Below are positions 1 to 64,000 of a stretch of DNA of 64,000 nt, one piece after another. The position numbers were made by a program, and so were the translations under genes. Under the pieces are notes generated by a model. It saw nothing but the letters and a program-made list of their open reading frames with translations, was not told the DNA's origin and did no database searches. The stretch is from contig JACQFL010000048.1 of NCBI GenBank assembly GCA_016200085.1, positions 15,350 through 79,349 on the forward strand. Reading direction: 5' to 3'. The stretch is from Candidatus Rokuibacteriota bacterium. GTDB taxonomy: Bacteria; Methylomirabilota; Methylomirabilia; Rokubacteriales; CSP1-6. The stretch's first letter is position 1. Each line of letters begins with the position of its first letter.

Positions 1-506
1 GCCATGCGGCAGCGCAGCGAGTAGTACCCCGTGACCATCACGATCTCGAAGATCTCCTCATCGCTGAAGCCGACCTGGCGCAGCGTCTCGACGTTCTCGG
101 GCGTCGCCTTCGCCGGCGCCAGCGCGAGGATCTCCACGTAGCCCAGCATCGCGCGCTCCGCCTCGGGCAAGGGCAGGGCGCGCCAGTTCTGCGCCAGGGT
201 CACGACCTGCGCGGCGTCACCACCGACGATCTGACGGAGAGCCTCTCCGTGAAAGGTCGTTCAGTAGGCGCAGCGATGCAGCGCCGAGGTGAGGACGGCG
301 ATCATCTCCTGTCGGCGTTTCCCGAGGGCGCAGTGCGGGCCCCTGAGCGCGTAGAGGAGGTCGGCGAGCGCCCGCATCACCCGCGCGTTGATGCTCGCCG
401 CGCGGGCGATGTTGGACACCGAGCCGTTTTGCTGCCAGACGTGCGCATACACGTCCGCCAGCTCTCCCGTCGCCTCAGCTTCCGAGATCGTCCTGATCCA
501 GGGCAT
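1..506 (-). CDS. AhpD-like / carboxymuconolactone decarboxylase family selenoprotein. It is partial and runs off the window start, with an in-frame TGA at 261..263 read as Sec.
   Basis: Minus ORF 261..878 carries the C-terminal AhpD-like core (MPWIRTISEAEATGELADVYAHVW...ALHRCAY) and stops at a TGA exactly where the CxxCxxxH motif needs its second Cys (HRCAY-U-TTFHGEAL). The same frame continues without a stop down to position 1 (…LRQIVGG…EEIFEIVMVTGYYSL…). There is a GGAAGGAGAGG Shine-Dalgarno sequence before the ATG at 504-506. Confidence 0.65.
234..250 (-). other. SECIS-like hairpin downstream of the Sec-UGA of the AhpD-like gene
   Basis: Minus-strand RNA reads UGA ACG ACC UUU C ACGGAGA-GGC-UCUCCGU. 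This is a perfect 7-bp stem with a GGC loop, starting about 10 nt after the UGA. Confidence 0.5.
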
Positions 507-910
507 CGTCCTCTCCTTCCTGATGGGAGTGGTCGAGGGAGACCGCCCGCCCGGCGGGAGGCGTTCGAAGCGTTCCCCCGGCGCCGCGTCAGCGGCGGGC
601 GTGTCGCCAAGGAGAGCGGCAGGGTGCTCCGCGCGACGCCGGTCATCGTACACCAGACACCGGGCGCCACTTCCGACCGGTGTGGGTGAAGTGCAGGACG
701 CCAACAGTCGTCTCGTGGCAGAACCTGTCGAGCCGCCGACCGGCGTCTTCGTCTCGCGCAGCGCGCCGAGCCATGGACGGGTATCCGCCGACGAGTCCTG
801 GCCCCGGCGCTCGCCTGGCTCCGGCGGTGAGGCGGGTCTCGGGGAATAAAGCTGGCACCTGGGCTGTTCTCCGAGCACGCACGAATCTCACCTTGCCGCG
901 GGAGGGACGC

Positions 911-1405
911 ATGAAGGGTTGGGGTCGGACCGTGGGGCTGACGGCGACGGCACTGGTCATGGGCGTCGGTGGGGCGTGGGCGCAGCAGCCTGCCAAGGGC
1001 ACCCCGGCAACGGTGACGGGGCGCGTCGTCGACAACATCTGCATGCTCGGCATGGGGCTCAAGGGCGAGGGACATCGGGAGTGTGCGATCGGCTGCGACA
1101 AGGCCGGTGTGCGCATGGCGCTCCTGGACGAGAAGGCCAACGTGCTTTACACGCTGATGGCCGACAAGCCGTTCGTCGATCCCAACGCCCAGATCCGCGA
1201 GTACTTCGAGCGCGTCGTGACGATCAAGGGCGACCTCTACAGCGCGCCGGGCGGCCAGAAGGTCCTCGCCATCAAGGAAGTGCAGGCGGCCCAGGCGGGC
1301 GCGGCGGCGAACCCCTGCGCCGCGAAGAATCCGTGTGCCACGAAGAATCCCTGTGCGGCCAGGAATCCTTGCGCCGCCAAGAAGCCGGCCAGCGCGACGA
1401 AGTAG
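911..1405 (+). CDS. Secreted protein with a cysteine-containing N-domain and a C-terminal tandem NPCA(A/T)(K/R) hexapeptide repeat
   Basis: GGGAGGG Shine-Dalgarno sequence before the ATG at 911. Signal peptide MKGWGRTVGLTATALVMGVGGAWAQQ. C-terminus is NPCAAKNPCATKNPCAARNPCAAKKP. Confidence 0.7.
   Translation: MKGWGRTVGLTATALVMGVGGAWAQQPAKGTPATVTGRVVDNICMLGMGLKGEGHRECAIGCDKAGVRMALLDEKANVLYTLMADKPFVDPNAQIREYFERVVTIKGDLYSAPGGQKVLAIKEVQAAQAGAAANPCAAKNPCATKNPCAARNPCAAKKPASATK
1309..1386 (+). repeat. 18-bp in-frame tandem repeat encoding NPCAAK units (about 4 copies)
   Basis: aacccctgcgccgcgaag / aatccgtgtgccacgaag / aatccctgtgcggccagg / aatccttgcgccgccaag. Confidence 0.7.
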
Positions 1406-1474
1406 CCAGGCGAGGCCGGGTGCCCTCGGCGGACCGAAGCGAGGCAGGCGCCGCTTCGCTTCGGCCCTCGCCTC

Positions 1475-1752
1475 TCAGCACGCCGTCATCTCGACGACGT
1501 TCATCTCCGCCCCGTCACCCCAGGGCGTGCACGGCAGGCCACTCGCTTCCGACGCCCTCTCACCCGTGCTCGCGGGCGGTGACAGGATGCAGGCGATCAG
1601 CGGGTTGTCGCGCGAGGTGAGCGCGGTGATGCTGGCAGGGGGCGGCTCGGTCGCGGCGGGGACGATGGGCGGCGGCTCCGAGACGCTCGAGAGCACCTCG
1701 AGCGCCACGAAGAGGGTGCCGGCCGCCAGCGCGCTGGCCGTGACGATACGCA
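1475..1752 (-). CDS. Small hypothetical secreted protein (about 92 aa)
   Basis: Internal Met of minus ORF 1475..1867 (MRIVTASALAAGTLFVALEVLSS...), with a signal-peptide-like N-terminus. No homology recognised. Confidence 0.3.
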
Positions 1753-1962
1753 TCGTGGTCCTCGACGAAGAAACCAGGTGACCCGTGAGGATATTCCCTG
1801 GGCGCCGCCGCGCTCGCCAGAGGATTCCGGCGACGGCGCGCATTCCCTTCCACACGAGAAGGGCCAACGTGGCGGAGAGTCAACAGTGTCCCCGCTGACC
1901 GTCACGGTTCTCCTGAGCGCTCATCTCGTTCCTGGGCATCGTGTCTCCTTGCCCGAGGGGAC

Positions 1963-2409
1963 TCAAAGCGTGCGCTGATTCTCGCGATCGGCGCGCCAGC
2001 GCCGGCCAACCATGTCCGCTTCCTGCGGGGACACCGGAACCACGAAGAGCGACAGCAGCGTCCGCCCTGTTCGTAGAGGATGTACGTGGCCTGGCGCCGC
2101 CGCGCCTCCGCCAGTCGGGCGCCCAGCAGCTGGGAGGCCTTCGCGGGAGAAGTCGGGGACGGCCACGCGTACGCCGGCACGCTGCCGGAACCACCGCTCG
2201 ATTTCGCCACCATGGCTCGAGACCAGCTCCGCCGGTGACGCCTCCCGCGGCTGCCACCGCACGACGCTGCTGAGCTGTCGCTCTCGCCGAACGAGGCCCA
2301 GGCAGTCGCCGCACGTCGCCACGTGGCAATCGGCTGCCCACATCGCGTCGGCTGGCAGCTCCTCGTCGATGTAGGGGTGCAGGATGGCCTCGAATGCCGC
2401 GCAGGTCAT
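1963..2409 (-). CDS. Zinc-finger (zf-HC2, HxxxCxxC) anti-sigma-factor-like protein, a paralog of the anti-sigma at 7151..7933 that lacks the TM segment
   Basis: MTCAAFEAILHPYIDEELPADAMWAADCHVATCGDCLG... Shares the RAGVRVAVPDFS and LLSLFVVPVS blocks with the other anti-sigma. It is the C-terminal 148 aa of the spurious 583-aa ORF. Confidence 0.6.
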   Translation of the reverse strand: MTCAAFEAILHPYIDEELPADAMWAADCHVATCGDCLGLVRRERQLSSVVRWQPREASPAELVSSHGGEIERWFRQRAGVRVAVPDFSREGLPAAGRPTGGGAAAPGHVHPLRTGRTLLSLFVVPVSPQEADMVGRRWRADRENQRTL

Positions 2410-2493
2410 ACCTGACGATCTAACCCGTCCCGGCCGTGGTTTATTCCGGACGCAGTGGAATGGCGTCACACGGTCGCGTGTTCTGTTCTGTTG

Positions 2494-3711
2494 ATGACGT
2501 TCCGCCGCGCGCTCTTGCGGGGGGCATCGCTGCTGCTGGTGCTTGGCGGCACGGCTCCGGCGGGCGGAGATGCTGGCGCCGACCGGGCCTTTCTCGATCG
2601 GCACTGGCGGAGACCGGTCCCGCCACAGGGCGAGGCGCCGGCGCGGTGGTCCGCACTCGAGAAGTCGCTCGCGCCGCAGAGCTGCGGGGCCTGCCATCAG
2701 GCCCAGCTCGCCGACTGGAAGACGAGCGTCCACGCGCGCAGCTTGGGGCCGGGCGTCGCCGGCCAGCTGGTGGAGATGCGCCGGAGCGATCCCGAATCCT
2801 TCCGGCTCTGTCTGTCCTGCCATGGGCCCCTGGCGGAGCAGCAGCCGGACATCGAGCGCCACGGCCGCTCCGTGCCGAATCCCGAGTTCGACCCCGGCCT
2901 CCAGGCCGCGGGTCTCGCGTGCGCGGTGTGCCACGTGCGCCAGCACGAACGGTTCGGCCCGCCCCGCCGGATCGGGATGGCGAAGGTCACGACGCCGCGG
3001 CCATCGCTTCCCCATGGTGGGGTGACGCGGACGCCGGCGTTCTCGCAGTCGACGTTCTGCACGAGCTGCCACCAGTTCTCCTCCGATGGCTTCGCGCTGA
3101 ACGGGAAGCTGCTGGAGAACACCTACGAGGAGTGGAAGCTCAGCGCCGCCGCGCGCGTGCGCCGGCAGTGTCAGGACTGTCACATGCCCGAGCGCCGGCA
3201 CCTCTGGCGCGGCATCCACGATCCGGACATGGTGAAGTCGGGCGTCGAGATCCTCGCGACGACGGCCCAGCGCTCGTATCGGCCGGGTGACGAGCTTGTG
3301 GCCACGATCGTGGTCAGGAGCGTCGGGGTCGGCCACGATTTCCCGACCTACGTCACGCCACGCGTCGTCGTGCGCGCGGCCCTGATCGACAACACGGGGG
3401 CTGCCGTGGGGGGCAGTGGGCAGGAGTACGCCATCGCACGCGAGGTCACTCTCGACCTGTCGCGGGAGATCTCGGACACCCGCATCCCTCCCGGTGGCAG
3501 CGCGAGCTTTACGTACCGGCGACGGCTCGAGCGCAAAGGCCTTTCGCTCAGCGTGAGCGTCATGGTGTATCCCGACCATTTCTACACGGGGTTCTTCGAG
3601 TCGCTGCTCGCCTCCGGTGCGGGCGCAGGCGCCCCCCAGATCCGCGAGGCGCTCGCGGCGAGCCGGCGATCGGCCTTCGAGATCTTCCGGAAGACCGTGC
3701 GCCTGACGTGA
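2494..3711 (+). CDS. Pentaheme c-type cytochrome (five CxxCH motifs), secreted
   Basis: CGACH, CLSCH, CAVCH, CTSCH, CQDCH. Signal peptide MTFRRALLRGASLLLVLGG. A GTG at 2455 is an alternative start. Confidence 0.8.
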   Translation: MTFRRALLRGASLLLVLGGTAPAGGDAGADRAFLDRHWRRPVPPQGEAPARWSALEKSLAPQSCGACHQAQLADWKTSVHARSLGPGVAGQLVEMRRSDPESFRLCLSCHGPLAEQQPDIERHGRSVPNPEFDPGLQAAGLACAVCHVRQHERFGPPRRIGMAKVTTPRPSLPHGGVTRTPAFSQSTFCTSCHQFSSDGFALNGKLLENTYEEWKLSAAARVRRQCQDCHMPERRHLWRGIHDPDMVKSGVEILATTAQRSYRPGDELVATIVVRSVGVGHDFPTYVTPRVVVRAALIDNTGAAVGGSGQEYAIAREVTLDLSREISDTRIPPGGSASFTYRRRLERKGLSLSVSVMVYPDHFYTGFFESLLASGAGAGAPQIREALAASRRSAFEIFRKTVRLT

Positions 3712-3728
3712 CACGAGGGGAGAGACGG

Positions 3729-4082
3729 ATGCGCGTGCTCATGACGGCAGCTCTGATCGTGCTGCTGAGCGCGTGCTCGACATCGGTCGTCGCCCAGGAG
3801 CGGCGGGTCACCGCGGTTTCGCGCGCTGCGTTCGCGAAGGTCGTCGAGGCGCTCGAGCAGGCCATCACGGACCAGCACCTGGCCCTGGGCTGCCAGGCCG
3901 ATCCCCCGAAGGGCGCGGCGGCGCGCGGCATCGCCATCAAGGACAAGGGCACGACGACCGTCTCGTACATGCCACCGCCGACCGTGTTCGCACCCTACAG
4001 ACATCCGGGCGTGCGCGCCGTCGCCGCCGGGCTCGATCCGATCTTCAACGCGACCGTCGATCAGGCACTGGGCGGGCGCTGA
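3729..4082 (+). CDS. Small lipoprotein (lipobox LSAC), hypothetical
   Basis: MRVLMTAALIVLLSACSTS... in ORF 3708..4082. Confidence 0.55.
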   Translation: MRVLMTAALIVLLSACSTSVVAQERRVTAVSRAAFAKVVEALEQAITDQHLALGCQADPPKGAAARGIAIKDKGTTTVSYMPPPTVFAPYRHPGVRAVAAGLDPIFNATVDQALGGR

Positions 4083-4083
4083 C

Positions 4084-4617
4084 ATGCGGCAACGCCTCGC
4101 GCTCGTGGTTGTCGGAGGCGTGGCCGGCAGTGGGCTGTTCTGGCTGGTCCAGGTGATGACGGGCGGCCCGACCATCACCGCGTTCATGGGCGAACAGGTC
4201 GCTGCTGCCGGCGGATATCCGGCAACCCTGGCGCCCGCCTTCGGGTGGATCATCCATGTCGCCGTCGGTCTCTCGTACGCGTCACTGTTTGGGGTCGTCG
4301 TCGCCCCGCTCCGCTTGCTGCCGCGGGCCGCGCTGGCCGGAACGTCGCTCGTCATGGCAATCGTGTTCGGCTGGCTGACGACCGCCATCGCGCCGTCGGC
4401 CATCAGCGTGACGGTCGGGCTGCTCGGGCACCGGCGGTGGCCCGCCGAGATCTTTCCTTTGAATTGGGACGTCGGCTTGCCGTTCTGGAATCATCAGCTC
4501 TTCTTTCTCGCCAACTGGATCATGCAGGTGCTCGGCGGGATGGTCGTCCGTGCACGGGCGAGGTCGCGGCGGCGGAGCCTGATCACCGGGCGCGAGGGCC
4601 AGGGCGAGCGGGAATAA
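4084..4617 (+). CDS. Hypothetical integral membrane protein (4-5 TM helices)
   Basis: Hydrophobic segments. Starts 2 nt after the preceding stop. No family recognised. Confidence 0.55.
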   Translation: MRQRLALVVVGGVAGSGLFWLVQVMTGGPTITAFMGEQVAAAGGYPATLAPAFGWIIHVAVGLSYASLFGVVVAPLRLLPRAALAGTSLVMAIVFGWLTTAIAPSAISVTVGLLGHRRWPAEIFPLNWDVGLPFWNHQLFFLANWIMQVLGGMVVRARARSRRRSLITGREGQGERE

Positions 4618-4671
4618 ACGCCGGGGCCGGCGGGTTCAGGGGGAAACGTTTGTATCAAGGAGGTGAGTCGA

Positions 4672-4944
4672 ATGATCCGTCAGGTGATCGGCGGCATCGC
4701 GGTCGCGGCCGCGCTCGCCCTCGCGGGGACAGACGCTCTGGCCCAGCAGGCCAACCCGTGCGCGGCCAAGAACCCGTGCGCCACGAAGGCGGCCAATCCG
4801 TGCGCGGCCAAGAACCCGTGTGCGGCCAAGAAGCCGGCTGCTGCGAAGAACCCCTGCGCGGCCAAGAACCCCTGCGCGGCCAAGAACCCGTGTGCGGCCA
4901 AGAATCCTTGCGCCGCCAAGAATCCCTGCGCCGCCAAGAAGTAG
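4672..4944 (+). CDS. Secreted peptide made almost entirely of about 11 tandem NPCAAK-like hexapeptide repeats (about 90 aa)
   Basis: Strong AAGGAGG Shine-Dalgarno sequence. Signal peptide MIRQVIGGIAVAAALALAGTDALAQQ, then ANPCAAKNPCATKAANPCAAKNPCAAKKPAAAKNPCAAK(x5)K. Confidence 0.7.
   Translation: MIRQVIGGIAVAAALALAGTDALAQQANPCAAKNPCATKAANPCAAKNPCAAKKPAAAKNPCAAKNPCAAKNPCAAKNPCAAKNPCAAKK
4749..4938 (+). repeat. 18-bp tandem repeat array encoding NPCAAK units
   Basis: Repeated aa(c/g)cc(c/g)tg(c/t)gc(g/c)gccaag units. Confidence 0.75.
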
Positions 4945-5033
4945 GATCTTTCCGGAGCCGGCCGTGCCCCCCGGGACGCCGGGGGGCCGCCGCCCCGATT
5001 CCCGTCCGTGAGGATGATCTCGGCTCGCCGGGA

Positions 5034-6188
5034 ATGGTTCTGCCGCTCGCGGGTTTGATGCACGTCGTGGTTCTTGCGCGTCGCCTTCTGTTGAAAGTCG
5101 CCACGGTGTTGGTCCTCCTTCCGGCGCTTGCCATCAGTCCCGCATTCGCGCACGACGGTCCCCCCGCTGGCGCCGTCGTACCCAGCGAGCGCATCGATCC
5201 GCGCCAGGTCTATCCCTTCGGCGTCGTCGCCGGCGGGGGCGGACACTTCCACGTCCTGCAGGTCATGCCAGGGGAGCGACGCGTCTTTGCCGGCACCCAT
5301 CTGGGGCTGTTCGTGAGCGAAGACCGAGGGCTCACGTGGCGTCTCGTCGCGCCTCGCTTCAGCGGCGTCGACGTCCACGGCCTCGCACGCGATGCGGCCA
5401 CGGGAGCGTTGTATGCGGCGACCCACGGACAGGGCCTTCTCGTCAGCGAGGACGGTGGCACCCGGTGGCGGGACGGCTCGGCGAGCCTGCCCGGCCGCGA
5501 CCTGCACGCCCTCGCCCTCGATGCCCATGATCGGGGCACGATCTACGTCTGGTCCGTTGGCCATGGTCTCTTCGCTCGGCGAGGTCGCGTGCGGATGTGG
5601 GAACGCCTGGCGGGGCGAGAGGCCCTCACCCAGGTGGAGAGCCTCGCCATCCATCCACAGAATTCGCGGCGGCTCTACGCGGGAACCGCGGCCGGGGTGC
5701 TTGTCAGCGAGGACGGCGGCCGCCGGTGGATGCTACCGCCCGGCGGCCTCGAGCGTCGGACCGCCGGCGTCGCGGTCGTCCCGAGCCGGCCTGACATGGT
5801 CCTCGCCGCGACGTTCGACGGGGTCTTCGCCGGTCACGCAGCCGGCGCGGACTGGAAGCCGCTCGAGGCAGCGCCCTCGTGGTGGGGCCCGATCGTGGGG
5901 TTCGCGTTCGTCGGCGATCGGCCCGACACCGTCTTTGCCGTCTCGCACGAGGGACCGGTCGTCATGCGCGCGGTGTGGGATGGCCCCTGGATACCTCTCG
6001 CGGCGCGACCGCCGGCCACGAGTCGGCGAATCAGCGCCCGCCCTTCGGGGCCGGTCCACGAGCGCGGACCAACCGCAGTGGTGAGCACCCGGCCGTCACG
6101 GCCGATCAAAACCACGGTGGGCGTCGCCCGGACGCCATACGCCCGGGCGACCCGCATGTCGGGATCGAGCACCACGGGAGCGCTGTAG
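5034..6188 (+). CDS. BNR/Asp-box repeat (sialidase-like / Ycf48-like beta-propeller) secreted protein. The 3' end is uncertain.
   Basis: Repeated SxDxGxTW motifs (SEDRGLTW, SEDGGTRW, SEDGGRRW). Signal peptide (...KVATVLVLLPALAISPAFA). A TTG about 57 nt downstream of the ATG is an alternative start. The tail beyond about 6000 overlaps the convergent TlpA-like gene and may not be coding. Confidence 0.6.
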   Translation: MVLPLAGLMHVVVLARRLLLKVATVLVLLPALAISPAFAHDGPPAGAVVPSERIDPRQVYPFGVVAGGGGHFHVLQVMPGERRVFAGTHLGLFVSEDRGLTWRLVAPRFSGVDVHGLARDAATGALYAATHGQGLLVSEDGGTRWRDGSASLPGRDLHALALDAHDRGTIYVWSVGHGLFARRGRVRMWERLAGREALTQVESLAIHPQNSRRLYAGTAAGVLVSEDGGRRWMLPPGGLERRTAGVAVVPSRPDMVLAATFDGVFAGHAAGADWKPLEAAPSWWGPIVGFAFVGDRPDTVFAVSHEGPVVMRAVWDGPWIPLAARPPATSRRISARPSGPVHERGPTAVVSTRPSRPIKTTVGVARTPYARATRMSGSSTTGAL

Positions 6189-6553
6189 CCACGCGCCTTC
6201 ACCTCGCGGGCGACAGTCGTGGCGTCTTCACCGACATCGACGAGCACCGCGGTGAAGCCGTCCGGGGCGAGCTCCTTCGCCATCGCGTCGATCGAGGGCA
6301 ACTCCCTCGCGCAGTGCGGTCACCAGGTGGCCCAGAAATAGAGCATGACGAGATGGCCGCGGAACTGATCCAGCGACACCGTGTGCCCGGTGACGTCGCG
6401 CAGGCTGAAGGCCGGCGCCGTCACGGGCTCGGCCGCGGGCGCCACCCCCAGCGCGTCCCACAGCGCCGAGTCCGTCGTGGCACCCGCCGCGGCGGAGGCG
6501 ACGAACAGGACGCCGAGGACCACACTCGCCCAGGGGGGTCGCCGCGTGATCAC
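5834..6553 (-). CDS. TlpA/thioredoxin-like (redoxin) selenoprotein, periplasmic. In-frame TGA at 6320..6322 read as Sec (U-P-H-C). The 3' end is uncertain.
   Basis: ORFs 6320..6553 and 5834..6301 are in the same frame, separated only by a TGA: ...LVMLYFWATW-U-PHCARELPSIDAMAKELAP...ATPTVVLIGRDGRV. This is the thioredoxin WCxxC motif with the first Cys coded as UGA. Signal peptide MITRRPPWASVVLGVLFVASAAAGA. Confidence 0.65.
6293..6309 (-). other. SECIS-like hairpin downstream of the Sec-UGA of the TlpA-like gene
   Basis: UGA CCG CAC UGC G CGAGGG-AGUUG-CCCUCG. A 6-bp stem with a 5-nt loop, starting 10-11 nt after the UGA. Confidence 0.5.
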
Positions 6554-7134
6554 GCTTGAACCTCCCGCATCGAGTGGGTGGGGCGCGCTCTCACGTCGAT
6601 CGCGAGACGGCTGAGGATCTCGAGCGAGCGATCGTTGAACGGATCCACGCCGGGATTGGCGAGGCGGTGCTCGGCGAGGCGTGTGATCTTTCCCTCCTGG
6701 AGCCGCTCGATCTGGGGAGTGAACGCCTGGAATACCAGATTGACGAACCGCACGAGGCGCGCGTCACCCCGGGTTTCGTCGATGCGAAACCGACGCGCAT
6801 ACCGTTTGAGAGCCGCCCCGCTCTCGTACCGGTCTCCGATCGCCCAGAGGTTCAGGGTGAACAGCGCCTGCGGCCAGCCGTCACGCGCCATGGAGATGGC
6901 GACGAGATGCACGGTGTGATCGGGGAACAGCCTTACCGTGTGGAAATGTCCGGCCTCGTGCGTCGCGCCGTCGTGACGGTGAAAATATGACTGGCAGCCC
7001 GTGTCGCGGTCGAAGACCCCGTAGTCGTCCGGATACAAGGTCCAGGGCGTCACGTCGCGACCGCCGCAGGCGAGCTCCATCACCGTCGTGCCGTCACGCT
7101 CGAGCGCGGTGAGCAGCTGGCGAAGCTCGGTCAT
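6550..7134 (-). CDS. Hypothetical cupin-like protein (HRHDG...EAGHFH His cluster)
   Basis: Internal Met MTELRQLL of ORF 6550..7221. ATGA overlap with the downstream TlpA-like gene. Confidence 0.5.
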   Translation of the reverse strand: MTELRQLLTALERDGTTVMELACGGRDVTPWTLYPDDYGVFDRDTGCQSYFHRHDGATHEAGHFHTVRLFPDHTVHLVAISMARDGWPQALFTLNLWAIGDRYESGAALKRYARRFRIDETRGDARLVRFVNLVFQAFTPQIERLQEGKITRLAEHRLANPGVDPFNDRSLEILSRLAIDVRARPTHSMREVQA

Positions 7135-7150
7135 GGCCCTGGCCACGGGA

Positions 7151-7933
7151 TCAGAGACGGTTGCGCTCGGCACGCTCGAGGCGGAGCCGGTCGGCGCACT
7201 CGAGGAGCGCGTCGTAATCAAGCGCCGACACCAGGCCGAAGACCGCGCGGCCGTCCGTCCACGCCACCGTCCGATAACCCTTCAGGTCTTTCGCGAAGTA
7301 CTCCTGCCCGCGGAAGGTCACAGGTCGGCCGGTCAGGTGCGCGTCGGGGCCGCTGACCGGCACGACGAACACCGACAGGAGCGTCCGGCCCTTCTCGTAG
7401 AAGATGTAGGCCACTTTGCGCTCGTGTGCCTCGGCGAGGCGGCCGCCGATCAACTGGATGCCCGCCGGCGAGTAGTCCGGAACGGCCACGCGAAGGCCGG
7501 CCCGCTGCTGGAACCACTGCTCGAGCTCGCCGCGGTCATTCGAGGCGAGCTCCACGGGCCGCTCGATCTGGGCGTAGGCGATGTGCTTGTCGACGAGCTC
7601 GGCCAGGAGCGGGGCGGAGGGCCGGCTCGCGGGCAAGAGGACCGCCACGAGGAGCGCCGCCACCGCGGCGGCGAGCGGCGCCACGAGCCAGGGGCGCCAC
7701 GCGACGCGGCGCTGCTCGCGGCGCACGAGCGCGGTGATCTTCGCGCGGAACTCCGGCGACGCCGCTTCCCGGGGCTGGCGGCGGAGGACCTCGCGGAACT
7801 GGCGCTCGCGCCCGAGGAGACCGGCGCAGTCCCGGCACCCCGCGAGGTGCGCGTCCGCCGCCGCCATCGCCTCCACCGGCAACTCGCCATCGAGGTAGGG
7901 ATGCACGCTCGCCGCGAATTCTCTGCAGCTCAT
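7151..7933 (-). CDS. Anti-sigma factor: zf-HC2 (HxxxCxxC) N-domain, one TM segment, periplasmic C-domain
   Basis: MSCREFAASVHPYLDGELPVEAMAAADAHLAGCRDCAG... 4-nt overlap with the upstream ECF sigma gene. Confidence 0.8.
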   Translation of the reverse strand: MSCREFAASVHPYLDGELPVEAMAAADAHLAGCRDCAGLLGRERQFREVLRRQPREAASPEFRAKITALVRREQRRVAWRPWLVAPLAAAVAALLVAVLLPASRPSAPLLAELVDKHIAYAQIERPVELASNDRGELEQWFQQRAGLRVAVPDYSPAGIQLIGGRLAEAHERKVAYIFYEKGRTLLSVFVVPVSGPDAHLTGRPVTFRGQEYFAKDLKGYRTVAWTDGRAVFGLVSALDYDALLECADRLRLERAERNRL

Positions 7934-8523
7934 TCCTCGTCCCTCACGTATCCATGCTCGCGCGCCAGCCGCGTGAGGGCCTGCCGCAGCAGGTGCCGGC
8001 CCCGCGACAGGCGGGACATCACGGTGCCCACCGGGCAGCCGACGACGTCGGCGACCTCCCGATAGCTGAGGCCCTCGAGGTCCACGAGCACCACGGCCTC
8101 GCGGAACACCAGGGGCAGGCCTTTGAGCGCCCGATCGACGTCACCATGCAGGACGGTCTGGAAGAACGCTTCCTCCGGGTTGACGAACCCCATCGACGTC
8201 GCGCTGGGCTGGCCGGTCTCCCACACGGCCGCATCGGGCTCCAGGACCTCACGCCCGTCCTTGCGCAGCCGATTCAGGAACACGTTTCTGAGAATCGTGA
8301 GGAGCCAGGCGCGACAGTTGGTCCCCGGGTTGAACCGGTGAAAGTTGCGGAACGCCCGCAGCACCGCCTCCTGGACCACATCCTCGGCCTCCCCCCGGCT
8401 GCGCGTCAGACGAAGCGCCGTCTGGTAGAGCGTCTCGAGATGGACGAGGGCCGTCCGCTCGAACTCGCTGCCCTCCGATGCCGCGGTCCGCCAGGGAATC
8501 GGAAACCCTCCTGTCGTGAGAAC
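7930..8523 (-). CDS. ECF (sigma-70 family, RpoE-like) sigma factor
   Basis: Regions 2 and 4 are recognisable (LVHLETLYQTALRLT..., LPLVFREAVVLVDLEGLSYREVADVVGCPVGTVMSRLSRGRHLLRQ). The GTG at 8523 is a guess. The ORF extends to 8682. Confidence 0.7.
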   Translation of the reverse strand, partial: VLTTGGFPIPWRTAASEGSEFERTALVHLETLYQTALRLTRSRGEAEDVVQEAVLRAFRNFHRFNPGTNCRAWLLTILRNVFLNRLRKDGREVLEPDAAVWETGQPSATSMGFVNPEEAFFQTVLHGDVDRALKGLPLVFREAVVLVDLEGLSYREVADVVGCPVGTVMSRLSRGRHLLRQALTRLAREHGYVRDEE

Positions 8524-8566
8524 ACCACGACCCGCGCGGATATTCCGGCCTCGGGGGTGGCCCCGC

Positions 8567-9655
8567 TCAGGGAGCCGTACCGAGGATCGTCGTCGGGTGA
8601 AACGCCGCCCAGGCGAACCAGAACGCATCGACGTGAGGGATCGCACGCAGCCGGCGTCCCGCCAGCGGCCCCTTGACCCCACGGCCGAGCAGGTTCCAGG
8701 TCGTGCCGGTCTCCCGGTCGCGGAAGCCCCCCTCGTTTGCCTCGAATGTCAGGCTCTTTCCGTCGAGCATTCGACTGTAGACGGCGGTGGCGCCGACCGC
8801 GCGCGACCGCTCGATCCGCGCATCGTCGAGCGCCGAGAGGGCGCCCGGCTGAAAGAAGATCACGAGCGCCTCGCGGTCGATGGCGTCGTGCAGCACCCGC
8901 CGCTCGGCCAGAATCGGCCAGGGGTACGCCTTGGCCGTCTCGCCGATCTTCACGCCGACCACGCGCTCCTTCGGTGGCCGACGCGTATCCGGCCGACCGT
9001 TGAAGAGGAACGGACGAAGCTCCGGCTGATCGTATGACCCGTAGGGATTGGCGCCGTACTGGCGCTGGTGTCCCGTCTCCCGCGACAGGACCTTGCCGTC
9101 CGGGTGGGCCGCCTTCCAGTCCGCGAACGCGATCGTGTTGGCGGGCACCAGCGCGAGCCGCGTCCCCGCACGCTGGCCGACGAGGGCCCGACCTTCCATC
9201 TGCGCCCAGAGCGAGTGGCTCTGACGGTCGTACATGACGAGGTCGCTCTTGTACACCTTGCCCGACGTCCCGAAGTCGAGCGTCACGTCTCCGACCACCC
9301 GGTCGAACGCGATGCCCGAGTTGCGCAGCGGACAGAAGGTCACGACGACAGGCTTGCCCCCGACGGTGTCGTTCACGATCTCGTGCCACATGAGAATCTG
9401 GAGCGGATACGCCCGCGCATCGCCGTTGATCTCCAGCGCGAGCACGGGCTCCTGGGGCACCAGCCACGCGGCTTGACGCGCGGCGATGAACGCCGGTCGA
9501 TCGATCGCCGGGATGCCGTCTGGAGGCGGGCCGCCGGGGATGATCTCGTCGAGCGGGACCAGCGCCTTGCTCTCGTCGGTCCTGAGCCGCTCGGCGGTCG
9601 CCGCCGAAGCGATCAGGACGGTCAGCGCCACCATGATCGGTACGCGTTTCAACAT
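8567..9655 (-). CDS. DUF3179 family secreted protein
   Basis: Internal Met MLKRVPIMVALTVLIASAATA of ORF 8567..10048. Confidence 0.6.
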   Translation of the reverse strand: MLKRVPIMVALTVLIASAATAERLRTDESKALVPLDEIIPGGPPPDGIPAIDRPAFIAARQAAWLVPQEPVLALEINGDARAYPLQILMWHEIVNDTVGGKPVVVTFCPLRNSGIAFDRVVGDVTLDFGTSGKVYKSDLVMYDRQSHSLWAQMEGRALVGQRAGTRLALVPANTIAFADWKAAHPDGKVLSRETGHQRQYGANPYGSYDQPELRPFLFNGRPDTRRPPKERVVGVKIGETAKAYPWPILAERRVLHDAIDREALVIFFQPGALSALDDARIERSRAVGATAVYSRMLDGKSLTFEANEGGFRDRETGTTWNLLGRGVKGPLAGRRLRAIPHVDAFWFAWAAFHPTTILGTAP

Positions 9656-10129
9656 CTGCCGGCTCACGTGGTCCCTCCCTCGGGCGCGTCCGGCCTTACG
9701 GCGCCTGCACGGGCTCGCTCCGGTGCGACGCATCGATGGTCCGGGAGGACGTTCCAGGCGACGCGGCGGGTGACAGCGTGTCCATCGTCGCCTCCTTGCA
9801 GCGCCCTTCTCGGCGCCGTCACTGTAGAACACGCGGCGGGCCACCTCCATTCCCGCTCGGTCGCGAATCGCCATCGTTTCAAGCTCGGCAGGGGGCGGAT
9901 CGTGCGACTCGGAGAGTCGCCGTAGCGGAAGTCGCTGACGACGATGGGGTTTGTGCCCCGAAACGCCATCGGAGGAGCGGCTGGAGAGAAGACCCGGGAC
10001 GTTCGCGCGGAGGGGTCCGGAGAGCGGAAAGATCGGGTGACGCTGCACGATGTCGAGGTTAGCGGCCGGTCATCGGCCCCGGGGCGCCCGGCGGTCGTGG
10101 ACAGATCGTTTCACGCGTCGTGGCGCTGA

Positions 10130-11020
10130 TTAGACCGTCCGCTCCCGCTCGCCGAAGAGGCCGGTGGGGCGGATGACGAGCAGGCCGATCAGGAACACGA
10201 AGCCGTAGAGATCCTTGTAGGCGGCCGAGAAGAACACCGAGCCCAGGGCCTCGATGAGGCCGAGGAGCACGCCGCCGACGACCGATCCCAGGATGGAGCC
10301 GAGGCCCCCGATCACGATGATCTCGAAGCCCTTGAACGTCGAGATCGCCCCGCCCTCCGGATAGACGAGGAAGTCCGGCGCGAGGAGGGCCCCGGCCGCC
10401 GCGGCCAGGGCCACGCCCACGCCGAACGCGAGCATGTCGAGTCGGAGCACGTCGACCCCGGCGGTCTGGATGCCGACGCGGTTCTGGGCGGCGCCACGGA
10501 ACGCCGTCCCGATCCACGTGCGCTTCACGAGCAGGTAGAAGAGCGCGAGCAGCGCCAGCGTGGCGATGAGGGCCACGAAGCGGTTGCCGGAGATGGGCAG
10601 GGTGAGCAGCGTGGTCGGGCGCGCGTAGTCCCGCGGCGCGTACTGGTTGGGCCCGCCGAGCACGACGGCGAGGTTCCGGAAGAGGACCATGAGCGCGATG
10701 GTGACGATCGTCGCGTACTCGTCACGCCGCTCGATCCCCCGCACGTACATCGGGCGCAGGAGCACGCGCTGCGTGACGAGCCCGAGCACGAAGACCGCCC
10801 CCATCGTGAGCGGCAGCGCGATCCACCAGCGCCCCGGGCCGAGCACGGTGGCCAGCAGCGCGTACTGCACGTAGCTGCCGATCATGTAGAACTCGCCCAT
10901 GGCCCAGTTGATCATCTTCATGATGCCGTAGATGAACGTGATCCCGAGCGCCATCAGGCTGTAGATGACCCCGATGACGAGCCCCGAGAGCACGTACTGG
11001 GACAGGAGGAACGCGTCCAC
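10130..11020 (-). CDS. livH: Branched-chain amino acid ABC transporter permease (LivH-type)
   Basis: 296-aa polytopic protein with a typical LivH signature. Confidence 0.8.
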   Translation of the reverse strand: MDAFLLSQYVLSGLVIGVIYSLMALGITFIYGIMKMINWAMGEFYMIGSYVQYALLATVLGPGRWWIALPLTMGAVFVLGLVTQRVLLRPMYVRGIERRDEYATIVTIALMVLFRNLAVVLGGPNQYAPRDYARPTTLLTLPISGNRFVALIATLALLALFYLLVKRTWIGTAFRGAAQNRVGIQTAGVDVLRLDMLAFGVGVALAAAAGALLAPDFLVYPEGGAISTFKGFEIIVIGGLGSILGSVVGGVLLGLIEALGSVFFSAAYKDLYGFVFLIGLLVIRPTGLFGERERTV

Positions 11021-11023
11021 GCC

Positions 11024-12244
11024 CTACTTTTTGGGGGCCATCAGCAGGTCGCCCGTCTTCAGCTCGGGCGGGAAGATGATCTTGGCCTCGGTGAAGACCT
11101 GCTCGGGCCGCGTGTACTGCATGAAGAGCATCGGCGGGGTCCACTGCTGCCAGTACGGGCCCTCGCCGCGGGTGAAGCTGATGGTGCCGTTCCAGCCCTC
11201 GAACTTGCTGGCGAGCAGGGCCTTGACGAGGCTCTCGCCCGCCTCGCTCCTGGCCGCGTTCAGCGCGTCGGCGAGCAGCGTGATCTGGGCGTAGCCGTTC
11301 AGCGCGCCGTAGACGGGATCCTCCTTGAACTGCTCGCGGTACTTCGTGCGGAACGCCTCGCCCCGCGGGGTCAGCTTCATCGTCGGGTGGTAGTAGGTGA
11401 TGAAGGTGACGTACGTGCCCTTCTCGCCGAGGTTCTTCCAGAACTCGGGACGGGCGGGCAGGTCGTAGGATACGAGCATCGGGGTGGCGGGGAAGAGCGC
11501 GACGTCGGAGGCCTGCTTGAGGATGAGGTACACGGGCGTGCCGACGCCCACGTTGATCAGGAGGTCCGGCTTCCAGCTCTTGATCTCCAGCAGCTGCGGG
11601 GTGAGGTCCACCACCGCCCGGTCGAACATGACCGTCTTGAGCTCGGCCGCGACGTCCATGGTCTTGAAGAGCTTCTTGGTGTCCTCGACCACGCCGACGC
11701 CGTAGTCGGTGTTCTCGGCCAGCACCGCTACCCGCTTGAAGCCCTGCTGCTTGATCCAGCGGTTCCAGATCGTCACGCGATCGGGGTCGATCACGTGGGT
11801 GCGGAACGTGTACGCGAGGTGCCGCTCGGTGATGCCCTTGGCGGAGGCCTGGGTGGAGAAGACGGGGATCTTGAACTGCTCGGCCAGGTCCTGCACGGCG
11901 CCCATCACCGAGCTGTGGAACTGGCCGATGACGGCCACGGCCCTGTCCTGGCTGGCCAGCTTCCGGAAGCCGGCCACGCCCTTCTCCGGCGTGCCGGAGT
12001 CGTCCTCGACGACCAGCTCGATCTTCCGCCCTCCGAGCACCCCGCCGCGGGCGTTCACGTCGTCGGCGGCCATCTTGGCGCCGCGGACGATGAACTGCCC
12101 GGCCGCGGCATCGCCGGGCGGCGAGAGCGGGGTCAGGACGCCGATCTTGACCGGATTCTGAGCGAGCGCCGGCGCGACGAGCCCCACACCGGCGATGGCC
12201 GTGAGCACCGCGACCGCACTGGCAAGCCAGCGATGACGTCTCAT
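11024..12244 (-). CDS. Branched-chain amino acid ABC transporter substrate-binding protein (LivK/LivJ family)
   Basis: Signal peptide, then a periplasmic binding protein type I fold. Confidence 0.8.
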   Translation of the reverse strand: MRRHRWLASAVAVLTAIAGVGLVAPALAQNPVKIGVLTPLSPPGDAAAGQFIVRGAKMAADDVNARGGVLGGRKIELVVEDDSGTPEKGVAGFRKLASQDRAVAVIGQFHSSVMGAVQDLAEQFKIPVFSTQASAKGITERHLAYTFRTHVIDPDRVTIWNRWIKQQGFKRVAVLAENTDYGVGVVEDTKKLFKTMDVAAELKTVMFDRAVVDLTPQLLEIKSWKPDLLINVGVGTPVYLILKQASDVALFPATPMLVSYDLPARPEFWKNLGEKGTYVTFITYYHPTMKLTPRGEAFRTKYREQFKEDPVYGALNGYAQITLLADALNAARSEAGESLVKALLASKFEGWNGTISFTRGEGPYWQQWTPPMLFMQYTRPEQVFTEAKIIFPPELKTGDLLMAPKK

Positions 12245-12359
12245 GTCGATCCTCCCCGGCGAGCCTTCGCGTGCCCGGCGCTCGAGCGCCGAGCGCCCGG
12301 CGGAAGGCCGCCATCCGCGCGGATTCTACCCGATGCGCGAGCGCCTCGTCTCCGGGCCC

Positions 12360-13142
12360 TCACGCCATGTCCGGTAACCCGGTATGGGCGGTGATCCCGC
12401 CGTCGACCACGATCGCGGCTCCCGTGATGAAGGAGGACTCGTCGGAGGCGAGGAAGCACACGGTGCTGGCGATCTCGTCCGGCTCGCCGATCCGGCCGAT
12501 GGGATGCGCGGCCGCGTTCCGACGCCGGAAGTCCTCCGCGCGATCCTTGCCGAGGAGCTCTGCGGCGCGGGTGTTGATGGCGCCCGGGCACACGCAGTTG
12601 ACCCGGATGCCGTCGCGGGCGTTCTCCCGCGCCGCGGAGCGGGTGAGGTTGATCACGCCGGCCTTGGCGGCGTTGTAGGACGACAGGCCGTAGTCGCCGG
12701 CGATCCCGGAGATCGAGGCCGTGTTGACGATGACGCCGCGCCCCTGGCGGCGCATGAGGGGCAGGCAGTACTTCATGCCGAGGAACGTGCCCGTCAAGGT
12801 GACGGCGATCACGCGGTTCCAGCTCTCGAGCGAGATCTCGTGGAGCGGCGCGGCCTCCGCCAGGCCGGCGTTGTTGACGACGATGTCCAGGCCACCGAAG
12901 GTGTCGAGCGCCAGCTGGATGGTGGCCTGGACGCGCTCGGGGACGGCCACGTCCATCTTGATCGCCACCGCGCGCCCACCGCCGGCCACGATGGCCGCCG
13001 CGACCTCATCGGCGCGTCGGCCGCTCAGGTCCGCGACGACCACCGCCGTGCCGTGACCGGCCAGGCGGCGTGCGGTCGCCGCGCCGATCCCGGAGCCGGC
13101 GGCCGTGACGATGGCGATCCGGCCCCCGAGCGAGGCGGTCAT
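12360..13142 (-). CDS. SDR family oxidoreductase (FabG-like 3-oxoacyl-ACP reductase)
   Basis: MTASLGGRIAIVTAAGSGIG...NAAK, the C-terminal 260 aa of the spurious ORF 12360..14240. Confidence 0.75.
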   Translation of the reverse strand: MTASLGGRIAIVTAAGSGIGAATARRLAGHGTAVVVADLSGRRADEVAAAIVAGGGRAVAIKMDVAVPERVQATIQLALDTFGGLDIVVNNAGLAEAAPLHEISLESWNRVIAVTLTGTFLGMKYCLPLMRRQGRGVIVNTASISGIAGDYGLSSYNAAKAGVINLTRSAARENARDGIRVNCVCPGAINTRAAELLGKDRAEDFRRRNAAAHPIGRIGEPDEIASTVCFLASDESSFITGAAIVVDGGITAHTGLPDMA

Positions 13143-13147
13143 GGCGC

Positions 13148-13921
13148 TCACACCGCCATGATGTGGTATCCGCAGTCCACGTAGATCACCTCGCCGGTGA
13201 TCCCCGAGGCGAGCGGGGAGGCCAGGAACGCCGCGGTGTCGCCGATCTCCTTCAGGGTCACGTTGCGGCGCAGCGGCGCCTTCTCGGCGGCGTGCTGGAG
13301 CATGCCGGTGAAGCCCTTGATCCCGCGCGCGGCCAGCGTGTTCACCGGGCCGGCGGAGATGGCGTTGACCCGGATGCCGCGCGGGCCGAGATCGGCGGCC
13401 AGGTAGCGCACGCTCGCCTCGAGCGAGGCCTTGGCCACGCCCATGACGTTGTAGTTGGGGGCGACCTTCTCGCTGCCGTAGTAGGTCATCGCGATCACCG
13501 AGCCCGGGCCGGACTTCTCGAGCAGGGGCGCCGCCGCGCGGGCGAGCCCGACCAGCGAGTAGGCCGAGATCTCGTGGGCGGTGAGGAAGCCGGCGCGCGA
13601 GGTGGCCGTGAAGGAGCCCTCGAGGTCGGCCCGCTCGGCGTAGCCGATGGAATGCACCAGGAGCGCCAGGGCGCCGAGCTCGCGCTCGAGGCCGGCGAAG
13701 ACCGCCGCGATCTCGGCCTCGGAGGTGACGTCGCAGGGGAACAGGAGCGAGCCGGGCAGCGTTGCGGCAAGCTCGGCGACGTTCTCGCGCAGCCGCTCGC
13801 CCTGATAGGTGAAGGCCAGACGCATGCCGGCCGCCGCGAGCGACTGGGCGATGCCCCAGGCGATCGAGCGCTTGTTGGCGACGCCGAAGACGACGCCGGT
13901 CTTGCCCGTGAGATCGATCAT
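13148..13921 (-). CDS. fabI: Enoyl-ACP reductase (NADH) FabI
   Basis: Matches E. coli FabI along its full length (AFTYQ, NYNVMGVAKASLEASVRY, NAISAGP). Confidence 0.9.
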   Translation of the reverse strand: MIDLTGKTGVVFGVANKRSIAWGIAQSLAAAGMRLAFTYQGERLRENVAELAATLPGSLLFPCDVTSEAEIAAVFAGLERELGALALLVHSIGYAERADLEGSFTATSRAGFLTAHEISAYSLVGLARAAAPLLEKSGPGSVIAMTYYGSEKVAPNYNVMGVAKASLEASVRYLAADLGPRGIRVNAISAGPVNTLAARGIKGFTGMLQHAAEKAPLRRNVTLKEIGDTAAFLASPLASGITGEVIYVDCGYHIMAV

Positions 13922-13942
13922 GAAGCCTCCGTGGGACCGGGC

Positions 13943-14338
13943 TCAGCCCGCCTGGCGCAGGCGGGCGACGAGGGCCGCATCCGCGGGCGGGAACTGGTAA
14001 CGCTGCAGCTCGCCCGGCGCGACCCAGTCCATGGCCTGGCCCTCGCGGGGCTCGATGGCGCCGGCCACGAGCCGGCAGCGGTAGAAGTGGAGCACGATCG
14101 TGCGGTCCGGGTACTCCCATTCCGTGGTGTCGACGGCCGCGCCGACCTCGAAGCGCCCGCCCAGCTCCTCGGTGAGCTCGCGGCCCAGGCAGGCCGCCAG
14201 GTCCTCGCCGGCCTGGCGCTTGCCGCCGGGGAACTCCCACAGGCCTTCGAGGTGCGTGCCGCGCCGGCGCTGGGTGATGAGATAGCGGCCCGTGGCGTCC
14301 TGGATGAGCGCGGCGGTGACGTCGACCACGAGCGGCAC
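13943..14338 (-). CDS. NUDIX hydrolase, MutT-like (8-oxo-dGTP diphosphatase-type)
   Basis: Complete Nudix box GGKRQAGEDLAACLGRELTEELG. Confidence 0.8.
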   Translation of the reverse strand: MPLVVDVTAALIQDATGRYLITQRRRGTHLEGLWEFPGGKRQAGEDLAACLGRELTEELGGRFEVGAAVDTTEWEYPDRTIVLHFYRCRLVAGAIEPREGQAMDWVAPGELQRYQFPPADAALVARLRQAG

Positions 14339-14339
14339 G

Positions 14340-14873
14340 TCAGGAGGCCGTCCAGCCGCCGTCGACGGCGAGCACGGCGCCCGTGACGTAGCGCGCGGCG
14401 TCGGAGGCCAGGCACAGGCTGGCGGCCGCGACGTCTTCCACCGTGCCGGCGCGGCGGATCGGGATGCGGTGCTCGATGACCCGCCGGTCGAAGTCGTTGA
14501 TGCCCTGGCCGAGGTCGGTGTCGATGGTCCCCGCCGCGACGACGTTGACCCGGATGCCTTCGCCGATCAACTCGACGGCCGCCGCGCGCGCCAGCATGTG
14601 CAGCCCGCCCTTGGAGGCGACGTAGGGCGCGAAATTCTGGACGGCCACGGTGCCGGCGGCCGAACCCACGTGGACGATCGAGCCTCCGCCGCTCACGGCC
14701 AGCCCCCGACCGCCCTCCTTCGTGACCGCCGCGACCGTCTCGGCCAGCGGCGCGGGCCGGCGACCGAAGACGACGACGCGCGCGCCTGCCGCGGCGAAGC
14801 GCTCCGCCGTCCCGCGGCCGCTGCCGGCACCGCCACCGGCGATCACCGCGACCTTGCCGTCGAGCGCGTTCAC
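14340..14873 (-). CDS. Truncated SDR-family protein (about 177 aa, central segment missing). Possible gene remnant.
   Basis: GKVAVIAGGGAGSG ... YVASKGG ... C-terminal SDR motifs, but too short for a complete SDR. GTG start overlaps the mutY-like stop (GTGA). Confidence 0.4.
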   Translation of the reverse strand: MNALDGKVAVIAGGGAGSGRGTAERFAAAGARVVVFGRRPAPLAETVAAVTKEGGRGLAVSGGGSIVHVGSAAGTVAVQNFAPYVASKGGLHMLARAAAVELIGEGIRVNVVAAGTIDTDLGQGINDFDRRVIEHRIPIRRAGTVEDVAAASLCLASDAARYVTGAVLAVDGGWTAS

Positions 14874-15604
14874 CGGACTTCGCGCCCCACCCGGCGGGGC
14901 CCGGCGCGCGCGGGTCGCCCGGCGCGCGCATGGCGTCGTGCCGGCGGAGCGACCGGATAGCTCACGCAGAGCCGGCGCATCGGGCACGTCGGGCAGCGGG
15001 GCGCGCGCGGCGTGCACCAGGTGGCGCCGAAGTCCATCAGCGCCTGGTTGAAGTCGTAGCCGCGCCCGCGGGGCACGAGGGCCGCGGCCAGATCCCACAA
15101 GGTCTTCTCGCCGCGCACGCGCCGCGCGCGGCGCGGCCCGAGGAACACGCGCGTGAGCACGCGGCGCACGTTGGTGTCGAGGATCGCGGCGTCGCGGCCA
15201 TAGGCGAAGGAGAGAATGGCGCCCGCCGTGTAGCGGCCGATCCCGGGCAGCCGGCGCAGGCGCTCGGCGTCGTCGGGCAACCGGCCGCCATAGGCCGCGA
15301 CGGTCTCGCGCGCGATGGCGTGCAGGCGCACGGGGCGGACGTTGTAGCCCAGCGGGTACCACAGCGCGCGCACGTCGTCGACCGGCGCGCCGGCCAGGCT
15401 CTGCATCGTGGGATAGCGGTCGAGGAACTGGCGGTACTTCGGCAGCACGCGATCGACCTGGGTCTGCTGGAGCATGATCTCGGAGACCAGCACGCGGTAG
15501 GGGTCGCGCGTTCGGCGCCACGGCAGGTCGCGCCCGTGACGGCGGTACCAGGTGAGCAACCGGCACTGGAAACGGCGGACCGTCCCGGCATCGGGACGTC
15601 GCAC
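14870..15604 (-). CDS. HhH-GPD DNA glycosylase with 4Fe-4S cluster loop, MutY/endonuclease III-like. Glycosylase domain only.
   Basis: DPYRVLVSEIMLQQTQVDRV; CTPRAPRCPTCPMRRLC. Confidence 0.8.
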   Translation of the reverse strand: MRRPDAGTVRRFQCRLLTWYRRHGRDLPWRRTRDPYRVLVSEIMLQQTQVDRVLPKYRQFLDRYPTMQSLAGAPVDDVRALWYPLGYNVRPVRLHAIARETVAAYGGRLPDDAERLRRLPGIGRYTAGAILSFAYGRDAAILDTNVRRVLTRVFLGPRRARRVRGEKTLWDLAAALVPRGRGYDFNQALMDFGATWCTPRAPRCPTCPMRRLCVSYPVAPPARRHARAGRPARAGPRRVGREVR

Positions 15605-15683
15605 GGTCAGAGGGTCGACTCCAGGGCCCGCGGCGTACGCTTCACGAGCCGGGATTCTAGCGCGGGACGTGTAGAATCAGGCC

Positions 15684-16754
15684 ATGGCAAATGCCGACCC
15701 GCTGCACGACCTGCACGCCGCCGCGGGGGCGCGCTTCGGCTCCCCGTGCGGCGTCGAGCTGCCGCTCGACTACGGCGACGCCGCAGCGGAGTACGAGGCC
15801 GTGCGGCGGGGCGTGGGGCTGCTCGACCATGGCGATTGCGGCGTGCTGGAGGTCACCGGGCGGGACCGCGCCACGTTCCTGCACGCGATGTTGAGCCAGG
15901 ACGTCAAGTCGCTGGCGCCGGGGCAGGGGGCGGCGGCCGCGTTCCTCGACATCCACGGCAAGGTCCAGGTGACCCTCCGGCTGCTCGTGCAGGACGATCG
16001 CATCCTCGTCATCACCCCGCCGGGGCTGGCCACCAAGACCTCGGAGGCGCTCGACCACTACCTGTTCTCCGAGAAGGCGGTGTTCCGCGACGCGACGGGC
16101 GAGTCGTGCATGCTCACCCTCGCGGGCCCGGAGGCTGCGGCGGTGGCCCAGAGGCTGACGGGGACGGTCGTGGCCGAGCCCGAGTGGTCCCACGTGCCCG
16201 CGCGGCTGGGTGACGTCGAGGTCAGGCTGGTGCGCGGTGACGGCGAGACCGGGGAGCCGGAGGTGTGGCTGATCGGCGCCGCCGCGGACGGGCCGGCGGT
16301 CTGGCGCGCGGCGCTCGCCGCCGGCGCGCGGCCCGTGGGCCTGCACGCGAAGGACGCGCTGCGCATAGAGGCCGGCACGCCGTACGACGGCCACGACGTC
16401 GACGAGACCGTGCTGCTGCCCGAGATCCCGCAGGAGCGGCTGGTCTCGCACACCAAGGGCTGCTACATCGGCCAGGAGGTCGTCGTCCGCATCCGCGACC
16501 GCGGCCACGTCAACCGTCACCTGCGCGGGCTCCTGGTGGAGGGCGGCCGTGTGCCCGTGGCGGGCGCGGCGGTGCTCGCGGGCGACGACGAGGTCGGCCG
16601 GGTGACGAGCGCCGCGTGGTCGTACGGGCGGCGCCAGCCTGTCGCGCTGGCCTTCGTCAAGCGCCAACACGCCGAGCCGGGCACGCCGCTCGCCGTCCGC
16701 CTCGATGGCAGCGTCGCGCGCGCGACCGTCTCGGCGCTGCCCTTCACGCGGTAA
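15684..16754 (+). CDS. ygfZ: Folate-binding Fe-S cluster repair / tRNA-modifying protein YgfZ (GcvT family)
   Basis: KGCYIGQE signature and GcvT-like fold. Confidence 0.8.
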   Translation: MANADPLHDLHAAAGARFGSPCGVELPLDYGDAAAEYEAVRRGVGLLDHGDCGVLEVTGRDRATFLHAMLSQDVKSLAPGQGAAAAFLDIHGKVQVTLRLLVQDDRILVITPPGLATKTSEALDHYLFSEKAVFRDATGESCMLTLAGPEAAAVAQRLTGTVVAEPEWSHVPARLGDVEVRLVRGDGETGEPEVWLIGAAADGPAVWRAALAAGARPVGLHAKDALRIEAGTPYDGHDVDETVLLPEIPQERLVSHTKGCYIGQEVVVRIRDRGHVNRHLRGLLVEGGRVPVAGAAVLAGDDEVGRVTSAAWSYGRRQPVALAFVKRQHAEPGTPLAVRLDGSVARATVSALPFTR

Positions 16755-16784
16755 GCCCGACCGGCCGGGAGATCGGGAGCGCGC

Positions 16785-18797
16785 ATGCCCAACCGCCTCG
16801 CCCAGGAGACCAGCCCCTACCTGCTCCAGCACCAGGACAACCCCGTCGACTGGTACGCGTGGGGGGAGGACGCCTTCGCCAGAGCCCGCGCCGAGGACAA
16901 GCCCGTCCTCCTGTCCGTCGGCTACTCGGCCTGTCACTGGTGCCACGTGATGGAGCACGAGTCGTTCGAGAACCCCGCCATTGCCGAGGTGATGAACCGC
17001 CACTTCGTCAGCGTCAAGGTTGACCGCGAGGAGCGGCCCGACGTGGACCAGATCTACATGCAGGCCGTGCAGTCGATGACGGGCCACGGCGGCTGGCCGA
17101 TGACGGTGTTCCTCACGCCCGAGGGCGTGCCGTTCTACGGCGGCACGTACTATCCCCCCGCGGACCGTCACGGGCTGCCGGGCTTCCCGCGGCTGCTCGA
17201 GGCCATCAGCGAGGCGTGGCGCACGCGGCGGGGCGAGGTCGTGCAGTCCTCGCAGCAGATCGCGGCCGGGCTCAATCGCGCCGAGGGGCTGCGGGCGGCG
17301 AGCACGCTGCTCACCCAGGACGTCCTGTTCTCCGCCTTCCAGGGGCTGGGGGCGCAGTTCGACGACGCCCAGGGCGGCCTCGGCGGCGCGCCCAAGTTCC
17401 CGCAGCCGATGATCTGGGAGTACGTGCTGCGCTTCTGGAAGCGCACGGGCAACGACGAGGCCGCGCGCATGGTCCGCACCACGCTCACGAAGATGGCGCG
17501 GGGCGGGATGTACGATCAGCTCGGCGGCGGCTTCCACCGTTACTCGGTCGACGCCCAGTGGCTCGTGCCCCACTTCGAGAAGATGCTCTACGACAACGGC
17601 CAGCTGGCCTCGCTGTACCTGCACGGGTGGCTGGCCTTCGGCGATGCCGAGTACCGGCGCATCACCGAGGAGACCCTCGACTACGTGCTCCGCGAGATGA
17701 CCGACCCGGCGGGCGGGTTCTACTCCGCGCAGGACGCCGACTCCGAGGGCCACGAGGGCAGGTTCTTCGTCTGGACCGCCGACGAGATCCGCGCGGTCCT
17801 GGGCGGCGGTGACGCGGACTTCGCTCTCCACTACTGGGGCGTGGACCGCGGCTCGAACTTCGAGGGCCGGAGCATCCTCTGGGTGCCAGGCGAGCCGGAT
17901 GTCGAGCGGATTGCGGCGGCGCGCGCCCGGCTCTTCGCCGCGCGCGAGCCGCGGGTGCATCCCGGGCGCGACGACAAGGTCCTGGCGGCGTGGAGCGGCC
18001 TGGCGTGCCGCGCGTTCGCCGAGGCCGGTCGGGCCCTCGGCCGGGCCGACTACGTGGCGGCGGCGGTCCGGAGCGCGGCGTTCCTGACCACGGCGATGCG
18101 TGATGCCGAGGGCCGCTTGCTGCGCACGTGGAAGGCCGGCCGCGGCAAGCTCAAGGGCTATCTCGAGGACTACAGCATGGTGGCGGCCGCCCTCCTCGAG
18201 GTCTACGAGGCGACGTTCGAGCGCCGCTGGCTCGACGCCGCCCGCGGCCTCGCCGACGACCTGCTGCGCCTCTTCTGGGACGACGCGCTCGACGGCTTCT
18301 ATGACACGGGCCACGACCACGAGCGGCTGATCGTGCGGCCGCGCAACCTGTACGACAACGCCGTGCCCTCGGGCACGGCGTTGGCCATCGAGACGCTCCT
18401 GCGCCTGGCCGTGCTCACGGGCGAGGCGCGCTACGAGACGAAGGCGCTGACGGCGCTGCGGCCCCTGGCGGACCTCATGGCCCGGCATCCCACCGCGTTC
18501 GGCCGCTTTCTCTGCGCGCTCGACTTCCACGTCGGCCCGAAGGTCGAGGTCGCGCTGCTCACGCCGCCCGGCGACGGCGCCGCGCCGCTGCTCGCGGAGA
18601 TCTTCGGCCGCTATCTCCCCAACCGAGTCGCGGCGGGTGCCCGCGCCGGCGACACCGCCCAGGCGGTGGGGCTGCCGCTGCTGGAAGGTCGTGAGGTCGT
18701 CGAGGGCAAGGCGACGGCTTTCGTCTGTCGCAACTACGCGTGTGAGCTGCCCGCGACGGATCCCGCGACCCTCGCGCGCCAGCTGGACGCCTCGTGA
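16785..18797 (+). CDS. Thioredoxin-domain protein YyaL (DUF255 plus six-hairpin glycosidase-like fold)
   Basis: [25 protein letters not shown]...[15 protein letters not shown]. Confidence 0.85.
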
Positions 18798-18870
18798 CCC
18801 CGCGCGTGTCACCGATCTATTGGAGGACGTGTTCGGCTCCGTTCACCGCTGAGGTCTTCCGGGAGGCCGC

Positions 18871-19266
18871 ATGCCCCACACGCTGATCCGCGCCCAGGGA
18901 CTCTCCGAGCCCATCAGCCACTACTCCGACGCCGTGCGCGCCGGGACGACCGTGTACGTCTCCGGGCAGGGCGCCTTCGACGCCCAGGGTCGGCTGGTCG
19001 GGCGAGGCGACGTCGTGGGCCAGACGCGCCAAGTCCTCGACAACATGAAGATCGCGCTGGCCGCCGCCGGCGGCAGTCTGGACGACGTGGTGAAGGTGAC
19101 CGTCTACCTCGCCGACGTCGCGGACCGGCCGCAGGTCAACAAGGTGCGCCAGGAGTACTTCGGGGCGAACAAGCCCGCCAGCACGCTGATCGGGATCAAC
19201 GAGTTCGCGCTCGACGGGATGCTGATCGAGATCGAGGCCGTGGCCGTCCTCCAGGGAGGCCGGTGA
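18871..19266 (+). CDS. ridA: RidA/YjgF family reactive-intermediate deaminase
   Basis: 131 aa with the typical RidA C-terminus. Confidence 0.8.
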   Translation: MPHTLIRAQGLSEPISHYSDAVRAGTTVYVSGQGAFDAQGRLVGRGDVVGQTRQVLDNMKIALAAAGGSLDDVVKVTVYLADVADRPQVNKVRQEYFGANKPASTLIGINEFALDGMLIEIEAVAVLQGGR

Positions 19267-20111
19267 GGGCCGCGGTCCGCGGTCGCGCGCGGCTGCTCGC
19301 CCTGCTGGGGCTGCCGGCGGCGCTGCTCGGGCTGCTGTTCGTCTACCCGCTCGCGCACATGGCAGCGCTGTCCGTGCGCACGGTGTTCCCCGGCGCGTTC
19401 CAGTACACCGGGGCTCACTACGCGAAGTTCGTCAGCGATGCGTACTTCCTGCGGGTGACGCAGACCTCCTTCGCGCTGGCGCTGACGGTGACCGTGCTCA
19501 CCGCCGCCGTGGGCTATCCCGTCGCCTACTACTTCGTCCGCTCCCGCTCACGCCACAAGCACTGGATCTTTCTCGGGGTCATCTCGCCGCTGCTCGTGAG
19601 CATCGTGGTGCGCACCATCGGCTGGACGATCGTGCTCGGCAACGAGGGCCTCGTGAACAACGCCCTGCGCATGCTCGGCATCGTGCGAGAGCCGCTCGCG
19701 CTCATGAACAGCTTCTGGTCGGTGACGGTGGGACTCGTCCACGTCCTGCTCCCGTTCATGATCCTTTCCATCGCCAGCGTGCTGGGCAAGATCGACACCG
19801 CGCTGGAGGAGTCGGCGGCCATCCTCGGCGCCGGCCCCCTGCGGACGTTCTGGCGCGTGACCCTGCCCCTGTCGATCCAGGGGGTCGCCGCGGGCTCCAT
19901 CCTCGTCTTCTGCCTCACCATCGGCGCCTACATCACCCCGTGGTGGCTGGGGCGCGGCAAGGTCCTGCTCTTCTCCACCACCATCTACGACCAGATCCTC
20001 GCGATCGTGGACTGGCCCTTCGGCTCGGCCGCCGCCATGATTCTCGTGGCCGCCACGCTGGCGATCATCCTCCTCTACTTCGCGCTGATCGGGCGGGTCG
20101 CGCGACGATGA
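19263..20111 (+). CDS. ABC transporter permease (PotB-like, spermidine/putrescine-type family)
   Basis: Polytopic, with an EAA-like loop. Confidence 0.75.
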   Translation: MRAAVRGRARLLALLGLPAALLGLLFVYPLAHMAALSVRTVFPGAFQYTGAHYAKFVSDAYFLRVTQTSFALALTVTVLTAAVGYPVAYYFVRSRSRHKHWIFLGVISPLLVSIVVRTIGWTIVLGNEGLVNNALRMLGIVREPLALMNSFWSVTVGLVHVLLPFMILSIASVLGKIDTALEESAAILGAGPLRTFWRVTLPLSIQGVAAGSILVFCLTIGAYITPWWLGRGKVLLFSTTIYDQILAIVDWPFGSAAAMILVAATLAIILLYFALIGRVARR

Positions 20112-20112
20112 A

Positions 20113-20889
20113 ATGAAGATCCTCGGCTGGTACGTGGCCGCCGTCCTTGCTTTTCTGGCGCTGCCGGTGCTCGTGGTGATTCCCTCGGCGCTCAGCGCGG
20201 GCTCCACCCTCGGCTTCCCGCCGCAGGGCCTCTCGCTCAAGTGGTTCAGGAACGTGGTGGATCATCCGGAGTTCCTGCGCGCGCTGGCGGTGAGCGTCGA
20301 GGTCGCGGCGGCCTCGACGGTGCTCGCGCTGGGCCTCGGCACCCTGGCGGCGTTCGCGTTCGTCCGGTACCGCTTCGCCGGTCGCGACGTGCTCCAGCTG
20401 GCGTTCGTGGCGCCCCTCGTGTTCCCGGCCATCGTCTACGGCGTGGCCATGCTGATGATGCTCACGCCACTCAAGCTCACGCGCACGATGCTGGGGTTGA
20501 CGCTGGCCCACGTCGTCATCACGCTGCCCTACGTCCTGCGCACGGTGGGCGCCACGCTGCACGGGGTGGACCGCCGCCTGGAGGAGTCGGCGCAGATCCT
20601 GGGCGCGGGCCCCTGGCGCACGTTCTGGCACGTGACGCTGCCCCTCATCCGGCCCGGACTCATCGCGGGGGCGACGTTTTCGCTCATCATCTCTTTCGAC
20701 GAGTTCACGGTCTCGCTGTTCCTCACGGGGCCCGGGCTGATGACCCTGCCCCTGGAGATCTACCACTACACCGAGTTCACCATCGACCCCACGATCGCGG
20801 CCATCTCGACGGTCTTGATCGTGCTGTCCGTTGCGACGATCATGGCCATCGAGCGCTTCCTGGGCTTCGAGCGCCATTTCCAGGTGTAA
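20113..20889 (+). CDS. ABC transporter permease (PotC-like)
   Basis: Polytopic, adjacent to the first permease. Confidence 0.75.
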   Translation: MKILGWYVAAVLAFLALPVLVVIPSALSAGSTLGFPPQGLSLKWFRNVVDHPEFLRALAVSVEVAAASTVLALGLGTLAAFAFVRYRFAGRDVLQLAFVAPLVFPAIVYGVAMLMMLTPLKLTRTMLGLTLAHVVITLPYVLRTVGATLHGVDRRLEESAQILGAGPWRTFWHVTLPLIRPGLIAGATFSLIISFDEFTVSLFLTGPGLMTLPLEIYHYTEFTIDPTIAAISTVLIVLSVATIMAIERFLGFERHFQV

Positions 20890-20895
20890 ACCTCG

Positions 20896-20916
20896 GAGGG
20901 GGGTTTCGCCCCCCTT
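20896..20916 (+). terminator. GC-rich hairpin after the permease gene
   Basis: gaGGGGGGtttcgCCCCCCtt. No clear U-tract. Confidence 0.4.
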
Positions 20917-21018
20917 CCGAAGCCTCTCCCCAGGAGGATTGCGCCGGCAAAGCCGGCGCTCGAACGGAGGTTTATTCCCGCGGCCTGTCGCGGTGAGGGC
21001 GGTGGGCCGCTTCGAGGG

Positions 21019-22170
21019 GTGTCGAAGAGCGAACGGCCCGTTCAGACGGGCAGAGGAGGCGAGATGAGTGACCACGAGAAGGACTACCTGTTGCAGTGCT
21101 TCGCGACGGACGTGCCGCGGCGGCGCGTGCTCAAGGGACTGGTCGCCGCCGGCGCCGGGCTGGCGACCCTCACGCGGTTCGCCGATCACCTGGCCGCTGC
21201 GCCGGCTGACGAGGCCGCCGAGCTGACGATCTTCGCGTGGCCGGGGCTCGTCCCCGACATCCTGAAGGAGCGCTCGGTGGCGCCCTTCAACCGGACGTAT
21301 CCAAAAGTCAATGTGAAGCTCGACATCAGCACCAACGCGACCATGTACCCGAAGATGCTGGCCAGCAAGGCCAACCCCGTCATCAGCGGCGGCATGTTCA
21401 ACGACGTCTTCGTGCAGCGGGGCATGGGCGACGGGCTGTGGGTGAAGCCCAACGACGAGTGGATGCCGCACCGCAAGGAGATCCCCCCGGACATCATGCC
21501 GCCGGGCGGTTACGGCACGATCTTCCAGCAGACACCGTTCGGCCTCATGTACAACCCCGACAAGGTGGAGAAGCCCAGGTCCTGGGCCGATCTCTGGGAC
21601 CCGAAGTACAAGGGGCGGGTGGAGATGTGGGACATCTACTTCGACGCCTACATCGCGGCCGCCGTCATGAGCGGCAAGGGGCCCAGCGTCGAGGAGGGCA
21701 TCAAGCTGTGGGCGCCGCACAGGCAGAACATCGGCGCGTGGACGATGTCGCCGACCAAGGTCGAGGACGACGTCTCACGCGGCGAGATGTGGCTGGCCCC
21801 GCACTGGGGCTCGTGGGCCGAGCAGGCGCGCAGCCAGGGCAAGAAGGTGGCCTTCACCATCCCCAAGGAGGGCGCCGTGCAGTGGGGCGGCCACATGGTG
21901 ACGGTGGCGGGCTTCTCACCCAAGGTGACCGAGTTGACCCAGCGGTACCTCGACACCTGGAACTCGGAGGAATGTCAGCTGGGCTGGGTGACCAAGGGCT
22001 TCTTCGGGCCTGCCAACAGGAAAGTCAAGATCCCGGCGGAGATGCTGAAGCTCGAGGCCATGATGACCGCGGAGGACGCGGCCAAGAAGCTCATCCGCTA
22101 CGACGTCAAGGCGGTGGGTGAGCGCATGACCAAGCTGAAGGCGATGATCGACCAGACCCTGAAGGTGTGA
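21019..22170 (+). CDS. ABC transporter substrate-binding protein (solute-binding family 1) with a Tat-like signal
   Basis: RRRVLKGLVAAGAGLATL. A start at MSDHEKDY (about 21064) is possible. Confidence 0.75.
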   Translation: MSKSERPVQTGRGGEMSDHEKDYLLQCFATDVPRRRVLKGLVAAGAGLATLTRFADHLAAAPADEAAELTIFAWPGLVPDILKERSVAPFNRTYPKVNVKLDISTNATMYPKMLASKANPVISGGMFNDVFVQRGMGDGLWVKPNDEWMPHRKEIPPDIMPPGGYGTIFQQTPFGLMYNPDKVEKPRSWADLWDPKYKGRVEMWDIYFDAYIAAAVMSGKGPSVEEGIKLWAPHRQNIGAWTMSPTKVEDDVSRGEMWLAPHWGSWAEQARSQGKKVAFTIPKEGAVQWGGHMVTVAGFSPKVTELTQRYLDTWNSEECQLGWVTKGFFGPANRKVKIPAEMLKLEAMMTAEDAAKKLIRYDVKAVGERMTKLKAMIDQTLKV

Positions 22171-23252
22171 GCAGCGACGTCCAGCTCGACCGCGTGACGA
22201 AGCGCTTCGGCGACGTCACCGCGGTCAGCGCCGTGTCGCTCGAGGTCCAGCCGGGCGAGGTGCTCGCCCTGCTGGGCCCGAGCGGCTGCGGCAAGACGAC
22301 GACGCTGCGCATGATCGCCGGCTTCGAGACGCCCAACGAGGGCGCCGTCCGCATCCGGGGCCACGTCGTCAACGACGTGGCGACGTATCGCCGTAACCTC
22401 GGCATGGTCTTCCAGCACTACGCGCTGTTCCCTCACATGTCCGTCTTCGACAACGTGGCCTTCGGCCTGCGCATGCGCCGCCTGCCGCGCGACCAGACGC
22501 GCGAGCGCGTGCGGGAAGCGATGGCGCTCGTGCGGCTGGCCGGGCTGGAGACACGCCGGCCGTCCGAGCTGTCGGGTGGCCAGCAGCAGCGTGTGGCGCT
22601 GGCCCGCGCCATCGTCACGCGGCCGGCCGTGCTCCTGCTCGACGAGCCGCTCGGCGCGCTGGACCGCAAGCTCCGGGAGCAGATGCAGATCGAGCTCCGC
22701 GCGCTGCAACGCACGCTCGCCATCACCACCATTTTCGTCACCCACGACCAGGAAGAGGCGCTCACCCTCGCCGACCGCATCGCGGTGATGGAAGCGGGCG
22801 AGATCGTGCAGATCGGCACCCCCACCGAGATCTACGAGCGCCCGCGCTCGCGGTTCGTCTCGGACTTCATCGGCGTGTCGAACTTCCTGCCGGGCAAGGT
22901 GGTCGAGCGCGACGGCGACGCCGTGACGGTGCAGGTGGCGGGTCTGCGCCTGCGCGCCGCGGGCGGCGATGGGGTGCAGCCCGGTGACCCCGTCGAGGTT
23001 GCCGTGCGGCCGGAGAAGGTCCGCCTCGGCACGGCGCCGTCGAGCGATGCGAACTGCGTGGCGGGGCGTGTCGAGAACGTCGTCTACCTGGGCGCGGTCA
23101 CCTACTACTACGTGCGGGTGACGGAGGACGTCAGGCTGGTGGCGATGGAGCAGAACCAGACGCCGCGCCCGGCGCACGCGGTGGGCGAGACGGTCCACGC
23201 GGCATGGGAGGCGGCGAGCGCGCTACCGCTCCGGGTCGCGGCTCAGCGGTAG
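22167..23252 (+). CDS. ABC transporter ATP-binding protein (PotA/MalK-like, with C-terminal TOBE-like domain)
   Basis: Walker A GPSGCGKTT, LSGGQQQRVALARA, Walker B LLLDEP. GTG start overlaps the preceding stop. Confidence 0.85.
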   Translation: MSSDVQLDRVTKRFGDVTAVSAVSLEVQPGEVLALLGPSGCGKTTTLRMIAGFETPNEGAVRIRGHVVNDVATYRRNLGMVFQHYALFPHMSVFDNVAFGLRMRRLPRDQTRERVREAMALVRLAGLETRRPSELSGGQQQRVALARAIVTRPAVLLLDEPLGALDRKLREQMQIELRALQRTLAITTIFVTHDQEEALTLADRIAVMEAGEIVQIGTPTEIYERPRSRFVSDFIGVSNFLPGKVVERDGDAVTVQVAGLRLRAAGGDGVQPGDPVEVAVRPEKVRLGTAPSSDANCVAGRVENVVYLGAVTYYYVRVTEDVRLVAMEQNQTPRPAHAVGETVHAAWEAASALPLRVAAQR

Positions 23253-24454
23253 GCGCAGGGCGGCACGGCCGTCTTGAATGGCGATTGCGGCAGGTGCTGG
23301 CCGTGCGGGAACAGGCGGAGCTGTCGCGCCGGCGGCGCGGGCGCGAGGCGTCTTCCGCGCAGGGCCAGGAAGTGAGCCGCCCGCGCGGTGTCGACGCCGA
23401 GCCGCCGGAGATCGCGGGCGCCTCGCAGCACCACGCGGCGCCGTTGCGCGATCACGGCGGCTGCCGCCTTCGGCCCGAGCCCGGGCACGCGCAGGAGCAG
23501 CTCGTGCGGCGCGTGCAGGACGTCGAGCGGAAAGTGCTCGGGGTGGGCGAGGGCCCACGCCGTCTTCGGATCGTCGTCGAGCGGCAGGTTGCCGTCCTCG
23601 CCGAACACGAGCTCGTCGAAGCCGAAGCCGTACTGGCGTAACAGGTGCTCCGCCTGGTAGAGCCTGAGCTTGCGCACGGCCGGGGTTCCCGGTGCACCTT
23701 CCATCGGCGTGCCGGCCACCGGTTGGAAGGCGCTGAAGTGCGCGTGGTGGAGCATGCGCTCGCGCTCCAGGCGCGCCACCAGCCCGAGCGTCTCGCGGTC
23801 CCGCTCGCCCGCCGCGCCCACCACGAACTGCGTCGTGGTTCCCGCCGTCGGCATCCCATCGCGCCGCCGCTGCTCGCGGCTGTCACGCGCCAGCCGCCCC
23901 GCCAGCATCAGCTTGGGCAGCAGGTCGCCGCCGAAATCCTTCTCGCGCGCGAGCGCCCGCACGTACCCATCTCCCGGCGCCTCGAGATTGGCCGACACCC
24001 GCGTGGCCAGCCGCGAGGCCTCCTCGACCTGCGCCGTCTCCGCCCCCGGCAACACCTTGACGTGGACGTAGCCGCGAAATCCTTCGCGCTGCCGGAGGAT
24101 CTGCAGGCTCGCCAGCATCCGATCCATCATCCGCACCGCCCGCCCCGGAACTCCCGAGGTGAGGAAGAGCCCTTGAGCGAGTCCCTTGCGATGCGCCTCC
24201 ATGAACGTGGTGGCGACCTCCTCCGGCGCCAGCCCCGTCCGCTTCACCTTTCCCCCACAAAACGTCGGACAGTACCCGCACGACAGCGAGCACGCGTTCG
24301 TCTGCATCACCCGCATGATCCGGGTCGTCCCCCGTCCCGGTACCCGCACCGGCCGGATCCCCACCGCCCCCGATTGGGGGTCGACGCGCTCAGGAGCCCC
24401 ATCCTCCCGATCATGCGATTCCGCCAAGATCTCCCACCGAGTCCGCCGATCCAT
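23243..24454 (-). CDS. Putative DNA modification/repair radical SAM protein (the family usually linked to family-4-like UDGs), with C-terminal helix-hairpin-helix
   Basis: CSLSCGYCPTF radical-SAM cluster motif and LLRVPGLGPKAAAAV HhH. Internal Met MDRRTRW of ORF 23243..25111. Confidence 0.65.
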   Translation of the reverse strand: MDRRTRWEILAESHDREDGAPERVDPQSGAVGIRPVRVPGRGTTRIMRVMQTNACSLSCGYCPTFCGGKVKRTGLAPEEVATTFMEAHRKGLAQGLFLTSGVPGRAVRMMDRMLASLQILRQREGFRGYVHVKVLPGAETAQVEEASRLATRVSANLEAPGDGYVRALAREKDFGGDLLPKLMLAGRLARDSREQRRRDGMPTAGTTTQFVVGAAGERDRETLGLVARLERERMLHHAHFSAFQPVAGTPMEGAPGTPAVRKLRLYQAEHLLRQYGFGFDELVFGEDGNLPLDDDPKTAWALAHPEHFPLDVLHAPHELLLRVPGLGPKAAAAVIAQRRRVVLRGARDLRRLGVDTARAAHFLALRGRRLAPAPPARQLRLFPHGQHLPQSPFKTAVPPCAYR

Positions 24455-24642
24455 ATACAGGTGAGGAATGATACTCAACACAAGACGAGTAGTCAAGTAA
24501 CACATCTCGATCCCGCGCCCGCGCGCAGCAACCGGGCGCGCACAGCAAAAGCCCGCTTGGCCGATGCGAGCAAAGCGAAGCGAGCGAGGCGTCAGGTCAA
24601 CGGAGGGAGCCCAGAGACCGGCGGCGGTAGACCGCCCACGAA

Positions 24643-24797
24643 GACGGCGGGGCCGAGCGGGTCGGGGGTGGCTCCCGGGCGCCGTTGGGTACGCTCGAAC
24701 ATCGGCGCGCGCCGAGCGCGTTTCGCGGACGCCCCGCTCGGTGGCCCCAGTGTCAGTCGGCGCCCGGGAGCCACCCCCGACCCGCTCGGCCCCGCCG
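24643..24797. repeat. About 155-bp intergenic element with 38-40 bp G-rich terminal inverted repeats (copy 1 of a 3-copy family)
   Basis: Left arm gacggcggggccgagcgggtcgggggtggctcccgggcgcc; right arm ggcgcccgggagccacccccgacccgctcggccccgccg. Loop begins TTGGGTACGC and ends CAGTGTCAGTC. Confidence 0.6.
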
Positions 24798-24827
24798 GAC
24801 CCCGCGAGGTGTATACTCCGGAGAGTC

Positions 24828-24915
24828 GTCGTGGGGGGAGGAATCCTGAGAACCGGGTGCGGCCCGGGACCCCTCGAACCTGCTCTGGATAATCCCAGCG
24901 AAGGGAACACGCCGA
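24828..24915 (+). promoter_or_regulatory. TPP (THI-box) riboswitch upstream of thiS
   Basis: ggggaggaatcCTGAGAaccgggtgcggcccgggACCCctcGAACCTGctCTGGATAATcCCAGCGaAGGGAA. The CGGCCGCGGAG immediately 5' of the thiS ATG can pair with an upstream GGCCGCG element, which would sequester the Shine-Dalgarno sequence. Confidence 0.85.
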
Positions 24916-24980
24916 CGGATCGCGGCCGCGCCCGAAGTCTCGGGACAGCGGCCGTTGCTGTTTCCGGCCGCGGAGCGGGC

Positions 24981-25181
24981 ATGAAGGTCAGTGTCAACGG
25001 ACGCGCGATGAACCTCGACGACGACCTCAGCGTGGAAGCGCTGCTCCAGCAGCTCGGCGTGAATCGCCGGTTCATGGCCGTGGCCGTGAACCGCGAGATC
25101 ACCCCGCGCACGCGGTACGGGCAGACGGTGCTGCGCGAGGGCGATCGGGTGGAGATCGTGCGTCCGATGGGAGGGGGCTGA
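24981..25181 (+). CDS. thiS: Thiamine biosynthesis sulfur-carrier protein ThiS
   Basis: 66 aa, ends GG, immediately upstream of thiG. Confidence 0.85.
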
Positions 25182-25182
25182 G

Positions 25183-25965
25183 ATGTACGACACGTCGCTC
25201 GTCATCGGCGGCAAGGAGTTCTCGTCGCGGCTGATCGTGGGCACGGGCAAGTACTCGTCGAACGAGGTCATGCGCCAGGCCCACGAGGCCTCGGGCGCCC
25301 AGGTGGTCACCGTCGCGGTGCGCCGGGTGAGCCTGCCGGGCACCGGCGAGTCCATCCTCGACTTCATCGACACCAACCGCTACACGCTGCTCCCGAACAC
25401 CGCCGGCTGCTACACCGCGGACGAGGCCATCCGCACCGCGTACCTGGCGCGCGAGGCCGGGCTCGGCGAGATGGTCAAGCTCGAGGTCATCGGCGACTCG
25501 CGCACGCTGTTTCCCGACGTGGCCGGGCTGCTCGAGGCGACGAAGACGCTGGCGCGCGAGGGCTTCACGGTCATGCCCTACACCAACGACGACCCCGTGA
25601 TGGCCAAGCGCCTGGAAGACGCGGGGGCGGCGGTGGTCATGCCGCTCGGCGCGCCGATCGGCTCCGGGCTCGGGATCCGCAACCCGTACAACATCAAGAT
25701 CATCCTCGAGACCGTGTCGGTGCCCGTCATCGTCGATGCCGGGGTCGGCACGGCCTCGGACGCCGCCATCGCCATGGAGCTCGGCTGCGACGGCGTGCTC
25801 ATGAACACGGCCATCGCGGGCGCGCGCGACCCGGTGGCCATGGCGACGGCGATGAAGCAGGCCGTGGAAGCCGGACGGCTCGCCTTCAAGGCCGGGCGCA
25901 TGCCCAAGCGCCTCTACGCGAGCGCGTCCTCGCCGCTCGAGGGCGTGCCCGATTGGTCGAGCTGA
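25183..25965 (+). CDS. thiG: Thiazole synthase ThiG
   Basis: [24 protein letters not shown]... a full-length ThiG match. Confidence 0.9.
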
Positions 25966-26588
25966 GGCTGCTCCTCGTCACCGACCGGGCCCAGACGCGC
26001 GGGCGCGAGCTCGTCGCCGTGGTGCGGGCCTGCCTCGACGCCGGACTGCCCGCCGTCCAGGTGCGCGAGAAGGACCTCGGCGCCGCCGACCTCGCGCGGC
26101 TCTGCCGTGCGCTCCGCGAGCCGACGCGTGAGCGCGGGGCGCTGCTGATCGTCAACGACCGCGCCGACGTGGCCCTCGCGGTCGGCGCCGACGGCGTGCA
26201 GCGCACGTCGTCCTCCTTGCCCGTGGCCGACCTCCGCGCGCTCGCCGACAAGCGCCTGCTCGTGGGCGCCTCGGTGCACTCGCGCGACGAGGCGCTCGCC
26301 GCCGAGGCCGCCGGCGCCGACTGGGTCGTGTTCGGGCCCGTCTACGACACGCCGTCCAAGCGCGCCTACGGGCCGCCGCAGGGCCTCGTCGCTCTCGAGC
26401 GGGTGACGGCCGCCGTGCGCGTGCCGGTGATCGCCATCGGCGGCATCACGCCCGAGCGGGTGGGCGCCGTGCGCGCGACCGGCGCGGCGGGCGTGGCCGC
26501 GATCTCGGCCATCCTCGACGCGGAGGCGCCGGCGGAGGCCACGCGCCGGTTCCTCGACGCCCTGGGGGCCGCCGCGGGACGCTCATGA
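25953..26588 (+). CDS. thiE: Thiamine-phosphate synthase ThiE
   Basis: LLLVTDR...VQVREKD...IAIGGI motifs. Overlaps the thiG end. Confidence 0.85.
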
Positions 26589-26666
26589 CCGGGTGATCGT
26601 GACGGGGCAGGTTTCGCCCGACGTGGAGGACGTCCTGCCCGCCCGATTCGTGAAAGGCTGAAGACC

Positions 26667-27995
26667 ATGACCAAGGACGAGTTGAAGGCGCGCGTGTACG
26701 AGGCCATCGACCGGCGGGCCCAGGAGATCGTCGGGCTCGGCGAGACCATCCGCAAGAATCCCGAGCTCGGCTTCAAGGAGGTCAAGACCGCCCGCCTGGT
26801 CGAGGAGACGTTCTCGAAACTCGGGCTGAGCCCCAAGGCCGGGCTCGCACTGACCGGCGTGCGCGCCGACGTGGCCGGGCGCGCCGGGGCCGGGCCGACG
26901 TTCGCGCTCCTCGGCGAGCTCGACGCCCTCGTCGTCGCGGGCCATCCCGTCGCCGACCCCGCCACGGGCGCCGCCCACGCCTGCGGCCACAACGCCCAGG
27001 TCGCGGGCCTCATCGGCGCCGCGATGGGCCTGCTCGACGCGAAGGCCTTCGACCTCCTTGCGGGACGCGTGGTCTTCTTCGCGGTGCCGGCGGAGGAGTA
27101 CGGGGACATCGAGTGGCGGGTGAGCCAGGCGCGCGCGGGGCGGCTCGAGTTCCTCGGCGGCAAGCCGGAGCTGCTGCGGCTCGGCCACTTCGACGACGTG
27201 GACCTCTCGATGATGATCCACCTGACCCCGCGGACCGAGGACGGCAAGGCGGGCGTGCCCCAGTCGAACAACGGCTGCATCGTGAAGACCATCCGCTACG
27301 TGGGGCGGGCCGCCCACGCCGGCGGCGCGCCCCACATGGGCATCAACGCCCTCTACGCCGCCAAGATCGGGCTCATGGCCGTCAACGCCATCCGCGAGAC
27401 CTTCAAGGACGAGGACACCATCCGCGTGCACCCGATCGTCACCCACGGCGGCTCGCAAGTGAACGTCATCCCCGGCGAGGCGCGCCTGGAGACGTACGTG
27501 CGCGGCCGCTCGGTGGAGGCCATCCTGGACGCCAACAAGAAGGTCGACCGCGCCTTCCGCGCCGGCGCGCTCGCGCTGGGCGCCAAGGTCGAGATCGAGA
27601 CCCTGCCGGGCTACATGCCGATGACGTGCGACGCCACGATGGCCGAGCACTTCAAGAAGAACGCGGCCACGCTCGTCGGCGCCGAGCACTACCGCCAGAT
27701 CGGCCACCGTACGGGCTCGACCGACATGGGCGATCTGAGCATGGTCATGCCCGTGCTGCATCCCTACATCGGCGGCGCCCGGGGCACCGGCCACGCCGCG
27801 GACTTCGAGATCGTCGACCAGCAGCTCGCCTACGTCACGCTGTCCAAGGCGCTGGCGGCGATGGCCGTCGACATGCTGGGCGACGGCGCGGCCGGCGCGA
27901 AGGACGTCATCGCCAAGGCCCGGCCGCCGATGACGCGCGAGCAGTACCTCACGTTCCAGCGCGGCATCGCCAAGCGCGAGGTTTACGAGGGGTGA
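26667..27995 (+). CDS. M20-family amidohydrolase (M20D aminoacylase/hippurate hydrolase-like)
   Basis: HACGHN metal-binding motif, 442 aa. Confidence 0.75.
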   Translation: MTKDELKARVYEAIDRRAQEIVGLGETIRKNPELGFKEVKTARLVEETFSKLGLSPKAGLALTGVRADVAGRAGAGPTFALLGELDALVVAGHPVADPATGAAHACGHNAQVAGLIGAAMGLLDAKAFDLLAGRVVFFAVPAEEYGDIEWRVSQARAGRLEFLGGKPELLRLGHFDDVDLSMMIHLTPRTEDGKAGVPQSNNGCIVKTIRYVGRAAHAGGAPHMGINALYAAKIGLMAVNAIRETFKDEDTIRVHPIVTHGGSQVNVIPGEARLETYVRGRSVEAILDANKKVDRAFRAGALALGAKVEIETLPGYMPMTCDATMAEHFKKNAATLVGAEHYRQIGHRTGSTDMGDLSMVMPVLHPYIGGARGTGHAADFEIVDQQLAYVTLSKALAAMAVDMLGDGAAGAKDVIAKARPPMTREQYLTFQRGIAKREVYEG

Positions 27996-28010
27996 TCCTC
28001 GGCGCGCGGC

Positions 28011-28172
28011 GACGGGGCCACGGGGGGTGGGGGGCAGGGGCCGACGAGACCACGTCGTACGCGCCCGCTACCCGATCGCGGCTGGGCTCCATCCCGGCGC
28101 CCGGGGTCCGTCGCCGGTCGGCGGGGTACGGGTCCTGCCGGCCCCTGTCTCCCACCCCCCGCGGCCCCGTCG
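28011..28172. repeat. About 160-bp intergenic element with imperfect 33-bp G-rich terminal inverted repeats (copy 2 of the family)
   Basis: gacggggccacggggggtggggggcaggggccgac ... cggcccctgtctcccaccccccgcggccccgtcg. Internal GTCGTACGCGCC. Confidence 0.5.
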
Positions 28173-28223
28173 GGCTCGGGCACCGGCATTCATTCGCTCC
28201 GACCTCGGACCCAGGACACGGGC

Positions 28224-29027
28224 GTGTACGGTAAGAGCGCGGCGGACTTTCCGCAGCGCGTCGTGTGCCTCACGTCCGAGACGGCGGAGATCGCGTATCT
28301 GCTCGGGGCGGGGGATCGCGTGGTCGGCGTGCCGGGCACGGCGCGGCGGCCGGAGGCCGTGCGCGAGAAGGCGAAGGTCGGCGGGTTCACCACGTTCCGG
28401 CTCGATCGCATCCTGGCGCTGGAGCCCGATCTCGTCCTCGCGTTCTCCGATCTCCAGAAGGACGTCGTGCGGGATCTCATCGGGGCGGGGGTGGCGGTGC
28501 TGTGCACCAACCAGCGCTCGTTCGACGAGGTGCTGGGCGCGATCCTGGTCATCGGCGGTGCGCTCGGCCTGCCCGACGAGGCGCGCGGGCTCGTGCAGGA
28601 CATGCGCGACGAGGTCAAGCAGATCCGCGAGTACTCGAGCGTGTGGCCGGACCGCCCACGCGTGTACTTCGAGGAGTGGCACGACCCGCTCATCGCGGGC
28701 ATTCGCTGGGTCTCGGATCTGATCGAGATGGCAGGGGGCGAGGACGTCTTCGCGGAGCTCCGCGCCCAGCCCCTCGCGGCCGGGCGTGTCGTCCAGCCCG
28801 ACGAGGTCGCCCGGCGTGACCCGCAGCTGATCCTCGCCTCGTGGTGCGGCAAGCCGGTCGACGTCGAGGCCATCAGGGGCCGGCCGGGCTGGAGCGAGGC
28901 GGCCGCGGTCAGGAGCGGCCAGATCCACGAGATCGACGGGGCCGACGTCCTCTCGCCCGGGCCGTCGCTGATGGTCGGCCTGCGCCGCATCCACGAGCTG
29001 ATCCAGGCCGTTCAGGCCGCCACCTGA
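28224..29027 (+). CDS. Periplasmic binding protein of the BtuF / iron-siderophore / cobalamin class (ABC SBP, helical-backbone type). No cognate permease or ATPase adjacent.
   Basis: RVVCLTSETAEIAYLLGAGDRVVGV... typical class III SBP. Confidence 0.7.
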   Translation: MYGKSAADFPQRVVCLTSETAEIAYLLGAGDRVVGVPGTARRPEAVREKAKVGGFTTFRLDRILALEPDLVLAFSDLQKDVVRDLIGAGVAVLCTNQRSFDEVLGAILVIGGALGLPDEARGLVQDMRDEVKQIREYSSVWPDRPRVYFEEWHDPLIAGIRWVSDLIEMAGGEDVFAELRAQPLAAGRVVQPDEVARRDPQLILASWCGKPVDVEAIRGRPGWSEAAAVRSGQIHEIDGADVLSPGPSLMVGLRRIHELIQAVQAAT

Positions 29028-29144
29028 GAGCCCCCGCCCGCTGGGCTCCCGGGCTAGAATGAAGGGGTCCTAAAAAGTTGGGTCGAGGGGGGCCTCCGGG
29101 CTAGGATCGGTCCCTCGTGACCCGTCCAAGGAGTCCGCTGATCC

Positions 29145-30590
29145 ATGGCTGATCTCGCTGTCGCCCGCCCCGAGCGCTTCTTCGCCGACCGGTTCAACGT
29201 GACGCCGTCCCTGATGGAGCGGCTGCTCGGTTCCTCGCTCCGCGGGCGCGTGGACGACGCCGACGTCTACCTCGAGTACCGTATCAACGAAGAGCTGGTA
29301 CTCGAGGAAGGAACAGTCAAAAAGGCCTCTCGGCACGTCAGCCAGGGCGCCGGGGTCCGGGCCCAGGCCGGCACCCGCACGGGCTACGCCCACACCGACG
29401 ACATCTCGATCGGGAACCTCGAGGAGGCCGCACGCCAGGCGCGTTCCATCGCCGATCAGTCGAGCGCCTCGGGGATCCTCGCCGTCCCCGGCCGGCGCCC
29501 GCACGACCTCTACGCGCTGGCCGAGCCGCCCATCGTCACGGAGCTCACCCGCAAGGTCGATCTGCTCCGGCGGGTGGACCGGGCCGCGCGCGAGGCCGAT
29601 CCGCGGGTCAAGCAGGTCATCGCCAGTATTGGCAGCGAGGACGTCGTGATGCTGATCGCCACCGCGGGCGGCTGGACGGTCGGGGACGTGCGCCCGCTGG
29701 CCCGGCTCAACGTCACGGTGATCGCCGAAGAGAACGGCAAGCGCGAGATCGGGTCGTACGGCGGCGGCGGCCGCGTGGCGTTCGACTTCTTCCTCGAGCA
29801 GGATCGCTGGAGGCGCTTCGCCACCGAGGCCGCGCGCCAGGCCACCCTCAAGCTCGGCGCGCTCGACGCGCCGGCCGGCACCATGACGGTGGTGCTCGGC
29901 CCGGGCTGGCCGGGGATCCTGCTCCACGAGGCGATCGGGCACGGCCTCGAGGGTGACTTCAACCGCAAGGGCGTGTCCGCCTTCGCCGGGCGCATGGGCC
30001 AGAAGGTCGCCTCCGAGCTGGTGACGGTGATCGACGACGGGACGATCCCGAACCGCCGCGGCTCGCTCAACGTCGACGACGAGGGCACGCCCACCGGGCG
30101 CACCGTGCTCATCGAGAAGGGCGTGCTCGTGGGCTACATGCAGGACAAGCTCAACGCCCGCCTCATGGGCGCGGCCCCGACGGGCAACGGCCGCCGCGAG
30201 TCGTACGCCTATCCGGCGATGCCGCGCATGACGAACACGTTCATGCTCGCGGGGGAGGATGACCCCGAGGACATCATCCGCTCGGTCAAGCACGGGCTCT
30301 ACGCGGTGACGTTCGGCGGCGGCCAGGTCGACATCACCAGCGGCAAGTTCGTGTTCTCGGCCACCGAGGCCTACCTGATCGACGACGGACGCATCGGCGC
30401 CCCGCTGAAAGGGGCCACGCTGATCGGCAACGGGCCCGACGCCCTGACGCGGGTGAGCCGCGTGGGGCGCGACCTCGCGCTCGACGAGGGCGTGGGCACG
30501 TGCGGCAAGGACGGGCAATCCGTGCCCGTGGGCGTGGGACTGCCGACGATCCGCATCGACGGCATGACGGTCGGCGGGAGCCAGGTGTGA
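29145..30590 (+). CDS. tldD: Metalloprotease TldD
   Basis: 481 aa, canonical TldD with HEAIGHGLE-type motif. Confidence 0.9.
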   Translation: MADLAVARPERFFADRFNVTPSLMERLLGSSLRGRVDDADVYLEYRINEELVLEEGTVKKASRHVSQGAGVRAQAGTRTGYAHTDDISIGNLEEAARQARSIADQSSASGILAVPGRRPHDLYALAEPPIVTELTRKVDLLRRVDRAAREADPRVKQVIASIGSEDVVMLIATAGGWTVGDVRPLARLNVTVIAEENGKREIGSYGGGGRVAFDFFLEQDRWRRFATEAARQATLKLGALDAPAGTMTVVLGPGWPGILLHEAIGHGLEGDFNRKGVSAFAGRMGQKVASELVTVIDDGTIPNRRGSLNVDDEGTPTGRTVLIEKGVLVGYMQDKLNARLMGAAPTGNGRRESYAYPAMPRMTNTFMLAGEDDPEDIIRSVKHGLYAVTFGGGQVDITSGKFVFSATEAYLIDDGRIGAPLKGATLIGNGPDALTRVSRVGRDLALDEGVGTCGKDGQSVPVGVGLPTIRIDGMTVGGSQV

Positions 30591-31945
30591 GCGGCGTCGA
30601 TCCCGGGCTGCTCGTCTCCGTCCTGCGGCGCGCGACGGCGCGCGGGGCCACGGCGGCCGACGGCTTCCTGGTGGAGGATCGCCACTTCAGCGCCATGGTG
30701 CGGCTGGGCGAGGTCGACACGGTGACCCACTCGCAGGACCAGCGGCTCTCGCTGCGCGTCTTCTACGGGCGCGCCACCGCGGCCGCCTCGAGCTCGGATC
30801 TGTCCCCCGCCTCGCTCGAGCGCGTGGTGGACGAGGCCACCGCGCTGGCCCGCATCACCGCCGAGGACGAGCACGCGGGCCTGCCGGACCCGGCCGAGGT
30901 GATCGAGCGCGTGCCGGACCTCGACCTCGAGGACCGCGAGGCGCCGGCGCTGTCGCCCGAGGAGAAGATCGACATCGCGCGGCGGGCCGAGGCGGCCGCG
31001 CTGGCCAGCGACCCGCGCATCAGCAACTCCGAGGGCGCGGAGTCCTTCGACCGGCGCTCGCACTACGTGTACGCCGCCGCGCACGGCTCGGGTCGCGTCT
31101 TCGCGGGCGACTACGCCACCACCTCCTTCGGCATCACCTGCTCGCCGGTGGCGGCGCAGGACGGCGAGATGCAGCGGGATTCCTGGTACTCGATGGCCCG
31201 CAAGCGCGCCGGGCTGGACGACCCGGCGTCGGTGGGGCGCACGGCGGCCGCGCGCGCGCTGCGCCGCCTGGGCGCGCGCAAGGTCAAGACCACCGAGGTG
31301 CCGGTGATCTTCGATCCCGAGAACGCGGCGAGCCTGCTCCGGTCGGTCGCGGCGGCGGCCAGCGGGCCGAGCCTGTACCGCCGCGCCTCGTTCCTCGTCG
31401 AGCGCCTCGGCCAGCGCATCGCCGCCTCCGGCGTCACCATCGTGGACGACGGCCTGCGCCCGGGGGCGCTCGGCTCACGGCCGTTCGACGGCGAGGGGCT
31501 CCCGACGCGCCGCACCGCGCTCGTCGAGGACGGCGTGCTGGTGACGTACCTGCTCGACACCTACAGCGCCCGCAAGCTCGGCCTGGCCTCGACCCACCAC
31601 GGCACCCGCGACGGCGCCGGGGTGACGGTGGGGACCACCAACCTCATGCTGCTGCCGGGCACGGCCTCGCCCGACGACCTCATCGCGTCGGTCGACAACG
31701 GCTTCTACGTCACCGAGCTGATCGGCTTCGGGGTCAACGGCGTCACCGGCGACTACTCTCGCGGCGCCGTCGGGCTGTGGATCGAGAACGGCAAGCTGGC
31801 GTACCCGGTCGAGGAGGTCACGGTGGCCGGCAACCTGCTGGAGATGCTCCTGGCCATCGACGGGGTCGCCAGCGACCTCGTGCTGCGCGACCGGACCGCG
31901 GCGCCAACGCTGAAGATCGCCAAGATGGTCGTCGCGGGAGCGTGA
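30587..31945 (+). CDS. pmbA: Metalloprotease PmbA/TldE
   Basis: GTG start overlapping the tldD stop (GTGA). Typical PmbA sequence. Confidence 0.85.
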   Translation: MSGVDPGLLVSVLRRATARGATAADGFLVEDRHFSAMVRLGEVDTVTHSQDQRLSLRVFYGRATAAASSSDLSPASLERVVDEATALARITAEDEHAGLPDPAEVIERVPDLDLEDREAPALSPEEKIDIARRAEAAALASDPRISNSEGAESFDRRSHYVYAAAHGSGRVFAGDYATTSFGITCSPVAAQDGEMQRDSWYSMARKRAGLDDPASVGRTAAARALRRLGARKVKTTEVPVIFDPENAASLLRSVAAAASGPSLYRRASFLVERLGQRIAASGVTIVDDGLRPGALGSRPFDGEGLPTRRTALVEDGVLVTYLLDTYSARKLGLASTHHGTRDGAGVTVGTTNLMLLPGTASPDDLIASVDNGFYVTELIGFGVNGVTGDYSRGAVGLWIENGKLAYPVEEVTVAGNLLEMLLAIDGVASDLVLRDRTAAPTLKIAKMVVAGA

Positions 31946-31977
31946 GCCTCGCTCCGGACAAGGAGACGTTGGGCGCG

Positions 31978-32763
31978 ATGGTGATCGACAGCCACTGTCA
32001 TTTGCACGACCCGGCCTTCGCGGACGTGCGCGAGACCGTGACGACCGCGCTGGCCCACGACGTCTGGGGCGTGGTGGCGGTCGGCTGCGATCCCGACAGC
32101 AACGAGACGACGCTGGCGCGCGCCGCCGCCCTCCCGAAGGCGATCTGGCCGTGTCTGGGGCTCCACCCGGACTGGGACAAGCTGGGCGACGCCGAGCTCG
32201 AGCGCGTCGAGGCGCAGCTGGCGCGATACCACGCGCGCATCGTCGCGCTGGGCGAGGTCGGGCTGCCGTGGTACTCGCTCGAGGGCGCCGCCGACGCCGC
32301 CGGTCGCATGGCGCGCGGCCTCGCCCGGCTCGAGCGCCTGCTCGCCCTCGCGGTTCGCTACGACCTGCCCGTGGTGCTGCACGCCCCGCACGGCGCCGCG
32401 GGAACGGCCCTCGAGGCGCTGCGGCGGCGCGGCGTCGAGCGCGCGGTCTTCCACTGGCACAAGGCCCCCGCCGCGATCACCGGCGCCATCGTGGAGGCCG
32501 GGTACCTGATCTCGGTGACGCCGGAAGTCGTGTACCGCGACCGCGATCGCGAGCTGGTCGAGGCGGTGCCGCTGGCCTCGCTCCTCGTCGAGAGCGACGC
32601 GCCGTGGCCGTACCGCGGGGAGTTCGAGGGGCGCCCGTCGGGCCCGTGGCTCGCGGCCCGGGCCGCGGAGGAGGTCGCGAAGATCAAGCGGCTGCCGGTG
32701 GACGACGTCATGCGCCAGCTCTGCGCGAACACGGTCAGCTTCTTCGACCTTCCCTGGCGGTAG
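31978..32763 (+). CDS. tatD: TatD-family metal-dependent DNase/hydrolase
   Basis: MVIDSHCHLHD... Confidence 0.8.
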   Translation: MVIDSHCHLHDPAFADVRETVTTALAHDVWGVVAVGCDPDSNETTLARAAALPKAIWPCLGLHPDWDKLGDAELERVEAQLARYHARIVALGEVGLPWYSLEGAADAAGRMARGLARLERLLALAVRYDLPVVLHAPHGAAGTALEALRRRGVERAVFHWHKAPAAITGAIVEAGYLISVTPEVVYRDRDRELVEAVPLASLLVESDAPWPYRGEFEGRPSGPWLAARAAEEVAKIKRLPVDDVMRQLCANTVSFFDLPWR

Positions 32764-32784
32764 ACCATAGAGGAACGTCGTCGC

Positions 32785-33474
32785 GTGGCGGTCCCAGGGA
32801 GCGAGCTGGCGCTCGTCCTGCACTTGCCCGAGGGAGGTGAGCGGGTGGCGTGCGTGGTGGCGTGCCACGGGCTGCGCGCATCCAAGGACAGCGAGAAGTA
32901 TCTCCTGCTCGCCAGCGAGCTGCCCGCGGCGGGCTTCGCGCTCGCGCGCTTCGACTTCCGCGGCTGCGGGGAGTCGAGCGGCCGCGAGGAGGACACCACG
33001 GTGGGCACGCGGGTCGAGGACGCGCGCGCGGTGCTGGCCGCGCTCCACGGCCATCCGCGGCTCGGCGGGCGGTTCGGGCTCCTGGGCTCGAGCATGGGCG
33101 GTTTCGTGGCCCTCTGCCTCGCCGCCGAGCGCGGGGACGGCCGGCCCGTGGTGACCTGGAACGCGCCCGCGAACTTCTCGGACCTGGCCGACCGGCCGAC
33201 GGTCGAGGGGGAGGGCCTCGGGGTGCCGTTCTTCGAGGAGCAGGCCGCCGGCCGCTACGGAGAGGCGCCGCACGGCGTCGCGGGGCACCTCGTGATCCAG
33301 GCCGAGGCCGACGACGTGGTTCCCCTGGAGCACGGCGTGCTGCTCCACGAGCGCGCCGCCGCGCCGTGCGACATCGTCATCGTGGCGGGCGCTGATCACC
33401 GGCTGAGCGACACGGTGCACCGTCGCGAGGCCGTGGCGCGCAGCCTCGAGTGGTTCAAGCGATACCTGGAGTGA
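32785..33474 (+). CDS. Alpha/beta hydrolase (dienelactone hydrolase / BAAT-like)
   Basis: GSSMGG nucleophile elbow. Confidence 0.65.
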   Translation: MAVPGSELALVLHLPEGGERVACVVACHGLRASKDSEKYLLLASELPAAGFALARFDFRGCGESSGREEDTTVGTRVEDARAVLAALHGHPRLGGRFGLLGSSMGGFVALCLAAERGDGRPVVTWNAPANFSDLADRPTVEGEGLGVPFFEEQAAGRYGEAPHGVAGHLVIQAEADDVVPLEHGVLLHERAAAPCDIVIVAGADHRLSDTVHRREAVARSLEWFKRYLE

Positions 33475-33502
33475 CGGCCGCGCCGCCGGCGAGGGACCGA
33501 GC

Positions 33503-34651
33503 ATGATCAACCGCGACCGTGTGACGGGCCAGTTCCTCGATCTCGTCCGCATCTCGAGCCCGTCGGGCCGGGAGGGCGAGGTGGCGCGCTATCTCGGGCC
33601 GGTGCTGAGGGACCTCGGCGCCAGCGTCGAGGTCGACGACGCGGGCGCGCAGGCCGGGAGCGACACGGGCAACGTGCTCGCCCGCATCCCGGCCACCGAC
33701 CCCAACGCGCCGCCCCTCTTCATCTGCGGCCACATGGACACCGTGGTGCCGTGCGAGCACGTGCGGCCGGTGGTGGAGGGCGACGTCGTCCGCACCGACG
33801 GCACCAGCGTGCTGGGCGGCGACGACAAGGCCGCCATCGTGGCGATCCTGGAGGCCGTGCGCGTGCTCGGCGAGCAGCGCATCGCCCACGGGGCGATCGA
33901 GCTCCTGTTCACGATCTGCGAGGAGAACGGCCTGCTCGGAGCCAAGGCCTTCGACGTCGGCCGCCTCACCGCGCGCACGGGCCTGGTGCTCGACTGCGAC
34001 GGCGTGGATGAGCTGATCACGCGGGCGCCGGCGACCAATCACATGCGCTTCATCGTGCATGGCCACGAGGCCCACGCCGGGATCGCGCCCGAGCAGGGGA
34101 TCAGCGCCATCAAGGTCGCCGCGGAGGCGGTCGCCGCCATGCGCCTCGGCCGCGTGGACGCCGAGACCAGCGCCAATCTCGGGCGGATCGAGGGCGGCCT
34201 GGCCACCAACATCGTGCCCAACCAGGTGACCCTTCGCGGCGAGGCCCGGAGCCTCACGGTCTCCGGCCTCGAGAAGCAGACCGAGCACATGACGGCCTGT
34301 TTCGAGGAGGCGGCGGCGCGCCATCGCGCGCGCATCGGCGCGCGCGAGTATCGGGCGCGCGTGGAGACCCAGGTGGTCCGCAGCTGCGAGCCGCTCGACG
34401 TGCCGGCCGATGCCCGCATCGTCCGCCTCCTCGCGCGGTCGGCGGCCGGGCTCGACCGCCCGTTCCGCACGCGATCCACGGGCGGCGGCTCGGACGCCAA
34501 CGTGTTCAGCCAGCGCGGGATCGAGATCGCCAACCTGGCCTGCGGGATGCGCGAGATCCACACCGTGCACGAGTGGGTCGACGTGCGCGACCTCGTCTCG
34601 ACCTCACGCCTGCTCGTGGAGGCCTGCCGGCTGAACGCGTCGGTTTCCTGA
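33503..34651 (+). CDS. M20-family peptidase (PepT/tripeptidase-like)
   Basis: HMDTV, GGDDKAAI, EENG motifs. Confidence 0.75.
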   Translation: MINRDRVTGQFLDLVRISSPSGREGEVARYLGPVLRDLGASVEVDDAGAQAGSDTGNVLARIPATDPNAPPLFICGHMDTVVPCEHVRPVVEGDVVRTDGTSVLGGDDKAAIVAILEAVRVLGEQRIAHGAIELLFTICEENGLLGAKAFDVGRLTARTGLVLDCDGVDELITRAPATNHMRFIVHGHEAHAGIAPEQGISAIKVAAEAVAAMRLGRVDAETSANLGRIEGGLATNIVPNQVTLRGEARSLTVSGLEKQTEHMTACFEEAAARHRARIGAREYRARVETQVVRSCEPLDVPADARIVRLLARSAAGLDRPFRTRSTGGGSDANVFSQRGIEIANLACGMREIHTVHEWVDVRDLVSTSRLLVEACRLNASVS

Positions 34652-34984
34652 AGCTGGGGGCTCCAGGCGTCCCCCGCTCCCCGGCGGCTCCCGCTCGCAC
34701 GACGAGCAGCGTGTGGTCGTCCTCAACCCGCCGCGGCGCTGGGCGAGACGGGCGTTCGCGCGTCGCGCTCGGAGTGGACCCGGTGGCGCTCGGAACGCGC
34801 GATTCCAGAGCGGTCGGATCCTCGAAATCGGCGCTCGGGGCGCGACTCCCATGGCCGGCCGTTCGGCATGCGGAATGTCATGGCGACGCGGAGATACACG
34901 GATATCCGGGATTTTCGATGGCCCGTCCCGGAACGCCGCGTCAGCGGGGTGACAATCGTCCGCCGGTTGTGTTACGAGTGAGCC

Positions 34985-36259
34985 GTGAGACGTCGTTTTC
35001 TGGCCAGCGCCGTTGCGGTCGTGACCGTGGTGGCGGTCGTGTGGGGCGGCATCGCCTGGTGGAAGTCCCGCTACACCGTCACGACCGACGACGCCTACGT
35101 CGACGGCACCCTGGCCCCCGTGAGCGCCAAGGTCTCGGGTCAGGTCGTCGAGCTCCTCGTCCGCGACAACCAGCAGGTCAAGGCCGGCCAGGTGCTCGTG
35201 CGCCTGGACTCGCGCGACTACCGCGCCAAGCTCGAGCAGGCGCGCGCCGCGGTCCTCATCGCCGAGCGGCGGCACCACGCCGCCATCGAGCGGGTGGGGC
35301 TCGGACGCGAACTGGCCGTCAGCCAGCGGACCCAGGCGCGCGCGGCGGCGATCCGCGCCGACGCGGCGCGCGTCTCGGCGGCGGCCCTGCTGGACTCCGC
35401 GCGCGCCACCGTGCACGCCCGCCGCGCGGCGCTCGCCTCGTTCAAGGCCGACCACGACCGCGCCATGGCGATGCGCGATCGCGCCACGCAGGACCTGGCG
35501 CGCGCGCGCGAGCTGTTCAAGAAGGAGCTGGTCGCCCGGGAGTTCGTCGACCACGCCGAGACCGACGCCCGCGCGGCGGAGGCCATGGTGACCTCGGCGG
35601 CCGAGCGCACGTCCCAGGCCCAGCGGGACCTCGAGTCGGCCGAGGCCGACGCGCGCACCCGCGAGCAGGGCTTCGATCCGCAGCAGCTCGGCACGCGCCT
35701 GGCCGAGGCGCGCATGGTCGACGCCAGCGCGGCGGACCTCAACGCGAAGGCGGTGCTCCAGGAAGTGAAGGTGCGCGAGGCCGAGCGCGATCTCGCCGAC
35801 GCGCAGTGGCGCGAGTCCCAGGCGGATCTCCAGCTCGCCACCCTGAACGTCGAGTACACCGAGCTGCGCTCGCCGATCGACGGCCTCGTCTCGAAGCGCA
35901 GCGTCGAGATCGGGCAGGTGGTGCAGCCGGGTCAGCCGCTGCTCGTGGTGGCGGCGCTGCACGATATCTGGATCACGGCCAACTTCAAGGAGACCCAGCT
36001 GCGCGGGGTGCGCGCGGGCATGCGCGCCGAGGTCTTCGTCGACACCTATCCCGATCGCCCCTGGCGCGGCGTCGTGGACTCGATCAGCGCGGGCACGGGC
36101 AGCCGGTTCTCGCTCCTGCCCGCGGAGAACGCGACGGGCAACTGGGTCAAGGTCGTGCAGCGCGTGCCGGTGAAGGTCGTCCTGGAGGAGACACCCTCCG
36201 GCAATCCGCACACCCTGCGCACCGGGATGTCCGCCGTGGTCACCATCCACTTCCGCTGA
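34985..36259 (+). CDS. HlyD/EmrA-family membrane fusion protein. Orphan: no pump partner adjacent.
   Basis: N-terminal TM segment, long coiled-coil, lipoyl and beta-barrel domains. Confidence 0.75.
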   Translation: MRRRFLASAVAVVTVVAVVWGGIAWWKSRYTVTTDDAYVDGTLAPVSAKVSGQVVELLVRDNQQVKAGQVLVRLDSRDYRAKLEQARAAVLIAERRHHAAIERVGLGRELAVSQRTQARAAAIRADAARVSAAALLDSARATVHARRAALASFKADHDRAMAMRDRATQDLARARELFKKELVAREFVDHAETDARAAEAMVTSAAERTSQAQRDLESAEADARTREQGFDPQQLGTRLAEARMVDASAADLNAKAVLQEVKVREAERDLADAQWRESQADLQLATLNVEYTELRSPIDGLVSKRSVEIGQVVQPGQPLLVVAALHDIWITANFKETQLRGVRAGMRAEVFVDTYPDRPWRGVVDSISAGTGSRFSLLPAENATGNWVKVVQRVPVKVVLEETPSGNPHTLRTGMSAVVTIHFR

Positions 36260-36292
36260 CGTCCGCCCGGCGGAAGGCGCGGCAGCGTGAGG

Positions 36293-37078
36293 TCAGCGGA
36301 GCGCGAACCAGAAGACGGCGGCGGCGACGAGCAAGCGGTAGACGACGAACGGGCGGAGCGAGCTGGATTTCAGGTACGCGATCAGGAACCAGACCGCGAA
36401 CCAGCCGGCCACGAACGCGCAGAGCACGGCGAGCGCGAGCGGGCCGCCGTCGCCCGGCCCGAGGCCCCCCCGCAGCAGGTGCAGGAGCTTCACGCCCCCC
36501 GCGCCCGCGGTGATGGGGATGCCGAGCAGGAACGCGAAGCGCGCCGCCGTCGCGCGATCCAGCCCCGTGAACAACCCCGCCGTGATGGTGATGCCGGAGC
36601 GCGACGTGCCCGGGACCAGCGCCAGGGCCTGGGCGACCCCGACGGTCAGCGCCTGGGCGGTCGAGACGCGCTCCAGCGGCTCCCGCGCCGCCGCCGGCGA
36701 TCGGGCGCCGCGGTCGGCGATCCACATCACGAGGGCCCAGAACGCCGTGGCCACGGCCACCACGAGCGCAGAGCGCAGGTGGGCCTCGATCCACTTGTCG
36801 AGCAGGAGACCCGCGAGCGCGCCGGGTATCGTGGCGAGCACGATGAGCGCCCCGACCCGGCGCGGGAGCGCGCCGGTGCCGAGCGCGAGCAGCTCCGCGC
36901 GGAAGTAGGCGAGCAGCGCGAGCAACGTGCCCAGGTGCATGGCGGCGTCGAAGGCGAGCCCTTGATCCGGCCAGCCGAAGAGGCGCGGCACCAGGATGAG
37001 GTGGCCGGACGACGACACGGGCAGGAACTCCGTGAGGCCCTGGACGATGCCCAGGACCAGCGCCTGGGTGTAGCTCAC
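36293..37078 (-). CDS. uppP: Undecaprenyl-diphosphate phosphatase UppP/BacA
   Basis: GLTEFLPVSSSGHL signature. Confidence 0.85.
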   Translation of the reverse strand: MSYTQALVLGIVQGLTEFLPVSSSGHLILVPRLFGWPDQGLAFDAAMHLGTLLALLAYFRAELLALGTGALPRRVGALIVLATIPGALAGLLLDKWIEAHLRSALVVAVATAFWALVMWIADRGARSPAAAREPLERVSTAQALTVGVAQALALVPGTSRSGITITAGLFTGLDRATAARFAFLLGIPITAGAGGVKLLHLLRGGLGPGDGGPLALAVLCAFVAGWFAVWFLIAYLKSSSLRPFVVYRLLVAAAVFWFALR

Positions 37079-37884
37079 CCGACGATGTCTTCGCCGCCGT
37101 CCACGCCGATCACGTTGCCCGTGATCCAGTAGGCTTCGGGGTGGGCGAGAACGACGATGGCGCGCGCGACGTCCTGGGGCGTGGTCATGCGGCCGCTCGG
37201 GTTGCGCTGGCGGGCCTGCTCGACGAGCGCCTCGTGGCCGGGGATCTTCGCCAGCGCCGGCGTCTCCGTGACGCCGGCGCGGATGGCGTTCACGGTGATC
37301 CCGCGCGGGGCCAACTCCACGGCGAGCTGGCGGACGTGGGATTCCAGCGCGGCCTTCGCCGCCGAGACCGGCCCGTAGTGGGGCAGCACGCGCGTGCTGC
37401 CGGCAGACGTCATGGCGAAGATACGTCCGCCTTCGCCCATCAGGCCGCGGGCGACGATCTCCTGGGTCCAGTAGACGAGCGTGTGGGCCATGACGTCGAG
37501 GGTCATGTCCAGCTGGGCGGCGGTCGCGGCGTCCGTCATCGGATCGGCGACGAGCGGCTTCAGCGTGCCGAAGGCGAGGGAGTGGAGCAGCACGCTCACG
37601 CGGCCGCCCGGGCCGAGGATGCGCTCGATCGCGGTCACGACCTCCACACGCTTGTCGGCGTCGGCGGCGTTGACGTTGAAGAAGTGCGCCTGCCGTCCCA
37701 GGCCGCGGATCTCCTCGCCCAGGCGCTCCACGTTGGGCAGCGTCACCTTGCGGTCGAGGTGCACGCCGAGGACGTCGAGGCCGGCGCGCGCCAGCGCGCG
37801 GCTCGCGGCGGCGCCGAAGCCCGAGGAGGCGCCGAGCACCAGCGCGGCGCCGCGAAGGCGAATCGCGTCGGTCACGTTGCGCAT
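37075..37884 (-). CDS. SDR family oxidoreductase (FabL/enoyl-reductase-like)
   Basis: GASSGFG Rossmann motif, 269 aa. 4-nt overlap with uppP. Confidence 0.7.
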   Translation of the reverse strand: MRNVTDAIRLRGAALVLGASSGFGAAASRALARAGLDVLGVHLDRKVTLPNVERLGEEIRGLGRQAHFFNVNAADADKRVEVVTAIERILGPGGRVSVLLHSLAFGTLKPLVADPMTDAATAAQLDMTLDVMAHTLVYWTQEIVARGLMGEGGRIFAMTSAGSTRVLPHYGPVSAAKAALESHVRQLAVELAPRGITVNAIRAGVTETPALAKIPGHEALVEQARQRNPSGRMTTPQDVARAIVVLAHPEAYWITGNVIGVDGGEDIVG

Positions 37885-37907
37885 TCTATCGTAGAATCCG
37901 GGAGGTT

Positions 37908-38645
37908 ATGCCGAAGACGGCGGGCATCATCCTCATCGGCAACGAGATCCTTTCGGGCAAGATCGCGGACGCCAACGCGGCGTATCTCTGCCGCGAGCTG
38001 CGCGAGCTGGGCGTGGAGGTCCGGCGCATCACGGTGATTCCCGACGAGGTGGACCTCATCGCGCGCGAGGTGGCGGAGTTCAGCCGCGCCTTCGACGTCG
38101 TGTTCACCTCGGGCGGGGTGGGGCCCACCCACGACGACGTCACCATGGAGGGCGTGGCGCAGGCGCTGGGCACCCGGGTCGTGCGCCATCCGCACCTGGT
38201 GGAGCTGCTGCAGCGCTACTACGGGGACCGGATCAACGACGCCAGCCTCCGCATGGCCGAGGTGCCGGACGGGGCCGAGCTGCTGAGCGGCGGGTCGCTG
38301 CGCTTTCCCACCGTGTTCGCGCGCAACGTCTACGTGCTCCCGGGCGTGCCGGAGATCTTCCGGCAGAAGTTCGACACGCTTCGCGAGCGCTTCCGGGACG
38401 AGCCCTACCACCTTCGCCAGGTCTTCGTCGTGATCGGCGAGTCGGCGATCGCCGAGCACCTGAACACTGTGCTCGCCGCGTTCCCGGAACTCCTGCTCGG
38501 CTCTTACCCCGAGTTCTCGAACCCGGAATACCGGGTGAAGGTGACACTGGAGTCGAAGGACCTCGGGTACGTCGAGGCCGCGCTGGCCGCGCTGCTCGAT
38601 CGCCTGCCGGCGGACGCGGTGGTCAAGGTGATCCAGGGGCGCTGA
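37908..38645 (+). CDS. CinA-like / molybdopterin-binding (MoCF biosynthesis) domain protein
   Basis: MPKTAGIILIGNEILSGKIADANAAYL. Confidence 0.7.
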   Translation: MPKTAGIILIGNEILSGKIADANAAYLCRELRELGVEVRRITVIPDEVDLIAREVAEFSRAFDVVFTSGGVGPTHDDVTMEGVAQALGTRVVRHPHLVELLQRYYGDRINDASLRMAEVPDGAELLSGGSLRFPTVFARNVYVLPGVPEIFRQKFDTLRERFRDEPYHLRQVFVVIGESAIAEHLNTVLAAFPELLLGSYPEFSNPEYRVKVTLESKDLGYVEAALAALLDRLPADAVVKVIQGR

Positions 38646-40381
38646 CGGCCCTGAGCGCGCTCGTCCCGCTCGCCGTCGCGGTCGTCGCGGCCGCGCTGTA
38701 CCTGATCGGCCTCGGCCGTGCGCCGTTCCTCGATCCGCCCGAGGGCTTCCACGCCGCCGTCGCGCTCGACATCGTGCGGAGCGGCGACTGGATCACGCTT
38801 CACGTCGACGGCGTCCGCTACTTCGACAAGCCCCCGCTGCCGTACTGGCTCATGGCGTCGGTCTTCCACGCCGCCGCGCCCGAGCCCTTTGCCGCGCGGC
38901 TCGTGCCGGCGCTGGCCGCGGTGGCGTGCGCGTCGCTGACCGCGTGGCTCGGGGTGCGGCTCGGGGGCGCGCGGGTCGGGCTGATCGCCGGCCTCATGAC
39001 CGCGGCGAACCTCGGCTTCTTCCTCTACGGGCGCATCGTCAAGCCCGACACGCTGTTCATCCTGTGCCTGTTCCTCGCGTGGGCCGGTTTCGTCCTCGCC
39101 TGGTTCGGCCGGGGCCGGCTGGTGCTCGCGCTCTTCTGGGCGGGCCTCGGCCTGGCCGCGATCGCCAAGGACGTGGTGGGCGCGCTGGCGCCCCTGGCCA
39201 TCGCCGCGCTCTTCTTCGGGCTCGTCGGCGAGCGGCGGTGGCGGGACTTCGTGCCCTGGTGGGGCCTTGGCGTCTTCGCCGTGCTCGCGCTGCCCTGGCA
39301 CCTGCTGGTCGAGCGGCGCAACCCCGGCTTCTTCTGGTACACGATCGTCGACAACCACCTCCTGAACTTCATGCGCCAGCGGAGGTTTCCCGACGAGGAC
39401 GTGACCCTCGGCGCGCTGGAGTTCCTGGCCGTGACCGCGGCCGCCTTCCTGCCGTGGCTGCTCGCGGTGCCGTGGGCGGTCGGGCAGGCCTTCCGCGACC
39501 GCCACGGCCTCGCCACCGAGCGGCTGTGGGCGCTCTTCGCGCTCTGGCCGCTCGTCCTCGTCGCGTTCTTCACGCTCTCGCCGTTCAAGCTGCCGCATTA
39601 CGGCCTGCCCGCGGTGCCCGCGCTCGCCCTGCTCGCGGCGCGGACGTGGGACGCGAGCATCGCGCGGGCGCCGGACGCGCCGGGCCCGCGAGCCCTGCTG
39701 GTGCCCATCGTGGTGCTGTTCGCGGCGGGCGCCGTCGCGCTCGCCGCGGCCTGGGCCGGGGCGCTGCCCCTGCCGGACGACGTCCTCGACGCGGTGGATC
39801 TGGCGTCCCGGAATCGCGCCGCCCAGGGCCTCGGCTCCGGGCCTTCCCCCTTCGTGACGTGGCGGCCGGTGATCGGCACCACGGCGCTCCTGCTCGGGGG
39901 CGGCGCCCTCGCGCTCGCGGTGGCCGCGTGGCGCCGGGCGGGCTCGGCCGGCGTCGCGCTCGCGCTCGCCGTCGTGCTGGGCTTCCTGCCGCTCGCGGGC
40001 CGGGGGATGGCCGACTTCGCGCGCCTGCGGTCGGTGGCGCCGCTCGCCGCGGGGCTCGCGACGCGCGTGCACCCCGGCGAGGTGGTGGCCCACGAGGGCC
40101 CGATCGAGAATGCCGCCTCGCTGCTGCTCACGCTGCGCGCGCCGCTGCGCATCGTGGACGGGCTGCAGTCGAACCTCGCCTTCGGCGCCACGTTCGCGGA
40201 GGCGCGCGACGTGTTCTGGGACGGCGCGCGCCTGCGCGCCGCGTGGACGGGAGCCGCGCGCTGTTACCTGGTCACCTCCCGGGGGCCGGAGGGCAGCGTC
40301 ACGGCCACGCTGCCCCCCGAGCGCCTGCACCTGCTCGCGCGCAACGGCACGCGGAGGCTCTACTCGAATCTTGCCGATTGA
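38642..40381 (+). CDS. GT39-family (ArnT/PMT-like) lipid-carrier-dependent glycosyltransferase. The start codon is uncertain.
   Basis: PMT_2 features, including a DPPEGFHAAVALDIVRSGDW motif resembling the ArnT DExRYAExAREM...SGDW motif. The conserved N-terminal TM helix lies upstream of the first ATG/GTG (38774). Only a CTG is available in frame, right after the CinA stop. Confidence 0.65.
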   Translation: MTALSALVPLAVAVVAAALYLIGLGRAPFLDPPEGFHAAVALDIVRSGDWITLHVDGVRYFDKPPLPYWLMASVFHAAAPEPFAARLVPALAAVACASLTAWLGVRLGGARVGLIAGLMTAANLGFFLYGRIVKPDTLFILCLFLAWAGFVLAWFGRGRLVLALFWAGLGLAAIAKDVVGALAPLAIAALFFGLVGERRWRDFVPWWGLGVFAVLALPWHLLVERRNPGFFWYTIVDNHLLNFMRQRRFPDEDVTLGALEFLAVTAAAFLPWLLAVPWAVGQAFRDRHGLATERLWALFALWPLVLVAFFTLSPFKLPHYGLPAVPALALLAARTWDASIARAPDAPGPRALLVPIVVLFAAGAVALAAAWAGALPLPDDVLDAVDLASRNRAAQGLGSGPSPFVTWRPVIGTTALLLGGGALALAVAAWRRAGSAGVALALAVVLGFLPLAGRGMADFARLRSVAPLAAGLATRVHPGEVVAHEGPIENAASLLLTLRAPLRIVDGLQSNLAFGATFAEARDVFWDGARLRAAWTGAARCYLVTSRGPEGSVTATLPPERLHLLARNGTRRLYSNLAD

Positions 40382-40409
40382 GGCGACGCGCCCGCATATC
40401 ATTTGACCG

Positions 40410-41198
40410 GTGAGCCCGATGGCAGGTGAGCGCTCGGCCCGGCCCAAAGTCGTGGTGGTCATGCCGGCCTACAACGCCGGCCGCACCCTGCGCCTCACGT
40501 ACGAGGAGCTGCCCAAGGACACGGTCAACCTCGTGATCCTGGTCGACGACGGCTCCTCGGACGCCACCCTCGAGGTCGCGCGCGAGCTGGGCCTGGAGGT
40601 CTTCGTCCACAACAAGAACTACGGCTACGGCGCCAACCAGAAGACGTGCTACGCGGAGGCCCTTCGCGCGGGGGCCGACGTGGTGGTGATGGTGCACCCG
40701 GACTACCAGTACGATCCGACCCTGGTGCCGCAGATCATCGAGCCCATCCTGCGCGACGAGGCCGACGTGGTGCTCGGCTCGCGGCTCAAGGCGGGCTCGG
40801 CGCTCGCGCAGGGGATGCCGTGGTGGAAATTCGTCGCCAACCGCTTCCTCACGGGGGTGGAGAACCGCGTCTTCGGGCTCGAGCTCTCCGAGTACCACAC
40901 CGGCTACCGGGCCTTCCGCCGCGAGGTGCTGGAGACCGTGAACTTCCGCGCGAACTCCGACGGGTTCGTCTTCGACCAGGAGATCATCGGGCAGGTGGTG
41001 GCGGCCGGCTTCCGGCTCGCCGAGATCCCGGTGCCCACGCGCTACTTTCCCGAGGCCTCCTCCGCCAGCTTCGTGGCCTCGACCGTCTACGGGCTGCGCA
41101 TCCTCTCGACGCTCTTCTGGTACACGCTCCACCGGCAGGGTCTGCGCCGCTCGCGCCGCTTCGACAGCCTGCGCGCCCGCTACACGCGCCTGGAGTGA
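40410..41198 (+). CDS. GT2-family glycosyltransferase (polyprenyl-phosphate sugar transferase, DPM/ArnC-like)
   Basis: VVMPAYNAG ... VDDGSSD ... GSRL motifs. Confidence 0.8.
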   Translation: MSPMAGERSARPKVVVVMPAYNAGRTLRLTYEELPKDTVNLVILVDDGSSDATLEVARELGLEVFVHNKNYGYGANQKTCYAEALRAGADVVVMVHPDYQYDPTLVPQIIEPILRDEADVVLGSRLKAGSALAQGMPWWKFVANRFLTGVENRVFGLELSEYHTGYRAFRREVLETVNFRANSDGFVFDQEIIGQVVAAGFRLAEIPVPTRYFPEASSASFVASTVYGLRILSTLFWYTLHRQGLRRSRRFDSLRARYTRLE

Positions 41199-42733
41199 CC
41201 GCCACCGTCCGCGTCCTCGACGGGCTCGCCGTCGTGATCGCCCTGGCCCTGCTCGTGATGCTCGCCACCGGCGTCATCGCGCTCGGCGCCGCCGTCCTCG
41301 ACCGGCCCGAGGATCTGCTCGTCGCCCTCGTGGTGGTGGTCGCGACGCGGGCGTGGCTACGTCCGATCCCCCTGCCGGCGGTGCGACCCGGGCGCGCCGT
41401 CGCCCTCGGGGTCGTGGTCTACGTGCTCGTGATGTCGTTCATCGCGCTCACGCGCCACGCTGCCCTCCGCAGCCACGCCCTCGATCTCGGCCAGTACCTG
41501 CAGATCGTCTGGAACATCGCGCACGGGCGCGGGCCGGTGTCGACGGTCGTGCCCACGTACATGACGGCCGAGCGCATGCACGCCTGGGGCGATCACTTCT
41601 CGCCGGTGTTCTATCTGCTCGCGCCGCTCCAGCGGGTGGCGCCGGGCGCCGCCTCGCTGCTCCTGGCCCAGACCGTCATCCTCGCCGCGGGCGCGCCGGT
41701 GGTGTACCGGTGGGCGACGCGCGTGCTCGGCGACCCGCGGGCGGCGGCCGCCTTCGCGCTGCTCTACCTCGTGAGCCCGAGCCTGCAGGGTATCAACGCG
41801 CGCGACATTCATCCGGCGGCCTTCGCGATCCCGCTCCTGCTGGCGGCGGCCTGGGCCGTCGATGCCGGACGCTGGGGCTGGGGCGTCGCGGCCCTCGTGC
41901 TGACGCTGGCGTGCCGGGAGGACGCGGCGGTCGCGGTCGTCGGCTTCGCCGTGTGGCTGGCCCTCGCGCGGCGGCGCCACGTCGCCGCCGCGGTCGTGGC
42001 GGCGGCCGCGCTGGCCGTGCTGGCGGTCGACGTCTCGCTCCTGATGCCGCGCTTCCGCGGCGGCGCCTACGTCCACCTCGGCCGCTACGCGCACCTCGGG
42101 ACGTCGCTCGGCGGGATCGTCGTCTCCCTCGCGCTCAGGCCGTGGCGGTGGATCGCGATCGGGCTGACCCCGGCCCGGCTCGTGTACCTCGGCGCCCTGC
42201 TGCTGCCGCTGGCCCTGCTGCCGCTCCGCGCCCCGCTCGTCGCGGCGGCGGCCGTGCCCGGCCTGGCCATCAACCTGCTCGCGCTGGATCCCAAGCTCGT
42301 CGATCCGCAGGCCCAGTACCAGGCCTTCGTGCTGCCCTTCCTCGTGCTGGCCGCGGTGGAGGGCTACCGCCGGCTGCGCGATGAGCGCTGGAGGCGCCTG
42401 GCCCTGCCCGCGGCGTTCGCGCTGAGCCTGGTCCTCACCGCGCGCACGGCGAACGACCTCAGCGTGAGGTTCTGGGGCTTCGGGGACGTCCAGCGCGGCG
42501 CCTACGCGCTGATGGCGCGCGTCCCGGCGGGCGCGGCGATCAGCGCCAACGAGCGGCTGGTGCCCCATCTGGCCACGCGCCCGGAGGTGCACGTGTTCCC
42601 GCGCGGGCTGGACACGAGCGAGTACGTCCTCGAGATGCGATCGGCGGCGGCCAGGGTGCCCTCCGACCGCTACGCGGTCGTCGCCAGCGCCGATCCCTGG
42701 GTGCTCTGGCAGCGCAGTGGCAGTGGGAGGTGA
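41195..42733 (+). CDS. DUF2079-family polytopic membrane protein
   Basis: GTG start overlapping the GT2 stop (GTGA). LGQYLQIVWNIAHGRGPVSTVV. Confidence 0.65.
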   Translation: MTATVRVLDGLAVVIALALLVMLATGVIALGAAVLDRPEDLLVALVVVVATRAWLRPIPLPAVRPGRAVALGVVVYVLVMSFIALTRHAALRSHALDLGQYLQIVWNIAHGRGPVSTVVPTYMTAERMHAWGDHFSPVFYLLAPLQRVAPGAASLLLAQTVILAAGAPVVYRWATRVLGDPRAAAAFALLYLVSPSLQGINARDIHPAAFAIPLLLAAAWAVDAGRWGWGVAALVLTLACREDAAVAVVGFAVWLALARRRHVAAAVVAAAALAVLAVDVSLLMPRFRGGAYVHLGRYAHLGTSLGGIVVSLALRPWRWIAIGLTPARLVYLGALLLPLALLPLRAPLVAAAAVPGLAINLLALDPKLVDPQAQYQAFVLPFLVLAAVEGYRRLRDERWRRLALPAAFALSLVLTARTANDLSVRFWGFGDVQRGAYALMARVPAGAAISANERLVPHLATRPEVHVFPRGLDTSEYVLEMRSAAARVPSDRYAVVASADPWVLWQRSGSGR

Positions 42734-42875
42734 GCCGCCGCCGCGGCGGCGAGCCGAGCGGGGTGTGAGGTGGGCGCGCGGCGCGCGCCCGCCCGAGCGG
42801 TGAAATGCCTGAATAGCGTGAGGTGAGCCACCGCCGCGGCCGCGAGATGAGCGGTGAGATTCCGAATCACGCGCC

Positions 42876-43283
42876 TCACTCGGCCGGCGCGGCGCCCAGG
42901 ACGTGGGAGGCGTGGTGGAGCGCCAGCCGCCAGCCATCCCGCGAGCGCTCGAACAGGTTGGTGGCGAGTACCGACGCCGCCGACAGGCGGCCGTCCACCT
43001 CGGAGAGGATGTTCTCGGTGCAGGTGACCCACGCCAGCTCGGCGCGGGCGACCACGGCGACGTCGGTGATCGTGAAGCGCATCTCGGCGGTGTTCTCGAA
43101 GATCGCCTCCCACGACTGGCGCACCGCCTCCCAGCCCACGAGCAACGGCCAGCCCGGGTGCACGCACTTGACGTGGGCACCATGGAGCCAGACCTTGTCC
43201 ATCTCGGCGAGGTCGAGGGCCTCGAAGGCGCGATAGAAGCGCGCGTTGGCCTCTTCGAGGGCCGCCTCGTCGCCGGGGCTCAC
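42876..43283 (-). CDS. SnoaL-like / NTF2-like (DUF4440) domain protein
   Basis: EEANARFYRAFEALDLAEMDKVW... GTG start overlapping the Rieske stop. Confidence 0.55.
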   Translation of the reverse strand: MSPGDEAALEEANARFYRAFEALDLAEMDKVWLHGAHVKCVHPGWPLLVGWEAVRQSWEAIFENTAEMRFTITDVAVVARAELAWVTCTENILSEVDGRLSAASVLATNLFERSRDGWRLALHHASHVLGAAPAE

Positions 43284-43627
43284 GGCAGGCCGGAGACCAC
43301 GAGGGCCTCGCCCTCGAGGCGCAGCGGCAGTGGAGTGAGCGCGTCGCCCGCGCAGGGGCCGGCGACGCAGGCGCCGCTGGCGGGCTCGAACACCGCGCCG
43401 TGCGTCGCGCAGATCAGCCAGCGGCCGTCGTCGCTCAGGAACTCGTTGGGCCAGAGGTCGAGCGTGGTGCCCGTGTGCGGACAGCGGTTGACGTACGCGC
43501 CGTACGTGCCCTGGTGGTTGACGACGAACGCCTGCACGGGACGGCCGCCGCACGCGACGGCGAAGGCGAGGGTGCGCCCCGGAGGCAGATCGGCCGCCTG
43601 GCAGCGCCACTCGGGCGGGGCCGTCAT
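43280..43627 (-). CDS. Rieske [2Fe-2S] domain protein
   Basis: CPHTG ... CATHGA cluster ligands. Confidence 0.7.
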   Translation of the reverse strand: MTAPPEWRCQAADLPPGRTLAFAVACGGRPVQAFVVNHQGTYGAYVNRCPHTGTTLDLWPNEFLSDDGRWLICATHGAVFEPASGACVAGPCAGDALTPLPLRLEGEALVVSGLP

Positions 43628-43650
43628 GGGCCGCATGGTACCATCGCCTC

Positions 43651-44586
43651 ATGCTCGCGATCGACGCGCGGGACGTCGTCAAGACGTTCCGCTCGGGGGT
43701 GTTTCGGCGTCGCGCGACGGCGGCCCTCTCCGGTGTCTCCCTGGCGGTCCCGCGTGGCGCGATCTTCGGCGTGCTGGGACCGAACGGCGCCGGCAAGACC
43801 ACTCTGCTCTCGATCCTGGCGACGCTGCTGATCCCGGACGGCGGGCAGGTGACGGTGCTCGGTCACGACGTGCGGCGCGAGGCGACGCTGATCCGCCGCC
43901 GGCTCAACATGGCGAGCGGCAACGCCTCGTTCCTCTGGAACCAGCGCCCCGCCGAGATCCTGGCCTTCTACGGGCGGCTCTACGGGCTCTCGGGCCGCGC
44001 GCTGCGCCGTCGCGTCGACGACCTGCTCGAGCTGTGCGAGCTGACGGCGTACCGCCGCGTCGCCTACAACGCGCTCTCAACGGGATTCAAGCAGCGCCTG
44101 GCGCTCGCGAAATCCCTGGTCAACGACCCGGAGCTCCTGTTCCTCGACGAGCCCACGCTCGGGCTCGATCCCGACGTCGCGGCCCGACTGCGCGGGCGCA
44201 TCGCCGATCTGCGGCGCGAGCGCGGGATGACCATCGTGCTCACGACCCACTACATGCGCGAGGCCGAGCAGCTCTGCGACGAGATCGCGTTCATCAAGGG
44301 CGGCCGCGTGCTCGCGCGGGGCACGGCGGGGGAGCTCAAGCGCCAGATCCGGATCGGCGAGGTCATCGCCTTCCGGCTCGATCCTCCGGCGGCGCCGTGG
44401 CTCGGCGAGGCCGCCGGGGTGCTCCGCTGCGTGACGCACGACGGGCGCATCGAGTGCACGGTGGACGAGGCCGAGAAGCGCCTGCCCGAGCTGCTCCGGC
44501 GCCTGCACGACGAGGGCGCGGTGGTGCGGGACGTCCAGGTGCGCGAGCCCGAGCTGGAGGAGGTGTTCGTTGAGCTGGCGCGCTGA
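43651..44586 (+). CDS. ABC transporter ATP-binding protein (ABC-2/DrrA-like exporter)
   Basis: GPNGAGKTT, LSTGFKQRLALA, LFLDEPT. Confidence 0.85.
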   Translation: MLAIDARDVVKTFRSGVFRRRATAALSGVSLAVPRGAIFGVLGPNGAGKTTLLSILATLLIPDGGQVTVLGHDVRREATLIRRRLNMASGNASFLWNQRPAEILAFYGRLYGLSGRALRRRVDDLLELCELTAYRRVAYNALSTGFKQRLALAKSLVNDPELLFLDEPTLGLDPDVAARLRGRIADLRRERGMTIVLTTHYMREAEQLCDEIAFIKGGRVLARGTAGELKRQIRIGEVIAFRLDPPAAPWLGEAAGVLRCVTHDGRIECTVDEAEKRLPELLRRLHDEGAVVRDVQVREPELEEVFVELAR

Positions 44587-45364
44587 GGCCGTCGCCGTCT
44601 GGGCCTTCGCGCTGCGCAACCTCCAGATGGCGTCGCGCAACGTGTTCCTGATCTTCGAGATCCTGTTCTGGCCGGTGCTCGGCGTGCTGATGATCGGGCT
44701 CATGACGTCGTTCCTCCGGCTGACCCCCGAGTCGACTGCGTTCCTGCTCATCGGGCAGATCACCATGTCGACGGTGCACGTCTGCCAGCTCGACGTGGCG
44801 TACTCCGTCCTCTACGACGTCTGGAGCAAGTCGATCAAGCACGGTTTCCTCGCCCCCATCGGCGTGCACCACCTGACGCTCGGCTCGTGGCTGGTGGGGA
44901 TGCTCCGCGGGCTGGTCGTGTTCGCGCTCGCCGCCGCGCTCGGCCGCTGGACGTTCGGCTTCCACCCGCTGCAGCCGGGCGTGCTCGCGCTGGCGACCTT
45001 TCTCGCCGGCTGCTTCCTGACGGCGTGGGTGGTGAGCGTGAGCGTCTGCGCCCTCATCATGCTGCTCGGCGCGCGCGCGGAGACGGCCGCGTGGGCGTGC
45101 GTCAACTTCATCCTCGTCCTCGCCGGGATCTACTACCCGATCGACGTGCTGCCCGGGCCGGTGGCCGCGGTGGCCATGGCCATCCCGCTCACGTACTTCC
45201 TCGACGCCTACCGCGCGCACTTCGGCTTTCCCTCGTCGTTCACGGCGCCGGTCGCGACCGGCTTCGCGCTGTCCGCGGCCTACGCGGCGCTGAGCCACTG
45301 GGCCCTCTGGGCGGCCGTCCGCCACGCGCGGCGCTCGGGCCTGCTCCTCAAGATGTCGGAATGA
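44570..45364 (+). CDS. ABC-2 family transporter permease
   Basis: 6-TM ABC-2 membrane protein. Overlaps the ATPase stop. Confidence 0.75.
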   Translation: MSWRAEAVAVWAFALRNLQMASRNVFLIFEILFWPVLGVLMIGLMTSFLRLTPESTAFLLIGQITMSTVHVCQLDVAYSVLYDVWSKSIKHGFLAPIGVHHLTLGSWLVGMLRGLVVFALAAALGRWTFGFHPLQPGVLALATFLAGCFLTAWVVSVSVCALIMLLGARAETAAWACVNFILVLAGIYYPIDVLPGPVAAVAMAIPLTYFLDAYRAHFGFPSSFTAPVATGFALSAAYAALSHWALWAAVRHARRSGLLLKMSE

Positions 45365-45425
45365 GCGCGCCGAGCGACCCGAGCGGGCGGCGCCCCGCCC
45401 GTCGCTGCCGCGCGCGCGGAATCCA

Positions 45426-45578
45426 ATGAGCGCCTCGACGCTGCCGGATCTGCCACTCGCGAGCGCCGGACCGGTGAGCGCGCTCTTCACCGCGCGGGGG
45501 CTCACCACCGTCGGCACGCTCGTGCTGGAGGAGGGGCGCGGCAAGTGCACGACCAAGCTGTCGGGCGTCGAGCTCTGA
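45426..45578 (+). CDS. Possible small protein (50 aa) not in the ORF track
   Basis: ATG...TGA with strong GC3 bias (MSASTLPDLPLASAGPVSALFTARGLTTVGTLVLEEGRGKCTTKLSGVEL). No obvious Shine-Dalgarno sequence. Confidence 0.25.
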   Translation: MSASTLPDLPLASAGPVSALFTARGLTTVGTLVLEEGRGKCTTKLSGVEL

Positions 45579-45612
45579 TATCCTGCGGCGTGCTGCCGAC
45601 TCCACCCAGGAG

Positions 45613-46242
45613 ATGACGCGCATGGACATCACCGCGTTCGCCCGCATCAGCCCGTGCACGTTCGCCGAGGTCGTCACGCGCGACCGCGTGATGGACCACG
45701 GCATGAAGCCGCTCTATCCCGACATGCCGCGGCTGGTAGGGCCGGCGTATCCCGTCGAGTGCCCCCCGGGCGACAACCTCATGCTCCACGTGGCCATCCA
45801 TCGCGCGCCCGAGGGATCGGTGATCGTGTGCAAAGCCGGGGACAGCAACTGGGCGATGGCGGGGGGCAACGTCTGCGCCTACGCCCAGCAGCGCGGCGTC
45901 GCGGGCCTCGTGGTCGACGGCGTGATCCGCGACCTTGCGGAGACGCGCAGCAACCGGTTCCCGGTCATCGCCCGCGGGGTGGTGCCCAAGCCCGGCGTGC
46001 GCAAGCAGGTCGGCACCCTGAACGGCCCCGTCGTGTGCGGCGGGGTCCGGGTCGAGCCCGGCGACCTCGTGGTCGGTGACGAGGAGGGCGTGGTCGTGGT
46101 GCCGGCGGCGCGCGCCAAGGAGATCCTCGAGGCCGCGCAGGCCCGCGCGGACAATGACGCGCAGACGCCGCTGGAGGCCTGGGTGGCCAATCACAAGAAG
46201 AACATCGACGCGGCCCTCGCGGAGCTGGGCTTCACGGGGTAG
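45613..46242 (+). CDS. RraA-family protein (RraA / 4-hydroxy-4-methyl-2-oxoglutarate aldolase-like)
   Basis: GDNLMLHVAI...GDVVVGDEEGVVVVP. Confidence 0.7.
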   Translation: MTRMDITAFARISPCTFAEVVTRDRVMDHGMKPLYPDMPRLVGPAYPVECPPGDNLMLHVAIHRAPEGSVIVCKAGDSNWAMAGGNVCAYAQQRGVAGLVVDGVIRDLAETRSNRFPVIARGVVPKPGVRKQVGTLNGPVVCGGVRVEPGDLVVGDEEGVVVVPAARAKEILEAAQARADNDAQTPLEAWVANHKKNIDAALAELGFTG

Positions 46243-46245
46243 TCC

Positions 46246-46983
46246 ATGCCGCCCGTCCTCTCGGCCCTCGTGCTGGGCTTCGTCCTCGGCTTGCAGCACG
46301 CGACGGATCCCGATCACCTCGTGGCGGTGGCCACCATCGTCACCCGCGAGCGCCGCCTCGGGGCCGGCGCGCTCGTGGGCGCCTTCTGGGGGCTGGGCCA
46401 CACCCTGACCCTGGGCGTCGTCGGCGGACTCATCATCGCGCTCGGCCTGCGCGTGCCCGACGCGCTGGGCCGCGGGCTGGAGCTGGCGGTCGCCGCGATG
46501 CTGGTCCTGCTCGGCGCGGCGCGCCTGCGGGACGCGCTGCGGGGCTGGGGCGCCGTCGACCGCGCGCACATCGTGGCCGATCACGAGCACGACGGTCACG
46601 AGGCCTTCCACAGCCATGGCCACGAGCACGGTGACCTGCGCCACGGCCATCCCCACGTGCATCCCTCGCGCGCGCTCGTCGACGCGCTGCGCGAGCGCCG
46701 GCCGGGCGCCCGGGCGTTCGTCGTGGGGATCGTGCACGGCCTGGCCGGCAGCGCGGCCGTCGCGCTCCTCGTGCTGACGACGCTGCGCTCCCCCTGGGCC
46801 GCCGCGCTCTATCTCCTCATCTTCGGCGCGGGCACCGTCGCGGGGATGACCGCGCTCACCGGCGCCATGGCGCTGCCGGTGACGCTCGCGCTCCGGCTCC
46901 GCTGGGCGCCGCGGGCGCTCGCCTTCGGCGCGGGGGTGGGTTCGGTGGCGTTCGGCGTCGTCTACGCCGTGCGCCTGCTCTAG
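46246..46983 (+). CDS. Nickel/cobalt transporter of the NiCoT/RcnA type (HX4DH signature, His-rich loop)
   Basis: GLQHATDPDHLVAV signature. Loop HEHDGHEAFHSHGHEHGDLRHGHPHVHP. Confidence 0.7.
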   Translation: MPPVLSALVLGFVLGLQHATDPDHLVAVATIVTRERRLGAGALVGAFWGLGHTLTLGVVGGLIIALGLRVPDALGRGLELAVAAMLVLLGAARLRDALRGWGAVDRAHIVADHEHDGHEAFHSHGHEHGDLRHGHPHVHPSRALVDALRERRPGARAFVVGIVHGLAGSAAVALLVLTTLRSPWAAALYLLIFGAGTVAGMTALTGAMALPVTLALRLRWAPRALAFGAGVGSVAFGVVYAVRLL

Positions 46984-47023
46984 TCGCGCGCCCCGCGCGC
47001 GCCTCCTCTCGCCCCCTCGAGGC

Positions 47024-47563
47024 TCAGCGACGGAGCGCCTGCTCGGCCTGACGCAGGTGCTGGCGCTGATGCGCCGCGATCAACCTGAAGCACGAGTAGA
47101 GGTTGTACGTCAGGCGCGCGTCGAAGGGCGAGACGACGCGCAAGGCTCGTAGATCGAGTCCCTCGGCCTTCGCCACGAGACCGACGACGGCGTCCTGAAG
47201 GACGTCGAAGTCGGAGAGGACTGCGGTGCGGGGCCGGTCGACCGACGGCACGAACGCCTCGGTCGTCTTGACCGGTAACCTGAGCGTCGAGGCCCACCAC
47301 AGCAGGCGCCCGAGGACATCCATCCGATGGCTCCCGGACCCGCCGGGCATGCCCCGACCGCGAGCGATGGCGTCCTCGATCAGCGGCAGGAAGGCGCGCG
47401 ACGTGAGGTTGAGGTGGACCAGACACTGCGCCGCCGACCATCGACCCGGCGCCGGGGGCGTCTCCCACGCGGCGTCTCCCGCGACGGCCGCGACGTCGTG
47501 GGCGCGGCGGCGGGCCTCCGCGAGCTCGCCCTGGATGGCGGCCAGCTGCTCCGTGCGGCCCAT
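47024..47563 (-). CDS. DinB/YfiT-like (DinB_2) metal-dependent hydrolase/thiol transferase family protein
   Basis: 179 aa with the conserved His triad pattern. Confidence 0.65.
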   Translation of the reverse strand: MGRTEQLAAIQGELAEARRRAHDVAAVAGDAAWETPPAPGRWSAAQCLVHLNLTSRAFLPLIEDAIARGRGMPGGSGSHRMDVLGRLLWWASTLRLPVKTTEAFVPSVDRPRTAVLSDFDVLQDAVVGLVAKAEGLDLRALRVVSPFDARLTYNLYSCFRLIAAHQRQHLRQAEQALRR

Positions 47564-47572
47564 GGCCGGCGC

Positions 47573-49135
47573 TCAGGCGTCCAGCGAGTCCATGAAGCCG
47601 GCGATCTGCTCGACGCGCACGCCCGAGACCGCGATCTCCGGCGCGTAGATCACCTCGTCGGCCGCCCACACGATCGTGCCCTTGGCCTCTCTCGTCACGC
47701 CCATGACGTTCTCGAGCACGGTGGCGATGTTGTCGTTGATACGCAGCGCGTTGGCGCGCAGGGGCGCCGCCAGGCGGCCGTCGCGGATGACCCAGGAGTC
47801 GCCGACCACGGTGCAGGTGAAGTCGCCGGCGCGCAGGCCGTTGACCGGGTACGTGTACCAGATCCGGCCGACGTAGAGGCCGTCGCGCACCGTGCGGATC
47901 AGCTCCTCGAGGCTCACGGCCTCCGCGCCCTGCACCACCACGTTGGAGGCCGCCACGCCGGGGCCGCGGTCGAACTGGCGGCCGCCGCCGGCGCCGAAGC
48001 GGAAGCCGTTGCGCGGCACGAGCGCCCGCGCGGCCTCGTCGCCCGTCGCGCCGAGCTTGGCGGCCAGCGCCGGGTCGCGCAGCAGGCGCTGGGTCTGGTA
48101 CCAGCTGGACAGGCAGCCGACGAGCACGCCGTCCCTGATCAGGTCGGTGCGTCCCGTCGGCAGGCCCTCGCACGTGATGCCCTTGGAGCCGGTGTAGCCG
48201 GGGACGTTGCCCGCGTCCCAGACGCTCAGGCGCGGCGAGGCCACCTGCCGGCCGAGGCGGCCGAGGAACGGCGTGTTCGAGGCGTAGAAGGTGCCGGCGG
48301 AGCAGGCGGGCACGATGACGTTGTTGAGCAGGTCGCTGACCGGCTGCTTGCCGAAGATGACCGTGTACTCGCCCGAGGGCACGCGCTCGCCGCCGACGGC
48401 GGCGATGGCGTTGCCCGCCGCCTCGATGCCGGCCTCGTCGGAGAACTCCTCGAGGCGCGTGCCCGTCGACCAGCCCGAGCCCTTGGCGTCGCGCGCTTCC
48501 ACCATCGCCGTCACGAACGCCGTGATCAGGGTGGACTCGTCCGTCTGCGCCTCGGGCATGCGCGTCGAGACGATGGCGATGCGCTCCTGGAGGATCGTGA
48601 CGTCGCCGCCGAGGATGAGCCCCAGCGCGCGCAGCGCCTCGTCGCTGCCCGCCAGCTCCGCCAGCCTGGACGAGGCGAGGAAGGTGCGGAGCGCGCCGTT
48701 GACGATCGTCCAGCCCGCGCCCACGAGGGCCTCGTCGTCGATGGCCAGGAGCCTCGGGTCGGCGTAGTCCGTGAGGGTGCGCCGCTCGCGCGCCGGCTCG
48801 GGCAGGGAGACGAAGTCCGGATCGCGCACCGCCGCGGCGCGCGCCTTGTCGAGCGCGCGGCGGGCGCCCGCCTCGCCGAGGTCGGTGGGCTCGCTGCCGA
48901 AGCCGACCACCGGGCCCTGGGGCCCGTCGAAGACCACGTGGAGGCCGAGGCCCGAGGACTCGTCGGACTTCGGCTCCTCGACCCCGTTCGAGGGGATGTG
49001 CGAGGTGTAGCAGAGCCGGGTGAGCAGGCTCGCGTTCGAGGCGACGAAGACCTCGACCTCGCGCACGCCGGGCGCCCGGCGCGCGCCCTCGAAGGCGATG
49101 CGCGCGGCGCGCTCGAGCTCGGTCAGGGTCCGCAC
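47573..49135 (-). CDS. TldD/PmbA-family metallopeptidase homolog (divergent, 520 aa)
   Basis: TldD/PmbA fold, lacking a signal peptide. GAGGTGA Shine-Dalgarno sequence overlapping the upstream rhodanese stop. GTG start. Confidence 0.75.
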   Translation of the reverse strand: MRTLTELERAARIAFEGARRAPGVREVEVFVASNASLLTRLCYTSHIPSNGVEEPKSDESSGLGLHVVFDGPQGPVVGFGSEPTDLGEAGARRALDKARAAAVRDPDFVSLPEPARERRTLTDYADPRLLAIDDEALVGAGWTIVNGALRTFLASSRLAELAGSDEALRALGLILGGDVTILQERIAIVSTRMPEAQTDESTLITAFVTAMVEARDAKGSGWSTGTRLEEFSDEAGIEAAGNAIAAVGGERVPSGEYTVIFGKQPVSDLLNNVIVPACSAGTFYASNTPFLGRLGRQVASPRLSVWDAGNVPGYTGSKGITCEGLPTGRTDLIRDGVLVGCLSSWYQTQRLLRDPALAAKLGATGDEAARALVPRNGFRFGAGGGRQFDRGPGVAASNVVVQGAEAVSLEELIRTVRDGLYVGRIWYTYPVNGLRAGDFTCTVVGDSWVIRDGRLAAPLRANALRINDNIATVLENVMGVTREAKGTIVWAADEVIYAPEIAVSGVRVEQIAGFMDSLDA

Positions 49136-49139
49136 GGCG

Positions 49140-49559
49140 TCACCTCGCGGGCGTGCCCGCCGCGCGGCCCTCGACGGGGTAGCCCTTCTCCTGCCAGCCC
49201 GGCAGGCCCTCGTCGAGCACCTTGTGGTTCCGCCACCCCATCGCGTACAGCATGTTGCTGGCCCCCCGGGACAGCGCGTGGGGGCAGCCTCAGTAGAAGA
49301 CGGCGAGCCCCGTCTTCGTGATCTCGCCGGCGCGCTCGGGCACCGCGCGCAGCGGCATCGAGCGCGCGCCCTTGATGTGCAGCTCCGCGTACTCGGCCCA
49401 GTGGCGCACGTCGATGATGTCCGCCTTCGTGCCCGCGGCGAGGGCGGCGTGCAGCTCGGCGACCTTGATGAAGGCCACGGGGGACTCGGGCGGCGCCGCG
49501 GGCGCGGCGCCCAGCAGCACGCCGGCCGCGGCGAGCACGGGGATCAGGGTGCGGCGCAT
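49140..49559 (-). CDS. Periplasmic single-domain rhodanese (sulfurtransferase) selenoprotein. In-frame TGA at 49290..49292 at the active-site Cys position (VFY-U-GCPHALSRG).
   Basis: Signal peptide MRRTLIPVLAAAGVLLGAAPAAP. The rhodanese core (ADIIDVRHWAEYAELHIKGARSMPL...) runs up to the TGA. The same frame continues for 49 more codons through the rest of the domain (GASNMLYAMGWRNHKVLDEGLPGWQEKGYPV) to a TGA at 49140. It sits between two TldD/PmbA-like genes with 4-nt gaps. Confidence 0.65.
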
Positions 49560-49563
49560 GGGG

Positions 49564-51126
49564 CTAGCCTCCGAGGATCCGGGCGCGGCTGCGCATGGTA
49601 GGCCCGCCGTTGCCGAGCTTCTTGACCTGCATGGGCTGGCCCTTGCCACAGTTGGGGATGGGGTAGAGCGTGAAGTCGGAGCCCACGGCGTCGACGTTGA
49701 GAAGATAGTCGCGCGTGTCAGCGGCGATGCCGCCGTCGCGGTAGACCTGCCCCAGCTCGCCGTGCACGATCTCGTACACGCGGCGCGCCGAGATGCGGAA
49801 GTTCTCGCGGCTCTCGGCGATGGACGGCGTGCGGTGACCGCACACGTACCAGCCGCGGTCGACCTCGCGGATCATCTCTGCGGCCTCGCGGTCGCCGCCC
49901 GCGAAGACCGTGTTCGACATCCGGATCAGCGGCACCAGCGAGGCCTCGGTGGCCTTGAAGTGGCCGTTGGGCGCGCCCCCGAAGATCGCCGCGGTCTGGC
50001 GGCTGTTCATGAAGCCCTGGAAGATCCCGCGATCGATGTGCACCACGCGCCGCGCGGGCGTGCCCTCGTGGTCGTAGGCGTAATGGCCATAGCCGGGGAG
50101 CGCGGGGTCGGAGAAGGCGGTGACCAGCGGCGAGGCCACGCGCTTGCCGACCTGGTGCTGGTCGAGCCCGCGCAGCAACCAGGAGCGCCCGGCATACGCG
50201 GTCTCCATCTTGAGCGCGCGATCGAGCTCGACGGGGTGGCCGATGATCTCGTGGGACACGAGCGTGTTGTAGTGCGGATCGGTGACCACGACGACCTCGC
50301 GGTCCGACGAGGGCAGTACCGGCGCCTCGGCCATCTCGCCCGCCTCGCGCGCAAGATCGAGGGCGAGATCGACGAAGGGCGGGAAGCGGATCCACGGCTC
50401 GCTGACCCCGGTGGCGAGGATCTCCCAGCCGCGCTGATGGCCGGCCGCGTCGGAGATCCCGTGGCTCGTGGAGCCCGAGACCCCGACGGCGCTCACCCAG
50501 CCCTGGGTCAGCGCGAAGGACTGGTCGATCAGGCTGCCCTCGCTGGAGGCGAAGAGCTCGCGCGAGAGCTGGGTGAGCACGCCGATGTAGTTGTAGGACA
50601 CGCGCGGATCGCGCCCCGCGACCTGGCGCGAGACGTCGACGGCGTAGCGCACCATCTCGCCGAGCGGCATCGCGCGGGGGTCGATCGCGTACTCGGCGGC
50701 CACCGTGTCCTCCCGGACCTCGACGGGATGCAGGCGCGTGTCGGCCAGCGCGGCGCCGAGGGGACCGTGCTTGCCGCGCGCCTGGGCCTTCATCTCGGCG
50801 TTGACCCACGCCCGGCGGTAGGCGCGCTCCAGCGCCGCGCGGATAAGCCGCTCGAGGTCGGGGAGATCGGCGGCGCCGAGCGCCTGACCCATCCAGCCGG
50901 CCGCCACCGCGCGGTCGCCCGCGAGCACGCGGACCCCGAGGGCCAGCGTCGCGTCCTCGCCCGCGTACCGCGCGGCACCGTTCTCCGCCCCGGCGGACTT
51001 CGCCTCGGTGACCTCAAGGCGCAGGTCCGCATAGCGCAGGTGCGGCAGCCGCCCGGCAGCGTTGCGGAGGAGGTCACGCGCGCTGGACTTCACCGAGTCG
51101 AGATGGTCAACGCGTATCGGTGCCAC
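49564..51126 (-). CDS. TldD/PmbA-family metallopeptidase homolog (divergent, 520 aa)
   Basis: GAAAGGAG Shine-Dalgarno sequence and GTG start. TldD/PmbA fold. Confidence 0.75.
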   Translation of the reverse strand: MAPIRVDHLDSVKSSARDLLRNAAGRLPHLRYADLRLEVTEAKSAGAENGAARYAGEDATLALGVRVLAGDRAVAAGWMGQALGAADLPDLERLIRAALERAYRRAWVNAEMKAQARGKHGPLGAALADTRLHPVEVREDTVAAEYAIDPRAMPLGEMVRYAVDVSRQVAGRDPRVSYNYIGVLTQLSRELFASSEGSLIDQSFALTQGWVSAVGVSGSTSHGISDAAGHQRGWEILATGVSEPWIRFPPFVDLALDLAREAGEMAEAPVLPSSDREVVVVTDPHYNTLVSHEIIGHPVELDRALKMETAYAGRSWLLRGLDQHQVGKRVASPLVTAFSDPALPGYGHYAYDHEGTPARRVVHIDRGIFQGFMNSRQTAAIFGGAPNGHFKATEASLVPLIRMSNTVFAGGDREAAEMIREVDRGWYVCGHRTPSIAESRENFRISARRVYEIVHGELGQVYRDGGIAADTRDYLLNVDAVGSDFTLYPIPNCGKGQPMQVKKLGNGGPTMRSRARILGG

Positions 51127-51213
51127 GCCGCTCCTTTCTCAGGCCACCCACGCCGGTCCCGGACTCGCGGACCCCGCTACCATGAACCCCCGCTACAATG
51201 TGTCCCGCTACAA

Positions 51214-52407
51214 TCAAAACGGCTCGACGAGCACCGCTTCGCCCTCGGCGACGTCGCCGCGCTCTTCCTCCAGGATCACCAGGCAGTTGCCGACGACCAT
51301 CGAGCTGAGGATGCCGGAGCCCTGGGGCCCGGTGGTGCGCACGGACCAGCCGCCGTCGGCGTAGCGCAGGACCCCGCGCTTGAACTCGCGGCGGCCGGCT
51401 TTCTTGCTCATGGGCTCGGCGGCGCGGGCGAGGAACGTCTCGGGGAAGAGGCGGCGGCGGCCGGCGAGCTTGTAGAGGGCCGGACGCACGAAGAGCATGA
51501 ACGTCAGCATGGAGGCGACGGGATTGCCGGGCAGGCCGAAGAAGTGCGCGGCGCCGATGCGGCCGACCGCGAGCGGGCGGCCCGGCTGCATGGCGACCTG
51601 CCAGAAGTCGACGCCGCCGATCTCGCCCAGGACCTCCTTGACCAGGTCATAGACGCCGACGGAGACCCCGCCCGAGGTCAGCACCACGTCGGCGATGCGG
51701 CCCGCGTCGAGCAGGCGCGCGCGCAGGTCCTCCTTGCGGTCGGGCACGATGCCGAGGTCCGTCACCGAGGCGCCGCACTCCTCGGCCAGCCCACGCAGGG
51801 TGAAGCGGTTGGCGTCGTAGATCTGGCCGGGCGTGCGCTGGGTGCCGGGCTCGGCCACCTCGTCGCCGGTCGAGAGGACGGCCACGCGCGGGCGCTGGCG
51901 CACCAGCACCTGGCGCGCCCCGAGGGAGGCCACGAGGCCGAGCTCCTGGGCGCGCAGCACGGTGCCGCGCTCCACCACGATGACGCCGGCGGTGACGTCC
52001 TCGCCCCGGCGGCGCACGTTCGCGCCCTTGGCGATGGCCACGATCCGCACGCGCGCCCCCGCGCGCTCGACGATCTCCTGCGGCAGCACGGTGTCGGCGC
52101 CGACGGGCATCGGGGCGCCAGTCATGATACGCACGGATTGCCCGGGCGCCAGGGTGCCCCCGAACACGGAGCCGGCGGGGAGATCGGCGACGACGTCGAG
52201 CTCGCGTGTGCCGCTCGCGGGAACGTCGGCGCTGGTGACGGCGTAGCCGTCGACGGCGGAGTTGTCGGCGGGCGGCACGTCGAAGGGCGCGTGCACGTCC
52301 TCCGCGAGCACGCGGCCGCGCGCGTCGACGAGCGCGACGAACTCGGGCGGGGCGACGGCGGTGACCCGGGCCAGGATGTGATTTTGGCCATCCCGCACCG
52401 AAATCAT
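51214..52407 (-). CDS. moeA: Molybdopterin molybdotransferase MoeA
   Basis: Full-length MoeA with the MoCF-binding domain (GGVSVG). Confidence 0.85.
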   Translation of the reverse strand: MISVRDGQNHILARVTAVAPPEFVALVDARGRVLAEDVHAPFDVPPADNSAVDGYAVTSADVPASGTRELDVVADLPAGSVFGGTLAPGQSVRIMTGAPMPVGADTVLPQEIVERAGARVRIVAIAKGANVRRRGEDVTAGVIVVERGTVLRAQELGLVASLGARQVLVRQRPRVAVLSTGDEVAEPGTQRTPGQIYDANRFTLRGLAEECGASVTDLGIVPDRKEDLRARLLDAGRIADVVLTSGGVSVGVYDLVKEVLGEIGGVDFWQVAMQPGRPLAVGRIGAAHFFGLPGNPVASMLTFMLFVRPALYKLAGRRRLFPETFLARAAEPMSKKAGRREFKRGVLRYADGGWSVRTTGPQGSGILSSMVVGNCLVILEEERGDVAEGEAVLVEPF

Positions 52408-52427
52408 GCCGGTATTATACCCGCGCC

Positions 52428-52952
52428 GTGAGCGAGGTCATGTCCGTCGCACCACGTCCCGCGGGGTTCTGGATCCGCGCCGTCGCTGCGCTCGTCGACC
52501 TCGCGCTCTTCTTCATGGTGCAGCGGTCGCTCACGCTCCTCGGCGGCCGCCTGTGGGGCGGCAGCGGGGAGGGCTTCACGGGCGTGGTGGGATCCTTCAC
52601 GCTGCTCTTCGCCGCGGTGTACGCGATCGTGCTGCACGCCGGGCCCGGACAGACGCTCGGCAAGCTCGTGGTCGGGGCGCGCGTGGTGGACGTCGACGGC
52701 GGCCCGGCCGGGGTGGGGCCCGCGCTGCTGCGGTGGTTCGGCTACTTCCTCTCGGGCGCGACGTTCGGCGCGGGGTTCGTGATCGCGGGGCTGCGGCGCG
52801 ACAAGCGTGCGCTGCACGATCTCGTCGCCGGCACGCGCGTCGAGCGCATGCCCCGGCGCCGTCCCGTGGCCGGCGTGCCGCCCACCCCTCCACCCGGCCC
52901 GCCTGCCGTGCCTGGCGAGGCGGAGCCACCGGCGCCCCCGACCGGATACTGA
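52428..52952 (+). CDS. RDD-family membrane protein with a Pro-rich C-tail
   Basis: WIRAVAALVDLALFF...GKLVVGARVV. Confidence 0.7.
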   Translation: MSEVMSVAPRPAGFWIRAVAALVDLALFFMVQRSLTLLGGRLWGGSGEGFTGVVGSFTLLFAAVYAIVLHAGPGQTLGKLVVGARVVDVDGGPAGVGPALLRWFGYFLSGATFGAGFVIAGLRRDKRALHDLVAGTRVERMPRRRPVAGVPPTPPPGPPAVPGEAEPPAPPTGY

Positions 52953-52990
52953 CCGGCAGCGACTTCGGGATCGACCGGGGAGGGTAGGCC

Positions 52991-53785
52991 ATGGACCTCG
53001 AGCTCAGGGGCAAGTCGGCGCTCGTGACCGGAGGCAGCCGCGGCATCGGCCGGGCGGTGGCGATGGGGCTGGCGAAGGAAGGCGCGCGGGTGGCGATCTG
53101 CTCGCGCTCGGCCCAGTCGCTGGCGGCGACGGCCGCCGACATCCGGGCGAAGACCGGCGTGGAGGTGCTGCAGATCCCCGCGGACCTGTCATCGCTGGCC
53201 GGGGTGACGACGGTGGCGACCCGCGCGGTGGAGCACTTCGGGGGCCTCGACGTCCTCGTCAACAACGCCGGCGCGATCCGAGGCGGCGATTTCATGAAGA
53301 TTCCCGACGAGCAGTGGATGGGTGACTGGAGCCTCAAGCTCCTCGGCTACATCCGCATGTGTCGCGCGATCTTCCCGGTGATGCAGCAGCACGGCGGCGG
53401 CCGCATCTGCAACGTCGTCGGCGCGGCGGCCCGCAACCCCTCGCCCGGCTACCTGGTCGGCGGCACCGCCAACGCGGCGCTGATCAACTTCACGAAGGGC
53501 CTCGCCGACCTCGGCGCGCCGTCCCAGATTCTCGTCACTGGCGTGTCGCCCGCGGCGACGGCGACGGAGCGCTGGGAGTCGCTCATCGAGCAGCAGGCCA
53601 AGGCCGCCGGCCAGCCGTACGAGGACTACCGGGCGGACGCGGTTCGCGCCTACCCCCTCGGCCGCATCGGCACCTCCGAGGACGTCGCCGACCTCGTCTG
53701 CTTCCTTGTCTCCGCCCGCGCCGCCTTCCTGACGGGCATCACCATCACCATCGACGGCGGCTCCACCCGCGGCGTGTATCCATAG
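52991..53785 (+). CDS. SDR family oxidoreductase
   Basis: TGGSRGIGRA ... NNAG. Paralog of the SDR at 58106. Confidence 0.8.
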   Translation: MDLELRGKSALVTGGSRGIGRAVAMGLAKEGARVAICSRSAQSLAATAADIRAKTGVEVLQIPADLSSLAGVTTVATRAVEHFGGLDVLVNNAGAIRGGDFMKIPDEQWMGDWSLKLLGYIRMCRAIFPVMQQHGGGRICNVVGAAARNPSPGYLVGGTANAALINFTKGLADLGAPSQILVTGVSPAATATERWESLIEQQAKAAGQPYEDYRADAVRAYPLGRIGTSEDVADLVCFLVSARAAFLTGITITIDGGSTRGVYP

Positions 53786-53841
53786 GAACCTGGGTGGAAC
53801 CCCTTCGGTGATCCGCGACTGGATTGGGCAGCGCCGCGCGC

Positions 53842-53987
53842 GGCAGGGGTGGGGCTGGAGAGGGGTCCCGGGAGCCCTTGGGTACGCGTGGAGAACGGCG
53901 CGCCTCGATGACCGCGACAGCGTGTCCCCGGCGGAGAGTAGGCACAGTCAGTGGGCTCCCGGACCCCTCTCCAGCCCCACCCCTGCC
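53842..53987. repeat. About 145-bp intergenic element with 35-36 bp G-rich terminal inverted repeats (copy 3 of the family)
   Basis: ggcaggggtggggctggagaggggtcccgggagccc ... gggctcccggacccctctccagccccacccctgcc. Loop begins TTGGGTACGCG and ends CACAGTCAGT. Confidence 0.6.
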
Positions 53988-54130
53988 TTCGCCGACGCCC
54001 GCGCCATCACGCGCCGCGTGGCTGTAAAGTGGCTTGACAGGCGTCGCCTCCTGTCACTACTGTAGCGCCGGGTACAGTCGGGTCCCACTTTCCATCAGCC
54101 CCTGTCATCGAGGGCAGGAGGTCGCGCGCG

Positions 54131-54469
54131 ATGCCCGCTAAGCTGTTCGTCGGCAACCTCTCGTTTCAGGCCCCGGAGGAGGATCTGCGCGAGCTGTTCG
54201 CGCAGGCAGGGACCGTTGAGACGGTCCGCATCATCACCGATCAGTTCACCGGGCGCCCGCGCGGATTCGGCTTCGTCGAGATGGCGACCAAGGAAGAGGC
54301 GACCAAGGCCGTGGAGATGCTCAACGGCCGGCTCTTCAGGGATCGCAATCTTGTCGTCGACGAGGCCCGTCCCCAGCCCCAGCGCGGCCCCGGCGGCGGA
54401 GGCGGTGACCGTGGCCCACGCGGCCCGCGCCCCGGCGGCGGGGGCGGCGGAGGCGGCTGGCGCCGCTGA
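54131..54469 (+). CDS. RRM-type RNA-binding protein with Gly/Arg-rich tail
   Basis: KLFVGNLSF (RNP2) ... RGFGFVEM (RNP1). Confidence 0.85.
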   Translation: MPAKLFVGNLSFQAPEEDLRELFAQAGTVETVRIITDQFTGRPRGFGFVEMATKEEATKAVEMLNGRLFRDRNLVVDEARPQPQRGPGGGGGDRGPRGPRPGGGGGGGGWRR

Positions 54470-54477
54470 CGTCCGTG

Positions 54478-54512
54478 CGGGGTGAGCGGCGGTCGAGCGG
54501 GATCGGCCGCCG
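54478..54512. terminator. Bidirectional GC-rich hairpin between convergent genes
   Basis: gcggcggtcgagcgggatcggccgccgc. Confidence 0.4.
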
Positions 54513-54515
54513 CGC

Positions 54516-56693
54516 TCAGAACAGGTTGAGCTGCGCCGCCGGGTCGGCCTCCGGGGCGGGTGGCCGCAGCGCCGTGTCCTCCGTGAACGCGCGGAAGCGG
54601 TCCCAGATCTCGCGAACCTTCGCCTGGTAGTACTCGACGTTCTCGTCGGGCGCGGCCGGGTCCCACTCCGTCACCAGACGGGCGCGCTCGTTCACCGCCA
54701 CCGAGGCGCCCCGTCCCGCCACGTAGTACGCGATCTGATCACCGGGCTGCCAGGGCCGTCCCGACGCGCACGCGAGCTCGTAGCCCGCCGACGGGTTGCG
54801 CGCGCCCGCCCGGATCTTCTCGCGGTAGGCCTCGAGGGACTCGCCGAGGGTCTCGGTGCGCGCGAAGAGCTTCACGGGCACGCGGCGGTGGGCGAAGTCG
54901 TCGAGCCAGCGATCGACGGCGAGCCTGACCTCGGGAGCGCGGCCGGTGAGGAGCAGACCGATGACTTCCTCGATCAGGCGGCGCTGGAAGGGCTCGAGGC
55001 CGCGCGAGCGGAAGCCCGAGCCCCTGAGCGTGACGCGCCCGCGGTCGTCGAGCAGCGCGTAGGTCTTCGCCTTGTAGGAGAACATCGCGGCGTAGCGCTC
55101 CTCGAGCTCGAGCTGGATCCCGGCCGGGAGCGCCGGCGCCACGCGCTCCAGGAGGGTCTCGTGGGCGGGCGGGGCGTGCTGCGGAGGCGGCACGAAGTAG
55201 ACGCCGTCGGTATCCGCCTCGACGACGACCGCGCCCAGCTCGCCGAGCCGGTCGATGATTGCCCGGATCACGCCCTGGCCCTGGGACGTGACCCGGTTGG
55301 CGGCGTCGAAGTCGTTCCAGTGGCCGTGGCCGAAAGCGAGGTAGCCGTAGAAGGAGTTGATGAGGATCTTGAAGGACTGCGACAGCGCGGCCCAGTGCGC
55401 CCGCTCGTCGGCGGTGGCGGCGGCTTGCATCCGTCGCTTGGCGTCGACGCGGACGTCGCGCAGGTGGGCCAGCAGCGTCGGGAAGGCGCCCAGGTGATCG
55501 CTCGCCGGCGCGATGCCGGAGGCCAGCATCAGCGACGGGTACAGCGAGGTCACGTCGGCGTGCAGCACGGGCCGGGCGACGCCTTCCCGGAAGAGCGCGA
55601 CGTAGCCGCCGCCGACCGCGGTGCCCGGGCGCGGCGCCGGCACGGCCTGGCGCTCGTGAAGGTACGCGCGCATGAGCAGGGCGTCCACCTTGGCCGCGCT
55701 GCCGCGCAGCATCGCCGACTGGTAGTCGAACGGCACGAGCTGGGCCTGGGCGAAGTACGGCGGCGACAGGATCTCGGAGATCCTCAGCGTCTCGAGGGCG
55801 TCGTCGGCGGCGTAGGCCATCAGGCGGTCCGGGGCCTCGCGCAGCTCGCGGGCGATGGCGGAGGCGTCGACGTACGTCCGGTCGGGCGCGGCCACGCCGA
55901 AGTGTCGCGCGATGTCCTTGAGCCCGAAGGAGGGCAGGTCGCGCGCGCCGACGTCGAAGAGCTGGGCGAGCATCCAGGTGTCGACGATGGCGCGCCCGGC
56001 GACGTCGTAGCGGCGGTAGTCGAGCGTGCGCTCGGCGATCTGCAGGCGGCTGTAGCGCCCGCGCAGCGCGCTGCCGTCGCGGCCCCAGGCCAGGCTCACC
56101 CCGTGACGGCGGGAGCGGGCTTCGAGGTATTCCAGGTCGAACCGGAAGATGTTGTGGCCCTCGAGGACGTCGGGATCGCGCTCGCGGATGATGCGGGTGC
56201 ACTCGGCGAGGAGCTCGGCCTCGCCCATGCGGTCGCCCCGGATCACGTGCGAGAAGCCGCCGCTGTCGGCCAGGCCGACGGCCACGATGCGGTCACCCTC
56301 GCGGGCGGCGTTGGGGAAGTCGTAGCCCTCGGTGGTGACGACCTCGATGTCGAGGGCCAGCCTTCGCAGGTCCTTGAACGTCATGCCGCCGAACGACGTC
56401 CGCCCGGTCGAGAGGAGGTACTGGTGCACGGGGTCGGGAAGGAAATGGTAGGGCGCATCGGCAGCGCCGGGTCCGCGGCCGCTGGCCTGGCGGCACCGGT
56501 CGCGCGCGGCGAGCGCCGCGGACCACGACCCGAAGCGGGCGAGCCAGCGGAAGGCTCCCGGCCCGTCGAGCTTGACGAGGTCGACGAGACCGTCGGCGCC
56601 CGCGAGCAGGACCTCCTCCGCCGCGAGCAGGAACGGCGCGAAGGCGTCGGTCTCGACGGCGATGCCCGACGGGGAGCGGCGGTAGAGCCGCAT
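54516..56693 (-). CDS. Family-B DNA polymerase (Pol II-like)
   Basis: Exonuclease motifs, SLYPS, KILINSFYG (motif B), ADTDGV (motif C variant). Confidence 0.75.
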   Translation of the reverse strand: MRLYRRSPSGIAVETDAFAPFLLAAEEVLLAGADGLVDLVKLDGPGAFRWLARFGSWSAALAARDRCRQASGRGPGAADAPYHFLPDPVHQYLLSTGRTSFGGMTFKDLRRLALDIEVVTTEGYDFPNAAREGDRIVAVGLADSGGFSHVIRGDRMGEAELLAECTRIIRERDPDVLEGHNIFRFDLEYLEARSRRHGVSLAWGRDGSALRGRYSRLQIAERTLDYRRYDVAGRAIVDTWMLAQLFDVGARDLPSFGLKDIARHFGVAAPDRTYVDASAIARELREAPDRLMAYAADDALETLRISEILSPPYFAQAQLVPFDYQSAMLRGSAAKVDALLMRAYLHERQAVPAPRPGTAVGGGYVALFREGVARPVLHADVTSLYPSLMLASGIAPASDHLGAFPTLLAHLRDVRVDAKRRMQAAATADERAHWAALSQSFKILINSFYGYLAFGHGHWNDFDAANRVTSQGQGVIRAIIDRLGELGAVVVEADTDGVYFVPPPQHAPPAHETLLERVAPALPAGIQLELEERYAAMFSYKAKTYALLDDRGRVTLRGSGFRSRGLEPFQRRLIEEVIGLLLTGRAPEVRLAVDRWLDDFAHRRVPVKLFARTETLGESLEAYREKIRAGARNPSAGYELACASGRPWQPGDQIAYYVAGRGASVAVNERARLVTEWDPAAPDENVEYYQAKVREIWDRFRAFTEDTALRPPAPEADPAAQLNLF

Positions 56694-56874
56694 GGCGCAG
56701 CCGCCATCGGCGAGGTCGAAGGCCAGCAGGCCGGGGGTGCGATCCCAGCCGAGGAGCAGGGAGTCTACCGCCGCGCCTCCGCCACCAGCGCGCGAGACGA
56801 CTCCAGGTGCCCAACGGTGGCGCGGCCCGTGGAGGGGGCGAAGACGGCGGCGATCAGCGCGACGGGTGCGTGGC

Positions 56875-57060
56875 TCATGACGGGATTCTACCGTGTCTCC
56901 ACGACTCGACGCGACCCGAGCGAAGCGTCACGGTGACGTCGGCGATCGCGGGGTCGACATCGCGGATCTCGATCTTCTCTATGTCCGCCGTCGCAATATC
57001 GCGCGCGTCGAGCTCGTGCTGGAACGCCGGCCAGTTCTCTGGACGGAACCCGTACGTCAT
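56875..57060 (-). CDS. Small hypothetical protein (61 aa)
   Basis: GGGGAAAGGCGGAG Shine-Dalgarno sequence before ATG. MTYGFRPENWPAFQHELDARDIATADIEKIEIRDV... Confidence 0.35.
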   Translation of the reverse strand: MTYGFRPENWPAFQHELDARDIATADIEKIEIRDVDPAIADVTVTLRSGRVESWRHGRIPS

Positions 57061-57176
57061 GCCGCTCCGCCTTTCCCCGTGGCGTGTGGAGTCGCCGCGC
57101 GCGTGACGTCGCCTCGCCTCGTACTCTCCCACGTGCGTGGGGTGGGCGCAATCGCCGTAGGCGCCGACGTCACGGT

Positions 57177-58053
57177 ATGCTGAAGCGCATGCCCTCCCGG
57201 AGCGGCGTCTCGCGTGCGCGCGGAGGATCGTGGACGATCGTCATCGTGCTGCTGCTCGCGGCCGGATGCGCCAGCGTCAGCTTCCCGAGCCTGTCACCCA
57301 CGCCGTCGATCCGGATCACCGGCCGGATCTTCCGGCCCAAAGGGCGCGGCCCGTTCCCGGCGGTGGTGCTGCTGCACAGCTGCCACGGGGTCTCGGCGTC
57401 GGCCCCTCGACTGGGGGCGATGGTTCGCGACGGAGGGCCATGTCGCGCTCGTGGCCGATAGCTGGGGAGCGCGCGGGATGAAGGAGAGCTGCACGCCGGC
57501 GTCGAAGGACGTCGAGACCACCGCGCGGCTCGACGACGCGCTCGGGGCGCCGCGTTTCTTACAGTCCGACCCCACGGTCGATCCGCGGCGCGTCGGCGCC
57601 ATCGGCTGGTCCAACGGCGGGGATTCGCCATCGGCGTGATCAACGGCCCGAGTCTCGAGCGGGCGCGCGCACGCGGCGTGGCCGTCCCCGAGCCGGGCTT
57701 TGCCGCTGCCGTCGGGGTGTATCCGGGCACGTGCGGGCCGTTCACGCCGGAGCTGGTGGTGCGGCCGCTGCTCGTGCTCATCGGCGAGGCGGACGACTGG
57801 ACGGTCGCCCGGCGCTGCGTCGAGATGGTCGAGGCGATGCGGGCGCGCGGCGCCGAGGCCTCGATCGTGCTCTATCCCGGTGCCTACCACTACTTCGACA
57901 TCGAGGGCCAGGCCAAGGCCTACCTCGCCGACGTGAAACCAGAACAAGCCCGACGCCTGCTGCGGCGCCACCGTCGCCTACGACCCCGCCGCGGCCGCCG
58001 ACGCCCACCGCCAGGTGCGCGACTTCTTCGGCTATCATCTCAGGGCCCGGTAG
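57177..58053 (+). pseudogene. Dienelactone hydrolase-family lipoprotein gene, disrupted by at least 3 frameshifts
   Basis: Homology runs across three ORFs in different frames (57084.., 57214.., 57636..). The C-terminal segment …ATVAYDPAAAADAHRQVRDFFGYHL is in yet another frame. Lipobox LLLAAGCAS. Confidence 0.6.
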
Positions 58054-58105
58054 GACATCGAAGGGGACCTCGCCGGCCCCCTCCGAGCCAGCGAGGAGAC
58101 GACCG

Positions 58106-58885
58106 ATGGATCTCGGACTCAAGGGGAAGACGGCGCTGGTCACGGCGTCGAGCAAGGGCATGGGGCGGGCCTGCGCGCTGGGGCTGGCCGCAGAGGGCGC
58201 GCGGGTGGTGATGTGCGCGCGGACCGAGGCCGATCTCCAGGCCACCGCCGATGACGTCCGGGCCAGGACGGGCGCCGAGGTCCTCGCGCTGCCCGCGGAC
58301 GTCACCAGGGAAACGGACGTGAAGAATCTTGTCGCGCGCGCCACCGAGCGGTTCGGCGGCGTGGACATCCTCATCGCCAACGCGGGCGGGCCGCCGCGCG
58401 GCAACTTCGACGACGTCAACGACCAGCAGTGGATCGGCGCCTTCGAGGTCTCCGTCCTCTCCGTGGTCCGGCTGATCCGCGCGGTGCTGCCGTCGATGCG
58501 GAAGAAGCGGTGGGGGCGGATCCTCACCATCCAGTCCGTGTCGGTCAAGCAGCCCGTGGAGGGGCTGCTCCTCTCCAATGCCGTGCGGCCGGGCGTCGCC
58601 GGCATGATGAAGACCATGACGCCCGAGCTCGGGAAGGACAACATCACGTTCAACGTGCTGTGCCCGGGCCGGATCATGACCGAGCGCTTGCTCGGTGGCG
58701 CCAGGCAGGCGGGCATGCCGGAGAAGGAATACCTCGAGAAGGTCGCGCTGGACATCCCGCTGCTCCGCGTGGGCACCCCCGAGGAGTTCGCCAACGTCGC
58801 GGTGTTCCTGGCCTCGGAGCGCTCCTCCTACGTCACGGGCGTCGCGCTGCAGATCGACGGAGGAGTGGTGCGCGCGCTGCTCTGA
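58106..58885 (+). CDS. SDR family oxidoreductase
   Basis: TASSKGMGRA ... NAG. 259 aa. Confidence 0.8.
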   Translation: MDLGLKGKTALVTASSKGMGRACALGLAAEGARVVMCARTEADLQATADDVRARTGAEVLALPADVTRETDVKNLVARATERFGGVDILIANAGGPPRGNFDDVNDQQWIGAFEVSVLSVVRLIRAVLPSMRKKRWGRILTIQSVSVKQPVEGLLLSNAVRPGVAGMMKTMTPELGKDNITFNVLCPGRIMTERLLGGARQAGMPEKEYLEKVALDIPLLRVGTPEEFANVAVFLASERSSYVTGVALQIDGGVVRALL

Positions 58886-58897
58886 GCCGACCGGCGC

Positions 58898-59692
58898 ATG
58901 CTGCGCGGCACGATCTCGCGGTTCTTCGCCAACGACGGCTTCTTCCTGGCCGCGGGACTCTCGTTCTTCTTCCTGATCTGCGTGATCCCGCTCGTCCTGA
59001 TCGGGGTCTCGACGGTCGGCTTCGTGCTGTCCAGCGAGCAGGCGACCCACGCCGTCATCGGCCAGCTCGTGCGGAACTTCCCCGTCTACCGGCACGAGAT
59101 CGAGCGAGCGATCCTGCGCATCGTGCAGACGCGCCGCGCCTCCGGCCTGGTGGGCACCGCGATGCTGGTGTTCTTCTCCACCCCCATCCTCGGGGCCTGC
59201 CGGCTCGTGCTGCACCGGATGCTCGGCGTGCGGGGAACGCGAGGCTATCTCCGCAATCTCCTGGTGGACGCCAGCATCGTCCTCATGCTGGGCGTGCTGC
59301 TCTTCGCGGGCACGATCGTGATCTGGACGGCGGACTGGCTCCAGGCCTTCGTGCTGGAGCCGGCCCGGGTGCCCGGGCGGTGGATCGACGCCGCCCAGAA
59401 CGGGGTCAGCCTGCTCCTGTCGATCTGGATGTTCTATCTCGCCTACCGCTTCGTGCCCCAGCGCCAGCCCCGCAAGGCCGCCGCCCTGGCGGGCGCCGTC
59501 CTGGCCGCGGTGCTGTGGGAGATCGCCAAGCAGCTTTTCCGGATGTACATCCGCAACGTCGGTATCTACGACCAGATCTACGGCACGCTGGGGGTGCTCG
59601 TGGCCTTCGTGATGTTCGTCTACTACTCGGCCATGGTGTTCGTGCTCGGCGCGTCGTTCGTGGCCTCGGTCGAGGCCCGGCGCCGCGGGTGA
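58898..59692 (+). CDS. YihY/BrkB (ribonuclease BN-like) family inner-membrane protein
   Basis: FFLAAGLSFFFLICVIPL ... 6 TM segments. Confidence 0.75.
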   Translation: MLRGTISRFFANDGFFLAAGLSFFFLICVIPLVLIGVSTVGFVLSSEQATHAVIGQLVRNFPVYRHEIERAILRIVQTRRASGLVGTAMLVFFSTPILGACRLVLHRMLGVRGTRGYLRNLLVDASIVLMLGVLLFAGTIVIWTADWLQAFVLEPARVPGRWIDAAQNGVSLLLSIWMFYLAYRFVPQRQPRKAAALAGAVLAAVLWEIAKQLFRMYIRNVGIYDQIYGTLGVLVAFVMFVYYSAMVFVLGASFVASVEARRRG

Positions 59693-59707
59693 GAGGAGGG
59701 TCCTGCC

Positions 59708-60232
59708 ATGGAGCGCACCCCCGAGGGGCTCGACCACACGGTGACGAGCCGGGACATCACCTTCGAGGCGGACGTCACGTCGGTGACCCCGTTCCTGAAG
59801 CTCGCCACGGTGAGCCGCGGCGGCGGTGATCACATGACGTTCGCGTGCGACGAGGGACCGAGCCTCGGCGGGCTGGGCTCGGCGCCCACGCCGCTGATGT
59901 ATTTCAGCGCCGCCCTCGCCTTCTGACTCATGACCCAGGTGTCCCGGTACGGGCACATGCTCAAGGTCGAGGTGACGCGCATGCGCATGCGCGTCCGGGC
60001 GCATTACCGCGTCACGGGGTCGGTCCTGAACGACACGATCGAGGGGGAGATGGTCGGCGCCGACACCATCCTGGAGCTCGAGTCGCCGGCGCCGCCCGAC
60101 CAGGTCGCCCGGGTGATCCGCAACGCGGAGCGCGGCTGCTTCGTCATGCAGGCGCTGCTGAAGCCCGTGCCCGTGGCCGCCACGACGGTGCTGAATGGCC
60201 AGGCCCTGCCGGCGCGACGCGACGCGTTGTGA
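59708..60232 (+). CDS. OsmC/Ohr-family peroxiredoxin-like selenoprotein. In-frame TGA at 59924..59926 at the first conserved Cys (SAALAF-U-LMTQV).
   Basis: ORFs 59708..59926 and 59930..60232 are in the same frame with only a TGA between them. The second conserved OsmC Cys is present (AERGCFVMQAL). Confidence 0.6.
59939..59956 (+). other. SECIS-like hairpin downstream of the OsmC Sec-UGA
   Basis: UGA CUC AUG ACC CAG GUGuCCCG-GUA-CGGGCAC. The stem has one bulge, the loop GUA contains a G, and it starts about 12 nt after the UGA. Confidence 0.4.
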
Positions 60233-60274
60233 TATCGTTCCGGCGCCCAGAACACGGCGAGCCGGAGGATCTCC

Positions 60275-61186
60275 ATGGTGCTCAAGGACAAGGTGGCGGT
60301 GGTGACGGGCGCGGCGCGAGGCATCGGCCGCGAGATCGCGCTGCTGATGGCGCGCCATGGCGCGCGGGTCGTGGTCAACGACTACGGCGGCTCCGAGTCG
60401 GGGCAGGGCGGCGCGAAGGCGCCGGCCGACGAGGTCGTCGGCGAGATCAAGTCCGGCGGCGGCGAGGCGGTCGCCAGCTACGACAGCGTCGCGACCATGG
60501 CGGGCGGCCAGAGGATCGTGCAGACCGCGCTCGACGTCTTCAAGCGGATCGACATCGTCGTCAACAACGCCGGCATCCTGCGCGACCGGATGATCTTCAA
60601 CATGACGGAGGAGGAGTGGGACGCCGTCATCGACACTCACCTCAAGGGCACCTTCGCGGTGACGCGGGCGGCGGCCCCGCTCATGCGCGAGCAGCGCTCG
60701 GGCCGCTTCATCAACATGACGTCCACCTCGGGGCTGGTGGGCAACGTCGGCCAGGCGAACTACGCCGCGGCCAAGCTCGGCATCGTGGGGCTCACGAAGG
60801 TCGTCGCGCTCGACATGGCGCGCTACAACGTGACCGCCAACTGCATCTCGCCGTTCGCGTGGACGCGGATGATCGGCACAATCCCGACCACGACCGAGGC
60901 GCAGTCGTCGCGCGTGGAGAAGATCAAGAAGATGTCGCCCGCCCACATCGCGCCCGTGGCCGCCTTTCTCGCCACCGATCAGGCCAAGGACATCACCGGG
61001 CAGGTCTTCGGCGTCCGCGGCAAGGAGATCATGCTCTTCGGCCACATGCGCCCGATCATGCGCGTGCACCACGCCGACGGCTGGACGGTCGATCGCATCG
61101 CCGAGATGTTCCCGGGCACGCTGCAGCACCACCTGGTGCCGCTGGAGACCAGCGGCCAGTATTTTGATTACGATCCGCTCGTATGA
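60275..61186 (+). CDS. SDR family oxidoreductase (MFE-2/HSD17B4 dehydrogenase-domain-like)
   Basis: VTGAARGIGR ... NNAGILRD ... YAAAK. Confidence 0.8.
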   Translation: MVLKDKVAVVTGAARGIGREIALLMARHGARVVVNDYGGSESGQGGAKAPADEVVGEIKSGGGEAVASYDSVATMAGGQRIVQTALDVFKRIDIVVNNAGILRDRMIFNMTEEEWDAVIDTHLKGTFAVTRAAAPLMREQRSGRFINMTSTSGLVGNVGQANYAAAKLGIVGLTKVVALDMARYNVTANCISPFAWTRMIGTIPTTTEAQSSRVEKIKKMSPAHIAPVAAFLATDQAKDITGQVFGVRGKEIMLFGHMRPIMRVHHADGWTVDRIAEMFPGTLQHHLVPLETSGQYFDYDPLV

Positions 61187-61200
61187 CCCGCGGGGAACGG

Positions 61201-61226
61201 CCGGGGGGTTCTCGACCTCCCCCCTT
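61201..61226 (+). terminator. GC hairpin after the SDR gene
   Basis: ccGGGGGGttctcgaccTCCCCCCtt. Confidence 0.35.
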
Positions 61227-61429
61227 GTAGACGCCACGACCGAACGACGACGACTGCAGCACCACGGGCGCAGCTGATCGCGCCTGCCCCGTTCTCGGGC
61301 GGCGTCGACGCTCGACCCGAGCGGGAACGGCGTCGCCGGTGCTGGCCACTGGAAGCTTTGACAACACGGCACGTGAAAAGCTCTTCCCTTCCTGCGTGGT
61401 CTGGTGCAAGATCGCGCGGGCGCTGGGAA

Positions 61430-62302
61430 ATGGATTTCTCGCGTACGAGCGCGTGCGTTCTGTCCCGAGGGATCGGGCTCCTCGTGCTCGTCACTCTCGT
61501 GCTCGTGGCCGGCTGCGGCAGCGGGCGCGTGGTCCTCCCGCTGACCATCGACGGCGGGGCGTCGCCTCCGGGCAGCGATCCCCGCACCTTCACCACCGAC
61601 GAGTCCGCCGTCCGCGCGATCGCCGCGCTCATGGTCCACGAGCTGGACCTGCCCATCCCCGACCGCCTCACGGTCTTCGTCTACGAGTCGCGGCGCGTGT
61701 TCGAGCAGGGGCTCGTGCACGACGGGCAGATCGCGCCGGTGCGCGCCGCCGAGCTGGGTGAGTTCGCCATCGGGGTGGGCAAGCGCCGCCAGCTGTTGCT
61801 CAACTCCGAGGGGGCCGATCGCCGGGGGCGGGAGTGGCTCCGGCTCATCGCCCACGAGCTGACCCACGTCTCCCAGATCGAGCTGGCCCAGGGCGAGGGC
61901 CGGGCCGAGCAGTGGCTCGCGGAGGGCATGGCGGAGTGGGTCGCCTTCAGCGTGCTGGAGCGCCTGCGCCTCGACACCGTCGCCCACCGGCGCGTGGTCT
62001 CGCGCTCGGGCATCCGCAACTACGCGGCCCTGGTCGCCGCCCGCCTGGACATCGAGACCCTGGGCTCGCCGCGTGGCTTCACCGTCCGCCACCGGCGCGA
62101 TGGCTCGCTGCCCACGTACCAGCTCGCGTTCCTGATGGCCGATTACCTGATCGAGCGCGAGGGGTTCACCAAGGTGATCGAGTACTTCCGGTCGTTCTCG
62201 ACCTCGCTCGACCGCCACGAGAACTTCGAGCGAGCGTTCGGCCAGACCCTGGCCGGCTTCGAGAGCGAGATCCTGACCCACCTCAAGACCGTCGTTCCCT
62301 GA
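61430..62302 (+). CDS. Lipoprotein with an HExxH zincin-like motif (putative metallopeptidase; DUF-like)
   Basis: Lipobox LVAGCGS. HELTHV...EGMAEW. Confidence 0.55.
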   Translation: MDFSRTSACVLSRGIGLLVLVTLVLVAGCGSGRVVLPLTIDGGASPPGSDPRTFTTDESAVRAIAALMVHELDLPIPDRLTVFVYESRRVFEQGLVHDGQIAPVRAAELGEFAIGVGKRRQLLLNSEGADRRGREWLRLIAHELTHVSQIELAQGEGRAEQWLAEGMAEWVAFSVLERLRLDTVAHRRVVSRSGIRNYAALVAARLDIETLGSPRGFTVRHRRDGSLPTYQLAFLMADYLIEREGFTKVIEYFRSFSTSLDRHENFERAFGQTLAGFESEILTHLKTVVP

Positions 62303-63998
62303 CGCCGGCGCTCCGGCGCCGCCACGCGACAGCCGCCGCCGTCGCCGCCCCCAGCACGCTCACGGCCATCCCGGCCGCGTCCGCGGGCCCGGGCGCGTAG
62401 ACCAGATCGATGCGCGCGCCCGGTGCCGGCGCACGCACCTCGAGATCGCCCGCCATCCCGCGCCGCAGGGCCACGGGCCGGCCGCCGCTCGTCGCCGTCC
62501 AGAGGGGGTAATAGGCGAGTCCCGCCGGCGCCCAGCCCGGGGACGCGGCGGACGCGACGAGCTGCCACCGGCCGGGGCCCAGACGCACGGCGCCGGGCGC
62601 CGGGCCGGAGCGAAGGAACAGCACGAACGGCGGGGACGTCACCCGGCGCGCGAACGTGCGATCGACGGCGAGGGCGCGCAGACGGGGCACGTCCTCGTCC
62701 AGGGCCACGATCACGCTGATCCCCAGCCGATCGACGACGGCGTCGAAGGCCGCGGCGTCGATCGTTGCGAGGGGCTCGCCGAAGACGCTGACGCCGTCGA
62801 GCTGCTCGGCGAGCTCGCGTAGCGGCGCGCGCCCGTCGCGGGGCCCGCGGTAGAAGAACGCGGCGACCGGTGAAGGGTGGGTGAACGTGCCCGAGATGAT
62901 CGCGCGCCCGGCGAAGAGCGGGGTGAGCGCGGTGACGTGGGTGTGCGGCCGGTACCACTCGCGGCCGTAGACGAGCGGCACCCCGGAGCGCAGGAAGAGC
63001 ACGCGGCCGGGTGGCGCGGCACGCAGCGCGTCCCAGAGCGCGGTGAGGCGGAGCCCGCGCGCCGTCGGCTCCCAGGCGGGCCACTCCGCGGCGCGCGCCC
63101 ACAGGGTGAGGGTGCCCGCGGGCAGCGAGAGCAGCACGGCCGCGGCGATCGCCACGCCGCTGGCGGCAGCGAGACGGCTGTTGGAGTATCGAGGAGCGGC
63201 CTGGGTTCCCCGGGGCGCTCCCGAGCGTGGGGGGCTTGGGGGCCATCTCGGGGCCCCCATGTGAGTCAATCCCAGCAGCCAGCGTCCGCCGACGGTACCC
63301 GCCGCGAGCACGGATGCCATCGCGACGCCGTCGACGGCGCGGTTCGCCGGCAGCCAGCGCAGCCCGAGCGGCTCCACCACCAGGGCGTCGAGGGCGACGA
63401 GGCCGGCGGCGACCAGCGGCAGCGCGCCCACGAGCAGCCCGGCCGGCGCGGACAGCGCGCGCGAGCGCCGGACCGCGATCAGCGCGGCGACCGCGAGGAG
63501 CGCGGGCAGGGGACGGAGCAGGAGCTCCGGCTGGAGCGCGCCCCACGCGAGCGCCCGCGCCTCCGCGAGCCGCACCAGGAGGGGCAGCGTCCAGAACGCG
63601 GTGAAGGCCGCCGCGAGCGCGAGGACGAAGGCCGCCGCCACCAGACGCTTCCGGCGCTCACCGCCCACACCGAGGGCGGCGAGGATGACGGCGGCGACGG
63701 CGGTGGGGAGGTGCGCGGGGTGGGTGAGCACGACGAGGGCGACGAGCGGCGCGCTGGCGAGGGGCGGACGGACAGCCGTCCATCCCGCGAGGACGAAGAC
63801 GAGGAGCGGCAGCAGCGCCCAGCCGAGCCGCGCCGCCACCATCCCGATGTGCAAGCCGCCTTCGACGCCGCTCGCCAGCCCGCCGGAGAGGGTCAGCGCG
63901 ACGAAGGCGCCCGGCAGCGCGGCCCAGCCGTTGCCGGTCAGCCGGGTCAGGGCCAGCCACGCCGTGAGCCCGGGCGCCACGTAGATGAGCCAGAGCAT
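62283..63998 (-). CDS. Large hypothetical polytopic membrane protein. It may extend past the window end.
   Basis: 571-aa ORF with many hydrophobic segments and a 20-nt overlap with the convergent lipoprotein gene. Function unknown. Confidence 0.5.
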   Translation of the reverse strand: MLWLIYVAPGLTAWLALTRLTGNGWAALPGAFVALTLSGGLASGVEGGLHIGMVAARLGWALLPLLVFVLAGWTAVRPPLASAPLVALVVLTHPAHLPTAVAAVILAALGVGGERRKRLVAAAFVLALAAAFTAFWTLPLLVRLAEARALAWGALQPELLLRPLPALLAVAALIAVRRSRALSAPAGLLVGALPLVAAGLVALDALVVEPLGLRWLPANRAVDGVAMASVLAAGTVGGRWLLGLTHMGAPRWPPSPPRSGAPRGTQAAPRYSNSRLAAASGVAIAAAVLLSLPAGTLTLWARAAEWPAWEPTARGLRLTALWDALRAAPPGRVLFLRSGVPLVYGREWYRPHTHVTALTPLFAGRAIISGTFTHPSPVAAFFYRGPRDGRAPLRELAEQLDGVSVFGEPLATIDAAAFDAVVDRLGISVIVALDEDVPRLRALAVDRTFARRVTSPPFVLFLRSGPAPGAVRLGPGRWQLVASAASPGWAPAGLAYYPLWTATSGGRPVALRRGMAGDLEVRAPAPGARIDLVYAPGPADAAGMAVSVLGAATAAAVAWRRRSAGVRERRS

Positions 63999-64000
63999 CG

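What the first reader, a model, noticed from the sequence alone, without database searches (positions are those of the whole stretch)
4672..4944. Peptide of about 90 aa consisting of a signal peptide plus about 11 NPCAAK repeats
Behind a strong AAGGAGG Shine-Dalgarno sequence lies a second gene that is essentially a pure repeat array: ANPCAAKNPCATKAANPCAAKNPCAAKKPAAAKNPCAAK… through to the C-terminus. That makes two paralogous repeat carriers within 4 kb, in an island with a pentaheme cytochrome and Sec redoxins. A gene that is only a repeat array looks like a dedicated product, for example a periplasmic Cys-Lys polymer for metal or chalcogen sequestration, or a precursor for a modifying enzyme, not a domain tail. 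Copy-number variation in the 18-bp repeats would be expected.
Basis: seen in the sequence. Interest (0 to 1): 0.75.

Follow-up and report, generated by a model that had tools for sequence, protein, structure and literature searches.

The report
Secreted NPCAAK poly-cysteine repeat peptide
This is a real gene for a small exported peptide made almost entirely of NPCAAK repeats; the same undescribed cysteine "arm" occurs in hundreds of bacterial species, usually beside or fused to periplasmic haem enzymes, and its function has not been tested.

Summary
ORF 4672-4944 (+) encodes a 24-residue signal peptide followed by 10 hexapeptide units (8 NPCAAK, 1 NPCATK, 1 degenerate KPAAAK). The mature 66 residues carry 9 Cys and 12 Lys. 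Identical units differ only at third codon positions.

No Pfam or NCBIfam model and no paper describes the motif. Relatives were found in at least 441 stretches of a one-genome-per-species collection, across many phyla.

The module occurs free or as disordered arms on SoxA/TsdA-like cytochrome c, cytochrome P460, YHS, thioredoxin and OB-fold proteins. Recurrent neighbours are DUF6969, a MccSep-like pentahaem cytochrome lacking that enzyme's catalytic Cys and Sec, DUF302, a YeeE/YedE-like transporter, DUF3179 and TlpA.

In the window, GGAAT-N18-GTT (SigR/SigH-type promoter) occurs 7 times, all in the first 10 kb (0.34 expected). One site lies directly before this gene.

Best reading (inferred, about 0.4): a disordered cationic polythiol that captures or carries thiophilic inorganic species, most likely sulfur or selenium compounds, for periplasmic haem enzymes, within a thiol-stress regulon. 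Metal sequestration, sacrificial antioxidant and RiPP precursor remain rivals.

Unit number varies: 7-11 Cys among orthologues, and 0-4 units in the second carrier's tail.

The parts
4611..4636 (+). ECF (SigR/SigH-type) promoter-like site GGAAT-N18-GTT directly upstream of the peptide gene; its -35 element overlaps the stop codon of the preceding membrane-protein gene
   Evidence: 7 exact sites in the window, all in the first 10 kb, 0.34 expected; the same motif lies 62-140 nt upstream of peptide genes in 12 Rokubacteria, Methylomirabilia and Tectimicrobiota loci.
4657..4663 (+). Shine-Dalgarno sequence AAGGAGG, 8 nt before the ATG
   Evidence: read directly.
4672..4944 (+). Gene for the 90-aa NPCAAK peptide precursor (stop codon included)
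4672..4743 (+). Predicted Sec signal peptide MIRQVIGGIAVAAALALAGTDALA, with A-L-A followed by QQ as the cleavage site and no lipobox
   Evidence: Read from the sequence. The same N-terminal layout is seen in homologues. No signal-peptide predictor was available.
4753..4940 (+). Array of ten 18-bp units: 8 NPCAAK, 1 NPCATK and 1 KPAAAK
4966..4987 (+). 9-bp G+C hairpin after the stop codon; a possible terminator or attenuator before the next gene
   Evidence: z = -1.36, so it is not exceptional for this G+C content.
843..868 (+). Same promoter type, upstream of the second carrier
911..1405 (+). Second carrier: signal peptide, periplasmic OB-fold domain with a conserved C-x10-H-x2-C-x3-C insert, and a 4-unit NPCAAK tail (1309-1383)
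2457..2482 (+). Same promoter type, upstream of the pentahaem cytochrome operon
2494..3711 (+). Pentahaem c-type cytochrome. It is homologous to the polysulfide reductase MccSep/ExtKL but lacks the haem-ligating Cys and the Sec.
   Evidence: bioRxiv 10.1101/2025.11.18.688581.
3708..4082 (+). DUF302-related lipoprotein (lipobox LSAC)
4084..4617 (+). Small multi-pass membrane protein with no family match
   Evidence: One homologue was found next to a peptide gene, in L018.
5034..6188 (+). Exported BNR / F510_1955-like beta-propeller protein downstream of the peptide gene. Its 3' end overlaps the convergent TlpA ORF.
5834..6553 (-). TlpA-like thioredoxin selenoprotein (W-U-P-H-C; TGA at 6322-6320)
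6553..7134 (-). DUF6969, a cytoplasmic protein with an invariant His cluster. It is the most frequent neighbour of NPCAAK genes.
7151..7933 (-). Membrane-anchored zf-HC2 (ZAS, H-x3-C-x2-C) anti-sigma factor
7930..8628 (-). ECF sigma factor whose best match is SigH_actino TIGR02947. The start codon is uncertain. A promoter-like site lies at 8546-8521 (-).
8567..9657 (-). Exported DUF3179 protein. A promoter-like site lies at 9853-9828 (-).

Best explanation
**Shown**
- The ORF is a genuine gene.
- Its product is a Sec-exported, strongly cationic polythiol of 66 residues with 9 Cys, 12 Lys and no acidic residues. By analogy with the second carrier's modelled tail it is disordered.
- It is the free-standing form of a widespread, undescribed N-P-C-A-A-K "arm" module.
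- It has its own ECF-type promoter-like site, one of 7 such sites confined to this 10-kb island.

**Inferred mechanism**
- After export, the thiolates act as flexible covalent capture and carrier sites. The neighbouring Lys would lower their pKa and attract anionic substrates.
- The substrates would be thiophilic inorganic species. Sulfane-sulfur, polysulfide or thiosulfate-type compounds, or their selenium analogues, are the most likely.
- The arms would present these species to periplasmic haem enzymes. Here that enzyme is a MccSep-like pentahaem cytochrome that has lost both catalytic chalcogen residues. In other bacteria it is a SoxA/TsdA-like or P460 cytochrome fused directly to the arms.
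- TlpA/CcdA-type reductants would reset the thiols.
- A YeeE/YedE-like channel together with cytoplasmic DUF6969 would handle any imported product.
- The whole set would be switched on by a redox-sensitive zinc anti-sigma factor, that is, by thiol-reactive stress.
For: **Real gene and family**
- SD, ATG and signal peptide are present.
- Differences between identical units are third-position only.
- 385 homologues were found, 302 clusters at 50% identity, and at least 441 relative-encoding stretches in one-genome-per-species contigs.

**Motif constraint**
- Over 1516 sites in 111 proteins: N 93%, P 100%, C 100%, A 85%, A 80%, K 69%. Cys spacing is 6 in 947 cases.
- Such constraint points to a specific partner.

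**Fusions**
- Arms flank a SoxA/TsdA-like monohaem domain in about 41-45 of 85 loci. That domain scores 30.6 bits on PF21342 (cut-off 27), and SoxA is its best NCBIfam match.
- Arms also occur on cytochrome P460, a YHS (seleno)protein and thioredoxin.

**Neighbours within 10 kb in 85 loci**
- DUF6969 in 44, cupredoxin-like in 28, DUF3179 in 18-27, pentahaem in 21-22, DUF302-like in 20-23, YeeE/YedE-like in 21, TlpA in 15-17.

**Pentahaem cytochrome**
- It matches MccSep at E 8.6e-10. MccSep is a polysulfide and selenite reductase that uses C239 and U325.
- All 19 full-length neighbours carry LLENTY and FPTYVTP at those positions.

**Sulfur links in the literature**
- DUF302 and YeeE/YedE lie in sox clusters (PMC5037610, PMC11034169).
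- YeeE-type proteins import thiosulfate or sulfur (PMC7449682, PMC11582611).

**Regulon**
- 7 sites against 0.34 expected.
- The motif is conserved and enriched in related loci.
- The anti-sigma factor carries the ZAS motif and matches RsrA. The sigma factor's best match is the SigH type.

**Disorder**
- The tail has pLDDT about 42 in the AF2 model of the second carrier.
Against: - There are no expression or biochemical data.
- The substrate is not identified.
- Canonical sox genes are not among the recurrent neighbours.
- MerR-family metal-type regulators (9 loci), a true mer operon next to one locus (L003) and MerA-like flavoproteins (15 loci) point towards metals instead.
- TlpA and CcdA could be present simply for cytochrome c maturation.
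- This window has no SoxA-like cytochrome.
- His/Cys ligation of the fused cytochrome domain is inferred from an invariant Cys 39 residues after the haem His. It was not tested.
- DUF6969 also occurs without any repeat peptide, for example in Azospirillum.
- Periplasmic DsbA would tend to oxidise these thiols.
Confidence: 0.4

Rival explanations
1. Periplasmic metallothionein-like buffer: the thiolates chelate soft metals such as Hg(II), Cu(I), Ag(I) and Cd(II). The attached or adjacent cytochromes may then reduce the bound ion.
For: - MerR-family regulators with metal-type Cys spacing occur next to the genes in 9 loci.
- A merRTPA cluster lies beside the Nitrosomonas locus.
- There are YHS-domain fusions.
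- MerA-like flavoproteins occur in 15 loci.
- Several neighbour families have selenoprotein forms that a review links to metal and metalloid resistance.
- In Skermanella the peptide sits beside an ECF sigma and NrsF pair. SigF and NrsF regulate the copper-binding bufferins (PMC11626156).
Against: - No efflux pump or P-type ATPase is among the recurrent neighbours.
- The peptide has +12 net charge and no His, Met, Asp or Glu.
- It has single Cys every 6 residues and none of the CxxC, CC or CxC motifs.
- The strict N-P-C-A-A-K conservation is not needed for a sponge.
- The MerA-like protein lacks the C-terminal Cys pair.
Confidence: 0.25
2. Sacrificial periplasmic redox buffer, a cysteine analogue of the methionine-rich peptide MrpX. 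The thiols are oxidised by HOCl, peroxide, NO-derived species or electrophiles, and are then re-reduced by TlpA/CcdA.
For: - Control is by an ECF sigma with a ZAS anti-sigma factor (RsrA-like), or with NrsF in Skermanella.
- A TlpA-like Sec thioredoxin and an AhpD-like Sec protein lie in the island.
- CcdA occurs in 7 loci.
- The precedent is PMC4436054.
- P460 fusions fit nitrogen-oxide stress in nitrifiers and NC10-type bacteria.
Against: - It does not explain why the arms are built into SoxA-like cytochromes.
- It does not explain why a YeeE-like importer, DUF302 and cytoplasmic DUF6969 are core partners.
- A generic sink would not need the fixed hexapeptide.
Confidence: 0.2
3. Precursor of a modified peptide (RiPP-like): Cys residues are altered before or after export by DUF6969, by the periplasmic FGE-like protein or by a radical SAM enzyme.
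For: - DUF6969 is the commonest neighbour and has an invariant His cluster suggesting a metal centre.
- An FGE-sulfatase-like protein occurs in 19 loci and an ArsS-type radical SAM in 7.
- Sec-signal RiPP precursors exist (bufferins, PMC11626156).
- The fixed motif would suit enzyme recognition.
- In S. meliloti pSymA only the peptide-DUF6969 pair is present.
Against: - No MNIO (DUF692/DUF2063), SPASM maturase, leader peptidase or dedicated exporter is recurrent.
- The module is mostly an arm on folded proteins, on both termini.
- DUF6969 also occurs without a peptide.
- The FGE recognition motif CxPxR is absent.
Confidence: 0.07
4. Not a functional gene: a low-complexity ORF or an assembly artefact.
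For: - A near-identical public contig breaks about 100 bp downstream.
- High G+C content gives many spurious ORFs on all frames here.
Against: - Variation between units is synonymous only.
- A promoter-like site, SD and signal peptide are present.
- Orthologues with the same layout occur in 12 related MAGs and in hundreds of species, including isolates.
Confidence: 0.02

Closest known systems
MrpX, the methionine-rich periplasmic peptide of Azospira suillum (PMC4436054)
   Same: - It is a small Sec-exported peptide made of one redox-active residue plus charged residues.
- It is encoded beside, and controlled by, an ECF sigma / anti-sigma pair.
- A dedicated periplasmic reductase is proposed to regenerate it.
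   Different: - The reactive residue here is Cys rather than Met (no Met in the mature peptide).
- The hexapeptide repeat is strict.
- There is no YedY/MsrP partner.
- The partners are haem proteins.
- The module is also fused to enzymes.
Bufferins (BufA1/BufA2, MNIO-modified RiPP metallophores; PMC11626156)
   Same: - The Cys-bearing product carries a Sec signal peptide.
- It is periplasmic.
- It is governed by stress sigma factors; an NrsF-type pair lies beside the Skermanella homologue.
   Different: - There is no DUF692/DUF2063 pair.
- There is no DUF2282 or BUF_6/12Cys fold.
- The peptide is disordered and repetitive.
- No modification has been shown.
SoxY carrier arm with SoxAX cytochrome (Sox thiosulfate oxidation)
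   Same: - A flexible Cys-bearing arm works with a SoxA-type c cytochrome.
- DUF302 and YeeE/YedE genes also accompany sox clusters (PMC5037610, PMC11034169).
   Different: - There is no GGCGG C-terminus and no SoxZ.
- There are many Cys per chain.
- The arms are fused to the cytochrome itself.
- The SoxA match is below the family cut-off (26 bits against 110).
MccSep / ExtKL multihaem selenoprotein polysulfide reductase (bioRxiv 10.1101/2025.11.18.688581; PDB 9wt8, 9wt9)
   Same: The neighbouring cytochrome shares the five CxxCH sites and aligns across the region that carries MccSep's active-site residues, up to the loop that bears the Sec (E 8.6e-10).
   Different: The haem-ligating Cys (C239) and the Sec (U325) are replaced by LLENTY and FPTYVTP in all 19 neighbours examined.
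Metallothioneins and the Mer thiol relay (MerP/MerT/NmerA)
   Same: - The protein is Cys-rich.
- Flexible Cys-bearing segments could pass a thiophilic ligand between proteins.
   Different: - There are no CxxC, CC or CxC motifs.
- The peptide is highly cationic.
- It is periplasmic and repetitive.
- Metal binding has not been tested.

Membership tests
Any curated protein family (Pfam-A, NCBIfam) | Significant match of the peptide to a family model | tested here: not met
   No family was found for the window peptide at E <= 0.01, or for three homologous stand-alone peptides at E <= 1.
Bufferin-type RiPP precursors | N-terminal Sec signal peptide on a Cys-bearing precursor | tested here: met
   The sequence shows n-, h- and c-regions and an A-L-A site. 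No predictor was run.
Bufferin-type RiPP precursors | Adjacent MNIO (DUF692) and DUF2063 genes | tested here: not met
   No such Pfam hit was found among the island's genes. Neither family is among the gene families that recur in 7 or more of the 85 loci.
Bufferin-type RiPP precursors | DUF2282 or BUF_6/12Cys small folded domain | tested here: not met
   There is no Pfam match. The repeat tail is modelled as disordered, with pLDDT about 42.
MrpX-type sacrificial peptide system | Small exported peptide rich in Met (about 20%) and charged residues | tested here: not met
   The mature peptide has 0 Met, 9 Cys and 12 Lys.
MrpX-type sacrificial peptide system | SigF/NrsF control and an adjacent YedY/MsrP reductase | tested here: inconclusive
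   The window has an ECF sigma with a ZAS anti-sigma factor rather than NrsF, and no YedY. The Skermanella homologue lies beside an ECF sigma and NrsF.
SoxY sulfur carrier | C-terminal GGCG(G) swinging arm and a SoxZ partner | tested here: not met
   The peptide ends ...NPCAAKK. No SoxY/SoxZ-like family is among the recurrent neighbours.
SoxA / TsdA cytochromes (the domain fused to the arms elsewhere) | Family-level match and a His/Cys-ligated haem | tested here: inconclusive
   PF21342 scores 30.6 bits against a cut-off of 27. TIGR04484 SoxA scores 26 bits against a cut-off of 110. An invariant Cys lies 39 residues after the haem His, but ligation cannot be tested here.
MccSep / ExtKL (the neighbouring cytochrome) | Five CxxCH motifs | tested here: met
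MccSep / ExtKL (the neighbouring cytochrome) | Haem-ligating Cys (C239) and Sec/Cys at U325 | tested here: not met
   The alignment places Leu/Glu and Val at these positions. All 19 neighbours carry LLENTY and FPTYVTP. NF040886 scores 53 bits against a cut-off of 250.
Metallothionein | Clustered CxC, CxxC or CC motifs | tested here: not met
   Cys spacing is 6 (947 cases), 5 (196) or 3 (53). The residues flanking Cys are Pro and Ala.
SigR/SigH-RsrA-type ECF regulon | GGAAT-N18-GTT promoters before regulon genes, including the sigma gene itself | tested here: met
   There are 7 sites against 0.34 expected, all within 10 kb, including one before the sigma gene. The motif is conserved in related loci. 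The consensus itself is recalled from the SigR/SigH literature.
SigR/SigH-RsrA-type ECF regulon | ZAS anti-sigma factor with H-x3-C-x2-C, and a sigma factor of the SigH/SigR family | tested here: inconclusive
   zf-HC2 scores 35 bits and RsrA TIGR03988 scores 47.8 against a cut-off of 62.5. SigH_actino scores 158.8 against a cut-off of 251.6. Unlike RsrA, the anti-sigma factor is membrane-anchored.

The most novel reading that the evidence does not exclude
NPCAAK arrays would be a new class of multivalent, trans-acting cysteine carriers.

- They would supply the catalytic or ligand thiol to periplasmic haem enzymes that have lost their own. The example here is the MccSep-like pentahaem subfamily, which lacks both the haem-ligating Cys and the Sec.
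- They would shuttle covalently bound sulfur or selenium species between SoxA-like or P460 haems, a YeeE-like channel and cytoplasmic DUF6969.
- That would make them a previously unrecognised periplasmic sulfur/selenium relay present in many phyla.
Probability: 0.15. Interest if true: 0.9.

Novelty: new variant of a known kind. Interest (0 to 1): 0.7.

Why it matters
**Scale.** A strictly conserved secreted hexapeptide repeat is present in hundreds of species. These include nitrifiers, iron and sulfur oxidisers, tubeworm symbionts, cyanobacteria, Rokubacteria and culturable Stutzerimonas, Aromatoleum, Hahella and Sinorhizobium. It has no family model and no literature.

**Operon.** It marks a conserved operon of unknown-function proteins: DUF6969, DUF302, DUF3179, a cupredoxin-like protein and a YeeE-like channel. 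The operon also contains unusual haem enzymes.

**What could follow if the carrier idea is right.**
- It would give a function to several DUF families.
- It would explain a Cys/Sec-less branch of the newly described MccSep polysulfide reductases.
- It would add a new way of handling reactive sulfur, selenium or metal species in the periplasm.

**Testability.** Several hosts are culturable and the peptide is easy to synthesise, so the hypothesis can be tested directly.

Tried and rejected
- **Literature:** searches for NPCAAK and five substrings found nothing relevant. DUF6969 appears in no paper.
- **Family scans:** Pfam and NCBIfam scans of the peptide found nothing.
- **Sec for Cys inside arrays:** no real case in 173 arrays from 84 loci. 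The two regex hits were spurious.
- **Second carrier domain:** it gave only a generic OB-fold.
- **Plasmid collection:** there was no match for the peptide, because the low-complexity filter is on. DUF6969 hits led to Skermanella and S. meliloti pairs, but Azospirillum has DUF6969 without a peptide.
- **Alignment-based genome scan:** The single-protein scan worked.
- **Strain-level copy number:** a metagenome scan for DNA encoding the signal peptide found nothing. The closest public contig ends just after the gene.
- **Classical ECF motif GGAAY-N16-19-CGTT:** not enriched.
- **Terminator after the gene:** the hairpin is not significant.
- **Rejected ORFs:** the antisense ORFs 4655-5194 (-) and 4680-5654 (-) and the long + frame ORF 4245-6188 across the array were set aside as products of high G+C. 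The + strand BNR protein has family matches.
Full report
**1. Observation**

AAGGAGG lies at 4657-4663 and the ATG at 4672. The ORF runs to the TAG at 4942-4944.

The product is MIRQVIGGIAVAAALALAGTDALA-QQ-ANPCAAKNPCATKAANPCAAKNPCAAKKPAAAKNPCAAK(NPCAAK)4K. Tandem Repeats Finder gives 4753-4940, period 18, 10.1 copies.

Counted exactly, there are 10 units: 8 NPCAAK, 1 NPCATK and 1 Cys-less KPAAAK. The mature 66 residues consist of 23 Ala, 12 Lys, 10 Pro, 9 Asn, 9 Cys, 2 Gln and 1 Thr.

The eight identical-peptide units occur in six nucleotide versions. Every difference is at a third codon position. This is the signature of selection on the peptide. It argues against a non-coding repeat or a collapsed perfect repeat.

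Orthologues start MIRQ/MVRQ. This fixes ATG 4672 rather than the GTG at 4663, which overlaps the Shine-Dalgarno sequence.

The second carrier (911-1405, tail 1309-1383) is also real.

**2. Source and assembly caveat**

The best genomic relatives are Candidatus Rokubacteria and Methylomirabilia MAGs, at 68-79% identity.

One public Rokubacteria contig, JACOTH010000094.1, is 99.94% identical to window 5046-17083. It ends at 5046, about 100 bp beyond the peptide stop codon.

So the gene is certainly real, since orthologues exist in a dozen related MAGs. The exact unit number in this assembly cannot be cross-checked.

**3. The family**

No Pfam or NCBIfam model matches the peptide. No paper in the library contains the motif.

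It is nevertheless common:
- 385 proteins at E <= 1e-3 in the word-indexed search.
- 302 clusters at 50% identity in the exhaustive search.

Carriers include Beta-, Gamma- and Alphaproteobacteria, Nitrospinota, Cyanobacteria, Acidobacteriota, Tectimicrobiota, Planctomycetes and Binatia. Isolates include Stutzerimonas, Aromatoleum, Psychromonas, Hahella and Terasakiella.

Across 111 distinct proteins and 1516 Pro-Cys sites the motif is tightly fixed. The residue frequencies are N 93%, P 100%, C 100%, A 85%, A 80% and K 69%. Cys-to-Cys spacing is 6 in 947 cases, 5 in 196 and 3 in 53.

No array has Sec in place of Cys.

**4. Architectures**

Loci usually hold more than one carrier: 173 arrays in 84 loci.

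Stand-alone peptides of 65-125 aa with a signal peptide are one class, with about 53 examples.

The commonest class, in about 41-45 of 85 loci, has this layout:
- signal peptide
- NPCAAK(n)
- a monohaem domain of about 110 aa
- NPCAAK(n)

That domain matches PF21342 SoxA/TsdA above the cut-off, and SoxA is its best NCBIfam match. It has invariant CxxCH, YPH, MVQxC and PM.

Other hosts of the arms:
- cytochrome P460
- a YHS (seleno)protein
- thioredoxin
- small beta domains
- the OB-fold domain of the window's second carrier

In that second-carrier family, orthologues more than 70% identical carry 0, 1, 2, 3 or 4 tail units. Rokubacterial stand-alone orthologues carry 7-11 Cys. The predicted copy-number variation is therefore seen.

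The tail is modelled as disordered, with pLDDT about 42.

This gene is the free form of a module that is more often an arm.

**5. Gene neighbourhood**

The window's proteins were searched against 85 loci, and all ORFs were also clustered de novo.

| Neighbour within 10 kb | Loci (of 85) |
|---|---|
| DUF6969 | 44 |
| Three-Cys cupredoxin-like protein | 28 |
| ECF sigma | 27 |
| DUF3179 | 18-27 |
| Pentahaem cytochrome | 21-22 |
| YeeE/YedE-like transporter | 21 |
| DUF302-like | 20-23 |
| Exported FGE-like protein | 19 |
| TlpA | 15-17 |
| MerA-like flavoprotein without the C-terminal Cys pair | 15 |
| Small ZAS anti-sigma factor | 13 |
| CMD | 11 |
| MerR-family regulator | 9 |
| CcdA | 7 |
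| ArsS-type radical SAM | 7 |

Many loci are short contigs, so these are minimum figures.

A canonical proteobacterial order emerges: (peptide) - arm-bearing cytochrome - (pentahaem - FGE-like) - DUF6969 - cupredoxin-like - DUF302 - YeeE-like.

Two plasmids show a minimal set:
- Skermanella pSM-3 has DUF6969 - ANPCAAK peptide - DUF302 - ECF sigma - NrsF.
- S. meliloti 1021 pSymA has an APCAAG-repeat exported ORF directly before DUF6969.

DUF6969 is not always paired with a peptide; Azospirillum is an example.

**6. Regulation in the window**

GGAAT-N18-GTT is the consensus I recall for SigR/SigH-type ECF sigma factors. It occurs 7 times in the 64-kb window, against 0.34 expected. None of 100 shuffles reached 7. 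All seven sites lie in the first 10 kb and all are correctly oriented.

| Site | Strand | Gene downstream |
|---|---|---|
| 843 | + | second carrier |
| 1797 | - | small exported Cys protein |
| 2447 | - | second ZAS-like gene |
| 2457 | + | pentahaem cytochrome operon |
| 4611 | + | NPCAAK peptide |
| 8546 | - | sigma gene |
| 9853 | - | DUF3179 |

An N17 variant lies at the start of the BNR gene.

The motif recurs 62-140 nt upstream of peptide genes in 12 related loci. It is enriched in those loci, at 3-8 sites per locus.

The sigma factor's best match is SigH_actino. The anti-sigma factor carries H-x3-C-x2-C and matches RsrA. Both matches are below the curated cut-offs.

The operon order is sigma - anti-sigma - DUF6969 - TlpA(Sec).

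Co-regulation with the ECF sigma is therefore strongly supported in silico. Expression itself has not been tested.

**7. Clues to chemistry**

- **Pentahaem cytochrome.** It is homologous to MccSep (PDB 9wt8 and 9wt9, E 8.6e-10).
  - MccSep is a periplasmic polysulfide and selenite reductase. Its active site uses a haem-ligating Cys (C239) and a Sec (U325).
  - In the window protein these positions align with Leu/Glu and Val.
  - All 19 full-length neighbours have LLENTY and FPTYVTP instead.
  - This is a distinct subfamily that lacks both chalcogen residues in cis.
- **Fused cytochrome elsewhere.** It is SoxA/TsdA-like, from a family that makes and breaks S-S bonds at His/Cys haems.
- **DUF302 and YeeE/YedE.** Both accompany sox clusters (PMC5037610, PMC11034169). 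From the titles and abstracts listed, YeeE-type proteins import thiosulfate or sulfur (PMC7449682, PMC11582611).
- **Selenoprotein forms.** Several partner families have them: DUF3179, YHS, TlpA, CMD, ArsS and YeeE. Two are selenoproteins in this window.
- **DUF6969.** It is cytoplasmic. It has an invariant H52, H54, E60 and H65 plus H76, with H63 conserved in at least 90% of sequences. The AF2 model is confident (pLDDT 86). No structural relative was found in the PDB.

**8. Interpretation**

The fixed hexapeptide, the physical fusion to haem enzymes and the sulfur-linked partners favour one reading. The thiolates would be specific capture and carrier sites working with haem catalysts on thiophilic inorganic species, most likely sulfur or selenium compounds. 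The system would be expressed under thiol-reactive stress.

This is inference, and I put it at about 0.4.

Metal buffering is a live rival at 0.25. MerR-type regulators, mer adjacency and YHS fusions support it. The cationic, motif-poor sequence and the lack of efflux partners argue against it.

An MrpX-like sacrificial buffer stands at 0.2. A RiPP precursor stands at 0.07. An artefact is very unlikely, at 0.02.

**9. Novelty**

The closest known things are MrpX (PMC4436054), bufferins (PMC11626156) and the SoxY arm with SoxAX. The defining features of each were tested, and the peptide fails them all.

It belongs to the known general kind of stress-regulated, exported, redox-active peptides. 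As a motif, as a fusion module and as an operon it is undescribed.

Noticed in passing
window 6322-6320 (-) within 5834-6553; window 263-261 (-) within 1-506: There are two selenoprotein candidates. One is a TlpA-like thioredoxin with W-U-P-H-C. The other is a CMD/AhpD-like protein with C-A-Y-U, whose gene runs off the left end of the window. Both in-frame stops are TGA, and each has a hairpin starting about 13 nt downstream, where a bacterial SECIS element would sit.
   Followed up: partly
window 843, 1797(-), 2447(-), 2457, 4611, 8546(-), 9853(-); N17 variant at 5031: Seven exact GGAAT-N18-GTT sites (0.34 expected) are all confined to the first 10 kb. They define a compact ECF regulon of mostly exported proteins.
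   Followed up: yes
window 1478-1753 (-): A small exported protein of about 91 aa lies behind one of the ECF promoter-like sites. It has a signal peptide and three Cys, and ends ...EMTAC immediately before a TGA. A very stable hairpin follows (z = -3.2), probably a bidirectional terminator shared with the second carrier. No family was assigned.
   Followed up: partly
window 1963-2408 (-): A second ZAS-like gene is a paralogue of the anti-sigma factor at 7151-7933. It lacks the membrane segment. Part of its homology continues in another frame (ORF 1902-2213), so it looks frameshifted or decaying, yet it keeps its own ECF promoter-like site.
   Followed up: partly
window 2494-3711 and 19 homologues in loci L001-L080: This is a conserved subfamily of MccSep-like pentahaem cytochromes in which the catalytic haem-ligating Cys and the Sec/Cys are replaced by LLENTY and FPTYVTP. 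It is regularly encoded next to NPCAAK genes.
   Followed up: partly
[not shown]
   Followed up: partly
window 1-10000 versus 10000-30000: Island genes have lower third-position G+C (0.79-0.92) than the housekeeping genes that follow (0.94-0.98), although overall G+C is similar. This may reflect foreign origin or different expression.
   Followed up: no
window 5046: The public contig JACOTH010000094.1 (99.94% identical) ends here, about 100 bp after the repeat gene. In that contig a gene was called on the antisense strand of the BNR gene.
   Followed up: yes
window 5834-6188: The convergent BNR-like (+) and TlpA-like (-) ORFs overlap by about 350 bp. The C-terminal tails of both look like antisense read-through rather than real domain sequence.
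   Followed up: no
L087 5610-6564 (S. meliloti 1021 pSymA): An exported ORF with APCAAG repeats and proline-rich stretches lies directly before a DUF6969 gene in a model rhizobium. It is a variant of the motif without Asn or Lys, and it is a tractable system for genetics.
   Followed up: partly
window 24824-24924 (+): A TPP riboswitch (RF00059, 56.3 bits), unrelated to the finding.
   Followed up: no

What the first reader, a model, noticed from the sequence alone, without database searches (positions are those of the whole stretch)
5834..6553. TlpA/thioredoxin-like periplasmic redoxin with UGA replacing the first Cys of the CxxC motif (W-U-P-H-C)
Two track ORFs, 6320..6553 and 5834..6301, share a frame and are separated only by a TGA. 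Joined, they read ...LYFWATW-U-PHCARE..., the thioredoxin-fold active site with the N-terminal cysteine encoded by UGA. A 6-bp hairpin (CGAGGG-AGUUG-CCCUCG) begins 10-11 nt downstream. Thioredoxin/TlpA-like UxxC selenoproteins are known. In this gene the Sec would sit at the nucleophilic position of a periplasmic protein.
Basis: partly seen in the sequence, partly recalled or inferred. Interest (0 to 1): 0.8.

Follow-up and report, generated by a model that had tools for sequence, protein, structure and literature searches.

The report
Selenocysteine TlpA-like exported redox protein
This is a real but ordinary selenoprotein gene: an exported thioredoxin-fold disulfide reductase whose active-site cysteine is replaced by selenocysteine (UGA plus a conserved RNA hairpin). 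It belongs to a selenoprotein class known since 2004, and the public annotation cut the gene in half.

Summary
On the minus strand one frame runs from GTG 6553 to TGA 5836-5834, interrupted only by TGA 6322-6320, and reads LYFWATW-U-PHC. With U read as C, AhpC-TSA/Redoxin models match continuously across the UGA (E about 1e-25).

The UGA is not an accident:
- Every relative above 50% identity has TGA at this codon; relatives at 49% or below have Cys (WCP[YHF]C).
- A metagenome scan for FWA[TS]W-TGA-xx-C, which did not specify the hairpin, returned 120 loci, and 73% of 124 unique sequences form at least 6 of 7 pairs at that position.
- Pairing covaries: 80.6% of cells paired against 48-57% for shifted controls, with 157 double changes.
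- Only 3% of Cys forms form that many pairs (Mann-Whitney P = 1e-22 on hairpin folding energy).
- In the window's clade the stem codons are frozen (AGG, CCC, TCG) while flanking synonymous sites vary.
- dN/dS is about 0.15-0.2 on both sides of the UGA.

The hairpin meets the published bacterial SECIS criteria. TGA is the normal stop here. Three more genes in the window carry UGA at or next to a redox-active Cys position (rhodanese, OsmC-like, AhpD-like). The Sec machinery itself lies outside the window.

Verdict: a mis-annotated member of the known "Prx-like/TlpA-like UxxC" selenoprotein class.

The parts
5834..6553 (-). Complete coding sequence of the TlpA/ResA-like selenoprotein (239 residues including Sec78; GTG start, TGA stop at 5836-5834)
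   Evidence: One frame with a single internal TGA. Pfam AhpC-TSA E=4.7e-25 and Redoxin E=6.7e-25 over residues 45-167. PDB relatives 3kcm and ResA align across the motif.
6561..6566 (-). Shine-Dalgarno GGGAGG, 7 nt upstream of the GTG start. The start overlaps the stop of the upstream DUF6969 gene (GTGA).
   Evidence: Read from the sequence. GTG 6553 is the first start codon after the preceding in-frame stop.
6479..6553 (-). N-terminal export signal or membrane anchor (M/V-ITRRPPWASVVLGVLFVASAAAGA): a basic n-region, a hydrophobic core of about 16 residues and an Ala-rich c-region
   Evidence: By inspection. Relatives have equivalent N-termini. No signal-peptide predictor was available, so this is an inference.
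6320..6322 (-). In-frame UGA, read as selenocysteine (residue 78), at the N-terminal nucleophilic position of the UxxC motif
   Evidence: Aligned with Cys in 76 unique Cys-form segments and with TGA in 124 unique Sec-form segments.
6311..6313 (-). Resolving cysteine (Cys81, TGC) of the U-P-H-C motif
   Evidence: The column is invariant in alignment A1.
6293..6309 (-). Bacterial SECIS hairpin CGAGGG-AGUUG-CCCUCG: 6 bp, a 5-nt loop with G-U at loop positions 2-3, and the loop starting 16 nt after the UGA
   Evidence: Energy -9.1 kcal/mol. Identical in all close relatives. Covariation across the wider family. At least 6 of 7 pairs form in only 3% of Cys forms. Stem codons are frozen in 23 of 23 sequences.
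6002..6421 (-). Conserved thioredoxin-fold core (residues 45-184), including the cis-Pro loop ATPT
   Evidence: dN/dS is 0.15-0.22 against L002, L003 and L008 on both sides of the UGA.
5834..6001 (-). Non-conserved C-terminal tail of about 55 codons, lying antisense to the conserved end of the convergent BNR-like gene. Relatives have a stop codon where this tail begins.
   Evidence: DNA alignment with L002, L003 and L008. The BNR comparison places the end of that gene's conserved core near nt 6000.
6550..7221 (-). Upstream gene encoding a DUF6969 protein. Its stop overlaps the selenoprotein start, so the two are probably co-transcribed.
   Evidence: Pfam DUF6969 E=3.3e-34. The same gene lies upstream of Sec forms in L008, L138, L146 and L199.
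7151..7933 (-). Membrane anti-sigma factor with a zf-HC2 (HxxxCxxC) domain
   Evidence: Pfam zf-HC2 E=1.5e-8. It lies directly upstream of the Sec-form gene in L003 and L004, and is also present in L146 and L150.
7930..8682 (-). ECF-type sigma-70 factor (start codon uncertain)
   Evidence: Pfam Sigma70_r2 and Sigma70_r4_2. The gene order is confirmed in L001.

Best explanation
The locus is one gene for an exported thioredoxin-fold thiol:disulfide oxidoreductase of the TlpA/ResA/'Prx-like' type. The N-terminal nucleophilic residue of its redox motif is selenocysteine (W-U-P-H-C).

Inferred mechanism of decoding: the ribosome reaches UGA 6322-6320. The 17-nt hairpin 10 nt downstream recruits SelB carrying Sec-tRNA(Sec), Sec is inserted, and translation continues to the stop at 5836-5834.

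Inferred fate and function of the product: the N-terminal signal or anchor sends the protein across the membrane. It then acts as a reductant for extracytoplasmic disulfides or oxidised thiols through a selenenylsulfide U78-C81 cycle, presumably re-reduced by a CcdA/DsbD-type system.

The gene is the last in an apparent operon: ECF sigma, zf-HC2 anti-sigma, DUF6969, then the selenoprotein. This suggests induction under envelope or oxidative stress.

Shown here: the single reading frame, the fold assignment, conservation of the UGA, the Cys/Sec pairing, the conserved and covarying hairpin, and purifying selection on both sides of the UGA. Inferred only: actual Sec insertion, export, the substrate and the regulation.
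For: Reading frame and fold:
- One frame with a single TGA.
- Pfam AhpC-TSA and Redoxin match residues 45-167 across the UGA at E about 1e-25.
- The nearest solved structures are 3kcm and B. subtilis ResA, aligned without a break through FWATW[C]P.C and the cis-Pro loop.

Conservation of the UGA:
- NCBI and other gene callers list only fragments that start just after the motif (P0001-P0004, P0028, P0034, P0053).
- The DNA of those seven loci has TGA at the same codon, with the reading frame conserved on both sides.
- Two GTDB representative genomes (Ca. Methylomirabilota L013, Ca. Rokubacteria L018) show the same, while neighbouring Cys forms have TGT or TGC.

The hairpin:
- A metagenome scan with a pattern that did not contain the hairpin returned 120 loci.
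- Among 124 unique sequences there are 51 distinct stems, mostly with loop AGUUG or AGUUA starting 16 nt after the UGA.
- For the 7-pair helix, 80.6% of cells are paired against 48-57% for shifted controls. There are 157 double changes against 26-52, and the covariation score is 0.499 against 0.10-0.18. None of 500 shuffles reached the observed value.
- At least 6 of 7 pairs form in 73% of Sec forms and 3% of Cys forms. Mean hairpin energy is -9.6 against -3.5 kcal/mol (P=1.4e-22).
- In the 23 sequences of the window's clade, Arg is always AGG, Pro always CCC, Ser always TCG and Leu TTG or TTA, while flanking third positions vary.
- The hairpin fits the bSECIS constraints quoted in PMC13188914: a 3-9 nt loop, a 4-16 bp stem, G in the first two loop positions, 16-37 nt spacing and MFE of -7.5 or lower.

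Selection and genetic code:
- dN/dS is 0.15-0.22 upstream and downstream of the UGA, with dS of about 0.7-1.2.
- TGA ends 31 of 42 long coding ORFs in the window, so the genetic code is standard.

Sec use in this organism:
- Three more genes in the window carry UGA at or next to a redox-active Cys position, each followed by a hairpin: rhodanese, OsmC-like and AhpD-like.
- More than 100 rhodanese relatives end at exactly that UGA.
- Methylomirabilota MAGs are reported to be very rich in selenoproteins (PMC13188914).
Against: - No selA, selB or selD (tblastn with the E. coli proteins) and no tRNA gene lies in the 64-kb window. The rest of the genome could not be read.
- No Rfam family matches the hairpin.
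- The single-sequence fold statistics are weak.
- The protein misses the NCBIfam cut-offs for ResA, TlpA and the curated selenoprotein models WAxxUGC and TUGYCR, so its subfamily and substrate are undefined.
- Export is inferred by eye only.
- This copy has an unusual unconserved tail of about 55 residues that overlaps a convergent gene. This could indicate a local deletion or an assembly problem, although an independent Logan assembly of run SRR12113413 gives the same sequence.
Confidence: 0.92

Rival explanations
1. The gene is a pseudogene, or the TGA is a sequencing or assembly error. On this view the TGA is a recent nonsense change in an ordinary CxxC TlpA gene and the hairpin is a chance feature of G+C-rich DNA.
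For: Hairpins of 6 bp are fairly common after TGA in this window (5.2%). The 71-nt fold is no more stable than shuffles. The 3' end of the gene looks disturbed: the stop codon is lost and the tail overlaps the BNR gene.
Against: The same TGA is present in seven independently assembled close relatives, two GTDB genomes and 120 metagenome loci. dS between them is near saturation while dN/dS stays about 0.15-0.2 on both sides. The hairpin co-occurs with TGA and is largely lacking with TGY. An independent Logan assembly of run SRR12113413 gives the same sequence.
Confidence: 0.02
2. Two separate products are made. Translation ends at the UGA, giving a 77-residue exported peptide, and restarts at TTG 6301 or ATG 6283 to give the 149-155-residue C-terminal protein that NCBI annotates.
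For: In-frame start codons lie shortly after the UGA. Gene callers predict exactly these two ORFs. Termination at the UGA will occur to some extent when selenium is scarce (general knowledge of Sec decoding).
Against: Neither half is a viable thioredoxin fold. The domain models and the solved structures span the break. The C-terminal half would lack both the signal sequence and the nucleophile. The downstream start is not conserved as a start: it is Leu or Met within LPSI in some relatives and a Val of VFC in L007. The frozen stem codons are explained by an RNA structure, not by a restart site.
Confidence: 0.03
3. The UGA is recoded, but not as selenocysteine. Possibilities are Cys inserted through a SelC*/tRNA(ReC)-type system that uses the same kind of hairpin, or near-cognate Trp or Cys read-through.
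For: Systems of this kind are discussed for bacteria that carry Sec-type genes (PMC13582414). Nothing in the window identifies the tRNA that is used.
Against: The four UGA-containing genes in the window belong to families catalogued as selenoproteins, and three carry the catalogued motif: UxxC Prx-like, CxxU AhpD-like and UxxT OsmC-like. The rhodanese family is also catalogued, but without this motif (PMC2398784, PMC13188914). The phylum is reported to be rich in selenoproteins. TGA is the normal stop codon here.
Confidence: 0.03

Closest known systems
'Prx-like thiol:disulfide oxidoreductase' / 'Prx-like 1 and 3' UxxC selenoproteins (Kryukov & Gladyshev 2004; Zhang & Gladyshev 2005 and 2008; listed in PMC2398784 and PMC13188914)
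   Same: An AhpC-TSA/Redoxin (PF00578/PF08534) thioredoxin fold, a UxxC motif with Sec at the N-terminal position, Cys-containing homologues, and a bSECIS directly after the UGA.
   Different: The source is a soil or groundwater Rokubacteria/Methylomirabilota lineage. The motif is FWATW-U-P[HYF]-C and the SECIS loop is very uniform (AGUUG). I did not compare it directly with the reference sequence WP_010940744.1. No NCBIfam selenoprotein model covers it, which is probably why PGAP truncated the gene.
Bacillus subtilis ResA and Bradyrhizobium TlpA (extracytoplasmic CxxC reductases for cytochrome c and CuA/Sco maturation); PDB 3kcm, 1st9, 1jfu
   Same: These are the best sequence matches among solved structures (E from 2e-24 to 4e-15). 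They share the W-C-x-x-C motif, the cis-Pro loop and an N-terminal anchor or signal. ResA is also the best NCBIfam match.
   Different: Those proteins use Cys, not Sec. The scores here are far below the equivalog cut-offs (93 against 170 bits for ResA, 64 against 230 for TlpA), so this protein is not an orthologue. No ccm, res, sco or cox genes lie next to it. The neighbours are an ECF sigma/anti-sigma pair and DUF6969.
E. coli fdhF/fdnG SECIS (the SelB-binding hairpin)
   Same: A minimal hairpin of about 17 nt placed 10-11 nt after the UGA, with G-U in the apical loop. The fdhF details are from my own knowledge of that system. The consensus constraints are as quoted in PMC13188914.
   Different: No sequence similarity to the E. 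coli element, no bulged U, and a shorter stem. Binding to a Rokubacteria SelB has not been tested.
NCBIfam NF041054 'ResA-like WAxxUGC motif' and NF053656 'TUGYCR motif thioredoxin fold (seleno)protein'; 'UGC-containing TlpA family' (cd02966)
   Same: These are TlpA/ResA-like thioredoxin folds with Sec in the active-site region.
   Different: The motif register differs (U-G-C against U-P-H-C). The scores are 58.5 against a cut-off of 300 and 21.7 against a cut-off of 100, so the protein is not a member.

Membership tests
Bacterial selenoprotein gene (Sec-UGA plus bSECIS) | An in-frame UGA aligned with a redox-active Cys of homologues (a Cys/Sec pair) | tested here: met
   Codon 78 aligns with the first Cys of WCxxC in 76 unique Cys-form segments.
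Bacterial selenoprotein gene (Sec-UGA plus bSECIS) | The UGA is conserved in orthologues, with coding conservation on both sides | tested here: met
   Seven close loci, two GTDB genomes and 120 metagenome loci carry it. dN/dS is 0.15-0.22 on each side.
Bacterial selenoprotein gene (Sec-UGA plus bSECIS) | The bSECIS consensus: a 3-9 nt apical loop, a 4-16 bp stem, G in the first two loop positions, 16-37 nt from UGA to loop, and MFE of -7.5 kcal/mol or lower (PMC13188914) | tested here: met
   The loop is AGUUG (5 nt, G at position 2 followed by U), the stem has 6 bp, the loop starts 16 nt after the UGA, and the energy is -9.1 kcal/mol. The spacing sits at the lower limit of the range.
Bacterial selenoprotein gene (Sec-UGA plus bSECIS) | The RNA structure is supported by covariation and is specific to the Sec forms | tested here: met
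   80.6% of cells paired against 48-57% for shifted controls; 157 double changes; none of 500 shuffles reached the observed value; at least 6 of 7 pairs in 73% of Sec forms against 3% of Cys forms; frozen stem codons.
Bacterial selenoprotein gene (Sec-UGA plus bSECIS) | selA, selB, selC and selD are present in the same genome | not testable with these tools
Indirect support comes from three more UGA-containing redox genes in the window and from the report of a selenoprotein-rich Methylomirabilota MAG.
Bacterial selenoprotein gene (Sec-UGA plus bSECIS) | Selenium is demonstrably incorporated at the UGA | not testable with these tools
   This needs 75Se labelling or mass spectrometry.
TlpA/ResA-like extracytoplasmic thiol:disulfide oxidoreductases (Redoxin/AhpC-TSA fold, cd02966-type) | A thioredoxin-fold domain match above the Pfam gathering scores | tested here: met
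   PF00578 scores 88.4 bits (cut-off 26) and PF08534 scores 88.0 bits (cut-off 26.6), over residues 45-167.
TlpA/ResA-like extracytoplasmic thiol:disulfide oxidoreductases (Redoxin/AhpC-TSA fold, cd02966-type) | A W-C-x-x-C active site and a conserved cis-Pro loop | tested here: met
   W77-U78-P-H-C81, and A-T-P145-T aligned with the corresponding loops of 3kcm and ResA. The first Cys is replaced by Sec.
TlpA/ResA-like extracytoplasmic thiol:disulfide oxidoreductases (Redoxin/AhpC-TSA fold, cd02966-type) | An N-terminal signal peptide or membrane anchor (extracytoplasmic location) | tested here: inconclusive
   A basic and then hydrophobic N-terminus is visible here and in the relatives, but no predictor was run.
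ResA (NF002854) or TlpA (NF047696) orthologue | A score above the curated NCBIfam cut-off | tested here: not met
   93.4 against 170 bits for ResA and 64.3 against 230 bits for TlpA. The protein works like these enzymes but is not an orthologue of either.
Curated TlpA-like selenoprotein models (NF041054 WAxxUGC; NF053656 TUGYCR) | A score above the cut-off and a matching motif | tested here: not met
   58.5 against 300 bits and 21.7 against 100 bits. The motif here is WATWUPHC.
'Prx-like thiol:disulfide oxidoreductase' selenoprotein class (PF00578, UxxC) | A PF00578 or PF08534 domain with a UxxC motif | tested here: met
'Prx-like thiol:disulfide oxidoreductase' selenoprotein class (PF00578, UxxC) | Direct homology or clustering with the reference member (WP_010940744.1) | not tested

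The most novel reading that the evidence does not exclude
The conserved gene set could form a selenium-dependent envelope thiol-stress module that has not been described. The set comprises the ECF sigma factor, the zf-HC2 anti-sigma factor, DUF6969 and the Sec-containing TlpA-like reductase. Beside it are a secreted protein with ten NPCAAK cysteine repeats, a BNR-like protein, a DUF302 gene (seen in L002 and L003) and a multihaem cytochrome. In this reading the selenoprotein keeps a specific cysteine-rich periplasmic client reduced, either the NPCAAK protein or apocytochromes. A less likely variant is that the UGA is read as Cys by a tRNA(ReC)-type system.
Probability: 0.1. Interest if true: 0.45.

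Novelty: new member of a known kind. Interest (0 to 1): 0.27.

Why it matters
The main value is practical. The public annotation splits this gene, and at least three others in the same 64 kb, at a Sec codon. As a result the redox proteome of Rokubacteria/Methylomirabilota is under-called.

No current NCBIfam selenoprotein model covers this FWATW-U-PxC subfamily, although it is abundant in metagenomes, many of them apparently soil samples. The 124 unique sequences collected here, with one well-defined covarying hairpin, would be enough to build such a model.

The data also fit reports that this phylum has very large selenoproteomes. Biologically this is not a new kind of system.

Tried and rejected
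- Rfam, at gathering thresholds and at E up to 10 on 5700-6700, found no SECIS-type family. It gave only a chance Pyrobac-1 hit and a TPP riboswitch elsewhere.
- ARAGORN found no tRNA in the window or in 18 of the 19 related loci scanned (one tRNA-Met in L115), so no tRNA-Sec was found.
- tblastn with E. coli SelA, SelB and SelD against the window and all loci hit only L077, an unrelated Hyphomicrobium locus.
- Single-sequence folding of 71 nt gave z = +1.1, which is uninformative.
- The genome-contig scan was driven partly by a 'WC' pattern, so it returned mostly Cys forms. These served as the control set; only L013 and L018 were Sec forms.
- Literature searches for Rokubacteria plus selenocysteine, and the BSepDB paper, gave nothing specific.
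- One paper search and one paper reading failed on punctuation in the terms.
- dN/dS against L013 and L018 is invalid because a one-codon indel breaks the ungapped comparison.
- Other same-frame TGA candidates are adjacent genes or antisense frames, not recoding sites: 13945, 21977, 58883, 59690, 60230 and 60639.
- I did not run structure prediction, fold search, a custom covariance model or the third homologue search, because the sequence-level evidence was already decisive.
Full report
**1. The observation**

On the minus strand a single reading frame runs from GTG 6553-6551 to TGA 5836-5834. A GGGAGG Shine-Dalgarno sequence lies 7 nt upstream of the start, and the start overlaps the stop of the upstream gene as GTGA. 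The frame contains one internal stop, TGA 6322-6320 at codon 78, in the context LYFWATW-TGA-PHCARELPS.

After a 10-nt spacer come CGAGGG (6309-6304), loop AGUUG (6303-6299) and CCCUCG (6298-6293), with an energy of -9.1 kcal/mol.

Taken alone the hairpin is weak evidence. In this 72% G+C window, 5.2% of all TGA trinucleotides are followed by a consensus-compatible hairpin of 6 or more Watson-Crick pairs, and 0.9% have one at this spacing. A 71-nt fold is no better than shuffled sequence.

**2. What the protein is**

With U read as C, Pfam AhpC-TSA (E=4.7e-25) and Redoxin (E=6.7e-25) match residues 45-167, straight across the UGA.

The nearest solved structures are a Geobacter thioredoxin-family protein (3kcm, E=2e-24), B. 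subtilis ResA and Bradyrhizobium TlpA. All align without a break through FWATW[C]PxC and the cis-Pro loop ATPT.

The best NCBIfam matches are ResA, StoA and TlpA, but all are far below their cut-offs. The two curated TlpA-like selenoprotein models (WAxxUGC, TUGYCR) are not matched either.

The N-terminus (ITRRPPWASVVLGVLFVASAAAGA) looks like an export signal or anchor, as it does in the relatives. This was judged by eye, not with a predictor.

**3. Comparative evidence for recoding**

*Conservation of the UGA.* The protein database holds only fragments of the closest relatives, all starting just after the CxxC position (P0001-P0004, P0028, P0034, P0053). P0001 is NCBI's 149-residue 'TlpA family protein disulfide reductase [Candidatus Rokubacteria bacterium]'. 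I fetched the DNA of the other six fragments (seven contigs, loci L002-L008). Every one has TGA at the same codon, with the frame conserved upstream and downstream, down to about 50% protein identity. Relatives at or below 49% identity are full length and carry WCPYC, WCPHC or WCPFC.

A scan of one genome per GTDB species gave mostly Cys forms. It also gave two more Sec forms, in Ca. Methylomirabilota (L013) and Ca. Rokubacteria (L018).

All but one are open thioredoxin-fold frames on both sides of the TGA.

*The hairpin is an RNA element, not a by-product of coding.*
- Among 124 unique Sec-form segments there are 51 distinct stems of 5-9 bp. Most have loop AGUUG or AGUUA starting 16 nt after the UGA.
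- On the ungapped alignment of 117 of these segments, the 7-pair helix has 80.6% of cells paired against 48-57% when the 3' arm is slid. It has 157 cells changed on both sides against 26-52, and a covariation score of 0.499 against 0.10-0.18. None of 500 shuffles reached the observed values. Examples of stems are CGAGGG/CCCUCG, CGGGAGG/CCUCCCG, CGGAAGG/CCUUCCG, GUGUGG/CCACAC and GGGCCG/CGGUCC.
- Cys forms of the same family lack the structure. At least 6 of 7 pairs form in 3% of them against 73% of Sec forms, and the mean energy is -3.5 against -9.6 kcal/mol (Mann-Whitney P=1.4e-22).
- In the 23 unique sequences of the window's own clade, the stem codons never vary: Arg is AGG, Pro is CCC, Ser is TCG and the preceding codon is NCG. 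The only synonymous change in this stretch is in the last loop base (TTG to TTA), while flanking third positions vary freely. AGG and TTG are unexpected choices in a 72% G+C genome. Rokubacterial Cys forms use CGG, CGC or AAG, and CTG or ATG.

*Fit to the published consensus.* The element satisfies the bSECIS constraints: a 3-9 nt loop, a 4-16 bp stem, G in the first two loop positions usually followed by G or U, 16-37 nt from UGA to loop, and MFE of -7.5 or lower (PMC13188914). Its spacing is at the lower limit.

*Selection.* Against L002, L003 and L008, dN/dS is 0.15-0.22 both in the 32 codons before the UGA and in the 100 codons after it, with dS of about 0.7-1.2 where it could be estimated. 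The interrupted frame has therefore been maintained for a long time.

**4. Does this organism decode Sec?**

The window holds no selA, selB or selD (tblastn with the E. coli proteins) and no tRNA gene. The remainder of the MAG could not be read, so the machinery is untested.

Indirect evidence is strong. TGA is the ordinary stop of 31 of 42 long coding ORFs, so the genetic code is standard. A scan for in-frame TGAs with a coding signature on both sides found three more redox genes with UGA at or next to a redox-active Cys position, each followed by a small hairpin:
- A rhodanese-domain protein (49559-49140, minus strand; VFY-U-GCPHALSR). Pfam Rhodanese spans the UGA at E=3.8e-14. More than 100 database relatives end at exactly residue 89. 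The frame and a GCUGGCCC-GGG-GGGCCAGC hairpin are conserved in L211-L213.
- An OsmC-like protein (59708-60232, plus strand; ALAF-U-LMT, a UxxT motif). Pfam OsmC spans the UGA at E=1.3e-12.
- An AhpD-like/CMD protein (506 down to the window edge, minus strand; HRCAY-U-TTFHGE, a CxxU motif). Pfam CMD spans the UGA at E=2.5e-9, and the hairpin is ACGGAGA-GGC-UCUCCGU.

All three belong to families listed as bacterial selenoproteins (PMC2398784, PMC13188914). A recent review also notes a Methylomirabilota MAG predicted to encode 63 selenoproteins.

**5. C-terminus and neighbours**

Relatives end 3-10 codons after ...LLAGG. The window copy has GGT where they have a stop, and it reads on for about 55 unconserved codons.

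The convergent BNR/Sortilin-like gene (5034-6188) is 69% identical to its L002 counterpart up to about nt 6000, and then also reads on without conservation. The conserved cores of the two genes therefore abut near nt 6000. Each tail is simply the antisense of the other gene's core: tblastn of the BNR tail hits the antisense of TlpA genes in other loci. An independent Logan assembly of run SRR12113413 agrees with the window sequence. This looks like a deletion of the intergenic spacer together with both stop codons. It does not affect the Sec call.

Upstream, in the same orientation and overlapping or abutting, lie DUF6969, a zf-HC2 membrane anti-sigma factor and an ECF sigma factor. The anti-sigma factor and/or DUF6969 precede the Sec-form gene in L003, L004, L008, L138, L146, L150 and L199.

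On the other side lie a secreted protein with about ten NPCAAK repeats (conserved next to the Sec gene in L002-L004), an unannotated ORF of 177 residues, and a multihaem cytochrome c.

**6. Mechanism**

Shown here: one gene, a thioredoxin fold, UxxC with Sec at the nucleophilic position, and a conserved and covarying SECIS.

Inferred: SelB-dependent insertion of Sec; export; a reductive selenenylsulfide cycle with Cys81, re-reduced by a CcdA/DsbD-type system; and induction through the ECF sigma factor under envelope or oxidative stress. The substrate is unknown. Apocytochromes and the Cys-repeat neighbour are only candidates.

**7. Comparison with known families, and novelty**

UxxC selenoproteins with AhpC-TSA/Redoxin folds ('Prx-like thiol:disulfide oxidoreductase', 'Prx-like 1 and 3') have been catalogued since 2004-2008 and are among the commonest bacterial selenoprotein types. 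This gene is a new, mis-annotated member of that class in a Rokubacteria/Methylomirabilota MAG. It works like TlpA or ResA but is not an orthologue of either, and no curated NCBIfam selenoprotein model covers it.

The rival readings are a pseudogene or sequencing error, two separate products, and recoding to something other than Sec. Each is left with a few per cent.

Noticed in passing
window 49140-49559 (minus strand); UGA at 49292-49290: A second probable selenoprotein: an exported rhodanese-domain protein that reads GLAVFY-U-GCPHALSRG. The Sec lies two residues before the canonical CX5R cysteine. It sits between two PmbA/TldD genes. NCBI annotates only the first 89 residues (P0122). More than 100 relatives in the protein database are exactly 89 residues long. 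L211-L213 keep the TGA, the downstream frame and a GCUGGCCC-GGG-GGGCCAGC hairpin 14 nt after the UGA; the window copy has one mismatch in that stem.
   Followed up: partly
window 59708-60232 (plus strand); UGA at 59924-59926: A third candidate selenoprotein: an OsmC-like protein that reads SAALAF-U-LMT. UxxT is the motif listed for OsmC-like selenoproteins. Pfam OsmC spans the UGA. The hairpin GUGUCC-CGGUAC-GGGCAC starts 12 nt after the UGA. Relatives were not examined.
   Followed up: partly
window 3-506 (minus strand, runs off the window start); UGA at 263-261: A fourth candidate selenoprotein: an AhpD-like/CMD protein that reads LHRCAY-U-TTFHGE (CxxU). Pfam CMD spans the UGA. The hairpin ACGGAGA-GGC-UCUCCGU starts 10 nt after the UGA. 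Relatives were not examined.
   Followed up: partly
window 4663-4944 (plus strand): A small secreted protein made of about ten tandem NPCAAK units (an 18-bp repeat with 10.1 copies), with no Pfam match. Homologues lie next to the Sec-form TlpA gene in L002, L003 and L004. It could be a metal-binding protein or a redox client.
   Followed up: partly
window 5834-6188: The convergent TlpA-like and BNR-like ORFs overlap by 355 nt. Both lack the stop codon that their relatives have, and each unconserved tail is the antisense of the other gene's conserved core. This suggests the intergenic spacer has been deleted. A Logan assembly of run SRR12113413 shows the same sequence.
   Followed up: yes
L010 6208-6250 and L012 2563-2605: Some Cys-form relatives (L012 in Ca. 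Methylomirabilia; L010 in a contig labelled Nitrosotalea) still have a stable hairpin at the SECIS position: CGGCGGG-AGCUG-CCCGCGG or CCGGUGG, at -13 to -16 kcal/mol. This may be a fossil SECIS left after a Sec-to-Cys change.
   Followed up: no
P0121 (database protein, 140 aa): The only full-length relative of the rhodanese candidate among the listed hits has Arg (FY-R-TCP), not Cys, at the Sec position. That is one base away from TGA (CGA or AGA).
   Followed up: no
window 2455-3711 (plus strand): A multihaem cytochrome c (MtrC/MtrF-like and NapC/NirT-like motifs) heads the plus-strand gene group that converges on the selenoprotein gene. The same arrangement, with a DUF302 gene, is seen in L002.
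   Followed up: partly
window 24824-24924 (plus strand): A TPP riboswitch (Rfam RF00059, 56.3 bits, above the gathering score).
   Followed up: no
L077 (Hyphomicrobium sp. MAG), about 95-9984: A Cys-form TlpA-like gene lies within a few kb of selA, selB and selD. These were the only Sec-machinery genes found in any fetched locus.
   Followed up: no
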